Source: Chrysomallon squamiferum
Taxonomy: Eukaryota > Animalia > Mollusca
Assembly: GCA_012295275.1 (NCBI GenBank)
Contig: CM022673.1
Span: 16,678,001-16,742,000, forward strand
Length of the DNA: 64,000 nt
Direction of reading: 5' to 3'
Shown here: positions 1 through 64,000 of the stretch, one piece after another
How positions within the stretch are numbered: position 1 is the stretch's first letter
Layout: each line of letters starts with the position of its first letter
The notes under the pieces: generated by a model
The model's input: only the letters and a program-made list of their open reading frames with translations
What the model was told of the DNA's origin: nothing
Database searches by the model: none
Made by a program: the position numbers and the translations under genes

Positions 1-235
1 TATTTTGTCCTAATATGTGGAAAAATGTGTCGAATGATTAAATTTCTTTACATATTAACAAAAATAAAATAACACTGAACATTTTAATACACTGCCTTGG
101 TGATAATAAATGCATAAACTATACCTGTGAAACTAATTTGGTTTTCCTCTTGTAAGTAACTTGCACTTGAAAAAAAAATAGTTGTGTAAGCCTTTGGTAT
201 AAACTAACTTTTTTTATCCACTCCAAAATGTAACC

Positions 236-290
236 CCAAGTAAATCCAGCTTTATCCAAGTAAATCCAGCTTTATCCAAGTAAATAGCTT
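236..290. repeat. Short tandem repeat, 20-bp unit, about 2.7 copies
   Basis: ccaagtaaatccagctttat repeated directly. Confidence 0.8.
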
Positions 291-666
291 TCAAAATGTT
301 TCAGTAATTGTCCTTTCGTGTTGTTTTCAGTGATGAAAAATGCAATGGGTCATTGTGGCATTCACATTGATGTAAATGGTGTTTGTTGTAGCATGGATTT
401 GTTAACTGAGTATTTCTGTTTTAATAATATTATACGGATAATAAATCTGTTAAATGTGGCTTAACAGCTGTGTTTCATTAAATGTTCTTTTGAATACTTT
501 GTCTTGAGTTGATTATTGAGTATTATAGTAAGTAGAGTAAACAAAATATCTTGATTCAAATTGTTTGTCTTTGATAGAATAAAACTATTTCTCAGTGTGC
601 AAATGTAAACCATCTTTTCAGAGATTTCCTTTGAAAGTGAAGAAAAAAGAAATAAAAAATATTTGG

Positions 667-703
<37 letters not shown>

Positions 704-1743
704 TATTAAAAAAAAGAAATGAGACAAGAAAATGTTAGAAAAAAGAAAAAACGACAACTGATAACCACATAAATTCACATTGTGAGTTAATAAAGAACTG
801 TTATCTGACAAATTCAGATACTGAAAAAAGAATTTACATTTGGTTTTTCTATTGCAGTGGCTTTGCCAACTTTTGACATTAATCTGAAACTATTTTTATT
901 GTCTGTCTGTATACAAAAGTACCAAACCCACCAAGCAACCCAAATAAGGTCCAACAAAAATACATAAAAATTATTATAAAAGTAACTAAAAGTAACATAA
1001 TACAAAGACAAACTAAAGAAACAAAAGTCCATAGCCTGTGCAGTTTTCAAACTGCCTTTACTGATATCACATACTTCTTGGGCAAAACACCAATAGTTTG
1101 AATTATTTTGGTGTATTAAGGGGGATGTTTTAGTGTTTCAAGACAGTAAATAAGATAATAATATTGTGTTGATGTGTTTATGTTGACAGATAGGTATGCT
1201 TGGCTGATAAAAATGTTTCAGAATAGTATTTTCCTTTTGTATTTATCTGTATGTGTGTGTGTGCATGGTTTTGTATTTTGATAGTTTCTTGCATGTAATA
1301 TTCTTACTTCTCTATTCAAATGGTAATTTTTCAATTCTTTTTCTTTTAATATAAAAAAAATAAATGATTTAGTACATTTTTTTTTTTTTTTTTTTGTACA
1401 AAACATAATTTTCAGTTACTTACTCAAGTCTAAATAATAATGCAGTGAAATCTGCCTGAAATAGTAAAATACTATGTTGATCTATATGAAGTTGTTTTGT
1501 TATATTTTCCCTAAATTCTAGTTAAAGATTATGTCATAATAATGAAGTCATTAAATGAATTTTTGTAAACTGAAAATTTGTGCTTTGGAAACATATTTTA
1601 ATTTTATAGCTTCCACTGTTTATGATTGCTAATATGTTAAATTAAACCTGTATTATAAAATTTAATAAACTCCTAATTTTTTTATTTTGTTTTAAATTTA
1701 AATATTTTGTACTGAAATAAAATAATTTGTTGTTAAACTTCAG

Positions 1744-4700
1744 GATCCAGACAAATTTTTGACAGAACTCCATGATGTTAAGACTATGGAAGGTGCGCCC
1801 TCAGTCCGCATGTCGTGCACTTTCTGCAAGCCTAATGCCAAGCTCAGTTGGCTGAAGAACAAAATGGAAATTTTCCATGGCTACAAGTACCATATTGAAA
1901 ACAATGACAAAGATTACACTCTTGAGATCATGAATGTGAAGCCAGAGGATGCAGGAAAGTACACTTGTCTTTGCAATGACTGCAAAACTTCTGCTTGGGT
2001 CTATGTAGAAGGTAATTAAGATTCTTATGGTGTATCTCTATGTCAGTCTTGGTTTAATATGTATAATTTTTTTTTTTTTATTACTGATACAGAAGATAAC
2101 ATAAATTTGTTTAGATGTTTTTTTCCTCCAGTCTTAATATTTTTATTTTCTATATGTATATAAATACAGTTTGTTTGTACATTCATTTCAATCTCAGAAT
2201 GTTATTTACTTTCAGCCAAAGAACCAGAATACTACTTCACCCAGAAATTGCCTCAGCATTATGAAGTATGCCGCAAGAAAAATGGAATGCTAGAATGTTT
2301 TCTCTCTGATTCTAGAGCTCGAGTGAAATGGTACAGAAAGGGAGAACCTCTTGAGGTTAGTTGTAGTCAATTTTAAATTTTAATAAAAATTTGTAAAGAA
2401 CGTTCAGTCTTGGAACAAAACAATTATTAATTATATCCTTTATGAAATATTCCTGGGGACATTTTGAAGATCCAGAGAACTGTGACAGATGGATGTGGAG
2501 TTTTGTTTCACATCCTGGAGACTTTACCTCTTGGCAAATTGTGGTGTTATAAGACCAGTAGATTATTTCTTCAGTCTAATCCTCTAATACACTGACAAAC
2601 TGCAAAGGTTTTTCAGGATGTAAACTTAACAAACCTTGAGGTTAACAAGAAAATCAGTAATAAACCAAAGTTCTATGTGTTTGCAGTTGTAAATAGTCTT
2701 ATTTGATCAGTCAAACTTCATAAATTATGCAAAAGTACATTACTGAAAAAAATTGTTGTCATTACTAAAAGAAAATAATGAAGTCACAAACAGATAAATA
2801 TATTTATTTATAAAGAAAAAATATTTATTATAACTGTAATGATTTTATTTCTTTAAGTATTTTAATTACATGAATCTATTTAATACTACTACTACCTCTA
2901 ATAATAATTTGAATTATTTCTTTTAATATACTTGTGCATATATGCAAAATAAATAAACTATATTTAACTAAAATAATAATTTAATAATGTATTATTATAT
3001 GTAAATAAGCTTTCATGAGTATTATCTATTTTTAATTTCACTTATAAATAATAAACAGCCTTTTTATTTAATTGTAGCATTTTTCTTTAATGCCTGTTTA
3101 TAGGGATGTAAACGATGAGAAAAAATTAATCTTTTGATTTATTGGTATTTTTATCATTAATAAAATTGTGAAAAAAAAATAATTTAGGCTAAAAAAAATA
3201 CTACTAATAAATATTTTTTTCTAATTAACATTAATTATCTGAATGTGGGCATTTATTATTATTATTATTATTATTTTTTTTTTTTGGCCAATAAAGATAT
3301 ATTTGTTACAATAATTCAATGAAAGTTTATCAGTCAATTCTTCCACTAGATCAAAAAATATTTTTACTTTCATAATGAGTTCTAGTATTGTGTAAGCTAA
3401 ATATTATCACCTTTCATGGCCAACCCAAATCTTTTTCAAGCCAGACATTATCACCATCAATGTAGGTGGATATTCTTATAATTTCATCAGGAATTGTTTG
3501 TATTATTGGCTGCTGGTACACTTCAATTCTTTGAGGACAATCTTCTTTGTGATGTTTTGAATGATATCGTTTGTATCTGTCGTAATCATCAGCTGACCTG
3601 TACCTTCTCTTTGATTTCTTTTGTCTCTGTTGGAAATCATCAAGAAATGGGAAGCGACTAGCAGGGTAAGAATGTGATCGCTTTCTTTGTCTTCCCCTTT
3701 CTGTGTATATCTCATCTATCAGTCTAAGAAGAGCCTCATCTTCAGCTAGTAATAATGGTTTGTAGGGAAATGAGTTCTTGCTGTGTTTCTTCTTCTTTCT
3801 CTTCCACTTGCTGTAAATGGGATCCAGGTCCTCAGCTCCAGGTTTTAAAACATGTCCACGTTCTGATGGTCCCAGCCGTAATTTTTTCTTTCCATAGAAC
3901 CATTTCAGAAATGTGGCCACTGATGCTAGACATCCAGATGGTAGTTCTTTATCCTTCCAGAGTATCTGTAAAATACATTTTATATAGGCATATTTTCCTA
4001 TACTCATCTTTCTTTCTTATATTCTTTCATATTTTTTCATTTCTCTCTCTTTCTCTCCCTGTCTGTATTTTCCAGAAACCTATTGCATATCAAGAGTAGA
4101 TATATTATTTAATGACTAAATACAATTTCTGATTTCTGCCTAGAAAAAAAATAGTGGAGTCTGTTTTACATATTTTTCTCTATCTGTAAGTTAATATACT
4201 GACCTGTTTTATTTCTGAAAAATTTGGTTTCAAAGGTATTCTTAGTTTGACCATCATCTTGTCAAAGAGGATGAATGTAACATTGTATGAAGTTCTTGGA
4301 CGCAGGAAAATAGATGATCTGATTCCTAGTTGTGAATCAAATACATTCATGTTATCATCTTGATCAAAAATTTCCCCAGCTAACATCAATACATGATTCT
4401 TCATGGATAATCCAGTTTTCATTTCAAGCCTCTTTTTGAATGCTCCAATGCTTTCCTGAGCATACACATGCATTTTGTAAATGATGTTTTGAATAGAATG
4501 CACAAACACTGGATACTGCCTTAGTTTCAAGTCAACTTTTGTTTCAAAGTCTTCCACATATTCCACTAACTTATTACTGCTGGAGAGCCTATAGTCTCCC
4601 ACATACATGTCATGAACTGTGGCATTTGGCACTCCTATCTGTTCCAACATTTCCTTAACCACTTTAACTTTGCGGTTAGGACTTACTTTGAGAATTTCAG

Positions 4701-7700
4701 TGATTCCGTTACCTAAACGAAATGTTAGTGGAATTCCAAACATTACATCAGGGTCCTTTTTAGCCTGGGATACATCCATTAAGACAGTGGGAGACCTTGA
4801 TCCATAGTGGCCTATTGTTTCTGAAAAATCAAGTGGCAAGTCATTACTGTACAGGCTGATAATATTGACAGCTATACCAGTCAATCCATGCAGTTTGAGA
4901 GCAACTGTAGACCACCTGTCAAGCTGTGAAACTTTTATCATATGCACCTTGTCTTTGGTTTCTACTACAGGTACTTTCTGCATTTGGAGCTTATGATATA
5001 AACCAATAGTTGAGAGCTGTAGAATATCACCATCATCAATATTGTAGTATCCCATGCAGGTGCTCCAGTTGATGACTGTGGTGCCATGGTACAGGACAAG
5101 CGTGTGTTTTGGCAGATACAGTTCAAAGAGAGACATTATATCAGGTGTGTTCCTTGTGACAGTCCTTCGCAGGACAGTCCAAATGATGTTCATACCAGTC
5201 ATACAAGGATCAATGTATAAATGATAGGTACTACCCCAGAATGTTTCAATATGTACCAGAGTATCGTACAGAATGTGTAACATGACAAAAACAGTTCCTC
5301 TAGGATTTATTCTGTACTCAAACAAATATTTGTCATTTTCCATTGCTTTGTCTTTGTACAGCAGATCTATCCTCTCTGGTGAAAGACCTCTTTGTTCTTG
5401 TAATTCAGATTTCAGCTGCATCACTGTCATTGACAGATCAATATCCATTTCAAACTTAAGATTCAGTTGTTTAATCTCAATATACACATTCTGTTTGTAG
5501 CGTGGCAGAATTAATATTGCTGATCCAGGTTTGATTACATAAAATTGTGAAATATCTACAGGAATTTTTTGTCCAGGTTGCAGCACTGTTAGTTTTTCCA
5601 CTTTGTAATTAAAGTCCAGTCCTGATTTGGCAAAATGGATGACAGATGCAAGTGTATCACCCAGTACTGGTGTGAAAATAGCTGAGGTGTCTGGAGTTTT
5701 ATATGACCACAGGACCAGCTGTTGACCAAGCACACTTTCAAGGTTAACTTCACCAAGGAGTAACTCATCATCAGGACGGAAATCAAATTCCTCACTGCTG
5801 ATGGAAAGAGAATCTGGGCTGTCTCTGTAATTTGGATTATGTTTGGCAAGTTCACGAAATATCTTGTCTTCCTTGGACTTGTATCTGTTTCCTTTGAATT
5901 TTTCATATCTCTGAAAATGGTACAGTAACAGTTACTAAAATGAGGAGAAATAAACTGAGATATTTTTTGATATGGGAATGAAAGAAAACATTCAAACATT
6001 GAAAGTGAAATAGTTATTAGATCTGGAATATGAATACTTAGTACTTGCCATTACAACCTTAATAAATTTATACTGCAGACTTCTTTGACCTAATAATATG
6101 GTAACACTAAAATAATTATTTGTTTACATAAATAAATAAATAAATAAATCGGACAAGTAAGATATGATTTTGATTTAGTGGATAATTTTGAAAGCATATA
6201 TATTATAATTCTAAAGAAAAATGTTAGTTTAAATATATTTATTATGACAAAAAAAAATATTTTGATCTAGTAAATGTAGTATTATTATTATTAAACTAAT
6301 TAAAAGATATTTACAAAAGACTAACCTTATCAAAAACCTGTCTTCCTCTAGGATCTTTGAGTTCTAATGGCTTGTCATGATAAACTCCAAACATGTTTTC
6401 TTTTTGTTGATTTTTTCCATTTACTTCAAAACATTATAACCCAAGACATGTTGTTTTCATACTTAAAATAAACAATCCCCACAGTATATTCCTTTCTCTG
6501 GTTTTTTCCAAACAAACAGCTATTGCTGTAATTTTTAAAATCACAGAACCAGTAGTGAAGACAAATTTTAGTCTTCTAAAATCCTTTGATTAAATAAATC
6601 CACTGTAATAAACAACATAAAACCAAACTGGACGGCCATATTGGAAATGGGTTGCCAATGTACACATTATGTAGACTAGGTAGATATTTTGTGTTATTTG
6701 AACAACAAACAGCTAAAAAAGAAAATCTATTCTTTTCACCACTGAACGGGTCATCAAATGTTTTCTCATTCATGTATTCAACCGGTTGTATGAAAGAGAT
6801 CAAGGATCACTGTTCATTATTCATAAGACAGATAAAAGTTTTTTATTTGTCTATTCATGACTTTCCACCAACACCGATATCTTTCACAAAAGCATTATTC
6901 TTGACTAGGGTGTAAGCCATGTTTTTATGCTTAGAATCAGAATAGTTTACTTAATGGGTTGGGTTTCGTGTAGACTGTACAGTGCTTAAAGCAAATTACA
7001 TTATGTAATTATTTTCCCCTGCTTGTATTTATATTTTGAAATACAAGAAATGTTTATAACACAACCAGTGACTTGAATGCTTTTCTTTTGGTTTTATTTG
7101 TGACAGAACATTTATTACTATTTTTTATTTTTTATTTTTTTTGTGTGTGTATCAGACTGAGTCTCAATAGTAGATAGCTTGAGATTATAAGACTTACATG
7201 ATCAATAATTCTTTGTGCACTGCTTGGAATATTGCCTGTTCCAATAAGTGCTTCACAACATATTATAATTACAAAACTATATTATAATTTTTGTTTATCA
7301 AAAGCTTTTTCACATGTTTTTATTTTTTTATTTCATACAAAACGATGCATGTAAAAAGTGCATTGCTACAACAAATCGTTAAAACAACCTCATGATTATA
7401 GAAATGTTTATATATTAATACCTAGTAGTCTTTAATATTAACAAGTATATAGATGTCATTAAACAAACATTTGTTATTCACATATTTATTGAAAAGAACA
7501 AGTTGTTTTGTTTATGTTGAATGAAATAATAAACAGACATTAATTTTAATTATTTATTTGTTTCAGTACACACCAGGCAAATATGAAATTCAGAGACGAG
7601 AAAACCGTTGCATTCTGAGAATTCTTAATGCAAATGCTGAGGATGAAGGTGAATACAGCTGTAAATGTGGTGAAGCTGAAACTAGATGTGATGTCTATGT

Positions 7701-8898
7701 TGAAGGTATAGTTTTTTTGTTTTTTATATTCTCATAATAAAGATGTTATAACTCAGTTTAAAAGAATTTGTCAAGGGCTTTCTCAGTAACAGCATCAGTC
7801 CTTCTTAGAATATACATTGGGCTATTTCTCCGTTCCAAACAGTGGCTCAAAATGTTTGTTAAATATATTGCTATTGGAAGAGATTGCAAGATTATTCATC
7901 TTTCTGCTTATTAAACATTATAAAATGAAAATGAAATGTGATAATATTTAAAATTTACAAAACTGTTTTTTGTATTATTTTAAACTAATACAGAACCAGA
8001 ATGGCTTCTCATGAAGAAATTGGATGATTTTCCATTTTTAAATTTATTAAACATTATACAAAAAATTAATAATGACATCAGTATTTAAAGATTTTACGAA
8101 ATTCATTTTGGTTTATTTTAAACATAAATTTAGAACCAGAATGGGAGTTCATGAAGAAGCTGGATGATGTAGAAGCTGTTGAAAGGGAAAGAGCCATGTT
8201 TGAGTGTGATGTTAGTGACCCTGAAGCAGATGTCACTTGGTTCAAGGAGGAAAAGGTGTGCTGCACATACAATTCAACATATTTCATGCTACTGAATTGG
8301 GTTTTTGTTTTAAACAGTTTAACAGCAAATTAACTTTTTATATTATTTTAAACATTTTGATTAAACATCTTCAAAAATCAAACAAAGTAAATTTAAAGTG
8401 TTTTATATATTTCTGTGTGTGACTGTGTATATGTATGATTAAATTAAACTTGAATATTTAAACCACTCTAATATTTTATTTGCTGTTTATTTTAAATATC
8501 TGAAACAATAATGAATTTAATATTTCTCATTCATATATAGAATTACGTTTTTTTTCTTCTGCTTAATAACATTGGGTATGAAGCTTCTGCTTTTTGAAAC
8601 AAAGCCTTTCTTTGTTAAGAGACATGTACACATAATGTGTATCTTTCATGTTCAAGACCTTACTCTTTCAATAAAAGTATATTGAAAATTATTTATACTA
8701 TTTTAATTATTGCTAACTAAAATATAATAACTAACAGTGTTAAAAATTTACACAGATTGTTTATGAGCATGTTTTTTATATTAATTTGTGTTTAGAACAT
8801 AATAAAATAATTGCATGTTATTGTTTTCTTAGTAATTTTATCTTCCATAAAACAATATTATAATTTTTGTTTTTGTTATTTATTTATTTATTTATTTA

Positions 8899-8947
<49 letters not shown>

Positions 8948-10557
8948 ACTTGTCTCAATGTGCCTTGTTATTGTAACAATTTGCTTTCAGACTGAAGGTG
9001 GCAAGATTATTACAATCCGATTGGATAAATATGAATGTACTGAAGAGGTACCCTACTAACCCTACTAGGCCCAATACTAGCATTTGTTTTTTTAATAGAA
9101 AACATTTTTGAGTTATATATAGCTAATGGAAAAGCATGATACTGGTGTTGAAATGGAGAGAGATCTCTGGCACAGATAGTGCTTGCCTTATATTTGATAG
9201 CTGCAGCATTGGTTCTCTCTTAGGCTCCTTTTGGGGGTATTTCCAGATCCAGTATTTTTGGTATGTTTTGTCATGGTACTGAGTATTCCATTATACATTA
9301 AAATATTTAGAAAATATATTTTGCTGCTGATATCAGTGAGAATAATTCCATTTAATAGCTTTGTTTTAAAAACTGGCAATAAAAGCAATCTTGAATGCCC
9401 GATTGTTTTTCCTTTGTTGTCATTTCATCCAAATCCTTTCCAGATTTGTCACAGAATCAACCAGACAGTTTCTTTAATTGTGTAGTATATTAATCCTTGA
9501 CATGTGAGGAATGGTTTGACTAGATTCAAAGAAATATGTGCTGCATAGTAACATGCATGTCCATCATAACAAAGCTCCTGTTTGGTCAGCTGTTTGTCAA
9601 AGAATAATCAGGTAAGACAGAACTGTTTAACAGATAACTAATATTTCTAAGCTAGAATAATAACCAGATACAAAAAATGAATCTGTCGAGGTATTATTAA
9701 TACTTGTACTTAATGAAAAATGTACACATATCTAATCCCACAATTTTAATGAATTGGCAGAAACTGTGTGTTAGTGCAGTTGCCTTAGCAGTTAACACTG
9801 TTGTAAAACTTATTGGGCTGTTTCCCAATCTAGTCAGTGTACTTCACTTGAACAGTCAGAGATCATGGTACATTTTGTTTATAGTAAAGTTAATGAAAAT
9901 GGTTCATAGATGCTATATGAAAAGATTACACAGTTTGGTGACTGTCCGTTTTTTTCTTAGTGTCTTATCAAATCACATCAGTGTCATCTTATAGCAGTTA
10001 CTGTTAAAGTATGTTGAACAAACAGTCATTCATAAATCTTGAATTCAAACTCAGAAAAAAGATTGTAGTTTACTGCATTTTCCCAGCCCTTAGGAATATT
10101 TTGTATAATTTTAGTTAAATTAGATCCTTCAGTGTTGCATTTTCTCATAATATTTATAAGAAATTGTTACTAACCTTTGCTATATTTTTATTACTTGTTG
10201 TTTAAATTTTGTAAATGCTTTTGATACTAATTTTAATTCTGAATTGCATTGTCTGATATGATGTTTATACCAGTAAAAGAATTACAAATAATCTAATGGT
10301 TTTGTATTGTATGTAACAAACAAGAAATAACACTTTTTTTAAATGTTTTTTCTTATATTTAACAACCTGCAGTAATAACAAATGTTAATATTCCAAATAT
10401 ATTTACTTCAAATTGGTATTCTCACTATATGATGTCACACCAACTAGTAGCCTATGATGATTCACTAACTATACATATTTTTATTTATTAGATGATGAAA
10501 TTGTAATTATAAACTTTCTAATCAATTTACCGAAAATAGATTTATGTTCCTTTATAT

Positions 10558-10607
<50 letters not shown>

Positions 10608-11121
10608 TAATTTTTAATTTCGATTTTAGTTATCTTCTACCATCCTAGTTCCTTCTGTATGCTAATACTGGTTTTCAACAAAAAAACAACATAAAGACTA
10701 TAATATGTACTGACTAAAGATAAACCTTAAATGTTTTAATTGCTTTGAAATTTGAAGCTACTACAAATTATAGACTACAAGTTGTTGTTACATGTCCCAC
10801 AGTGAGAGTACACCATTACTAATCTAACTGTTTTTAATCAACAGAACTGTCAGAAAAAATAAAGTTTGTTTTTATTCCATTAGGAATTGAAATCTGGGGG
10901 AAAGTATGAGTTCCAGAAAGATAATTTGAAACGTCGTCTGATTATTAAGAACTGCAGCATCAAAGACGATGGCAAATACACGTGTAAACTTCTTGATCAG
11001 ACTACAACAGCTGAATTATATGTCTCACGTAAGATGTCACTTTATTGTATATTCTTTTAAATATCACTCTGTTGTATTTAATCATTTTGAAGCTATTATT
11101 TGAATATTTGTGACTTGTATA

Positions 11122-11175
<54 letters not shown>

Positions 11176-12457
11176 ACGGACGGATGGACGGACGGACGGA
11201 CGGACACACAGACAGACACACACACACACACACGTCATATAAATAAGCTAGATATTGTGTTATAAGTGAAAAAATTATATCTTGCAGCTGATGTAAAATT
11301 CATCAAGAAGCTGGAACCAAAAACTGTCAAGGAAGGAGACACTCTGACACTAGAGTGTAAAGCTACAAATGCTCACAAACACCCACACAAGTGGATGAAA
11401 AATGGACAGCCATTTGAACCAGATCTCAGGTACATTCTTGTTATTTTTATATTGTTAAGTAAGTTATTCTTTACAATCCAAATGTGTAAGATCTAAGTAT
11501 AGAAATGATAAAGAATCTTGGTAGTATCACTAATAGCTAATAAAGCAAAACAGTGAGATAGTACTGGAGTATGTACATTTTTGTTTATTACAGAGGGGAG
11601 ATAACTCAGAAAGGAGAATCATACAAACTGGTTATTAAAAATGTTACTGCTGATGATATGGCTGAATACACACTGCAGATTGGTGAGAGACCAACACGAT
11701 CTCAAGTCACTGTCATAGAGCGTAAGTAACAACAGTAGTATTGGTGTGTGCTTGATGTAAAAATACAATCCAGTAATAATTATTGCATCAAAACATTTAT
11801 AATAAATATTAATATTATGATAGTAATAAAATAGAAACTAATGATGATATTAATTCAGTACAAAATAATTACGGAAACCACCCCCAAAAAATAATAATAA
11901 GAAGAAGAAATTGCTTCACACAAACATAACAGTATTATTAAGAAGTTTGTTTGTTACTGAAAATTATCTTTGATTTGTGTTACAGCTCCTAAGCCTCCTA
12001 AAATTGATCTAAATGCCATTCCAAACGAAGTCCTTGTGAAACAAGGAGAGCTTATTGAATTGAAGATCCCCTTCATAGGTTTGTGTATTTATTTATTTAC
12101 TTTATTTGTGAGGGTTTTGGGGTTGTTTTTTTGTTGTCAGTTGTTTTTTTTGTTTTTTGTTTTTTTTAGGAAACCAAGGTGTACTCATCAGTTTTTATTT
12201 AATCTTAAAATGATCATTTGAAAATTTAGCTGAATGTATCTAATTAATAATGTTTTATTTAGGTTCTCCAATGCCAAGAGCCACCTGGAAGAAGGGAGAC
12301 AAACAACTGAGTGAAGCTGATATTGACATTGAAACAGAACCTCGACTGACTAAGCTGCTTATCCCAAATGCTAAGCGATCTGATACTGGAACATATGAAT
12401 TGACACTGACTAATGAGGCTGGAACAGACACTGTGCCAATCAAAGTTGTCGTCATGG
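1744..12457 (+). CDS. unc-22: Twitchin: five tandem Ig domains
   Basis: Exons 1744-2011, 2216-2355, 7567-7705, 8134-8255, 10884-11028, 11288-11429, 11594-11721, 11986-12078, 12263-12457. Motifs include LSWLKN...[14 protein letters not shown]...[14 protein letters not shown]...DDGKYTC and ATWKKG...DTGTYEL. Confidence 0.93.
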
Positions 12458-15400
12458 GTTAGTGTAGTATTAAATTTCATCTTCATATATCAGTGGTTAT
12501 ACTTTTAATCGCATTATATTATATTTTCATTAATAATAATTGATGTAGTAATAGTGGTATTGTTTGTAGATGTATGATGTTAATACATTTTTGTTTACTT
12601 TTACATTAATCAGGTCCCCCAGAAAAACCCAAAGGCCCTTTGGATGTCATGGACATCTATGCAGATCGCTGTGCACTGATGTGGGATGTACCAGAGGAAG
12701 ATGGAGGTGCTCCCATAACTGGATATCTTGTTGAAAAGATGGACACAGCTACAGGTACCAAACATGCTTTCGTTTTTTTTCAGTTAAATTTAAGAATATT
12801 TTTCATTTGAATACTAATAATAAGGAAATGGTATGTTTAACAACAAAATAATTTAAAACAAATATTAACACACATATAAAGTTATTTGTTCCATAGCATG
12901 CTTATACTCAACTGAATCTGTTCAGTTTGTTCAGAACCAGTTATATCTTTGAATATTTTATAATATCTGTTTGAAATGCATATGTTGGCTTTCTCTGGAC
13001 CAGTTATGTAAAAGGTTCCTTGCTGTTTTTCAATAAGTGTAATAATTTTTTTTTATAAATAGCTGTTAACTCATTCATTAAACAACTGTGCATTGGTTCT
13101 AGGTGAATGGGAAAAGGTCTGTGAGACTGATGATCTTGAAGTGGATGTATCTGATCTAACCACTGGACATCGTTACCAGTTCAGAGTGTCGGCCATCAAT
13201 TCAGAGGGAGTCAGCAAACCCTTGGAATCGGATGGAGAAATCCTAGCCAAGGATCCATGGGGTAAGTGTATTATTGTAGAATATACATAAATTTTATTTC
13301 TCTTATTTTTTTCTCTTCTTAGTTTATTTTTAGATTTTTATTTTGTATTGTTTGTATTTTTTGCTGCCTTTTGCTTCATGGAATAATTCCGATTTTTTTT
13401 TGTGTCTGTTTGTTTTTCAGACCCACCAGATCCACCAGGTACTCCAGAGGTTATGGATTATGATAAAGATTATGTAGAAGTGGGTTGGGATCCTCCCAAG
13501 AAAGACAATGGTGCACCTATACAGGGATACACGATCCAGTACAAAGAAAAAGATTCTGATGAATGGAAGAAGGTGAGTTACTTTGTTCTGCAGTTTTAGT
13601 ATATCCCACAAGTGTGGAATCGTAAGAGATAATGCTGCAGAGCTTTAATGATGCCTTGACAGTTTGTTGTGGAATCATTCAGCGTTCACAAGTTGATGGG
13701 TTATCCTGTCTAGATTTGTAAATCTGGAACAAATATTGGCTCATCAATAAAAGTCTATATATATATATATATATATATAAAACAACTAATTTTTCACATT
13801 TCTATTAGACTTATCTGAAACCTTATACATTTAACTGTGATGTAAATAAAGTACCCTTTACTCTTAGAAACGTTTGTAAGAAATACTTTGTTTCAATTTG
13901 AGTTGGAAAGAAGTAATTTGAAAAAGGCTGTAATAAAGTTAACAGAACTATGTAGATATATCACTGTATGTTTCCTCTTATAAACTTTTAAAATTATTAT
14001 TTTATTGATATTCTTGGAATTATCTGGTCTAAAATTCGATCATTTCATAACTCATGCAGATAGTCTATTAAAATGTTTCTAATGGGAGTTTGTTTTAATA
14101 ATTAAGGGTCCAGAAGTATCTAGTGAAGACACATGTGGAACTGTGACAGGCCTGAAAGAAGGAAAGGAGTATGATTTCCGTGTTATTGCCAAAAACCGAG
14201 CTGGACCATCAGATGCCAGTGAATGTACCACTTCCCCAGTGCTCAGAGCTAGAAAAGGTGTGCACTGTTTCTGCTTAAATTTTTATATTAATTTACTGTA
14301 CTATTGTTTTACAGTTAAATATTGAAAGGCACATATTTTTTTTTTCTATTTTGTTTATAATCAGTGATTAAACTTATTGCTTCATATTATTAACAATTTT
14401 ATTAACATTATTTTACAGTTAAACCCCGAATTGACAGGCAGACATTTCCCAAAAATATTAAAATCAAAGCTGGTCAGGAACTTAGTTTGCCTGTGGACTT
14501 TATTGGAGAGCCAAGTCCAAAAGCTGTTTGGACATTAAAACCACTGGTATGTAATATTTCATTTATTTCATTTTATTGTGTCATTGTCAAACTCTGTGGC
14601 TTTTAGTAATTAGAGAGTGACTAAGAATGAATGAGTGAGTTAGTGAATGAGTATGTATGTGTAACATAGTGAGCCATGAGTTATTGTATTTGGTGTTTAT
14701 GTGTGTACTATGTGTTTGTATATGTGTTGTTTTGTGCACCTTTAGTTATTTCATATTATTAAGGAGAAAACTATTATGACAGGAAGAAAAAAACCCATCT
14801 GAAACTAACTGAAACATGAGTAGAAATATACAACATAGTAATCATAAAGAATTATTCATTGGCATCTAACCATAACTGAGTTTAGACATTTATGTTGTTG
14901 TTGTTTTTTTAAATTTCTGTACAGTTTTCCTCAATTTTAATTTGTCTGTTTTTTGTATTATTTTGGTAAGCATGTATATCAATGAGATTTTTAGTGAATA
15001 GATTAATATAGAAATACATATTGTTAACATTTTATATTTTGTGTTAGCACCTACATTTTAATGCCATGTTTATTATGTTGATTGCAGTACACTAATGTTT
15101 TTTTCATTATTATTATTATTATTTTTTTTTTTTGTTAATCCGAAAATGACAACAACAACAACAACAAAAACCCCACACACACATCAAAAATACTATAAAT
15201 AATATAAAAACACATACAAAAAAACAACAATCCAGAAATAAAATAATAATAAAAAAAAAAAAAAAAAAATAAACAGATACAGATTTTTAAAAATAGCAAT
15301 GAAGGAACATCTACTTTTCTAAACTGGCATTAAGATGAAGGTTTGTTTAAATTATTATTTTTCTAACATTGAATGTGAGTAGATAGTTAATATTTGTTTT

Positions 15401-15861
15401 TTCAGATTGTTGGTGCTAAAGCTGGAGTAAGTGATTCCCATTATCTCCTTTAGATTCTTTACATAGCATCCACCATTGCCTCCCATTCATAAATTCCCTG
15501 ATCAGAGTTTTCATATATTTCATAATCCATCTGTTATAATCATTGATAAAATCAGACAGTTTATTTAATTTCCCCAAATTTTAAATGACCATTTCAAAAT
15601 TTGATTTATCATACAATATTGATGTCATTTTGAGACCACATAAAATATAAACTTTCATTGCTTATATAAATGTCTTGGGGTATTTTGATCTTAAGTCCTA
15701 CTTGTCACAGGAATATTCTTTTTATCTTAAAAATCATTCTTCTTTTGATGCATTTCAGTTTACAAATTTATAATAACAATTCACCCTTCTACAGTTTTGT
15801 CTAGGAAATATGTAATATTTATGTTAATTCTATTTTTTTTCAACATTAATCATGTTATACA

Positions 15862-15906
<45 letters not shown>

Positions 15907-18900
15907 TACTCTGGCCTCTGAATATGAATTTACAACAAAAGTGGAATGTGATTTGAAATAAAATTAAAATTTAGTATCTTCAACTTAAGTAAATATATAG
16001 ACTGAGTTAAATATAAAACATATCAGTATGGAAAATAAAGTACTCTTGGTAACAATTTTTGTTACTTTTTTAATTAATTAATTAATTTTTTATATTATTT
16101 TTAAACACTTACTTTAAAAGAATATTAATATGTTTTTGTTTATGTTAATATTAAGATGTTAGTCTAGTATTTTAATAATTGTAACCCAGTTATGTGCAAC
16201 AATTGTTTAGTAACTTTTAACATTTTATAAATTGTTATTTTTGTTGGACCATTTTAGAAAGGCGAAGATATTGAAATAACATCCTCTGACAGAACAACCA
16301 TCAAGACAGAACCAAAGAAATCCACCCTGACTATCCCCAAACCAGTTCGCAAAGATACTGGTGAATACACAATCACCATTGCTAACAAGCATGGAGAAGA
16401 TTCTGATGTCATAGATGTTGTTATTCTAGGTAAATAACTCTAGCTGAGTTCCGACACTCAGATTAACAGTAGTGAAAGAAAATGTGTTAACACAATAAAT
16501 ATGTTTATTCTTTATTCTGGCTTAAATCAGTGACAGGTTAAATGAACTTTTGTACACATTAAATAATTTCAGCTATGTGATATTAAAACTGGAAAGAGTA
16601 ATTACAGATCTACTGATTTGAACAATACTTGTTTATTTTTCAGGACCACCTCTCAGCCCAGTTGGACCTCTTGAAGTGAAGGACATTTGTAAGGACAGTG
16701 CTACTTTGAAGTGGAAAGCACCAGAGGATGATGGAGGAAATGACATAACGTAAGTCAGCCTCTATCATTTATTAAAGATTTGTTAAATACTGTGTCATAG
16801 TGCTGAATTAAATTATCTTTCTCCTTATTTCTAAATTTCTGAATGGGAGCATAGGTCATCAAACATGTTCCCTAACATTCAAATTTTAACTAATTATCTA
16901 TAGTTCTTTGTACACCCATTACTTGCTTTCTCTCAAATTGTGTCATCAGGCTGTGTTTATGGATTACATTCATTATTTGATTTATAATCAATCACAGTTA
17001 TCTGTTAATGGGTGGATTTATGGTGAGAAACATTTTGTTACCAGTATTTAGATATGTTTTTTATATTAATTTTTTACTTTCACAACTGATATTAATAGTA
17101 ATTACTTTCAGTAAAACAGTGTTGTCTTACATTGGTAATTCATAGCTCAAATATGTTAAAAATGAAAAGTTCTAAGATAGAATGATTAGATATCCATTTC
17201 GATTAATAACCTTGTTTTTGTAGTGGATATCGTGTTGAGAAATATGACATGAAGAAAGGCCGATGGGAGAAGGTTGCTGATGTTGATGGACACAAATGTG
17301 TTGTCCCTAAACTTACAGAGGGTAATGAGTACAAGTTCAGAGTTATTGCAGAAAATAAGAATGGTGAGAGTGAGCCTTTGGAGACAGAGAAACCTATAAC
17401 AGCCAAGAATCCATTTGGTAAGAAATGTTTCTTTTATTACAATTTTTTTGCTTTCCTTTTTTCACATTATATACATCTAAAAACTAAATGATATATTAAC
17501 AATTTAAAAAACTGGAAGTATGATTTAGCTTGGTCACTTAGCCCATTGATGTACGTTTTTGGTAAAGTTGGAATTACAGAAGATCCATTTGTAAAACTTC
17601 AAAGAAAAGTCATTTAGATTTGGCAAGATTTTTAATATAATTGTTTTTCTTTACACAAGAAATAGAGTAAAGTATGTTTTTGTTCAAGCATATTCATTAC
17701 ACTTACTATCTTCTTGACACACAACAGAAGTTCTTTCCTGTTTCAAAACTGATCTGTCTTCTGTCTCTGTATACTTGAGTTCAATATACTTTACAGAGAA
17801 TAGTTCTGAATGTGTCAACTAATTCTTCTTAAAACATTTTATCAGATGAAGCCACACCACCAAGCCAGCCTGAGATTACAGATACTGACAGAACCTTTAT
17901 TGAATTCAAATGGGAACCACCAGAAGATGATGGTGGATCACCTGTCACCAGCTATGACATTGAAAGAAAAGACACTAAGACCAACCGCTGGGTTAAAGTC
18001 AATAAGCTTCCTGTAACGGTGAGTGGTACATTCATTGTTCTTACATTTAATATTACGTTCTAGTAATAATTAATTACATGCCCAATCAACTATAGAATTC
18101 AATCAGCAGTTTACATTACAGAAATTATGCATCTTGAATCTAAAAAACAAAGCTTGGTTTTATGAATATATTTCAATTTGTGGATAGATATAGCATAATA
18201 ACATTTTTTTAAACTTTACAGGGATTGAAATACAAAGATGAAAAAGTGAAGGAAGGAAATGAATATCAGTACAGAATCATTGCTAACAATGAAGCTGGAC
18301 CATCTGATCCCAGTCTTCCGTCTAAAACATCTATTGCTAAACCAATGAAAGGTAACAATAGAAAAGAGATTTTTGATGCAATGGAGCAAAATCATAAATA
18401 CAAAAAAAAATCCTATAAAATATATTGTACAATGAACATTTGATTTACATTTTAGTAAAGACATAACAATTGTTCAAGCATTTAAAATAAATTCAATTAC
18501 TGTTCTGTGAGTTTTATTTTATTAATAAAATTTTCACCCTTTTATATTGCTTTGCTTTAAAAGAAAATTCACAATATTTATAAAATATTGTTTCAGAGGC
18601 ACCTAAAGTAAACCTGGACAATTTGTTTGGTGCCAAGGAGATCCGAGTGAGAGCTGGAGAACCTCTTAATATTGAACTAGGAATCTGTGGAGCTCCAGAA
18701 CCAACTGTTGAATGGACCAAGAATGGCAAACCAGTTGGAAACAGAGTATGTTATCGTCATCAGAAAATATCTGATTTACTTTCTTTCTTTCTTTTTTGTT
18801 GTTGTTGTTGTTTGACAGTCACAGGTGTGCTTCTGTTCACTTGATCACAGTTAATTGGGGAAAGAGAGCATAATTTTCTATGAATTAACAGCTTAATATA

Positions 18901-21900
18901 TAATTTCATTTATTTGTAAAAATACATATAATAATACATAGATCTGTTTCTATATACCTTTCATGCCTCTGTCTCTGTCTTTGTCACTCATTTGCACATT
19001 TATGTACCTATTTGATGTTGTACTTACAGCTATTTGTGACTCTACACTGTTTCTTCCTCCTCTCTCTCTCTCTCTCTGTCTCTCTGTGTTTCTGTCTCTC
19101 TCACTCACTTACTCATTCTCAGTCTCTGACACAAATATGTACTATATTTATTTGATTTATACTTGCAGCCAGTAATGACTAATGGAGAAACCCAGGCTAA
19201 ACTTCATATTCCCAGATCTGAACGAGGTGACACAGGAAAATACACAATCAAAGTAACAAATCAACATGGAGAAGACACAGCAGATATCAAGGTGGTGGTA
19301 TTAGGTGAGTGTTATACTGGCTTTAAGATTACTTCATACTTTTATGATCAACATTCCTTTTGAATGAAGAATGAACAAGTCACTGAAAATTATTTGGAAA
19401 ATAGATCTAAAAATTAGATGAAAGGTCAAATTAAAAAAAGTGGGTTGGAAGTCATAATCAATACTTGTTACAGTTTCATAACATTATTTTTATTTTTGTT
19501 TTGTGCAGACAAACCAGCAGCTCCAGAAGGGCCTCTACAAGTATCAGATGTGACTGCAGAGACTGCTAAAATTTCATGGAAAGAACCAGAAGATAATGGA
19601 GGAGCAGAGATCACAGGTATGAAACATTATCCTGCTTCACTAAGCAGACATTTTTTAAAACTTTAATTCACTTGTGTGATTTCCTTTTTATTTGTTGAGG
19701 ATGGAATAATATAATTAATTCATTTGTTTTATTTTGTAGGCTATGTTGTTGAAAAATGTGAGGAAGGTTCCACATTCTGGGAAAAGGTACCAGGAATGCC
19801 CACAGGAACATCACATACTGTGAAGGGACTTCAGAATGGCAAGACTTACCAATTCCGTGTCAAGGCAGAAAATATTTATGGAGTTGGTGAACCATTAGTT
19901 GGCAACAAAGTGCTGGCCAAAAATCCATTTGGTAAGTTTTTAATTTTTTCAGGAAACCAATTAATCTATTCATTGTAAACAATAAGGGCCATCATTTATA
20001 AATAGTATAATATGTCATATGTAATATTTGATCTTTGGATGGAATCCAGCTTATAATGTTGCAGTTCTTTGTGATAAAAATACTCCTTATTTTCTTCTAG
20101 ATCCACCAGATGCTCCAAGAGATCTTGAGATTGACAAATTTGATCGTTTCTCATGCTCTCTGCAGTGGAAACCACCAACATCAGATGGAGGAAACCCAAT
20201 CAAAGGTTAGTTAACAACACTACCAGCTCATCATAAAATACAGGCAATCTATAATATTTTACATTACATTGGTCTTTGTCTTAAATCTCCTTCCTTGTGA
20301 ATCCATTACTTTTCATTATCCCTTAACAACATAATTGTTTTCATAATCACCTATTTATCTGATTCTTTCTTCATGATTTCAACAACAAAAAATTAAGAAA
20401 TAAAGAAATAAAACTTACAAAAGACATTAAAATTTTATGTAGTTAAGACTGAAATATTTGAAATAAAATTGAATATTTCTCCTAGGATACCTGGTTGAAA
20501 AGCGTGAGAGAGGGAAGGACTGGGTGAAAGCAAGTATTTATCCAGTTCCAGAAACCAGCTTCACTGTCCTCAACTTGGTGGAAGGATCCCAGGTTGAATT
20601 CAGAGTGTCTGCTATCAATGAAGCAGGTCCAGGCAAGCCAAGCAAGATCACCCCATCTCACACTGTCAGAGATCCCATCTGTAAGTACAATATCAACTAA
20701 AAATAATGTCTTGATATGTTAACCTTAAAAACGGAATATTTATTTCTCAGTGTAAAAATCATTCAATAAATTAATTTTAAACAATTAAATGTAAAAAGAA
20801 CAAATATGTAATAGTTGGTTAGTATCTGTGTTGCAAACACTTAAAAATTTCTGAAGAGGAAACTAGTGTAAACACCATTTTTTAATCTTCTAGTCCCAGC
20901 TGGATCTCCTCCTCAACCAAATGTGGACAAAATCACAAAGAACTCTGTAGCTCTGTCATGGGACAAACCAAAGAATGATGGTGGATCCAAGATAACTGGT
21001 TATGTTGTTGAAAAGAAGAAGGCTGGAGATGACTGGATGGAATGTTTGACTTTACCAGCAAACCAGACATCAGGAACAGTGCCAAATCTGGTTCCTGGAG
21101 AGGAATATCAGTTCCGAGTAAGAGCAGTGAATGCTGCTGGTCCTGGTGAACCGAGCAGACCCACCACTTCCATCAAAGCTGAGGATCAGCCTGGTATGAT
21201 TTGCTAAATCTTTCTAACGATATTGTATTCTCATATTGACTAAACACATTAAAAAGATAGTTTCTGAGTTTAGACTTCATTTTATCAGATAAGATGGCTT
21301 ATGACAAGATTCATAATAGTTTTAATTAAAAAAGCAGTGAGCTCTTTTATTTAATGAAGATATAATTTTAAAATAAAAGATTTTAGACTTATATGGACTT
21401 TTTTAAAGTATTTTTAGTTTAATTTTTTGTGATATTTTGTTTTAAAATTTTATTTATTTTCACAATCACTTACTTTCTGAACAGAGAAACCAAAAATGGA
21501 TATATCTAAAGTCAAGGACATTACAGTGAAAGCTGGCCAGGAGTTCCAGATTGTGGTTCCCTTCACAGCCACACCCAAACCCAAAGCTACTTGGAACCTG
21601 GGAGATGACACTGTTGAGGAATCTGCAAGAATAACTGCCAAAGTAAAGTGTCAAACCTCATTCTAACAAAATATTACAAATCTCTAACAAATCAGGATAT
21701 TTCAGGATATTTTCATTTTTCTCTTATATTGAAAGTGTTACATCAATGTAAAATTTTGGCAGGATTGTTCAGTAATTTGTAAAACACTAAAACTGAAATA
21801 ATAAAAATAGAAGGTTATTTTGGTGATGTAATAATTTCACTTAACTGTATTAAATATTATATACCATTATAAAAGAATAGTAATACTGAATTATTATTAT

Positions 21901-23527
21901 TATTCTTCTATATCTATTTCAGATTGATGACACCACTGCAATTCTGGCTGTTGCTAAAGCTAAACGTGAGGACAGTGGTCGCTACACTTTGACATTGAAG
22001 AATCCATCAGGACAGGAGACAGGAACTATTAATGTTAATGTCTTAGGTAAAAAGAGATTTCTTTTACTTCATGGCATTGTAGTACTTTATTAAGTTTGTT
22101 AATTGTTTCAGTATCATGCTACAGATCAATCAGAGAGCACTTATGTGAAATAGTGGTTCACATTAAATATAATGATATTTTAGTCTGCATTTAAAACATC
22201 CTTTGCTCCTGTTCACTTACAAAAGCCAAGGATTTAACCATAACAACATATGATAACTTTTAATATTAAAATCTAATGAGGTATAATTAAATGTATATTT
22301 ATGAATTCATTGTTTAGTTGTTGGTGTTTGTGGTTTATTTGGTGGTTTTTTTTAATGTTTTTATGTTTTTATTTTTAATATTTTAAATATAGTGAAAATA
22401 TAAAGATAGCTTATTAATAACTTTGAAATTGCAGACAAACCCAGACCTCCAGGTGGACCCATCACAACATCAGACATGGATGGTGAGTCCATGACTCTTC
22501 ACTGGAAACCACCAGCAGATGATGGTGGAGAACCAGTAGGAAACTACATTGTGGAGAAGAAGAAGGCAGGAACTAACCGCTGGCAGAAAGTCAGCAGCTT
22601 TGTATCCAAACCAACATGCACTGTACGCAACCTGGAACCAGGCACCAAATATGAATTCAGAATCATGGCTGAAAATGGTCAAGGAATCAGTGAACCTTTG
22701 GAAACTGAAGAAGCCATTTTATCAAAACTGCCATTTGGTATGCATTAGGTTTATTATTAAAAACTTTTGTTACCCAGTATTAGATTTAAGTTAATATTAT
22801 TTTTATTAAGAAGCATGGTTTTTATTTTGGTAGATAGATGAAGAAATATTAGTTTTTAATGATTCATTAAACATTCATTATACAGATGCACCAGGAGCTC
22901 CAGGTTCTCCTAAGAGCATTGGCACAACAGAAGATTCTATCACACTAAGCTGGAATGCACCAAAACGTGATGGTGGTGCTCCCATCACAGGATATTTGAT
23001 TGAGAAGAAAGAAAAAGGAGACAAAAAATGGACGAAGTAAGTGTGAAATCATTGCTTTCATGACCATGTTTAAAGACTATACTTTGAAAGATTTAATAAT
23101 CTTCTGTTGGCTTTATCAGAAGCTTTGCTATGTGCTTTTCTCTCCTTTGATGCAGATCAGTAAGAGTTGCCCAGTATGGTATGGTAGTAGCAGGTTTCCT
23201 TCACATATTTTTAATATTTTCAAAGACCATATATCTTATAACTGCTGATACCAAAGTGTTGAAATGTGGCTGAACATATATATATGTACTGATGTTGCAT
23301 TTTTCAGAGCTAATATTGGTGAGGTACCAGATACTGAATACACTGTAAAAGGGATTACTGGAGGGAAAGGAATACGAATTTCGTATCTGTGCAATCAATC
23401 AAGCAGGACCAGGGGAATTCAGTGAAGTCTCAGATGTCATCAAACCAAAGCCACCACCAAGTAAGATCTTACAGAAATTGTACACTTTACATTTAACATT
23501 AGGCCTTCATAATCATTAAACAGACAC

Positions 23528-23620
<93 letters not shown>

Positions 23621-24996
23621 TATATATATATATGTATGTATACATATATATACATATATATATACAGACAAACATACATACACGCATACATACAGGCACA
23701 TACATTACTCAGTGAGACATTTATTTATTTATTTTTCTTTGATTCATTGCATTTATTGCTGTCATCTTTAAGTAATTTAATATATATATTCATGTTAATT
23801 ATTCATCATCTTTAGCGTTCTTTAATTTACATTTTTCCTCTTGTTTCCAGTGGCACCAAAGATCAGCCGTGACTTTATCAGTGGCCGTGACATTATTGCT
23901 AAAGCTGGAGAACCTTTCAAGATTTCCATTCCATATGCAGGCAATCCAGTTCCAACAGTGGTCTGGTCTCAGGTATTTTATTTTCAAAATAATTTTAACA
24001 ATATATCATAGTGATTTATCTGATAATATATTTTTGCTTTTTTTTAGTAAACAAGAATTTACATATAGACAGTAAAAAAAAAAAAAAAAATGGATTTAAT
24101 GTACTAATAAGACGACAGAATCGATTCAGTCATGTTCATTTAATTATAAATGTGTCTAGATTTGTTCATGCACATGCTAGTTCTCTCCATTACACATGCT
24201 GTCTCTCATTCAAAGATCAACATTCAGATATTCATTCTAATATTTTAGGGTGGATTAACTGTTCCTGAAACGGGAAGGGTTAAGTTTGAGAACACACCAA
24301 CAAACATCATTCTGCACAACAAGAAAGCAGAAAAAAGTGATGCTGGAAAATATTCTGTCCTGTTGACAAATGAAAAGGGTACAGATGGTGCCAGCGTAAA
24401 TGTTGTGATAGTTGGTAAGTTAAATTTGTATTACTATCTGTCTTTGATACTTTATTATTATTCTGTATAATATTCTGAATTAATCATTAACTAAAGTGGA
24501 ATCATTGATAATATATACACTGAAAAATAATATTTAACTGCCTTAAGTAGTAAAATATATAAGTGTTTTTATTTTTTTATACAGATGCTCCAAGCAAACC
24601 AGAAGGCCCTCTAGAAGTTAGTGATGTCACTCCTGATGGATGCTTTCTTAAATGGAATCCACCAAAGGTAAACTGCTTAAAACCCAATCAGTATCTGTTA
24701 GATAGTTTTTTCCTATAATGTAATATGTACATTATTTGAGTAACAATCCAAGAATTTTGGTTGAATAAAATATATGGATTGTATATATTGCATACATTTA
24801 CCTAAACAGTTGACAGCAGAAGGCTGTGGGCTATCTGAGGCTGTAGGATCTACACTTTACTGTTTGAATAGTATCCAGCCCGTCAAGTGGTTTATAAAAG
24901 GCTTCTGTATATGTTTTCATATACAATGGAAAGTTTAATAAATGTAGATCATGGAGTAGAAGCAGTGGGTTTCTGTTAAATTTTACAATTGAAAAC

Positions 24997-25027
<31 letters not shown>

Positions 25028-28000
25028 TATTTTTATATATCATGACCATTATATTAAAATGTATTGACACAATCACATATATGCAAATTCATCTATTTCA
25101 AACTATGAATGGCTTCAGTTTGAGATTATTTTCTAACACACTGACTTGTTATCTGCTACAGGAGGATGGTGGAAGTCATGTTAGCAACTACATTGTAGAG
25201 AAACAAGACTTACGTACAGGAAACTGGGAACCTGTGAGTAGGTTTATTCGTGGTACAAAATATGAAGTTATGGGACTGGTTGAAGGTCATGAATACAACT
25301 TCAGAGTTATGGCAGAGAATGAATATGGAGTTAGTGAACCATTGGAGACTGTCCAGTCTGTAGCAGCACAATACCCATACAGTGAGGACATAATTCTTGT
25401 AACAAACAAAGAGTGAAAAGCTGTATTAGGCTGGAATTTATGAACTTCAGAAATTACCACCAATAACTTTTACTTCATCCTGTGTACAAAATATTTTTTT
25501 GTAAATAATATTATTAATAAAAAAGTTAAAAGTAATTACATAATATAAATAATTTATATATTTAACAAGTAATTTTAGTATTTCTTAATTTAATTTAACT
25601 CAGTCAGATATTATCTAATTATATATAACAACTAACATTTTTACATAATTAGTTTATTAAATTTTTTTTTTTTTCCCTAGCAATGCCTGATTCTCCAACA
25701 AATCCAGACATTTTGGACATTGATGAAAAGTCTGTTACATTGTCATGGGGCCGACCCAAGAATGATGGTGGGAAGAAGATTCAAGGATACATTATTGAAT
25801 ACAAAGAGCCAACCAGTAACAGGTGGAAGACTTTCAATGACGTGCCCATCAAAGAAACTACTGGCACAGGTATATCTATAGTGATGAATAAGTCTATATT
25901 GTCACTGGTGAGAAACTGAATCTAGATGTATAGAAAAACTGAAAAAAATTGTCAACAATTATTTTGGTAAAACAGTAATTAAAAAGCTTATGTTTTGTTA
26001 GAAAAACTGACAGATTAATAGTTATGGCAGTTTGCCAGTGAATTTGTTACAAGTGATAATTATTATTAGAACTAGTTAATAATGACATTAAACTGTTAGG
26101 ATTTACATAAATGAATAATATTTTATATTAAATATATAGCAGTAATTTTCTTCATAATTTAAACTAAAATGTTGTGTATTTTTACAGTGTCTGGTCTGAA
26201 TAATGATACAGAATACCAGTTTCGAATTAGAGCCAAGAATGTGGCAGGTCTGGGTAATCCAAGCATGGAAACTGACCCCATCCGGGTTAGAGCTAAATAC
26301 AGTAAGTCCAAATATGACGTAAAAATATTCAGAAGCAATGTTTTATTATTTGACTTGCTAAAGTTATTTTGGACTAGTTTAATGTTGAAGAAAACTGAAC
26401 ATATGCACTTATACATATTTAAGAAGTTTTAAGGTAGCTATTTTATTTAAATGAGTCAACACACTAATTGAAATAATGACGTCTTTTTCAGTTGTAGAAA
26501 TAACAAAACAAATAATATGTAACTAGAAATGAATGAAGTCTTCTTTTTAAAAATTTGTTTGTCTGTTCCGATATTAATCATTTCATGATAACTAGATTAA
26601 ATCAGAGTTAACAATCTGTATTTTTGTAAATCCTTATTGCTTGTTCTGCTTTTTACTGATTAAAGTTTAGAAAAGATATTACAAAACTTGTCGAAAATAC
26701 ATTTCATTTTGGTTTGATCTGTAATTGTAATGATGACATTCATTTAAAATTATGCTTATATTACCAAAAAGTATTAAATTAATTCAAATATTCATATATC
26801 ACATTGTATTTCAGCAAAGCCTTCAGTACCAGGAGTGCCATCTCCAGTCAGTATTGGTAAAACTTTTGTTGAGCTTAAGTGGGACAAACCAAGATCAGAT
26901 GGAGGAACCAAAATTACAGGTAATTACTTTATTACCTAATGCTATTTTTGAATCCTTATTAAATGTATCATTGCAATGTATTTTCAACATTACAGTTGCA
27001 AATAATATCTAAAATCATAAAAATTCTTGAAGAAATACATTATATTTAACTATTCTACCATCCAAGATGTTAAATTTATCAATATGTTTGAAATGACAGG
27101 CTATATTGTTGAGAAGAAAGAAAAGGGTGCCACAATGTGGACAAAGGCCACAGACTACCCTGTCATTGACAACACCTACTTGGTACCCAACCTGTTAGAA
27201 TTAGCAGAGTATGAATTTCGAGTTATCGCTGTCAATGCTGCTGGCAAAAGTGAGCCCAGTTTGGAGAGTGCACCAATAAAGGTCAAAGAGAAAGTTGGTA
27301 AGTAATCATTTTAAGTGCAAAATGTTGTTTTTTTTAATTTCTTTTACATCTAGAACAAACCTTCTGTCTTAAAAAGATATTAATTTATTTAATTTTTTAA
27401 TATATTTATTAGATATATTATTCTAAATATCAGGTTTATTTATTTATTTATTTATTTCTGTTTAGTTGGAATGGCTCCAGATTTCATCAAGAAATTACAG
27501 AATACAAAGGCTGCATTAGGTGGAGAGGCAGTCTTCACAATACAGTTTTCAGGAAACCCTGATCCAGATGTTTACTGGTGAGTCATTATTTTTTGATGAT
27601 GGTACTGCAATAAATAAAATGTGACTGAAATAAACCAGCAAATGACATTGTATGTTGATGACTCTTACCTTAATGTACTTATGATTTCATTTAGTTCAAA
27701 GAATGCTATATCAGATGATATATTAATCTTATTAATTTTCCACCTATTTTGTTCATTGTTTATTATGCATGAATAATTATGTATTAAAGTTATTTTGGTT
27801 TTTTATTTGAGGTTTAAAAATGGTGTTGAAATGGGCTCAGCTGGTCGCAATCGCATCAAGAAAGATGAGAACATTGTTGTTCTCACAATCAATGACTTGT
27901 ATGAGAAGGATGCTGGAGAAATAATGTGTGAACTGGTGAACCCACTTGGTCGTGAATCATGCAAGTGCAAGCTTGAAGTCCAAGGTAAAATATTGAAATG

Positions 28001-28339
28001 CTTTCAGTTTTATTTTAGATATATCACATATAAATTATAAAAATAATTACTTAATCTTCCATTTCACTAGATAACAATATTTCTTTCCAAATAAGGCACA
28101 TATAATGATTGAATGTCATTAAATACAGATTCGGTTTTTTTTTCCCCCAGCTCCTCCAAAACTGGAGAAGGAACTGAAAGACCAGCAGGTACAGAAAGGT
28201 GATCAGTTCAAGATAAAGATCCCATTCAGTGGTACAGGTCCATTTGAGATCAAGGTGAAGAAGAATAACAAAGATCTTGTTGAAAATGACAGAATAAAGA
28301 TTTCAGCATTTGATGACTTTGTCACACTTATCATTAAAG

Positions 28340-28409
<70 letters not shown>

Positions 28410-31400
28410 TTAACACTTTATTATTTAGGTTTATTTTTCATGCACAAATTTAAAAAAAATAATGTTTACCCAAAATTATAAATAAGTATTCAAAATTTAC
28501 AACATTTTATATTTTATCTTAAAAAATAAATTGAGCAAAGAAAAGATGAAACTAACACAGATCTTTTTGTCATTGACTCAGATTTACATGAACTATTTTA
28601 TTGTGCAATCTTTAATATAATTCTTTATAAAACAAAAAAATAAAATAAATTCCCTTTCATTACTCAATGTATAATAAATAATTTATTATTTCAATATTTC
28701 AGACGTGGATCCTGATGACACAGCAGCTTACAAAGTAGAAATCAGCAATGAGAGTGGAACTGCTAATGCCAACTTTGGACTTAAAGTTGTCAGTGAGTAG
28801 TTTTCATTTTAAATAAGTTGTGTCCAGCATATAATTAGAAATCCAAGTAAATTATTAAAAAAAATTAAAACAGTTTTATTTATATGTAAAATGTGATAAG
28901 CTGTCTCAGATATTAAGAGGTAGAGTTTAACCATATTCATTGGTTTTAGCCTTTACTAATAACACTGAGTGCAAAATTAACTATATTTCTTGTCATCATG
29001 TCATTTGTTGAGTGTATATTAACATAAATAAAAGAAAATATTTCACACAGTAATTAGAATAATTCATATTCATCTTCACTTCCTTACAGGCCCACCAGCA
29101 GCACCCACAGGTCCTTTGAATGTTTCTGAGATTACAAAGAATGCCTGTCGGTTGTCATGGAAACCTCCAAAGAATGATGGTGGTGGTAAGATAACTAGCT
29201 ACCTAGTTGAAAGACAGGAGATTGGTAAACCCTACTGGATCACTGTGTCCTCCCACTGCAAGGTAGGAATGACTGGAAACACAATTTAACATTACTAGTA
29301 AATTGGCTGCCAGAATTCTGCCAAAAAAATATTGATTATTTAGATACTGTTTTTTTTAAATTTTCTCAAGTCTTGAGCTTAGTTGTGCCAAATTGAAAAG
29401 AACTTATTGCAGTAAACATTTTATATAATAAAAAGAATGTTTTGAGTTATATGCATATATGTACAAAGATAGGTTTTAGATTAAGAAAATAATGTTTACA
29501 AATACTGATTTTATTATTTAAAGCTTGACTGATTGAACTTATTTTAGCAGAATATGCAGCTTTAATAGTATATTGAATATTTGAGGTTTGTTTTTCAGGA
29601 TACATCAATAGATGTACAAGGGCTATATGAGAATCACCAGTACCTGTTCCGAGTGTGTGCAGTGAATGAACATGGGGAAGGAGAACATCTTCAGGCTGAG
29701 AATCCAATTGTTGCTAAGATGCCATTTGGTAAGTTTCTGATTTATTAATGTAGGACATCTATATAGGAAGTAATCTTGAATGTATGATGAAAACCACAAT
29801 GCTGTAGAGAACAGATAAACCAATGACGAGAACAAAATAAACAGTTAACATTTAAACAAAAATGTTAAAATAGGAATTTGGTCTTCTACAAATTAAAAAT
29901 AACTGTGTTCTGAATGAGAGGTATTATGTACCTCTGAGAATATGTTGATAGATTGCAGACTTTAATTCATTTTATCATTCCGTAAAGTTCATAAATACCC
30001 CCCCACACACACACTCAGAGACAGAGAGACACACAGATGCACAGGCATACATTCATACATATATGGGTTATGGTGTTTGTAATATTTATTGTCATGTTTT
30101 TAACAGATCCACCTGAGACACCTGGAATACCTGAAGTGACCGAGGTAGGAGGAGATTTTGTCAGTCTTACCTGGCAGAAACCACACAATGACGGAGGTGG
30201 AAAGATCACTGGGTACTGGATAGAGAAACGAGAACATGGCACAGACAACTGGTCCCGTGTCAACTTGAACCCTTGCATCACCAACATGATTAACATACCC
30301 AATCTCATTGAAGATCGACGTTATGAATTCAGAGTGTTTGCTGAAAATGAGGCTGGAATGAGTAAACCTTCAATGGCTTCCAGCAGTGTGAAAATTAAAG
30401 ATCCTAAAGGTTAGTTGTTTTTAATGAAACTACAAACCTGTTTGAAAAAAACCTACTACATTTTGAAAATTCACTATGTCTAGATTTCTTCATTTTAAAA
30501 AACAGTTTGGGCTAATTTCCAAATTTCTGTCCAAGATTTGTGATTAATGTTTGTAAATGAAAATTTTGAGATATCTATAATCATAAAACTGTTAAATTAA
30601 CTTTCTTAAATATATAATTTTTTTATCACTGTTATTTCTCAGGTCCATTACAAAATGACATGTAAATAATGTGGGGATATATAAAGACTAATTTAAACTA
30701 AACATATATTTACCAACACATGTTGATGTTACGCTTTTATCAGTATATAAGTCATTTTATTTATATTAATTTTGTTATTCATATTTGAACAGCTGCTGTT
30801 CTTCCTGAATTCACTGCACCTCTTCGTAAAATCCAGGCTGTGGAGGGAAAATCTGCCAGATTTGAGTGCACCTGTACCGGAGACCCTGCTCCAGAAATAC
30901 AATGGTTAGTATATGTTTATTCTAATAATTGTATGTATTTATTCATTTTATTCTAAAACTCCTACAATTTTTGGCCTTCATAATTCCTCAAGAGCTTTAA
31001 ACTGAATTTATTTATGACAGGTTCAAAGGTTCCCGTGAGGTATTTGACAGTAACAAATATGAAATCTCCTCGGAAGGAGAGAAGCAGATTCTGGTTGTAC
31101 GTGATGTGTATGGTGAGGATGCTGATGAATACTCATGTAGGGCAACCAACAGAGGAGGTTCACGAACCAGTCGAGCTGAACTGGAAATCAGATGTAAGTT
31201 ATATTTCAGATATCACATTATTAATGATACATAATCTTATTGCAATGCTCTAGTTAGTCCTAAAAATAAGCCACACTGAATTTATGGTTTCCATTTTTCC
31301 TGTGTATTTACAACATATAACCTTTTACATTTTTCAATGCTGTGATAAAGATTTTGTTTCATTTTCTTTTTTTCTTCTTCTTCTTTTTTATTTTTTTTAA

Positions 31401-34400
31401 TTTTTAATTAAAAAGATTGTAATTCTAATTATTGTTTCTTCCTGTTATTGTTATTTCAATATTTGATTGCAGCACCTCCTAAAGTAAATGTTCCACCACG
31501 CTTCAAGGACATCTGCACTTTTGAAAAGGGTGAAACAGTTGTTATAAAGATTCCATTCACTGGAAACCCCAAGCCTGATGTTAAGTGGATCAGAGATGGA
31601 CAGGAGCTGAGGAGTGGTGGTCACTATGTTCAGGATGTCACTGAGAGACATGCCATACTGACAATTAAAGAGGCTTCAAAATCTGATGATGGACCTTACA
31701 GATTGCAGCTGGAAAACCAGCTTGGAGCTGACTCTGCTATCCTCAAAGTGCAAGTCAATGGTAAGTGCTGCTCTGTTAGACTAAATGATGTGCATGATTA
31801 ATGTTTAAATTTAATACATTTAAACCACTTTAGACAGATTTACCAATAAAACTGAATAGTGTGTCAGTTAAAGTGTGTTACTTTTTACTACTTCATGAAC
31901 CAATTTATGTCTTCAAACAGAATTAATTAAGCCCAGTATTTAAATCAGTTTACATCAGAAAAAGTATAATGTTTGAATAAACAGAATCTTTTTAAAAATC
32001 TATTTAACATCTAAAATAGCATAATATTCAAAAAAACAAGGTTGTTTTGTGTTTTTTTTGTTGTTTTTTTAAATCAGTCTGCATTTAAAAAAAGTAAAAT
32101 ATTCCAAAAATAATATTTTTTTTGACATTATTATTTGTCTTAATCAGCAAGATATTCTAATTCTTTATTTTATCTATTCTGGAATCTTTTTCACCAGTTT
32201 GTTCAAAAAAACTAAAACATTTTAACTTTTGTTGTTGTTTTTTCAGATCGACCTGATCCTCCACAGTTCCTGAAGATTGAAAACATTAGAGATGAATCTG
32301 TTGTGTTGTCATGGAAACCTCCACTGAATGATGGTGGTAGTTTTATCACTGCTTACCTTGTGGAGAAGAGGGAACCTCCATCTTCAAACTGGTCTAGATG
32401 TGCCTCCACCAGGTAATTTTTTGAAAATTGATAAGATATTTTTATCTTTCTCAACAGACTTGATATTTGATTACATGTTTATATATTTGTATTTGTAAAT
32501 CTGTCTACATTCTCTTCATATCAGCAAATAATAAGAACAAAAATCCATTTATTTAACTAATAAAAAATAATACAAAATTATTATGATCCAGATGGTGACA
32601 ACAGTCACATTTTAAAGTTTACATAAAGTATTTATTACTTTTCTACTTAAAGTAATGCTTATCTAATTAAGATACTACTTGGAATCTTTAAACAACATAA
32701 AATTAATGGAATTATTTTTGCCTGGAACAATAAGTTCTTATTTAGTATGTCTCAAATAATTGTTTTATTGTATGTATTAAGAAGAATTAATTTTGATCTA
32801 GATTTGTGTTTCACAATGTCACTGGTCTTACTCCTGAGAAGGAGTATGAATTTCGAGTTGCGGCTGAAAATTTCTATGGCCGCAGTGAGCCATGTGAATC
32901 TACTGGTCCCATCAAAACAGATATACCCGAAGAAGCTCGCAAGAAGAAAGAGATGGAAGGTTTGTTCTGACTTAATTTTTAAAAACTTTAAATAATTTAA
33001 TTTCACTAAAATATAATTTTCAGCTTTGATTACTATTTCGTGATTTACTCTTAGATAATAAAAGTAAGGATTTTTTTCTCCTTTAAAAATAAGATTATCT
33101 GTGTCAAAACAAAGATTATTTTCTGTTTGAAATTTGAGTAAGAAAGTAAAGTGGTATATGTACTATACAGAATTTTATTACTTGATGTATAATATGCAGA
33201 GTAATTTTATAACGTGAACAAAATATTTAGACTTCTTTGTGTTAATTAATTAATTTATTTATTTTTTTGATAGTCTTTGTTAACTAAATATTCAATTTCT
33301 GATTGTAACTATTTTTTATTTTAGATGAATTTGGAAGAAAGGTCCGAGGCAAATATGATGGGCCAAAAATAATGGATTATGATAAATTTTGTAAGTATTG
33401 ATGTATGTCCGTAGATGATTAAATTTCCTAGACAATTAGAATGGTTTTGTCCATAATAATGATGACACTGATTTTAATAAAAGTCATATAACACAGTAAT
33501 AATGTTTTTTTAATTTTTTTTATATAATTCGTCTCCTTGAAATGTTTCTTTTTTCTTCCATGTTATATATTTAATGTCCTCAAACCATCTCCTTTTTTTC
33601 CTGTGATCAGACACAGATATCTGGAATAAGTTTGTTCCTCAACCTGTTGAAATCAAACAAGGCAGTGTGTATGATGACTATGAAATCCTTGAGGAACTGG
33701 GCAGGTGAGTTAGGATCATTTTAAATGTTAAGTTTATTGATAAAAATCCTTATTATATCTTAAACATTTTTTATTTCTCATTTTGAACATCTTAAGAATA
33801 ATAATAATGAATCTAATTTATAATTTTTTTATCTCAATATGTATACTTAACAAAAATTAACTTATTGGTTTGTTTTTCATTGCTACTAGTGAATGGAATA
33901 TCAAAGGTCATGTTAAAAACATAACTTTCTTTCATGAGGTGCATATAAAAGATCAGTTGCTATTAACTGGTAGAAACAAATAACAGTAGTTTTTGATGTG
34001 CTTTCATTAAAGAACATCATCATTTATAGGACATTCACTTTATAATTTCTATAATTTTATATCAGTGGTGCTTTTGGTGTTGTTCATCGGTGCATGGAAA
34101 AGTCAACAGGAAGGTTCTTTGTTGCCAAGTTTATCAACACCCCATACCCACTAGACAAAGCCACTGTTAGAAATGAGATCAACATAATGAATCAGTTACA
34201 TCATCCCAAACTGATCAATCTACATGATGCTTTTGATGACAAATATGAAATGGTTCTCATTCTTGAGTTGTAAGTACTTAAAATAATAATTACACACAAA
34301 GTCACTCAAAGACAAACAAAAGCACACACATTATAACACATACATACATACACACATACCTACTTATATCACAGTAAAGCCATTTTAATACAAAACTTAC

Positions 34401-37400
34401 TGGTCTATACATAATCTGGTATTATGGAATGTTCATGTGAGGCAAAAGTCTTTTTGATTTTTTTTAAATATCAGTATAGAGCCTTCTAATAATATTGCTT
34501 TGATAAGGATGAATAATATGGTTCAATAAATTAAAAACATTGATGACATTTTAAAACACTTTACTCTTATTTTATTAGAACAGTATAATTTTTTATGTTT
34601 TAAGAAATAAAATGTAGTTCAGTTTGCATTTTTAGTTAACTGACATTTGTTAGTAAAATATTATTGCCAATAAGGGTGACTAAGCAGATAACAATGTGTT
34701 TTCAGTTTGTCTGGAGGTGAGCTGTTTGACCGTATTGCAGCTGAAGACTACAAAATGTCAGAAGCTGAGGTGATCAATTACATGAGACAAGTCTGTGAAG
34801 GACTTAAACACATGCATGAAAACAGCATTGTACATCTTGATATCAAGGTAACCACATCAACAAAACCCACATAAATGTAGACATGAAGAAATTAGTGTAA
34901 GCCAAGAATAGGTTAAAACAGTTGAAAAATAAATTCTGAAATTTTAAGAAGTGACTTTCCAGAGTAAAGTTATGACAATTTAATGTAGCAAAGTTTTTGG
35001 ATTATAATAATCATATCTTTTTTCTTCTCTTAAAAAAAAGAAAGAAAAGAAAAGAGATATGCTTTACAGAGCAGATAGAGATTCTGACAGAAATTAAAAG
35101 GCTTTATTAACAACACTTTTAGTAAATGAACCTTCTTTGAGGTTATAACTAATCATCTAAAATTCTAATATAATTACTTATCAATGAAAGTATTTAAAAT
35201 TAAGAATATCTGTCAGTGTTTTATCTACACTGTTTTAAACTAAAGAGATCTTTTCTCCTGTGAACCTAAAAACAAAACAGTTTTACCTTTGTTGTGGGAG
35301 GAGATATAAATTGTTTTTATTATTTCATTTCAGCCTGAAAATGTCATGTGTCAGACTAAGAACAGTACCAATGTCAAACTTATAGACTTTGGTCTGGCCA
35401 CCAAGTTAAATCCAGATGAAGTTGTCAAAGTCACCACAGCAACTGCAGAGTTTGCAGCTCCTGAAATTGTGGAGAGAGATCCAGTTGGTTTCTACACTGA
35501 CATGTGGGCAGTGGGAGTGTTGGCCTATGTTTTGTGAGTAGCATTTAATAATATGAACCTTCATATTTTATCATGCATTCTGTTTAAACATATTTTGGCT
35601 AGTCCATTAAATATACAGTTATCTCCAGTGGATGAAAACTTTCTAGATTGCATTTATTCATTTTTCTAAGAAGATAATTTCAGTAGCTTGGTATTTCACC
35701 TGCCTTTGCTGTCATTGTTTAAACTGTCTGTGTCTATAATTGTTTTTACAGACTGAGTGGCTTGTCTCCATTTGCTGGAGAAGATGATTTGGAAACTTTG
35801 CAGAATGTCAAACGCTGTGACTGGGATTTTGATGAGGATGCATTTGCAAATGTGTCTCAAGAAGCTAAAGATTTCATCAAATCTCTACTGCAGAAGAATC
35901 CACAGTAAGCAAAACAAAATAATTAAAATACTACTATTTGTTTAAATCTAGGGTTTGTATTATTGGTGATTTGATGCATTTGGGGACCTAAATTTACAGT
36001 GTATAGAGAACTGCTTGGAAATACATATGTAACTGCTTGACATCATTTCAGATTTATTGCAATTTTATAAAAGGAATAAAATAATTTTTGATATTGTTTT
36101 TAAAGTGGAAATAATAAAATCATCTGTAGAGTTTATATTATCTTTTCGCTGTATTTTATTTTCAGTTTTAAATCATTATTTATTTATTTATTTATTCACT
36201 TTTACTTTTTAGGAAGAGGATAACTGTCCATGAATCACTTGAGCATCCTTGGCTCAAGGTAATTATGGTTCATGCTTTCTAGTTTATTCACATTAAACAG
36301 TAATAGTTAAAATCAAATTCAGTGCATGATAAAGATCAGAAGGTAAAAAGAGAAGATGGTTAATTTAAAATGTTTCATTTAAAAACAGAATGTTTGCTTT
36401 AATGAACAGATACCATTTTGGAAATAATAATAATAACAACATATTAAAAAATCTTAGATACAAATTATGCTTCTCTTAAGTATCTTGGATTTTAATAATT
36501 CACAGTATATGATATTGATGTTTGTGATATGTATTTATTTATTTTGTACTTAAAATAGGGAGACCATAGCAATCTGACCCACAGGATTCCCTCAAGCCGA
36601 TACAACAAGATCAGACAGAAGATCAAAGAGAAATATGTAAGTTTATACTGCTATTTATAGATTCACTATCATAGTATTTTTTAGTTTGCAGTTGATAAGT
36701 GCCTGCATTTGAGACCCGTACACTGAAAAGTACAAAATATGCTCACCAATACATCAAGTATGGTTTGAACTAGAAGTAGCCCTGCAACACATGGCTTAAG
36801 TACTTAAAATATGAGAATAGCAATTTACAAGTGATGTTTTTCCTTCCATAGGCTGACTGGCCAGCTCCAATGCCTGCGATTGGTCGCATTGCTAACTTCA
36901 GTTCATTGAGAAAACACAGACCTAAGGAATACCAGATTTATGATGCCTACTTTGGTAAGTCATTTCCAGATATATTTTACTGTTATACAACTGAGTTATT
37001 ATTACTTTTATTTTGTTACTGATGTTTTTTAAAGTCGGACATTTGTTGAGAATTGTTGAAATAAATTAGACCATTTTTTGGTGGGAAGTTTATAAATTAT
37101 ATAGTTAATTATTTTTGCTGTGAAAAAGGACGTGTCAGAATTCTTCATTGTTGACCTTTTTGATCAGTTATTCAATGGGTAAAATATTTTAATTAAAGTT
37201 ATTTTCCTCTGTTTTGTTCAGATCGTCGTGAGGCAGTTCCAAGATTTGTTCGTAAACCACGCAATGCCAATGTTCCTGAAGGACAGACTGTGAAGTTTGA
37301 CTGCAAGATCATTGCTGCTTCTCCTCCTATTGTTACTTGGTAAGTCTCAGAAAAGGTGGGTTTTTTTACATACTCATTATAGTTTAATGACTAAGTAGCT

Positions 37401-40400
37401 ATGGTTTTAATAGCTACTCATAACAGTTTAATAGCTGCTGATACATAGTCTTGTAATCTATTAGATTACACTTTTCCTTCAGTCGCTTAAAATTAAGCAT
37501 TCATCATCCATGTCTAAAGTAAAGATATTGAAAATCTACTTCATAGTTTATTTTTGAAAACTGAAAAAAAACAAAGATATATATTTAATAAATTAATGAA
37601 TTTTTAAGATACAAAAAGTATTATTTAAACTTGTGCTAGTCTGTCCTGAGATTTATGAATAAAAAGTTAACCAAAATAAAAATTTAAAAATTTAATGTAA
37701 TCTTATATTGCATATTTCAGGTACAGAAATGACACAATATTGACTCAGAGTATTAAGTTTATGCAGAAATATTCTGGAAAAGAATATGAACTTAGGATTA
37801 GTCGTGTCAAGGTTGATGACAAAGGGGAGATCACTGTTCGAGCAGAAAACTCTTTCGGCAGAAAGGAGGAGAAGGCAAATCTCCTTGTGGAAGGCAAGTT
37901 GAAGTTATAAATGATTCAAAATAATTAACATTATTGCTGTTTGTTATTTATGCTATATGAAAATCAGACAATTTCATTTATTTACATGATAATAATTATT
38001 AAAATATCTTTACAGCCAGCCCTGAAGCACCTAAGCCTCCTAGCAGGGAAACTACACCTCTTAGAAGGTTGGTATTTCAATACAACATTACAATAATGAA
38101 TTTACTGAAAGAATGAACTAAGGAAATAAGGATTCTTGACATCTCAAAGTCCTGTTTTAGGACATTTTGAAAATATACTCCTGATTTAATGTATCCAGGA
38201 AACAAACAGATAAAAATTTATTCTCTTTTTTCTTAATTCCATTAAAGAAATCTTGTTCCAGTAAAATATAGTTAGGATTAAGTCTCTTTTTGACTTGTCT
38301 TGGACAGAACTGTATGTTGAATTCAGATATGGTGTCAAGCTCATTTAATGGTTCTCATGTGATGGAAAGATCTAAAAACCAATTTTGTGTTTGTAGGAAG
38401 AGAGAGCTGGAGGAGATACAGTTTGAGAAACCAGTTGAAGATGAACCTCCACAGTTCAACTTTGATCTGCGACCCCGGGTCATCCAGGCTGGCTCTGACT
38501 TCAAATTAATCTGCTGTGTGAAAGCTCATCCTCCACCAAAGGTAAGCAAATCAGTTTCATATTTAGTTCAAGATTACAAATTTTCAAAATTAATTTATGT
38601 ATTTACCTGTTTTTTGCTTAACATTATAAACACTTTGTTGATTATGAAATTATTTAATACTGGGTTTTTTTGCTTTTTTTTCTATTTCAGTTACTTAGTT
38701 ATGCTGATTAAAAGTAAAACAAATCCCCTTCTGTCTCTCCACAAATTGTTTTCCCACATTTTTCACTAGTTCTTAATTGTGTATTACCAGGTGAAGTGGT
38801 TTAAAGACAATGAGGATATCACAAACAGCACACACTACAGTATTCAGTATTCCTATGGTATTTGCTCAATAGAAGTCCAGAATGCCAAGGTGTCTGATAG
38901 TGGCAAGTACACCTGCAGTGCCACCAACCCTCTTGGAGACCATGAAACAAGTACCCGTGTCATTGTTGAAGGTAAGGAATCAACATACTTAGATTTAAAG
39001 TATATTAATGCTTATATATTGTATTTTGTTCTTGTTATTGTTGACAGATACTATTTTTGCTTATACTGTTGCCTGTGTTGAAGGTGTGTACATAAATAAA
39101 TTTTGTTAGACAATAATTGAATATTGTCTTAAAAAAATAGCATGAATTGGAATGAACTAAGATATATGAAACAAATGTTAGCATTGCTTTTTAATGTGAA
39201 AACGTAATAGCATATATTTATTATCAGTAAATATACACCACAGGTACTGTTTTATTAGTAATGAACTTCTTATGCCTAATTAAGTGGAGATACTTCCAAA
39301 ATGGCTAAACATTTTAGTCTGTATGCATGCAAAATTGCAAAACATTTTAATCTTTCTATTCTGCTACAATTTACTTTTATGTCTCCAAATAGGTTTTTCT
39401 GTTTTAGAATTTGTTTTTGATAAATATTAATTTCAGATCGAGTGCATTCAAAAAAGGAACAGGAGTCGATGTCATCAAAAACCACTTCAAGAATGGTGAG
39501 AAGAACAAAATCTGGAGCCAACATTGAAGAATTTTCTAGCTATGAAGAAACCTCAACAAAAAAGACAACTCGACGTTCAGGAAGAGAGGAGATAGAAGAA
39601 TCTTCAACTAGATCAGAGAAAAAGAGTGAGAGAAAGTTTTAACGAGTTTTTAATGATTTATTTCCTTCATTTCATAGAACTGATTTATAAGTGCAAACTC
39701 ATTTGACTTGCAGTAATGAAAAACAATTCTGTTACTTTTTATATAAAGAATTAGTTATATATCACTTGAAGTTAGTTTATTTATTCATTGGTACAATGAG
39801 AAGATTTTAATATTTCTGGAACATCTTTTCTGTTTAAATCTTTCAAATCAGAAAGAATAAAGAATGTAATGTAGACTTTTGATTTTATTATGATTATTAT
39901 TATTGTTATCATTATCATCCTAATTATTGTTATGGTTGTTGTTGTTGTTGTCATTATGAGAAAGTTTACTTTTTATCTCTGCCCAGAACGAACTGAAGAA
40001 CAGGCACCAACTTTCTCTCAGAATTTATCACCAGTAACTGTAACCGAGGGTGACAGACTTCAGCTGACATGTACAGTGTCTGGAAAACCAGAACCTACTG
40101 TTGAATGGTTCTTGAATGGCCAGGTATAATATAAAATTGAACTAATAAATAAACTTTAAAATTTCAGGAAACATCATGGTGGTCATATTTTCTTTAAATT
40201 GGTACCAGTTAGTCAAACTATTACAAGTATATATTTGTCTTAGGAATTTTCTGTTATTTAATTTAAAAATTTCTTGTTTTAGATGTTGAACTCTGATGAT
40301 ATTGTAACTCTGAAATACAGAAATGGGGTTGCCACACTAGAAATAGCAGAAGTAATGGTGGATGATGAAGGAGATTATGTGTGTAAGGCGTCAAATCCTG

Positions 40401-43400
40401 CAGGAGTTGCATCAACAAAAGCAAATGTTATTGTAAAATGTAAGTAAAAATATTGTTTATTCACCAGTAATTGAGTTCATCATCATTTAACTATATCTCT
40501 TCATATATTTTCAAAAAAATATTTAACAAATTCCTTTTTCAGCTAGATAATTATTTGTGTGTTAGATTTCCTTTTGCATTTTCCTTCCATTTTAGAATCC
40601 AGATTTTTAAAATTTTACAAAGAAACATACCCGTTCTTTTTTGTTATCTCAAATGTTAACAAAAACATTGGTTTAAAACTGAAATATTGATTTCTTTAAT
40701 TTGTTAAATATTGAGGTGGGTAGCAATAAGTTTTGAACTACAGTTATGAGTAAAAATATCATAAAATAAAAGATTATAGTTTTTTGTTTTGTTGTTTTCC
40801 AAAAAGGTATTGTTGTTGTAATTATTTATAATCTATAGAATCATGTGTCTGTTAAAACTGGAATCATAGGAAATCATTTCTTTAATGCAGATGTTTTATT
40901 AATAAAACATTCTCAAAACAACCAGAAATTAATTACATACAAATTCAGTGAAAAAAATATCCAAAAAATAAAATCAGAAGTAAAATTTCAGATATAAATG
41001 AATTCTTATTCCTAATGAATCCAGTCTTAAAGGACACTCAAGTAGTATATAATTTTCTTGATTTGCTGTGATCCAATTTTTTTTTTTAACTCCACTTCTA
41101 TTACAGATTCAGATGAATCGCCTCTATCATCCGATACTGAAATGCAATGTAAATAAATCTCATTATTATTTGTAAACATCATCATTGCTGTGTTGGTCTT
41201 TAGTGTCAGAAAGAATAAGGCTTAAATAAACCTCAGCATTAAAAATAAATCATTGACTTCTGAGTATCAACAACAACAAAAACAATAATAAATAAAAATG
41301 AATGTATATATTAGAACTAATATCTTTGAGATTTAAAAACAATGAAAACAAAACATCAGTTCTTCATTATTTTTACACTTAATATCTATTATAATTTATA
41401 ATGAAAAAAAATGTTTTGTGATACAGGTGATTTCAACAAAATATTGATTTGAAAGTCAAAAATATTCTAAGTTTTATATTTCATATAACAAGACTTTAAA
41501 CACAAGATCACTTTCTATAGTTCTCTGTTCACTAAAGATATCAACATAGCAATTATTTATTAATATATGTTTAGTTTTATTAACTTAGGTTTACAGACTA
41601 ATTTCTAATTATGTCTGGTTAAGTATGGAGTAGAATGCATGTCACATGTTTACTTCATATTTTAGATGTTGTGAGTAATCAAAGATGTTGTAATTAAAAT
41701 TGTGATTAATATCTCATTTAACTCATTATCTGCACATTGCTGTTTCTGTAAATGTTGTCATTAAGTATGTGATTAGTGTTTTAGCTTCAGCATCACAGAT
41801 GACTTCATTGTCTATGACTGGTGTTGAGATCATCTTCCAGCTATATGAATAACTGAACTTACAAATTGCTTCTTATAGATCTCGTGAAATCACTATGTAC
41901 AAAGCTGTCATTATTTATTTTAAAATATTATGGTTAAAGTTGCCAGATCAGGTTTGCTGGCTTATTTAATGGTTATTATTTATTTGTTGTAAAAGCAATA
42001 ATTTGTATTTATTTATTTATTTTTAAAACTTCCCTGTAATTTTGAATTATACGTTTTATTGACTGTGTTAGAATAAAGGTATTATTAAATATGAAACAAA
42101 CACATACACACAAACACAGTACATATTAACACATATGTAGTAGTAGTATGTATAGATGTGCATGGTGACTAGATAGATTACCAGTAGCTCCTTAGTGCCT
42201 GGTTTCTTTCAGCTGATATAACATCATCTGCTACTGAAACCAAAGCAGAAATGCCAGTAGCAGCTGGTGAAACCCTCACATCCCAACCTGTCCCAGATCC
42301 ACTCCAGTCTTCCTCCCTCCTAGAACCAAGTGAACCAGTAGAACAGTCCTCAAGTGAACCATCTGCAAGTGAACAACCATTAAAAATACCACCTAGTGAA
42401 CCACCAGTTGAAAAACCTGCAAGTGACACACCACTTGAATCCTCTAGTGAACCACCTGTAGAACCATCTGTTGGTGAAACCCTTCAAACACAGGAAGTGA
42501 AAGATGTCCCACAAGATGCCCCAGCCACAGCATAATGTAAAACATCTTTGATGTTTGTTAATCCTTACAATTCTTCTTTTGGGCAGTTGTTCATTTAAGT
42601 GTTTTGCTATTCTTTTAATCATTGATTTTTCTGTTAATATTTCTTGGAGGATAAAAATTTAAACAAATACAGTCATATCTATAATTTGATAATACATCAA
42701 GAAATACAAGTTAAAAAAATAATAATAATAATAATTAAATAAATAAAAACAAAATAATAATAATAATAATAATTTAAGACCACTGAATATAACTAGGAAG
42801 AATAAAATGTTTTCAAGCACAATCAGATAGTTCCCAGCCATTACCGCAGTCAGTAAAATTAATTTTTAATTTTTTTAAACTTCAGTGAAACATTAAACTA
42901 CAGCTACATTGAAAAGGATTATCAGTCTTTTGAAAAATAAATATTCATAATGATAATTGATAAAATTGTAATGTATTATTTGTTCTGTTTTAAAAAATTC
43001 ACTGAATACACTAAATTTCTAAACATGATAAAAATGTAATTTATTGTCTTAAAGTAAGTTTTATTTTTTTTATTTTTTATTTTTTTATTTGGGGGGGGTG
43101 CATTGGTTTAAAATTACAGATCTTCCACCTGCATGGTTTGTTTCCATTGAACTTGATGTTTTTGTCTGCATGAATTTAAAATATATATGTGTATCATTTT
43201 AGTCCATTCTAACCTGTTTACTGACTAATTAAATATCTAAGGAATGTAAAGAAACAATATAATCTGTTTTGAAAATCTTTCTCGACCCAAAGCTCTTTGA
43301 GTTTTTCCTAACAATGCTGACGACTGATATTTGCTGCCTTTGCAATGCTGTGCCCACGACTGGTCACCTTCTGCCTTTTTTGCCATTTGACGCAGTTCTT

Positions 43401-46400
43401 TTAACATTTATGTAAGTAATATTTCTCTTAAGCTTTTATTCATTTGCTTTAAAGCTGAATTTGCTCTCTTTTTTTTTCCATTTATACTTTTTTTAATAAC
43501 TTTTAATTATAATTTTTGTGTTATTTTTATTTTATAATACTGTTGCTGAGATTTGTTCTTTTAAAATAAAGGGTAAAATAAATGGAATAATGTAAATTTA
43601 AACCTAATTCTCTTTAAAATCTTACAAAAATTTAAAAAGTAATAAATTTAAAAGCTTTATTTAAAACTGTATGAATACTGATTTTACTAAACTTTTTATG
43701 TTTAATGTAGTTTTATTACATGGTATATTTCATCATAATAGTTTTTCTGATTCTTTTTATTATATTTTATAATATTTAATGATATCAAAAGCATTTATCA
43801 AATTAATTGTTTTTAAAGAATAATAATCAATCAATAGATACAGAATTGATAGGTTTTCCTTTTATTGCTTCTAATTTTCAAACTTTTTTTCAGTTAAAAT
43901 AATAATTTCATTAGGAACAAAAAAATGGGCCAACATTGAGTTTATTTTATACTGTCATTGTTAGCAAAGTAGGTCCTTGTGTATCAAAGCAATCGTATGA
44001 AGTATACAGAATGTATACAGACACTGGCAAATGTTGTTTTTCAAAACTATTCTACACATTAATTCACAATGCATTAAACTTGTTTTTATTTTTATTTCAG
44101 CTTAATATGGCTGCTGCTGTGGTGAAGATCACTGGATAGTTCAGATGTTTGTGACAGTGAAGAGATGTGAATGAATTTAAAATCAAATGTTGAACTTCTT
44201 CTTTTAAAAAAAATATCTGTACTCTTTTTTATTTATTTGTTTTATATAAGCAAATGAGACCATTTTCTTGCTTGAGAAAACTGGATGTTTGTCAGTGATA
44301 TCTTAAAATTCTCAGTATTGCTGTACAGAAGAATATTGAGTCATATCCAGCAGTATTTTTGTGTTTGCCCTTCTGAGCAGCAGATTTTTCAACAGTGTGA
44401 GCCTTCTGTATATACATTAAGTTAATTACAAGTAACACACATAGTTAGAACTGATACATTACAGTGACAGTTCAAGTTAAACTTACCTTGCTTTTTATAT
44501 TTATTTCAGTTTTGGTGCTCAGTTTATCATATAATTTATTGTTAATATTTATTTTTTTCATTTTTAAGATATTGCATATTAATATGTAGTCCACTGAGTG
44601 GTAACAGCTGAGAGAGAGATTAAAGTTAGATAACTAGGTGTTTTATTTAACATAATTGTAAGAAATAAATGAAGTTAATCGACTGACTATTGAAACTGTT
44701 AAACATACTGCCTCTGATAACTAAGTTGTATGACTTAGCCGAGCAGTTGTCACTGCTGTGTGTTTTACAAGATTTCATTGAGAATGACATGCTTAAATGA
44801 TACTAATAAATATGTACAGTGTTGCTTCTACTGCTGTAGTTTTAGTTCCAGTCCAAGACAAAATGGCCTTTTTTCAGCAGTTTTTCCAATCTTGTACTAG
44901 TTCTGTTACAACATTATTTAATGTCATACCAGTTTTCCCAGACAGCTTTTAATTTATAAAGTCATCAGATATGGTTTAAAAACAGCCACCATGCTTTCTT
45001 TAAAAACAATAACACCTGAACCTCATTATTCCTATAGAAATCAGAACCTAGATTTCAGGATTTCTGTAGCAATCAGTTCATGAAACTAGTCAAGAATTAT
45101 TTATATTTATTTATATATAACAGAGTGTGTATTAGAATGGAATATTTATAATACAGTATTTATTAGTCTCAAATATTTATGATAACTCCTACAACTTGCA
45201 TGATGATAGTGGTGCAAATTTTGTTAATGCTTCTTTCATTGTATTGTATTTACAAAAATCCTTCTCTCCTGAACTCAAACATCTGTAAAACCTCAAGCAT
45301 TTAATCACTGACCTAATTCTTCACAATGTTTTTCATTCAAAGATTAAAAGACAGTAATAACCCCAAAACAATCTTTATCTGTGTTTCCTTTTTTCTGAAG
45401 AAACTGGGCCAGAGGAATGAATTTGTAAAAAACCGGATTACTAGAATAACTTGTATAGTTAAATTAATAAACTGGTTCCTGTACATGTTGTCTCATGTGT
45501 TCTTATTGTTGATTATTACTTTATCAGGCTTCAGTGCTAATTTTAGCAAATAAACAGATATCTTACTACATGATATTGTTGTTTACTGCAATCTCTTTTA
45601 GTCCACAGATACTTCTGTTAAGATGTATAATTTATAGGTTACTCAGAATTGTCTTTAGTTAAAAATCCCCAAAATGATTTTTATCTTTTTAAACCACTAC
45701 TGACATTTTTAAAATAAAGATACCTATATTGGATTTTAAAATATAGAATATTAGATCACAACTGTAATAATATAATTACACTGTCCAGTTAATCTTCTGA
45801 GTGAAAGAATTCCTAGAGCTGGATAAGGCCTTTTTTGTTTTTGTTTTACTGTAGTCAAAAAATTGTTTGATTACTTGGAAATGGGTTCTCTTGATATTTA
45901 TCTAACTTACCTAGTGGGTAGCACACTAGCTTAAAGATCATTAGGTAATGCACCATTGAAATCTTAACAAGTTTCAAAAGTTGATATTAATAGAGAAACA
46001 TCATTGTGGAGTTTCCTTATATATAAATTGTATTTGAAATTTTTATATTGGTCATTCATATCATCTTGAAATACAAGTTTAAAAGCTGATTGAAGAAATA
46101 AAAAAACAACAAAAAACACACAACAAAAAAACAATGATGTTGGCCTTGTTTCCTGTTTAAAAATGTTTTCCTGACAATCCTGGGTCTTCAGTCAAGAGAA
46201 GACCTTCCAAAGATGTTGTTTCTCTTCTTTGCATAGATTCAACCTTTGTAGATATTGTTTTGATGTTGTTCACAGAGGTATAGTATGTTTACTTAATTAT
46301 ATTTTACATTTTCCATTGACATCTCCATACCAGTGATCAAGAATTTTATTAAAGCTTTAAGATTCTGACATGACTAGTTTTTCTTCACAATGACAAATTA

Positions 46401-48976
46401 TTTTTAATATATAATTGATAATAACTTCTAAATATTTTGTTTATATATAATTATATTGGTGGATTATTATTATTATTATTATTATTACTTTATTATTTTG
46501 CAGTTAAAGAATTTTGGTATTTTAGTATTTTATGTTGTTTACTTTGTGTGGTTAGATAGTTGTCTAGTAATAGTTAATAGTTAAATGTAGACAAGCATGG
46601 CATGAACACACAAATCTCAAGATACAGACATACATGTCACATCTTTCAGGTTAATGTAAAAAATTTATGCTGGGAATAATATATTTCATATGGAACATTT
46701 TATTAAAGATGTAACTGAAATTTATTTATTCATTTATTTATTTATTATTATTTTAATTTTTTTAATTTTTTTAATTTTTTTGTTAACAAGATATCTGTTA
46801 AAAAGAGTTGTGTCAACTTAGTACATTTATCAAATGTTTTTTGAAATTACAGCCAAAACAGCCCAGCCTGCACCTGAACATGAAGAAAAAATTAAAATTT
46901 CGCCTCCACGGTTTATTGAACACTTGAATGGACAAATAGTTAACGATGGTGACCAGGTGACACTGCAGTGCAGAATAGCAGGTGAGACAGCTAAACTGTG
47001 ATGTGTGAACTCTGAGACACACTGTACTTGTGCAAAGTGCAACAGAACATAGGATCAGTTCTTATTCAGTTCCAGACTGTAACATTTATTGTTAAAGATA
47101 GTATGACTGGTTTTACCTTATTATAATCATCATTATCCTTGCCATTATTATTATTATCATGTTACCATCATTATCATCATAAATATTATCATTGTCATTA
47201 TCATCATCACCATTATTTTTTTTTTCACTTATTCACTTAAACTAAATCTTTATCAATTATAATTTTTGTATAATTAATTATATTTAGGCAAACCTGATGT
47301 TACATGGTTAAGAAATGGCAAAGAAATAAAACAGTCTGAAGACTTCAGATTTGAGAGTGCCGGAGATGTGTACAAACTAGTGATTGCAGAAATTTTCCCA
47401 GAGGACAGTGGTGTTTACACATGTGAGGCAGTCAACAATGGCGGCTCGTCTGTCAGTCAGTGTTCAATCTTTGTACAAGGTAACAGTTTGTGTTTCTAAC
47501 CTGCTCAATTCCTTCTAAGCTTAGTAAAACATGTTTAAGTTAACTAGGTCTGTTTGAAATGTTGTTGTTATAATTATTTATAATATAATGGCTGGCAGGA
47601 AGCATGTACATCATAAACAAATACTGATTTAAAAAATATTGTGAAAAATTATAAAAATGTATAAACAATTTTTGTGGACAAACCCCCCCACAAAAAATCA
47701 GTAATAAGTGTCTGAAATCTTATAGCCATTAATATTAAAATATTTAATAAGTTAATAAACAGTTAATGACTCGATAAAATGAGTTAACAACTACAACAAT
47801 AATGAATTACTATAATTTATGTTAAAATAGTTTTGAAATATTGTTGTTTTATTCAGATCCTGAAGAAACCCCAGGCTGCCCTATATTCTCCACATTCCCC
47901 AAGTCACTGAATGTGGATGAGGGGAGCCCTGTCAAATTTACCTGTTCTGTAGAATCAGAATCACCTGTAACAGGTAAAATTTAGTGACTTTTTGTCACAA
48001 ATTGTTGAAAGATTCCTCCAGTGAAGTTAAACTCCATAATTACTAACTCTGTTGTATTTTAGTGTATTGATATTTCTTTTTTCTGTTTTAAATATGCAAA
48101 ACATAAAATTTTGGATTTCATTATCACACATTCAATATAAATAATGGATTGTAGCATGTTATATAGGTACAATATTAAATACCTATTTTTATTAAATATA
48201 TACACCACTTTAGTCAACAACCACCATGATGATTTGAATTAAGATCCTCAATTTTTGAGTTTAATGTATAGCATGAAAAGTAGTAATTAAATTAACAGCT
48301 GATTTTGTGCTTAGTGCTAGGATGACATTAAACATTAATTCTTTTTGCTCTAATTGTTTTGTATGACAGTTTCCTGGAACAAAGGAGACAGAAAAATAGA
48401 AGACACAGGCCGTTTCAAGTTTGAACAAGATGACAAAAGTTTCTCATTTGAAATACCAGCTGCCCTGTCGACAGACACAGGGACATACTCTGTCAGAGCT
48501 GAGAATGAGGCTGGCAGTGCCTCTTGGACCTTTTCACTGGGTGTTGCCATGGGAGAATCTGGAGGAGAGGTAGATGTACAAGAATTATTGAAATCTGTAC
48601 AGGTGAGTTAAGGGAATGTTGTTGTTGTGTTTAATTAGTGATGTTCAGTCTTTAAAGTTATTTTGCTTCTGGTTTATAAAGTGTTATAAAATTTTGTTTT
48701 TGAAATGTAGAATACATTGCTGAAAAGCAGTAATTTGGGGAAAAATGTTGTTTTTGTGGTGTGTTTTTTTTAAATCATATTAAATTAAGAATAACATGAC
48801 AGCAGAATAGAACTGTCTGAAAATAATTAAAACAAAAGTTTAAGAAAAGCAGCCAAGTTATGATTGCATTATAGAAGGGTCTTTAATAAAAACATCTAAG
48901 TTATTAAATACACAGCATCATATAAACAGAAACTATCTGTGGAGATTAATTAAATTTAAATTATGTTTTTCAGTAA
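1744..48976 (+). CDS. unc-22: Twitchin (unc-22/projectin-like giant muscle Ig/Fn3 kinase), 5'-partial, 73 traced coding exons
   Basis: Phase-consistent chain of spliced exons (one +1 frameshift in exon 23308-23460; one GC donor at 37894) encoding 18 I-set Ig domains, 15 Fn3 domains and a twitchin-type kinase. The Ig/Fn order matches the Mytilus twitchin pattern as I recall it. Stop TAA is at 48974-48976. The 5' end lies upstream of the window. Confidence 0.96.
3414..6394 (-). CDS. Nested antisense gene: tandem ubiquitin-like-domain protein with a basic C-terminal tail (775 aa, 3 exons)
   Basis: Exon 1 is 6394-6326 (ATG in gaaaacATG context, in-frame upstream TAA at 6436-6434, [23 protein letters not shown], donor gttag). 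Exon 2 is 5910-4204 (ttttcag acceptor, 569 open codons, donor gtcagt). Exon 3 is 3965-3414 (ttttacag acceptor, ends in TGA). Both introns are phase 0. Repeated ubiquitin-like motifs include [42 protein letters not shown] and [30 protein letters not shown]. Confidence 0.85.
7908..8168 (+). repeat. Diverged tandem duplication (about 135-140 bp) spanning an acceptor and exon start
   Basis: ttattaaacattata...ag/aaccagaatgg..tcatgaagaa..tggatgat occurs at about 7908-8028 and 8044-8168. Confidence 0.8.
8991..9047 (+). CDS. Candidate twitchin cassette exon (57 nt, [19 protein letters not shown])
   Basis: Acceptor ttgctttcag and donor GAG/gtaccc. Phase 0-0, matching the host intron 8256-10883. No stop codon. 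Confidence 0.55.
11125..11233. repeat. Compound microsatellite (GA)n-(GGAC)n-(CA)n
   Basis: Directly visible in the sequence. Confidence 0.95.
12614..21193 (+). CDS. unc-22: Twitchin: Fn-Fn-Ig-Fn-Fn-Ig-Fn-Fn-Fn block
   Basis: Exons 12614-12754, 13103-13261, 13421-13572, 14107-14257, 14419-14546, 16258-16429, 16644-16749, 17224-17417, 17846-18018, 18222-18351, 18597-18745, 19169-19304, 19509-19616, 19740-19931, 20101-20205, 20486-20680, 20894-21193. Repeated W..P..DGG.PI.GY.VEK and YxFRVxAxN Fn3 motifs. Confidence 0.94.
15406..15426 (+). CDS. Candidate twitchin microexon (21 nt, IVGAKAG)
   Basis: Acceptor tttgttttttcag and consensus donor gtaagt. Phase 0-0, matching the host intron 14547-16257. 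Confidence 0.65.
21485..32959 (+). CDS. unc-22: Twitchin: Ig-Fn2-Ig-Fn3-Ig2-Fn2-Ig2-Fn block
   Basis: Exons 21485-21642, 21923-22046, 22435-22737, 22886-23036, 23308-23460 (contains a +1 frameshift), 23851-23972, 24249-24414, 24585-24667, 25162-25381, 25681-25869, 26188-26301, 26815-26919, 27100-27297, 27466-27577, 27812-27984, 28151-28339, 28703-28792, 29090-29262, 29599-29728, 30107-30409, 30793-30904, 31021-31193, 31473-31760, 32247-32412, 32802-32959. Confidence 0.93.
23535..23665. repeat. (TA)n microsatellite, imperfect
   Basis: Directly visible; it produces the spurious YIYIYI ORFs. Confidence 0.95.
28341..28406. repeat. (TTA)n microsatellite starting inside the splice donor
   Basis: AAAG/GTTATTATT... 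immediately after exon 28151-28339. Confidence 0.95.
33325..36954 (+). CDS. unc-22: Twitchin kinase domain with N-terminal linker and C-terminal autoinhibitory tail
   Basis: Exons 33325-33390, 33611-33704, 34066-34269, 34706-34847, 35334-35533, 35752-35904, 36213-36258, 36559-36636, 36852-36954. Catalytic motifs are intact ([34 protein letters not shown]). The tail [42 protein letters not shown] is characteristic of twitchin. Confidence 0.97.
37222..48976 (+). CDS. unc-22: Twitchin: five post-kinase Ig domains and linkers
   Basis: Exons 37222-37339, 37721-37893 (GC donor), 38016-38067, 38397-38541, 38791-38971, 39437-39625, 39987-40123, 40283-40439, 46853-46981, 47288-47479, 47857-47973, 48370-48602 and a stop-only exon at 48974-48976. 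Confidence 0.9.
41107..41148 (+). CDS. Candidate alternative twitchin exon (42 nt, [14 protein letters not shown])
   Basis: Acceptor ctattacag and donor gtaaat. Phase 1-1, matching the host intron that starts at 40440. Open frame. Confidence 0.5.
42213..42535 (+). CDS. Candidate alternative terminal twitchin exon, Pro/Ser/Glu-rich (PEVK-like)
   Basis: Acceptor gtttctttcag in phase 1, about 107 open codons with repeated SEP/EPP motifs, and TAA at 42533-42535. AATAAA occurs near 42738. Composition is coding-like within an AT-rich intron. Confidence 0.7.
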
Positions 48977-51567
48977 ATATTATTAATCAAGTCGGGGCAG
49001 TGCAATCTAAGATGCAGTGATGCAGCTGTGATCCAGCTCACCAACATCAGTAAGAGGCTACAGAGCCCTGCTGGAATCACTTACATTGTTTGATCACAAC
49101 TAAGTGGATCATTTTATTTTTGTTTTTCATTAATACAGAAGGCAAGAGGCTTTTTGTAAACTACACTTGTACATTGTGTTATATTTTGCTGTTTGAAGTT
49201 GTTGTTTATTTTTTTTTTCCAACAGGACTGTTTGATATTAATATTAAAAAAAAAATTATAAATATTTAAAAATTTAAAAAAAGAGAAAAAAAGTCATAAA
49301 TTATTTGATGTAGTTTTAGTGCTTTTTTAATTCCAAATCATTTGTGAGTTTGAAGCTTTGTTAGTTGTTAGCTTCCTACAAAACTGTGGTGTTTGACACT
49401 GAGGCATGAATCAGATTTTGTAAACAAATGGTAGCTTTTAATCTATTTGTTGTCATTAGTAACATAGTTTTATACTATCCTTGAACAAAGGTTAATTATC
49501 TAGAGAAAAAATTAAAGAAAAAAGTGTGAAAAAAAAAAGAGGAAAAAAAAATGCATATATATATACATAAAAAAGAGAATATAAAAATACGACAGTGTTT
49601 AGTGTAATATATTATATAATAAAATATTACATTCTGTTTTGAACATTCCACCTAAATATTTAATTATAGTAAATCTGTTTATTGTTGTAACTATACAGAA
49701 TAGTAATGACAGAATCAACAACTTCCTTTTGGATAATCAAAATTATGTATATTTATTCTATACGTTATTTTAAGTTAGTTTATATTTTATTCTAATCTAG
49801 TTTCTACTTTATTTTGTTCCACACTATATTTTTTAAATCTTACCTGCTCTCTTCTATTCTGCAATACTCTATTTCTAGTCTAGTCTGTTCTGTTTTGTTT
49901 TATTCGGTTTTAAATATTATTTTCCAAGGCTGAGAATCGGATAGGTCAAAGCAGTCATTATTCAATTTTATAAAATGTTGATCCATGCTTTGTGGTAGCA
50001 AACACTGCAGTTTTGAGGCAACTTTTATTAAGAATGCTATTTTGTACATTTCTGTTAACCCTTTAGAGACTATGTCAGGATAAGAAACCGTTTATTAGTT
50101 CATTATTAACCATGTTTTGTCATGTTCTTTGTGAAATCCCTCGAATCGGCACTTTGTAAATGTTTCTTGAATTGATGCTTCTTGATTTTTGGGCCTTTAT
50201 GAAGGACTGGAAAATAATTTTTGATTTTGTGGATATTTAAGGAAGATAAATTTTTCATAATAAACAGAAAATAATAAAAATAAAACAAATTAAATATTGT
50301 AAGTTTCATTACAGGAATAATTATTTTTTATTTTGTTTTGGGGTAGAATGCGTTAACAGAAATTGAAGTTTTAAATGAAATTTAATACTGGTATAAAAGA
50401 AAATGTTTACTGTTACTTTAATGAAAATAAATGATAAAAATCATTGGGGTTTCTTCAAGATAAAACAAAATGAAATGTAATAGAGTAAAATACAAAACAG
50501 AAATTTAAAAATAGTCTAAAGCTTTAGCTATATGAATGTAAAAAGTTTGTACTTCTTTAAAATTATCAGTGTAACTATTGTTTAAAAAGATTCAGATTTC
50601 TATCTGTATGAGTCAATTTTAGAATATTGCCTACTTTAAACAGCATATAATTTAAAACACACTTAAACATATTGTTTTAAAGAAAGCCAAGAAACTACTG
50701 TTTAGAAATATTTTGACTTTTTGGCAACATGAATTTTACCTTTCTGTAAGATATGACAAAACTACAAAAAAAAACAACATTTTCTTCTTTTATTTTTAAA
50801 AACTGTCTTTCAAATTAAATTAATGATTAATACCAGTTTTGAAAAAACTATTTAAAAATATCTATGAATTTTACATATTCTTATAAAATAAGACATGATA
50901 AAATCTTCAGTTTTTAGCAGCATGAATTTAAAAGTGTATATTACAACTGTCTTTCAAAATAAGCAAGCCTAGATCTATTTAGTAATAACAGAGAAGCAGG
51001 GACAGATTTAAACATGCCATAACAAGCTGTTATCAAATATTATAAGCTGTAGAATTGATCTTGGATAACAGAAAAAAGTCTGTATAACCTCTGAAATATT
51101 CTAAAGGTACCTTAAACTACAAGGCCTCAATTTGTCAAATATTATACTACCTAGTCTGCTAGTATTAGCAGAAAAAGACTTTAACTGTTTTTGTAGACTG
51201 TTAGGCCTTCATCCTTTCGGAAGTTGTGAGAGGCCCCATCTTGCAAGGGTTAATGCAGAATAAGATAAATAAGTGTATTAAGCTTGTGATAATGAGATAC
51301 TAAACTGTATTTATTTGGCAAGTGCTAACAAAGAACGAGGCTTTGTAAACTGGTTTTATAAAAGAAAGGCCAAGGTTACAGCTATGTCTAAGTCTGGTCC
51401 TGCTCAGAAGTAAAGTCCTTATAGACACTGTAGACATGGATAGACACTGTTGTGAATGATTCCATAGTCTCGGAGACGAGACACAGCCCTCTGCAGTGCT
51501 GCTATTTGGATGAAGTCTGTCAGAATGAGTGCCGTCTGTCTGTCTGTTCAGCTGTCAGCTCAGTTCA

Positions 51568-51573
51568 ATAAAG
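51568..51573 (+). terminator. Candidate distal twitchin polyadenylation signal (AATAAA)
   Basis: AATAAA followed about 20 nt later by a GT/T-rich tract (ttgtttgttttc). Other AATAAA hexamers exist near 50274 and 50426. Confidence 0.35.
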
Positions 51574-54500
51574 TCTGTACATAAAATACATTGTTTGTTT
51601 TCATTTACAATTAAGACGAGAATACTTGATTTAATTTTTTCTTTTTAATTAAAAGAAAACACCTTCAGAATAAAGGGTAAAAGAAAACTGCCACCACTGA
51701 AACGACAGTTTTCACAACTTGCTAATGTCCAAAAATTAAATTAGAATCTGTTGTTTGGCTACAAAAAGCAAAAATAACAAACGCATCATATTAATAATAC
51801 AGTAAATTTATTTTTTTGAAAATATAAAAGTTCATATTCACTGATGTTATGATGAAATCCATTTTAGATGTACATTTTAATTAATGATGGTAGAATAAGA
51901 CATTACAGAAGAAAAAAAATAGTACAAATAAAATGATTGTGTTTGGTTACTATTAGAAACCAATAACATACTGAATAACACATATTAGTTAAATCAACCA
52001 TTTGACTTGCTATAAAAAGCTGATGTCAAAGATCTGCATAATTATCTTCTTCACTGGGACTTGAATTTTACAGTTAGTTACTTTCTATTAATGTGAAAAT
52101 TACTTTGAAGTGAAATTAGAAAAAAGGCACCAAAACAAGAATCAGAAGTCTCTATCCAATGACTAATTTAGATAATGAGAAAAATTGGCATTAAGTGAAA
52201 ATAAATATAAAAAATATCAAAAGTTACAAATTTAATCTTTAATTTATCATTTTTGATTTTTTGGGGTAAAATGACAAAATTATTTTAAAAACTTATTATG
52301 TTATCAGTCAAATATATATGGATAAGATTTTGTTTTTACTACTAACAATTTACAGATATATTCAATCAAAATATAACTGAAAATATTAAATATATAGAAA
52401 AAGTAAGTAAAATATATGTGTCAAATTATTTATTTTTACATTGTAGATAATGTAAATACATATAAAAGTGGAATAAACATTTTGGAATATGACTTTAATA
52501 TGACCAATATGATAAAAGCTATTTTTTCAGTATCACATAATCAGTGTTAGTTTATTATATGTGTGACATACATAGGATAATAATTAAAACTGATAATAAA
52601 GATTTTCAAAATCAGTTTGATTTACACCTATAATAATAATACCATGGCTTTTAATCTTAAAATGCAAATTACTCTGAAAGAACTTTCTAGTTACAATGTA
52701 CCATTTGAACAGGATAATACAGTTGTTTCTATTTTTCACTTACTGTACATGCAACGGATTATTAAAGTAATGCTAACAAGAGCCGGATGTGTGTGGAAGT
52801 TTGTAATGGGGTTTTATGTATTTAAAAACAGGATATTTAAAACTAATAAAAGAATTTGAGATAGTGGCAGTAGAATAATTGGTAATGAAGATAACAGAAA
52901 ATTGTAGTAGTGGCATGAAGTAAGAGGTGTCTACATTTTTGCTTGTTTATTTTGTATAGGCCTATGTGTGTTTAGTGCAGTATGTCAATAAATGCAAATA
53001 TGTGTGTATAATGTGGATTTTAGTGTGTGTGTGTGTGTTGGTGTGGTGTGGATGCAAATATGTTGTATAGGTAGGTGAGTACATGCACTTATTAAGGTAC
53101 GAAAATTGTGTATGCATATGTGTGATTGCACATTACTCAGAGAAATGCAGTTTTATGCAATTCATCTTCCAATATAAACAGTAAGTTTCTCAGAGTGAAG
53201 GCAGGTATCTGGTGTAAAGTCTAATTAACTTTTAAAAGTATTCAATATATTAACATTTAACAATTTGGCACTTTAGATACAAGCAGTAGACACATTCAGT
53301 ATGTCATCTCAATAAAAGAACACATGCTGCAAAAATAAATAAATAATAATAAAGTTATCGTAACAAAGAAAAATAACAAGGCTAGAGGTTCTTAATTTGG
53401 ACCATGAAATCTGCAGGAATTCGGTAAAGAAGTCTGAAGTGGAACCAGAAAGGGACATATGTTATTTTATGTAAACAATGTTTTTTTTTTTTTTTTTTTT
53501 TATAAATTTATAATAATATATTAAACTGTTAGTGTTATGTACCTATTTCATTCCAAACATCACTGATTAAGTTGGAAATAATAAACAGTATAAATTACAT
53601 CAAGATTATTAGTTAATCCTTCCAAATATAAAACTGTCATTGTTCTAATATACATTTACTATTTATAACGTTTTAAAAACATTTATCCATTTTCCTTAAA
53701 AAAAAATAATATTAAGAACCCCTGATCCTGAAACATCACTAAAATGCACTTAGGTATGTGTACAGAACACATCATTTAAATATTTCTCACATCTCTGACT
53801 AATATAAATTAATATATAACACACATATTTATATATATCTACATTATATTTAAATATGCCTTTATTACATTGTATTATATAATATATTGCATTTAAAAAT
53901 CATTGGTTTTATTACTATTTACATATCAAAAGAAAAATTATTAAAAAAAAAAAAAAAAAAATCTAATTTAGTTTTCTTATCACAATTATTTTTCATTTTC
54001 TTAAAATCAAATTAATGAAATAGTATCTGGTGTAAAAATAATTAGCAGTTGATATCAAAATGTGTTAGAATGCAAGTAAAACAGCATCTTGTATGTACAA
54101 GATGTCTGAACTGACAGAACACCAGAGAAAATATTCTTTCTTTTCATTTTCTTTTTTTTTCTGTAAACAAGACAGTATTAAAAAAAGGAAAAAAACAACA
54201 AAAAAAACAGACCAAATTTCTTAATCAAACCTATCCAAAGCACTAGTATTCTAAATATGAAAATATGTTTTTACAACAACAAACAACAGCATCATAATAC
54301 AACAAAAAAAAAAAAAACAGAAATAAATAATAATAATTAAAAAAAAACCAGGAAAAAATAAACAAAATAAACCAAAATAAATCAAGAAAAAACAAAAAAT
54401 ACCATTAACACACAAAATATTAAATAAATAAATAAAATGATAAATATAAATGACATTTAACAACACTTATTAATATTTAGAAATTGAAATACATTTTGAA

Positions 54501-54944
54501 CAATTCTGTAATGCTGCTTTACAGTGTTTGACTTTATAACCACGTCATCTCAACAACATTAATCTATCTACACATACATACACAAAATTATAATAACTCT
54601 TAGCAAACAAAAATCACCGTAACAAAATAAATTAAATTCTTAAATTAATTTTGTGATGAAAAAAACAAATAGTAATAAAAGAAAATAGTGAAGACTAAAT
54701 TTATATTTATTTATATTTAGATTATTTATTTATTTATTTGTTTGTTTATTTATTTATATACTATACATTTTATATGCATGTGTGTTGAGTGACATGATGT
54801 TTACATCACTAAAATCAGTTGTCTACAATCTGTTTGATTTGGTCCATGTCTTTCTAGACAGAACTGAACTTGTTGGGCCTAATGCTTGAAATATAGAAAC
54901 ATATTTATCTGTATCATTCTTAAAATTACCACAAAATATTTGTT

Positions 54945-54947
<3 letters not shown>

Positions 54948-55003
<56 letters not shown>

Positions 55004-55018
55004 ATATATATATATATA
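54948..55018. repeat. (GA)n-(TA)n microsatellite
   Basis: Directly visible in the sequence. Confidence 0.95.
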
Positions 55019-55299
55019 AAGCAAATAATAAATAGTGTAATTGTTAATTCAGTTATGTGTTTAATCAAATTTAATAAAATCCTGATAGAAATAAATGTGC
55101 AAAAGATTTTTTAAAAGCTTACTGAAACAAAATAATAATCATCTCAATTAAATAAACAAATAACAAGCAAATATGCCAATAAATCAATTAGTTTTCTATG
55201 GTAATTTAATAAACACATTTAAAAAAAAAATTTTTCAGTCTTCTTAATGATTATTTATTTATTTAATTTTATTAAGTTATTATTATTATTATTATCAAA

Positions 55300-55330
<31 letters not shown>

Positions 55331-57879
55331 CATTAAGAGGACTTAATAATACTTATAATAATAACAAAAAATTTCCATTAATGATCTATTGGACTGGTCC
55401 AAATATTGAAAGATATCTAAATTTCTTGCTGAAATCTGATCAGTATTTATTCATAAAATTATTGAAGGAAGCAAACGAAAAGAAAAAACAAATACATTGA
55501 AAAAATGAATTAATTAATAATAATAACAATAAAAAATAAATAAATAAATAAATTAATGACATAAGTTGCAACTCCACAACAAACACATAAGCGACTATTA
55601 ACAGACAAAACTAATGACACCAATAAAAATTAACATATCACAGCAATGAGTCATGACTTGCATGAAACAAATATATTTAACACAATAATTTGTTAAAATA
55701 ACATTATATATCAAATATTTTCTATATTATATCAAAAATAACACCCAAGACAAAAAGATAAAAAACCAAAAATAAGTTTCAGTGATAGCAAAGTTTAAAA
55801 ATTAATTTAATAATAAATATAATTTTATCAATGCACTTAATCGTCACTACAATATGAAATAAATTATTTCAAAATTGATAAATGTACTTCAACATGAAAA
55901 TTAAATGACATAATTATAAATTTTAAATTAATTAATTTATATGTAATCCAAAAAGTAATTCCATATACAACAGTATAACTGTTTTGATCATATTCAGTTT
56001 ACTATAAAATTCACTCCAACATGAAAATTAAACAATTTCATTTATAGTTGTTAAGATAAGTTTTTCTTCAATTTAGTATTCAGTGATCAATATCAAAATA
56101 AATATAAAATATCAGCTACTGTACTTACACTGTAAACAGTAAAAAAGAAAAAAGAAAAATATGTTAACACTATATTTACATGCTTTTATATATTTTGTTT
56201 TACAAACTGTTTTCAGTGAAACATTTTTTCTTTATGAATCTAATTTCTAAGAATATAAAGTTAAAATAAATTATTTTTCATTCTCAAAATGTTTTCTTTC
56301 CTTCTTTTTTTTGTTTTGTTTTGAACATCTTACTTCAATGGTAGGTAAAACAAAAAACAACAACATTTTGAACAATAATTATTATGCACATTTGTGAATA
56401 AAAAATAAATAAAATGTTTATTGCGTGTACTATGGCCTCCTTTCATTGTAATGAAGCTGAATTTTTTCAGTGCTCCCTAAATTAATTCCAAGAGAAAATA
56501 TAACAAAATTTATTTTTATTTAGAATTTCCATTCCATTAATATGAAGCTGGGAATTTTTATCATCCAAAAATCCATTTCTTAAAATAATAATAAATATAC
56601 TGATTAATAATATAAAATTTTTAAAAATTTATCTTCAATATGAAAGTAAGAATATTCAATATAAAAAATTAATTCCTTAAAAAAAAGAAGAAAAAAAAAA
56701 GTATTTTTCTTTGAATTACTAGTGAAATGAAATCATTAATTAATGTCCATTACATTCTGCACAATGAACTCAGTTTACCACAGAAGATCAAAGTTCAGTG
56801 CTTAGTTCATTCAAACTGTGGTAAGCTTTGTCACTCTCGTGACTGATTAAAACCAACCACACATTTCAGCTTTTACATGACTGTTTAAATCTGAGCAACA
56901 TCAGAACTTGATTATAGTAGGCAACATACTGTATAAGTTTTACTAAATTATAAAATCAATCACTCTCAACATCCTGTTTTTTGTGTGTATCAGCACTAAT
57001 GTGTAGTTTATCAAAAATGCAGCTGACATCAAGTAAAGTACAGTAGTTGATAATCTAGGACAGATGTAAACTAACAGAGCTTTCCAATAAAACACATCTT
57101 CACTCAGTTTCAGATTTTTATAACATGAGAAACTTGCATAGCTTTGGTCTTTTAAGCTCAAAGTAGTCTCACATTATTTATTTTTTTATTTTTTGAAAAT
57201 ATATCAATATTTTTATCCTTAGCATATTTATAGAGGATAACTAACTTTTCAAAGAAATGCTGACTTTTGTAATCTTCTTGTAAAGGTTTCTTTTTTTAAG
57301 TACAATGTAATCAGAATAATTAAAAATATTCCTTTGCAGAAAAAATAAAAATAAAAATGAATAAATAAAAATGACATTGAAAAATAAAATTAAAATAAAG
57401 ATTAATAATAATAATAATAATTACATGATTTGTTATACATATTGTTCACACATCTTCCCATCCTTTTAATCTGTTCATAATTTGTTATCCATCTAAAGTA
57501 TGGCACCTTTTCCTCCATTTAAAATGAAACTATCTTATCATCCTTATATGTTTGATCTGTTGACATCTTTCTGTCTAACAAGCCATAAACATTGTATAAT
57601 CCATTTGAACTGACGTCACTTTTGTTATTGATTTTCTGCACAGTAAACTGTTGGCTACTGATTTTCTTTCTTCAAGAATGCATTCAGCTGACTCTAAATT
57701 ACATTAAACTGAAGTTTTCATATTTGTAGAATGACTGACAACAAATTCAATTTCTTCTTAATATATCTAAATTTAAACTAACAAAACACTGTTGTGAGAA
57801 ACTGTCCCAGTACTTTGGTCTAATAGGGAAAATTGTAAAATTTCAAGTTTGAAACATACCATCTGATTTATGTGGAAAA

Positions 57880-58124
57880 CTTGCCAGATACTATTTTTGC
57901 ATTAAACATACTTGCCAGACAGTAGATTTCCACTAAATACACTTGCCATATATTAAATTTCCATTAAATATGCTTGTCAGATGTTAAATTTCCACTACAC
58001 ACACTTGTCAGATATTAAGTTTCCACTAAATATGCTTGCCAGATTTTACGTTTCTGTGAAATATCCTTGCCAGATATTAAGTTTCCCTGGAATATCCTTG
58101 CCAGATATTAAGTTTCCACTAAAC
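57880..58124. repeat. Minisatellite, 31-bp unit, 8 copies, overlapping the PI3K stop codon
   Basis: Units resembling cttgccagatattaagtttccactaaatatg start at 57880, 57911, 57942, 57973, 58004, 58035, 58066 and 58097. Confidence 0.93.
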
Positions 58125-61100
58125 AATGTTACTACCACCTGTCATCTGAAGTTTCCCCAGTCTGTACCAGTTGGCAGTGGGCTGGGTGAGGTCGAAGTCT
58201 CGAAGTTTCAGATACAAAGCACCAAGAAAATTGTTTTCTCCTAGAACCTGGTCCCACACTGTCACCTGCAGAGTGCGCCCGTTTATTTCTTCTTGTGATA
58301 TCCTGTACTCAATCTGTACAAATAAGTAAATAAATATATAATTAAATAAATAAACAAACAAGTAAAATGTGTAATTAAAATAAATAAATATATAATAAAA
58401 AAAGAAAAACCCAAATAAAATAAATTAATAATATGAAAGGATAAAATAAAAAAAAAATAATAATAATAAATAAATAAATAATTTTTAAATCCTAATACAT
58501 AAATTTAAATATCTTTTCATATCATAAACAAAACCACAAACAGACTTTTAAAAATTATGATGTATACATCTTTCAGAAACAACAGGGAAAAAACAAAAAC
58601 AGACCACTTCATTGTATGTTGGGTGACTTGTATTTTTGACAACTTTTGTTTTTCTCTTTGTGTGTTTTTCTGGGTCTGGAAGAAGGTAAGTCTTCACATA
58701 TGGACTGGGAAGATTGGAACCATCAACCTGTAAGGAGAAAGCTATAGAATTACACAGACAAAAACTGCATTAAAGTATATGCTAATATAAATGTACTGCA
58801 TTGCAACACAGCCACAGACATAAACTGATCTAACAATACAAATTTGGAGTAATTCATTTCCTGAAACAATTTTAAAAATGTGTTACACTTTGCTATGGGA
58901 ATTTTTATTAATAATAATTCTCAAAGTCATAATAAATTATAATATAACTAATATTAAATCTTACTCTTTGTTTGATGCTAATGAATAAACAAATATATAT
59001 TTAATTTAACTAAATAAGATTTATTATTCAAAATTATGTATCAAACTAAACCTTTTTCTTTTTTTCTTTTTTCTTGGTATGATGAAATTAGAAAGGGAAC
59101 TTACTCTTTTTAATTACAAACAGAAATATTTTCAAAATTTAGACAGTAAAGTCTGTACAATCCTCTCTTACTCTCAGACTGAGCGAAACAAATACAGAGA
59201 TTAACAGAAACGTTTACAAACCAAATCTTTGCAGTGCATGATCATCACTTGAAGTGAGCCCTTGTTGTAGTGAAGAGAAAGTTTTATTTGTCCCTGGATT
59301 CCTGAGCTGTTGGTGGGTGGCTGTAACACTGGTTCTGAAAGTCAAACATTTTTATTTCATTTCGAATTATTACAATATGTACTGATTTTGTATTTAGAAA
59401 CTGAAACAGCACTCTTTCTTTTCTTTTTTTTTTTTTTTAAATACTTTACTAGTTTTATAATATAATGTGTACTCCTACACTCAGTAAAGTATTGTGAGTT
59501 ATAGACTGAGATATAATTGTATTTACATATCAAAATAGTCGTGTCTTCTATAGGTTAATGGCATAACATGAATATATTTTAATATTAGCAAATCAAATGT
59601 GCCATAAATAAGTCAGGCTTAAATCCATTTTTGCACATTAACATACACACATGCATGTAAAATAGAAGAGTTGTCTTACGTTAAATATATTTTAAAAAAT
59701 GATTTCTTTGGAAAATAAATATTGAAATTTTGTAACAAAACCAAAGGTTTTCAGTATTTACTTTCAGAATTAAGGTAAAGAAGTTATATATATAGTGTGT
59801 GTGTGTGCGTGCGTGTGTGTGTGGATAAATACATAGATAGATAGATATAGATACAGATTTAGATAGAGATATATAGATATAGATTTAGATAGAGATATAT
59901 AGATATAGATAGATAAATAAAACATAAGATGTACCTCTGAGTTTCAAAACATTCAAGTTTGTACTTCCTACATCCTGCTCGTCTCGGAGAAGTGGGTGGA
60001 AGAAAGTGTAAACCAGGTCACACTGAAATTTAACACAATAAACATCATACTCCACACCATTTGCATTTCTGTTTAGCATCAATAAACACTGTGCCTATCC
60101 AAAACATCACTAATAAAGTTTGACAAAATTTTAATTTTTATACATTTCTAAAGAGCATTCAATGTTCTTGCAAAGAACCCAAAACTGAATAAATCTATCA
60201 AATGTTCTCAAACTTATTCATAATTAAAAATGGCTGTCTTGATTCTGATAAATTTTATTGCAGCAGTTATTTAACAGTAGTTGACATTTATTTTTATTTT
60301 TTAACATAAAGCTGAGATATTTTAAATAATATTTTCAAGAAGAAAAAATATGAAGGACTAATTTTGATAAAAACATAGTTACACTTATTTTGCATTTTCA
60401 TTAATTTTGTAAATTTATATATACAATATACACACACACAAAACAATAAAAATGATAAAATACAAATAAATTTACATCAGATATTTCAGGCTGTTTAGAT
60501 CGCAGTTCTCGTAGAAAATGATCTATTTCTTGTTTCCGACTCTCAGCAACACTTCGCACATTGCTTCTCCCGAGTACCAGCCTAAGTAAACAAATTAAAC
60601 ATTTACAACACTAACAACAACATAAATATTTTTATTCTGTACCATTAAAAGAAAATATCAAAATATAAAACAAACAAACAAACAAATAAAAATATTTTTA
60701 ATAAAATATCCAATAAATAATAGAAATTATTTTTAATCAGGGATTCATAATTAAAATTTTAATAAATTTTTGCCTCATCTAAATTTGTAACATAAACATA
60801 TTAAACTTACCTCGTGGAGAAATTTGGCCAGGTCATCAAAGGAAACATCTCGGCCATTTTGTCTCTAAATTCGACAAACTCAGAAAACTGTCGAAAAATG
60901 TAACTAGCAACTTTTTGGTCTTCTCTTTCAACCTGAACTATGTAGAGCTGCAAATAATAATAATAATAATAAGAATAATAATAACAATAACAACAATTAC
61001 AACAACAACAACAACAACAACAACAACAGTAAAAATAACTAATAATAATAATAACAATAATAATAATATTAAAAACAGAAAAAAATAAGAATAGCAGTAA

Positions 61101-63478
61101 TAATATTAATAATAACAACAACAACAAACAAAAATCAATAAAATATTACAAATTGTTTGTGTACTGAGAAAAGATAAGTGTTTGAAAAATGATAAAGTAA
61201 AATAAACTTTACATAGTGTTTCTCTGGTGTGTATCTCTTCTGATATCCAAACAGTTCCATTCTGACAATTCTTCCATCAGTTTCTTTACTGAGAATAAAA
61301 AAAAAAAAAAAAAAAAAAATGTCTTTTAAGAGTACAAAATTTATTGACACTGTCAACAACTACATTTTAACAAGGATTAAATGAAACAAAGAATAAAACA
61401 TTTATTGTGCAAACCATTTTTAACAGCCTTTTTCTGAGCTCTTCAATGAATCAGTTAAACAGATCTTATTAAAACTGAAAAACAAACTGTATTTAATTTT
61501 ATTTATCTGCCAAAAGCTGACTGTATACCATAGCAAAAGAAAAATCTAAAAAAATCAAAAGTTCACCGATTATAATTTTACTGATAACTGAATTCCAGAC
61601 TGTAAATTTGGTGGTCTTGCTTGTATGCTTTGGATAAGGAGCTGACTTCTAAATTCTAAATGTTAAGTTAAATGCAGTGATCTTGTTTGTATGTTTAGGG
61701 TACGAAGGAGAGCACAGCTGACTTCTAAATTGTAAATGTTAAGTTAAATGCAGTGATCTTATTTGTATGTTTAGGGTACAAAGGAGAGCACAGCTGACTT
61801 CTAAATTCTAAATGTTATGTTAAATGAAGTGATCTTGTTTGTATGTTTAGGGTACAAAGGAGAGCACAGCTGAGTTCTAGACTGTAAATGTTATGTTCCA
61901 TGAAGTGGTCTTACCTGTATGTTTTGGGTACGAAGGAGAGCAGTGCTCCCTCATTGTGACTAGAAAACTTGAGCTGGGCCAAATTGTGTAGAAAGAAGTT
62001 GAACTGTGTGAACACAGACTTCAGACTGTCTTCTATCATCCTGTAATAATCACATCACAATTTAATTTTATCCTTTAACATAACTGTAACTGTACACTCT
62101 CTATCCACTATATAAGATGAGTATATGTTGATTACATTTACATTATAATGATGTTATAATGCTGTTACTTGAAATAATTATACTAATGAACTAAGTCATT
62201 GTACACAACATTCTGAAAAATTATATTTTTCTACTGTTAACCTGAAACAAGATATGTACAATATAATACTTGTCCTTAATCACTTTACAAGATCATTATA
62301 ACTAGACATATATTACACAATCTTAAAATGTATACACAAAATATCCTTACAATAAAATATGTAATTATGCAATCTTAATGTATACCCTATAAAATCATAA
62401 AATATATATATTTAATGCAATCTTACAATATAACACATGTCCCATACAATCTAAGTAAAATATACAAGTCTTATTATTCAATAGATATCCTACGCTAACC
62501 TCTCATACTACAGAATAATGTCCTGTATGTTGTAACTGTTTAGAGATTATACAGATGTGTTTATTATGGTGGTTTTTATTAGGTAACTCACCTGGTGAAC
62601 ATGGCTGCTGCCTGTGAGTCTGTGTGTCCTGGTAACAGAGCACTTCGTACATACTGAGCTGCATGTTCTGACACTCCGGGAATACCAGACCTCGACATCT
62701 GAAACAGTTAGTTTTCACAGTAAACTTTAACACTAAACAGTGAACATTCACACTAACAGTGAACTTTAATGCTAAACATTCACACTAACAGTAAACTTTA
62801 ACACTAAACATTCACACCAACAGTAAACTTTAACACTAAACATTCACACTAACAGTAAACTTTAACACTAATAGTAAACATTAACACTAAACAGTTCACT
62901 TTTGTGCCAACAGTAAACTTTCACATTAACAGTAAACTTTCACACTAATAGTAAACTTTGTACTGATAAAATACAGAAAGTATATATGCATATGTGTGTG
63001 AGTGCACACACAGTTAAATTTTCCAGAATATGATTTTATTATTAACATTTAAATTACTGATGAAACTGAAACTCAGTAAGAATTCTATATTATTGTTTTT
63101 ATCACTAATTCACACTTCTGAGTGCATTTTCTTTCTTAATAAAAACACCAAAGAAAAATTGTTCCTTAATTGAAAGATGTCATTACCATTTTGGTTAAAA
63201 CCAATGTAAATTTTTGTCAGATATGACGTCAGTTTGTCAAACTGTGTAAGCAGTAATTTAGTTTTATGATCTACTGTAAAACCACAGTGGGAGGACATAA
63301 AACCTGAATTAAAATACTAACGAGGAAAAAGAGACTGTAGAACAAATCGGCGTGTTTTCGTAAAACATTGAACCCTTGACAGCACAAATCAATAAAGTGC
63401 TGAAATCTGTCAGCTCGTTTTCCGCCATCATTGATGACATAGGCCATGTCAGACGTCAACACAAAAGGTACTCTGTCC
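58119..63478 (-). CDS. PIK3C2A: Class II phosphatidylinositol 3-kinase (C2-domain-containing, PIK3C2A-like), last 10 exons, 5'-partial
   Basis: Exons 63478-63322 ([34 protein letters not shown]), 62698-62592, 62040-61915 ([13 protein letters not shown]), PX domain 61288-61213, 60947-60811, 60581-60476, 60022-59935 ([15 protein letters not shown]), C2 domain 59334-59222, 58727-58605 ([22 protein letters not shown]), 58313-58119 (TAG). All phases are consistent. Kinase-PX-C2 is the class II PI3K signature. Confidence 0.95.
60952..61128. repeat. (AAT)n/(AAC)n low-complexity tract
   Basis: Directly visible; intronic, abutting a PI3K acceptor. Confidence 0.85.
61587..61942. repeat. Minisatellite, 76-bp unit, about 4.5 copies, including a PI3K exon 3' end and donor
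   Basis: Units start at about 61639, 61715, 61791 and 61867 (cagctgacttctaaatt...tgtatgtttagggtacaaaggagagca). Confidence 0.9.
62715..62960. repeat. Imperfect minisatellite with an aacagtaaactttaacact core (about 19/31-bp periods)
   Basis: Repeated acagtaaactttaacactaaacattcacacta blocks next to the PI3K acceptor at 62699-62700. Confidence 0.85.
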
Positions 63479-64000
63479 CTGCAAACAGAAAAATAAACTG
63501 ATCTTATTTTATCACAAACACACAGAAATGTAATGAAAGCTTTTTAAAAAACATTTAAAATTCATTTTGTATAAAAAATGATAGAATAAATGTCACATTT
63601 TATTAATCTATAACAATAAATTTATATAAATAAAGAAAAAAAGAAGAAAGAAAGAAATAATAAATAAAATAAAATAAAATAAAATAAAATAAAATAAAAT
63701 AAAATAAATATAAAAATAAATAAAGAAATAAATAAAGAAAGAAATAATAACTATAAAATATTTTGATTATAATGGCCATTAGGGTTATTTGAACCAGTTA
63801 AGACAAAGCCATTTTGTGTGCCATTTCCCACAGATTTATTAATACCCATTACTAATGGAGTTCCATTAAAGGAAATGATGATCCCACCTTTGCTAAACAG
63901 AGATAAAATTATAACACACAAATGTATTAGCTATTTAAAGCAAAAAAGTAAAGAATTTTTTTTTTTTTTTCTTTACCGTTTAAAACTTCCAAACATCTGA

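Follow-up and report, generated by a model that had tools for sequence, protein, structure and literature searches.

The window analysed here, a stretch of 64,000 nucleotides of the Chrysomallon squamiferum genome (contig CM022673.1, positions 16,678,001 to 16,742,000), carries a twitchin gene on the plus strand, identified through its kinase exon (best match PDB 1KOB, E 8e-35), and a second gene on the minus strand within one twitchin intron (Table 1). The host intron 2356-7566 is joined in contigs of three of the four RNA runs (depth 39-97) and is visible as a loose end in the fourth. It splits one Ig domain, and the whole coding sequence of the second gene lies inside it with the host on the opposite strand, as originally noted.

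The nested gene comprises three exons (6394-6326, 69 nt; 5910-4204, 1707 nt; 3965-3414, 552 nt) with GT/AG ends, all in phase 0. Translation of the spliced exons gives a 775-aa reading frame with a single stop at its end, which confirms the proposed union of two ORF fragments with a 23-codon first exon, the second junction being accepted by homology. GC content is 38-39% in exons 2 and 3 versus 21-28% in introns and flanks. The 23 residues of exon 1 correspond to the start of the Gigantopelta and Haliotis proteins, and the exon includes a 5' UTR since an X4 contig reaches 6633.

RNA evidence comes from assembled contigs of four runs, all of one study. Of the two junctions for which spliced reads had been anticipated, 6326/5910 (CT..AC on the plus strand) is found joined in one contig of one of the four runs (X4, depth 3.3), with no joined form in the intron-containing RNA run X5. 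Junction 4204/3965 is joined in none of the four, an absence from contigs that proves nothing, and two X2 contigs of low depth run unspliced across its ends. The joining of exons 2 and 3 is accepted because of the homology of exon 3 to relatives: it shares 135 of 186 residues (73%) with the C-terminal part of the Gigantopelta protein, and beyond the junction a (L/I)W....P.G-like motif follows in 22 of the 23 relatives of alignment A1. A further locus, L001, lacks intron 2 at the corresponding point, where its frame stays open. Contigs cover parts of exon 3 (X1, 3424-3666; X3, 3726-3879), while much of exon 2 lacks contig cover in the four runs, which is uninformative; expression of the gene in these runs is close to the intronic background level. 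Six coding variants include no stop or frameshift (three synonymous, two conservative, one in the tail). No terminal repeats flank the gene, the repeats in the intron being AT-rich chance pairs; Pfam scans found no transposon domain (transposase or reverse transcriptase), and there is no Rfam match within 2300-7700. This is a spliced, transcribed and intact gene.

Table 1. Features of the twitchin intron and of the gene nested in it (window positions)
Feature	Position	Strand	Basis
Twitchin exon upstream of host intron, first half of Ig domain	2216..2355	+	RNA joints
Twitchin host intron, 5211 nt	2356..7566	+	joined in RNA contigs of X1-X3
Twitchin exon downstream of host intron, second half of Ig domain	7567..7705	+	
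Exon 1: 23 codons from the ATG at 6394, 5' UTR reaching 6633 or beyond	6326..6633	-	X4 RNA contig, joined to 5910
Intron 1, 415 nt, GT-AG, phase 0	5911..6325	-	joined in 1/4 RNA runs
Exon 2, 569 codons: acidic leader (low confidence), U1-U6, start of U7	4204..5910	-	
Intron 2, 238 nt, GT-AG, phase 0	3966..4203	-	splice signals and homology
Exon 3: U7 end, then 157-aa Lys/Arg-rich (23%) low-confidence tail; stop 3414-3416	3414..3965	-	
U1, aa 86-160, predicted beta-grasp	5500..5724	-	model secondary-structure pattern, pLDDT 83-91
U2, aa 162-236, most ubiquitin-like unit	5272..5496	-	best PF00240 stretch
U3, aa 239-326, TFWG hairpin and helical insertion	5002..5265	-	second unit in 5OE7 alignment
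U4, aa 332-404, conserved D.W...A.KLHG helix	4768..4986	-	third unit in 7EAO alignment
U5, aa 415-486, GVPNA motif	4522..4737	-	Get5 UBL match
U6, aa 487-562	4294..4521	-	FAF1-UBX and ISG15 C-domain matches
Half unit U7, aa 564-618 (4290-4204 and 3965-3888)	3888..4290	-	two models, pLDDT 82-93

Predicted ubiquitin-like units of the nested protein

AlphaFold predicts six complete beta-grasp units followed by a half unit whose last element is a conserved helix, with disordered ends on either side. The original estimate of six to seven ubiquitin-like (UBL) units thus stands for six; the seventh does span the exon 2/3 junction, as proposed, but is modelled as strand-strand-helix-helix and remains a half unit. 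PF00240 matches the protein with E 2.8e-21 and is present in 25 of 26 family members, and U2, U5 and U6 find beta-grasp structures singly (Z 10.9-15.2). U2 superposes on ubiquitin 1UBQ with Z 14.4 and rmsd 1.4 A over 76 residues, at 18% identity in the structural alignment. U5 matches the Get5 UBL (Z 10.9, rmsd 2.0 A, 76 residues, in a fragment model of L001), and U6 matches both FAF1-UBX (Z 12.5, rmsd 1.5 A over 77) and the ISG15 C-domain (Z 12.3, rmsd 1.9 A over 77). For U3 and U4, the fold is assigned via alignment to di-ubiquitin 5OE7 (146 aligned) and tri-ubiquitin 7EAO (207 aligned over 166-407); U1 is a putative beta-grasp, with the corresponding secondary-structure pattern in the model. 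UBL units account for the modelled core; Pfam finds no catalytic domain, and scanning the window ORFs and the family members against it gave no peptidase family, the word search covering proteins up to 1605 aa.

Several aromatic residues are nearly invariant in the 41-row alignment: W94 in U1 (40/41), F250 and W251 (40/41 and 41/41), which lie in the U3 hairpin at the place of ubiquitin L8-T9, W359 in U4 (39/41) at ubiquitin's buried I23 position, and W617 (40/41) in the F..W helix that follows two strands and a helix in the U7 model. Not one of the six full units has a ubiquitin-type Gly-Gly at its end, as had been noted from the single sequence. The pair is found near the end of U1, U2, U4, U5 or U6 in none of the 41 members, near that of U3 in one (an AGEAGG linker, not ubiquitin-like) and near that of U7 in one; none of the 44 listed proteins of the family has it at the terminus, and in U2 Tyr-Asp stands in its place. 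The strong divergence between units was also borne out. Profile comparison is weak, reaching 80% for U2-U6 and 62% for U2-U5 and at most 12% for the other 19 of 21 pairs, with identities of at most 25% (short matches) and 16-18% over 44-60 columns. U2-U3 align ungapped to polyubiquitin across the unit junction, and linkers measure 1-3 residues at U1/U2, U2/U3 and U5/U6.

A defined packing of the units is predicted, on the strength of one pTM value and approximate arithmetic. The full-length model, built on a 26-sequence alignment, has a pTM of 0.65 with 231 of 780 residues at pLDDT <50; by our own rough bookkeeping, this corresponds to a core term of ~0.9, as against about 0.24-0.39 if only one to three units were fixed. 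The U5-U7 fragment alone (pLDDT 89) gives a pTM of 0.61, which would fit an arrangement that depends in part on the remaining units. An Atlas model made without an alignment has a pTM of 0.31, and the ESM Atlas returns generic ubiquitin clusters only (best scores 0.89 and 0.85, best TM 0.29). Complex prediction of U1-U4 with U6-U7, for which alignments were not used, scores 0.00, a value that speaks neither for nor against the packing. No solved structure seen by Foldseek matches the whole arrangement (best query TM 0.15), which does not mean that none exists. The modelled unit-to-unit geometry fits solved linear di-, tri- and tetra-ubiquitin poorly (rmsd 8-19 A); linear ubiquitin chains are flexible.

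Orthologues and age of the nesting

The Gigantopelta aegis protein in RefSeq covers all three exons, with 648/774 residues identical, and orthologues stand in 14 named gastropod entries and two bivalves, with a distant one in a nemertean. They are labelled 'uncharacterized' or mislabelled 'polyubiquitin' (Elysia, Plakobranchus), so that calling the gene unrecognised was too strong, even if the family is indeed uncharacterised. There is no full-length match to a characterised family or transposon protein, and no description of the family or of its nesting was found in searches of openly accessible articles. Scanning viral and prokaryotic genome collections gave no relative (0/43 and 0/80 candidate stretches), and a metagenome scan yielded one in 55.

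Intact orthologues are present across classes. A quick gene tree follows mollusc classes and gastropod subclasses and contains a single sequence for each named species. Two of the 41 alignment rows are fragments, and in the other 39 all units are collinear. Orthologous units share 42-50% mean identity, U3 (0.50) and U5 tying as the best conserved. Since orthologous units are alike and sister units unlike, the units appear to have been fixed early and kept separately. The family tails are basic (Lys and Arg 12-28%) and fast-evolving.

The nesting itself recurs. At L001, a single locus that groups with bivalves in the gene tree, from which its status as a probable bivalve is taken, the orthologue lies antisense and convergent behind the equivalent twitchin donor; both splice sites of the upstream twitchin exon align with the L001 exon, and the L001 sequence ends before the downstream one. 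This arrangement is a new observation and supports conservation of the nesting, for which a test had been proposed. The gene thus probably entered the twitchin intron before the gastropod-bivalve split. A twitchin-exon search among candidates up to 2000 aa gave two rotifer fragments only.

Altogether, the locus represents a protein family of molluscs and their relatives that is old and uncharacterised, apparently single-copy, and partly mislabelled as polyubiquitin in databases. The common twitchin intron offers a testable case of very old gene nesting as well as a synteny marker. If the packing is real, this would be a multi-UBL protein that stands alone, with no enzyme domain attached, and a clear example of a polyubiquitin-like array turning integral, unit by unit. 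Neither uncut UBL arrays nor nested genes are unusual in themselves, and no long-standing question is touched directly yet.

A proposed uncut scaffold and its alternatives

We favour, with somewhat better than even confidence, a reading in which the nested gene yields one uncut protein, a non-conjugatable, integral multi-UBL binding scaffold probably derived from a polyubiquitin-like array. Six predicted ubiquitin-fold units and a half unit in fixed order, lacking Gly-Gly ends, would make a single binding scaffold, a term used because conjugation and catalysis are excluded and this is what remains. Each unit would presumably have its own job. U2, with its hydrophobic patch, is where a UBL-binding partner, for example a ligase, a deubiquitinase or a proteasome-associated factor, would most likely dock, while the conserved aromatics of U1, the U3 hairpin, U4 and the terminal helix may provide inter-unit contacts or a family-specific binding surface, and the basic disordered tail would localise the protein. 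The conserved tryptophans could also be core residues, W359 sitting at a buried position.

The origin is probably a domesticated polyubiquitin-like array, whose head-to-tail units would have moved into the twitchin intron before the gastropod and bivalve lines parted. The nesting itself is probably a frozen accident and not a sign of a functional link to muscle. A fuller scenario, which taken as a whole we hold to be possible but doubtful, has the array copied into the intron in an early mollusc or lophotrochozoan, its cut sites lost, and the result frozen as a rigid beta-grasp super-domain of 6.5 units whose own surface is lined with tryptophans, a domesticated structural or adaptor protein kept in the same intron since the Cambrian.

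Among the alternatives, a structural protein of the germ line or cilia, for example of sperm, is unlikely but deserves consideration, and it can overlap with the scaffold reading. Here, a rigid UBL block may self-assemble while the tail binds microtubules or nucleic acid. The incomplete last unit and the basic, rapidly changing tails would suit such a role, as would the frequent testis co-expression of mammalian host/nested pairs described in PMC11694760. The nested gene is also low in the four runs next to abundant twitchin, although contig depth is a poor measure.

The earlier suggestion of a ubiquitin-chain mimic has lost ground and now seems quite improbable. As a decoy of linear (M1) chains, the protein would bind canonical ubiquitin-binding domains or deubiquitinases without being cut. 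Its U2-U3 head-to-tail spacing equals that of polyubiquitin, linear tetra-ubiquitin heads the Foldseek matches, and U2 has Leu at the I44 position in 33 of 41 members and Leu or Met at V70 in 31. However, only U2 is clearly ubiquitin-like, at its low identity, with the other units far more diverged; the R42 position is Asp or Glu in 40/41 and that of R72 Gln or His in 33/41; and the modelled chain geometry fits poorly, although linear chains are flexible.

A tie to twitchin, through muscle co-expression and sarcomere turnover or through antisense transcription that regulates twitchin splicing, would explain why the same intron is kept in the window and at L001, and nested expression in mammals accompanies host isoform changes (PMC11694760). 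Yet this tie is very improbable: in the same runs, twitchin contigs reach a depth of 39-97 and those of the nested gene 2-9; with two loci, selection and inertia cannot be told apart; and an intronic gene would be hard to move for structural reasons alone. Even slighter is the chance of a precursor cut into separate UBLs at non-Gly-Gly sites, or of a conjugatable modifier. Polyubiquitin-like spacing between several units would fit it, but the linkers are short, there is no conserved di-glycine or small-residue end motif, and E1 activation requires a C-terminal glycine. Finally, a pseudogene, transposon remnant or chance ORF, as a nested antisense position and weak RNA cover might hint, has a negligible probability and is ruled out by the intact cross-class orthologues, spliced RNA, coding variants free of stops and frameshifts, and lack of terminal repeats and transposon domains.

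Comparison with known systems

Polyubiquitin precursors (UBB/UBC) share the head-to-tail beta-grasp units and give the best sequence and structure matches. They differ in their near-identical repeats and LRLRGG unit ends, neither of which is found here, where units are diverged even in U2 and a fixed count of 6.5 is framed by a leader and a basic tail. ISG15, FAT10 and the OASL di-UBL are likewise tandem diverged UBLs, and chicken OASL is the top VIA match of U2 (Z 14.6, rmsd 1.2 A, 76 aligned). Those proteins have two units, in OASL together with a synthetase domain; ISG15 and FAT10 are conjugated and have a terminal Gly-Gly, whereas the nested protein has no C-terminal or processable di-glycine of the ISG15, FAT10, NEDD8 or SUMO kind.

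The C-terminal region of USP7, with five tandem UBLs that serve as a binding and regulatory platform, is likewise an integral, diverged and uncut array (Foldseek, ~530 columns, E 9e-17). Identity is 8-9%, the rmsd of 34-38 A reflects another arrangement, the USP7_C2 Pfam match is weak and under cut-off, and no USP catalytic domain is joined to the array of the nested protein. Among the best 150 profile matches, 28 of 122 other multi-unit proteins have no Gly-Gly after any unit; the architecture is therefore commoner than first implied. These unnamed proteins belong to other families, matching mainly via U2 in many short stretches and not along a single collinear one.

The arrangement in the genome has parallels as well. 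Intron-nested antisense genes are common and often arise via relocation into introns (PMC13343718), and the gene described here has the same arrangement. While mammalian nested genes are less conserved and more recent than their hosts, according to PMC11694760, the nesting in twitchin appears common to a gastropod and a probable bivalve.

The nested gene and its host intron

The gene lying antisense within twitchin is a real, conserved and uncharacterised tandem ubiquitin-like (UBL) gene. Its three exons stand as first described, with canonical GT/AG ends, phase 0 throughout, 775 aa and a single terminal stop, as does their placement within plus-strand intron 2356-7566, which is spliced out in RNA contigs from three of four runs. 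These runs, all from one study, consist of contigs and so reveal neither strand nor level. The proposed junction 6326/5910 is joined with CT..AC ends in one RNA contig of a single run (X4, depth 3.3; the contig extends to 6633). Junction 4204/3965, also predicted, is joined in none of the four, and the gene model there is backed by homology. No joined form was seen in the intron-containing run X5, where one contig holds both nested-gene introns. Unspliced low-depth contigs over intron ends (intron 2 in run X2, intron 1 in X1) may represent host pre-mRNA, DNA or retention. The Gigantopelta aegis protein XP_041366546.1 (780 aa, labelled 'uncharacterized'), from the cluster of the best match, supports the gene model because it matches exon 1, exon 3 (73%) and the model as a whole (648/774 identical). 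GC content is 38-39% in exons 2 and 3 versus 21-28% in their surroundings. Runs with the same organism code carry three amino-acid-changing variants (window positions 3872, 4485 and 4782), of which one falls in the tail and two are conservative changes within the core, alongside three silent ones.

The host comprises Ig, Fn3 and kinase exons, the last with twitchin 1KOB as best PDB match (E 8e-35). Plus-strand exons (39424-48608) continue past the kinase and its two next Ig domains, with more Ig exons between the Ser/Thr/Glu/Arg-rich and the PEVK-like exon; they may form an extended twitchin C-terminus or an alternative end. By eye, the exons of the convergent neighbour resemble the terminal part of a class II PI3-kinase.

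Exons of the nested gene and other features of the window
Feature	Position	Strand	Remarks
Exon 1, coding part	6394-6326	minus	GT/AG ends, phase 0
Exon 2	5910-4204	minus	GT/AG ends, phase 0
Exon 3	3965-3414	minus	GT/AG ends, phase 0
Ser/Thr/Glu/Arg-rich exon	39424-39639	plus	beyond twitchin kinase and two Ig domains
PEVK-like exon, Pro/Glu/Ser-rich	42188-42535	plus	further Ig exons then reach ~48600
Convergent neighbour gene exons	58551-61145	minus	C2-like 58551-58769, PX-like 60807-61145

Orthologues and age of the nesting

Exon 2 as query retrieved 23 relatives. Orthologues beyond the scaly-foot snail are present in gastropods (Haliotis, Lottia, Patella, Batillaria, Nucella, Babylonia, Lymnaea, Physella, Biomphalaria, Candidula, Elysia, Plakobranchus), two bivalves (Pinctada, Tegillarca) and one nemertean (Lineus longissimus); those of Elysia marginata and Plakobranchus bear the database label 'polyubiquitin'. 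A profile was searched against 1.84 billion representatives; of its best 150 matches, 28 aligned as a single stretch and 122 as many short stretches. Since 11 of the 12 most distant full-length single-stretch matches are nameless, the range outside molluscs is known from Lineus only. The literature searched yielded no description of the family, whose genes supplementary tables may list, and no paper under any of six orthologue identifiers.

A quick IQ-TREE of 41 core sequences (fragments and near-duplicates left out, relatives P0051 and P0055 kept) joins the window to Gigantopelta (support 100), then Haliotis (99), then all named gastropods (99), with both named bivalves in a separate clade (100). 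FastTree agrees, and the topology is consistent with vertical descent of a putative single-copy gene. In the Lineus orthologue and one other relative (P0122 and P0191) the charged tail is very long, at 754 and 664 aa, and unit U2 begins with a short insertion.

One of 55 candidates, L001, is the sole locus from metagenome contigs. Its orthologue, an 816-codon open frame 37% identical to Gigantopelta, groups in the bivalve clade with Pinctada and Tegillarca (support 98, quick IQ-TREE). On the opposite strand lie two twitchin exons that share 61% and 60% identity with the pair preceding the host intron in the window. The second aligns with its window counterpart at both splice sites, including the donor after TTGAG, on which the nested gene converges in both cases from about 1 kb. 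The shared donor and antisense orientation show the intron's 5' border only, as the contig stops short of the next twitchin exon. If L001 is bivalve, the nesting would predate the gastropod-bivalve split, which is Cambrian. Intron 2 of the nested gene is missing in L001. Were the ancestral core poor in introns, this would accord with a processed or polyubiquitin-like copy having been relocated, although L001 may possess a further exon on the upstream side. By visual inspection, L001:246-606, upstream of the nested ORF, resembles an inserted interspersed repeat.

Predicted fold and possible functions

AlphaFold2, run on the Gigantopelta protein with an alignment of 26 sequences, gave pLDDT mostly >80 over residues 89-622 and <50 at both ends. 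Of the anticipated six to seven tandem ubiquitin folds, six are modelled as beta-beta-alpha-beta-(beta)-beta, U1 being a candidate on that pattern, but the seventh is incomplete, two strands and a helix being followed by another helix in place of the remaining strands; a separate model of the L001 U5-U7 fragment repeats this last pattern (pLDDT 89, pTM 0.61). U2 superposes on ubiquitin 1UBQ (Z 14.4, rmsd 1.4 A, 76 residues), U6 on UBX and ISG15 domains (Z 12.3-12.5) and U5 on the Get5 UBL (Z 10.9), while in alignments with di- and tri-ubiquitin U3 takes the second position and U4 the third. Rough arithmetic on the whole-model pTM (0.65, with 231 residues of low confidence) implies that the prediction positions all units with respect to one another, this value being model confidence from a shallow alignment rather than a measurement; the Atlas model, built without alignment, reaches 0.31. 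No solved structure matches the whole arrangement; the USP7 UBL region aligns over ~530 columns, yet at rmsd 34-38 A.

The noted lack of Gly-Gly ends extends to the relatives: GG occurs near the end of U1, U2, U4, U5 and U6 in 0/41 rows, of U3 and U7 in one row each, and at the C-terminus of none of 44 proteins. Over 88 residues, spanning U2 and the beginning of U3, the alignment to polyubiquitin has no gap, and Tyr-Asp occupies the Gly-Gly place. The product would most likely act as an uncut scaffold, a reading we favour with moderate confidence; a structural role in germ line or cilia is a less probable alternative. Mimicry of a ubiquitin chain, originally suggested, fits the hydrophobic I44 and V70 positions of U2, but the acidic R42 position (40/41) and mostly Gln/His R72 position argue against plain mimicry; this reading is improbable. 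Four tryptophans, each in a different unit, are kept in 39-41 of 41 rows, W251 lying with F250 at the position of ubiquitin's exposed L8-T9 hairpin. A role linked to twitchin appears more doubtful than chain mimicry, a processed precursor very improbable, and an artefact scarcely credible.

Comparison with other nested genes and UBL arrays

Nested genes are common: they make up ~5% of mammalian genes, often through relocation (PMC13343718), and in mammals are less conserved than their hosts, many pairs being co-expressed in testis (PMC11694760). Uncut UBL arrays are frequent in proteins not yet studied, as 28 of the 122 other multi-unit proteins among the best 150 profile matches lack GG after any unit. 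Several proteins (P0057, P0070, P0085, P0091, P0126 and others) have 15-17 ubiquitin-like units, no Gly-Gly after any, and represent further uncut poly-UBL families of interest. What distinguishes the present family is its fixed 6.5 units, its lack of an enzyme domain and its persistence across classes, apparently within one and the same intron. Its units, as noted, diverge strongly from one another: they average 42-50% identity per unit across orthologues but barely recognise each other, the reverse of polyubiquitin, whose repeats are homogenised.
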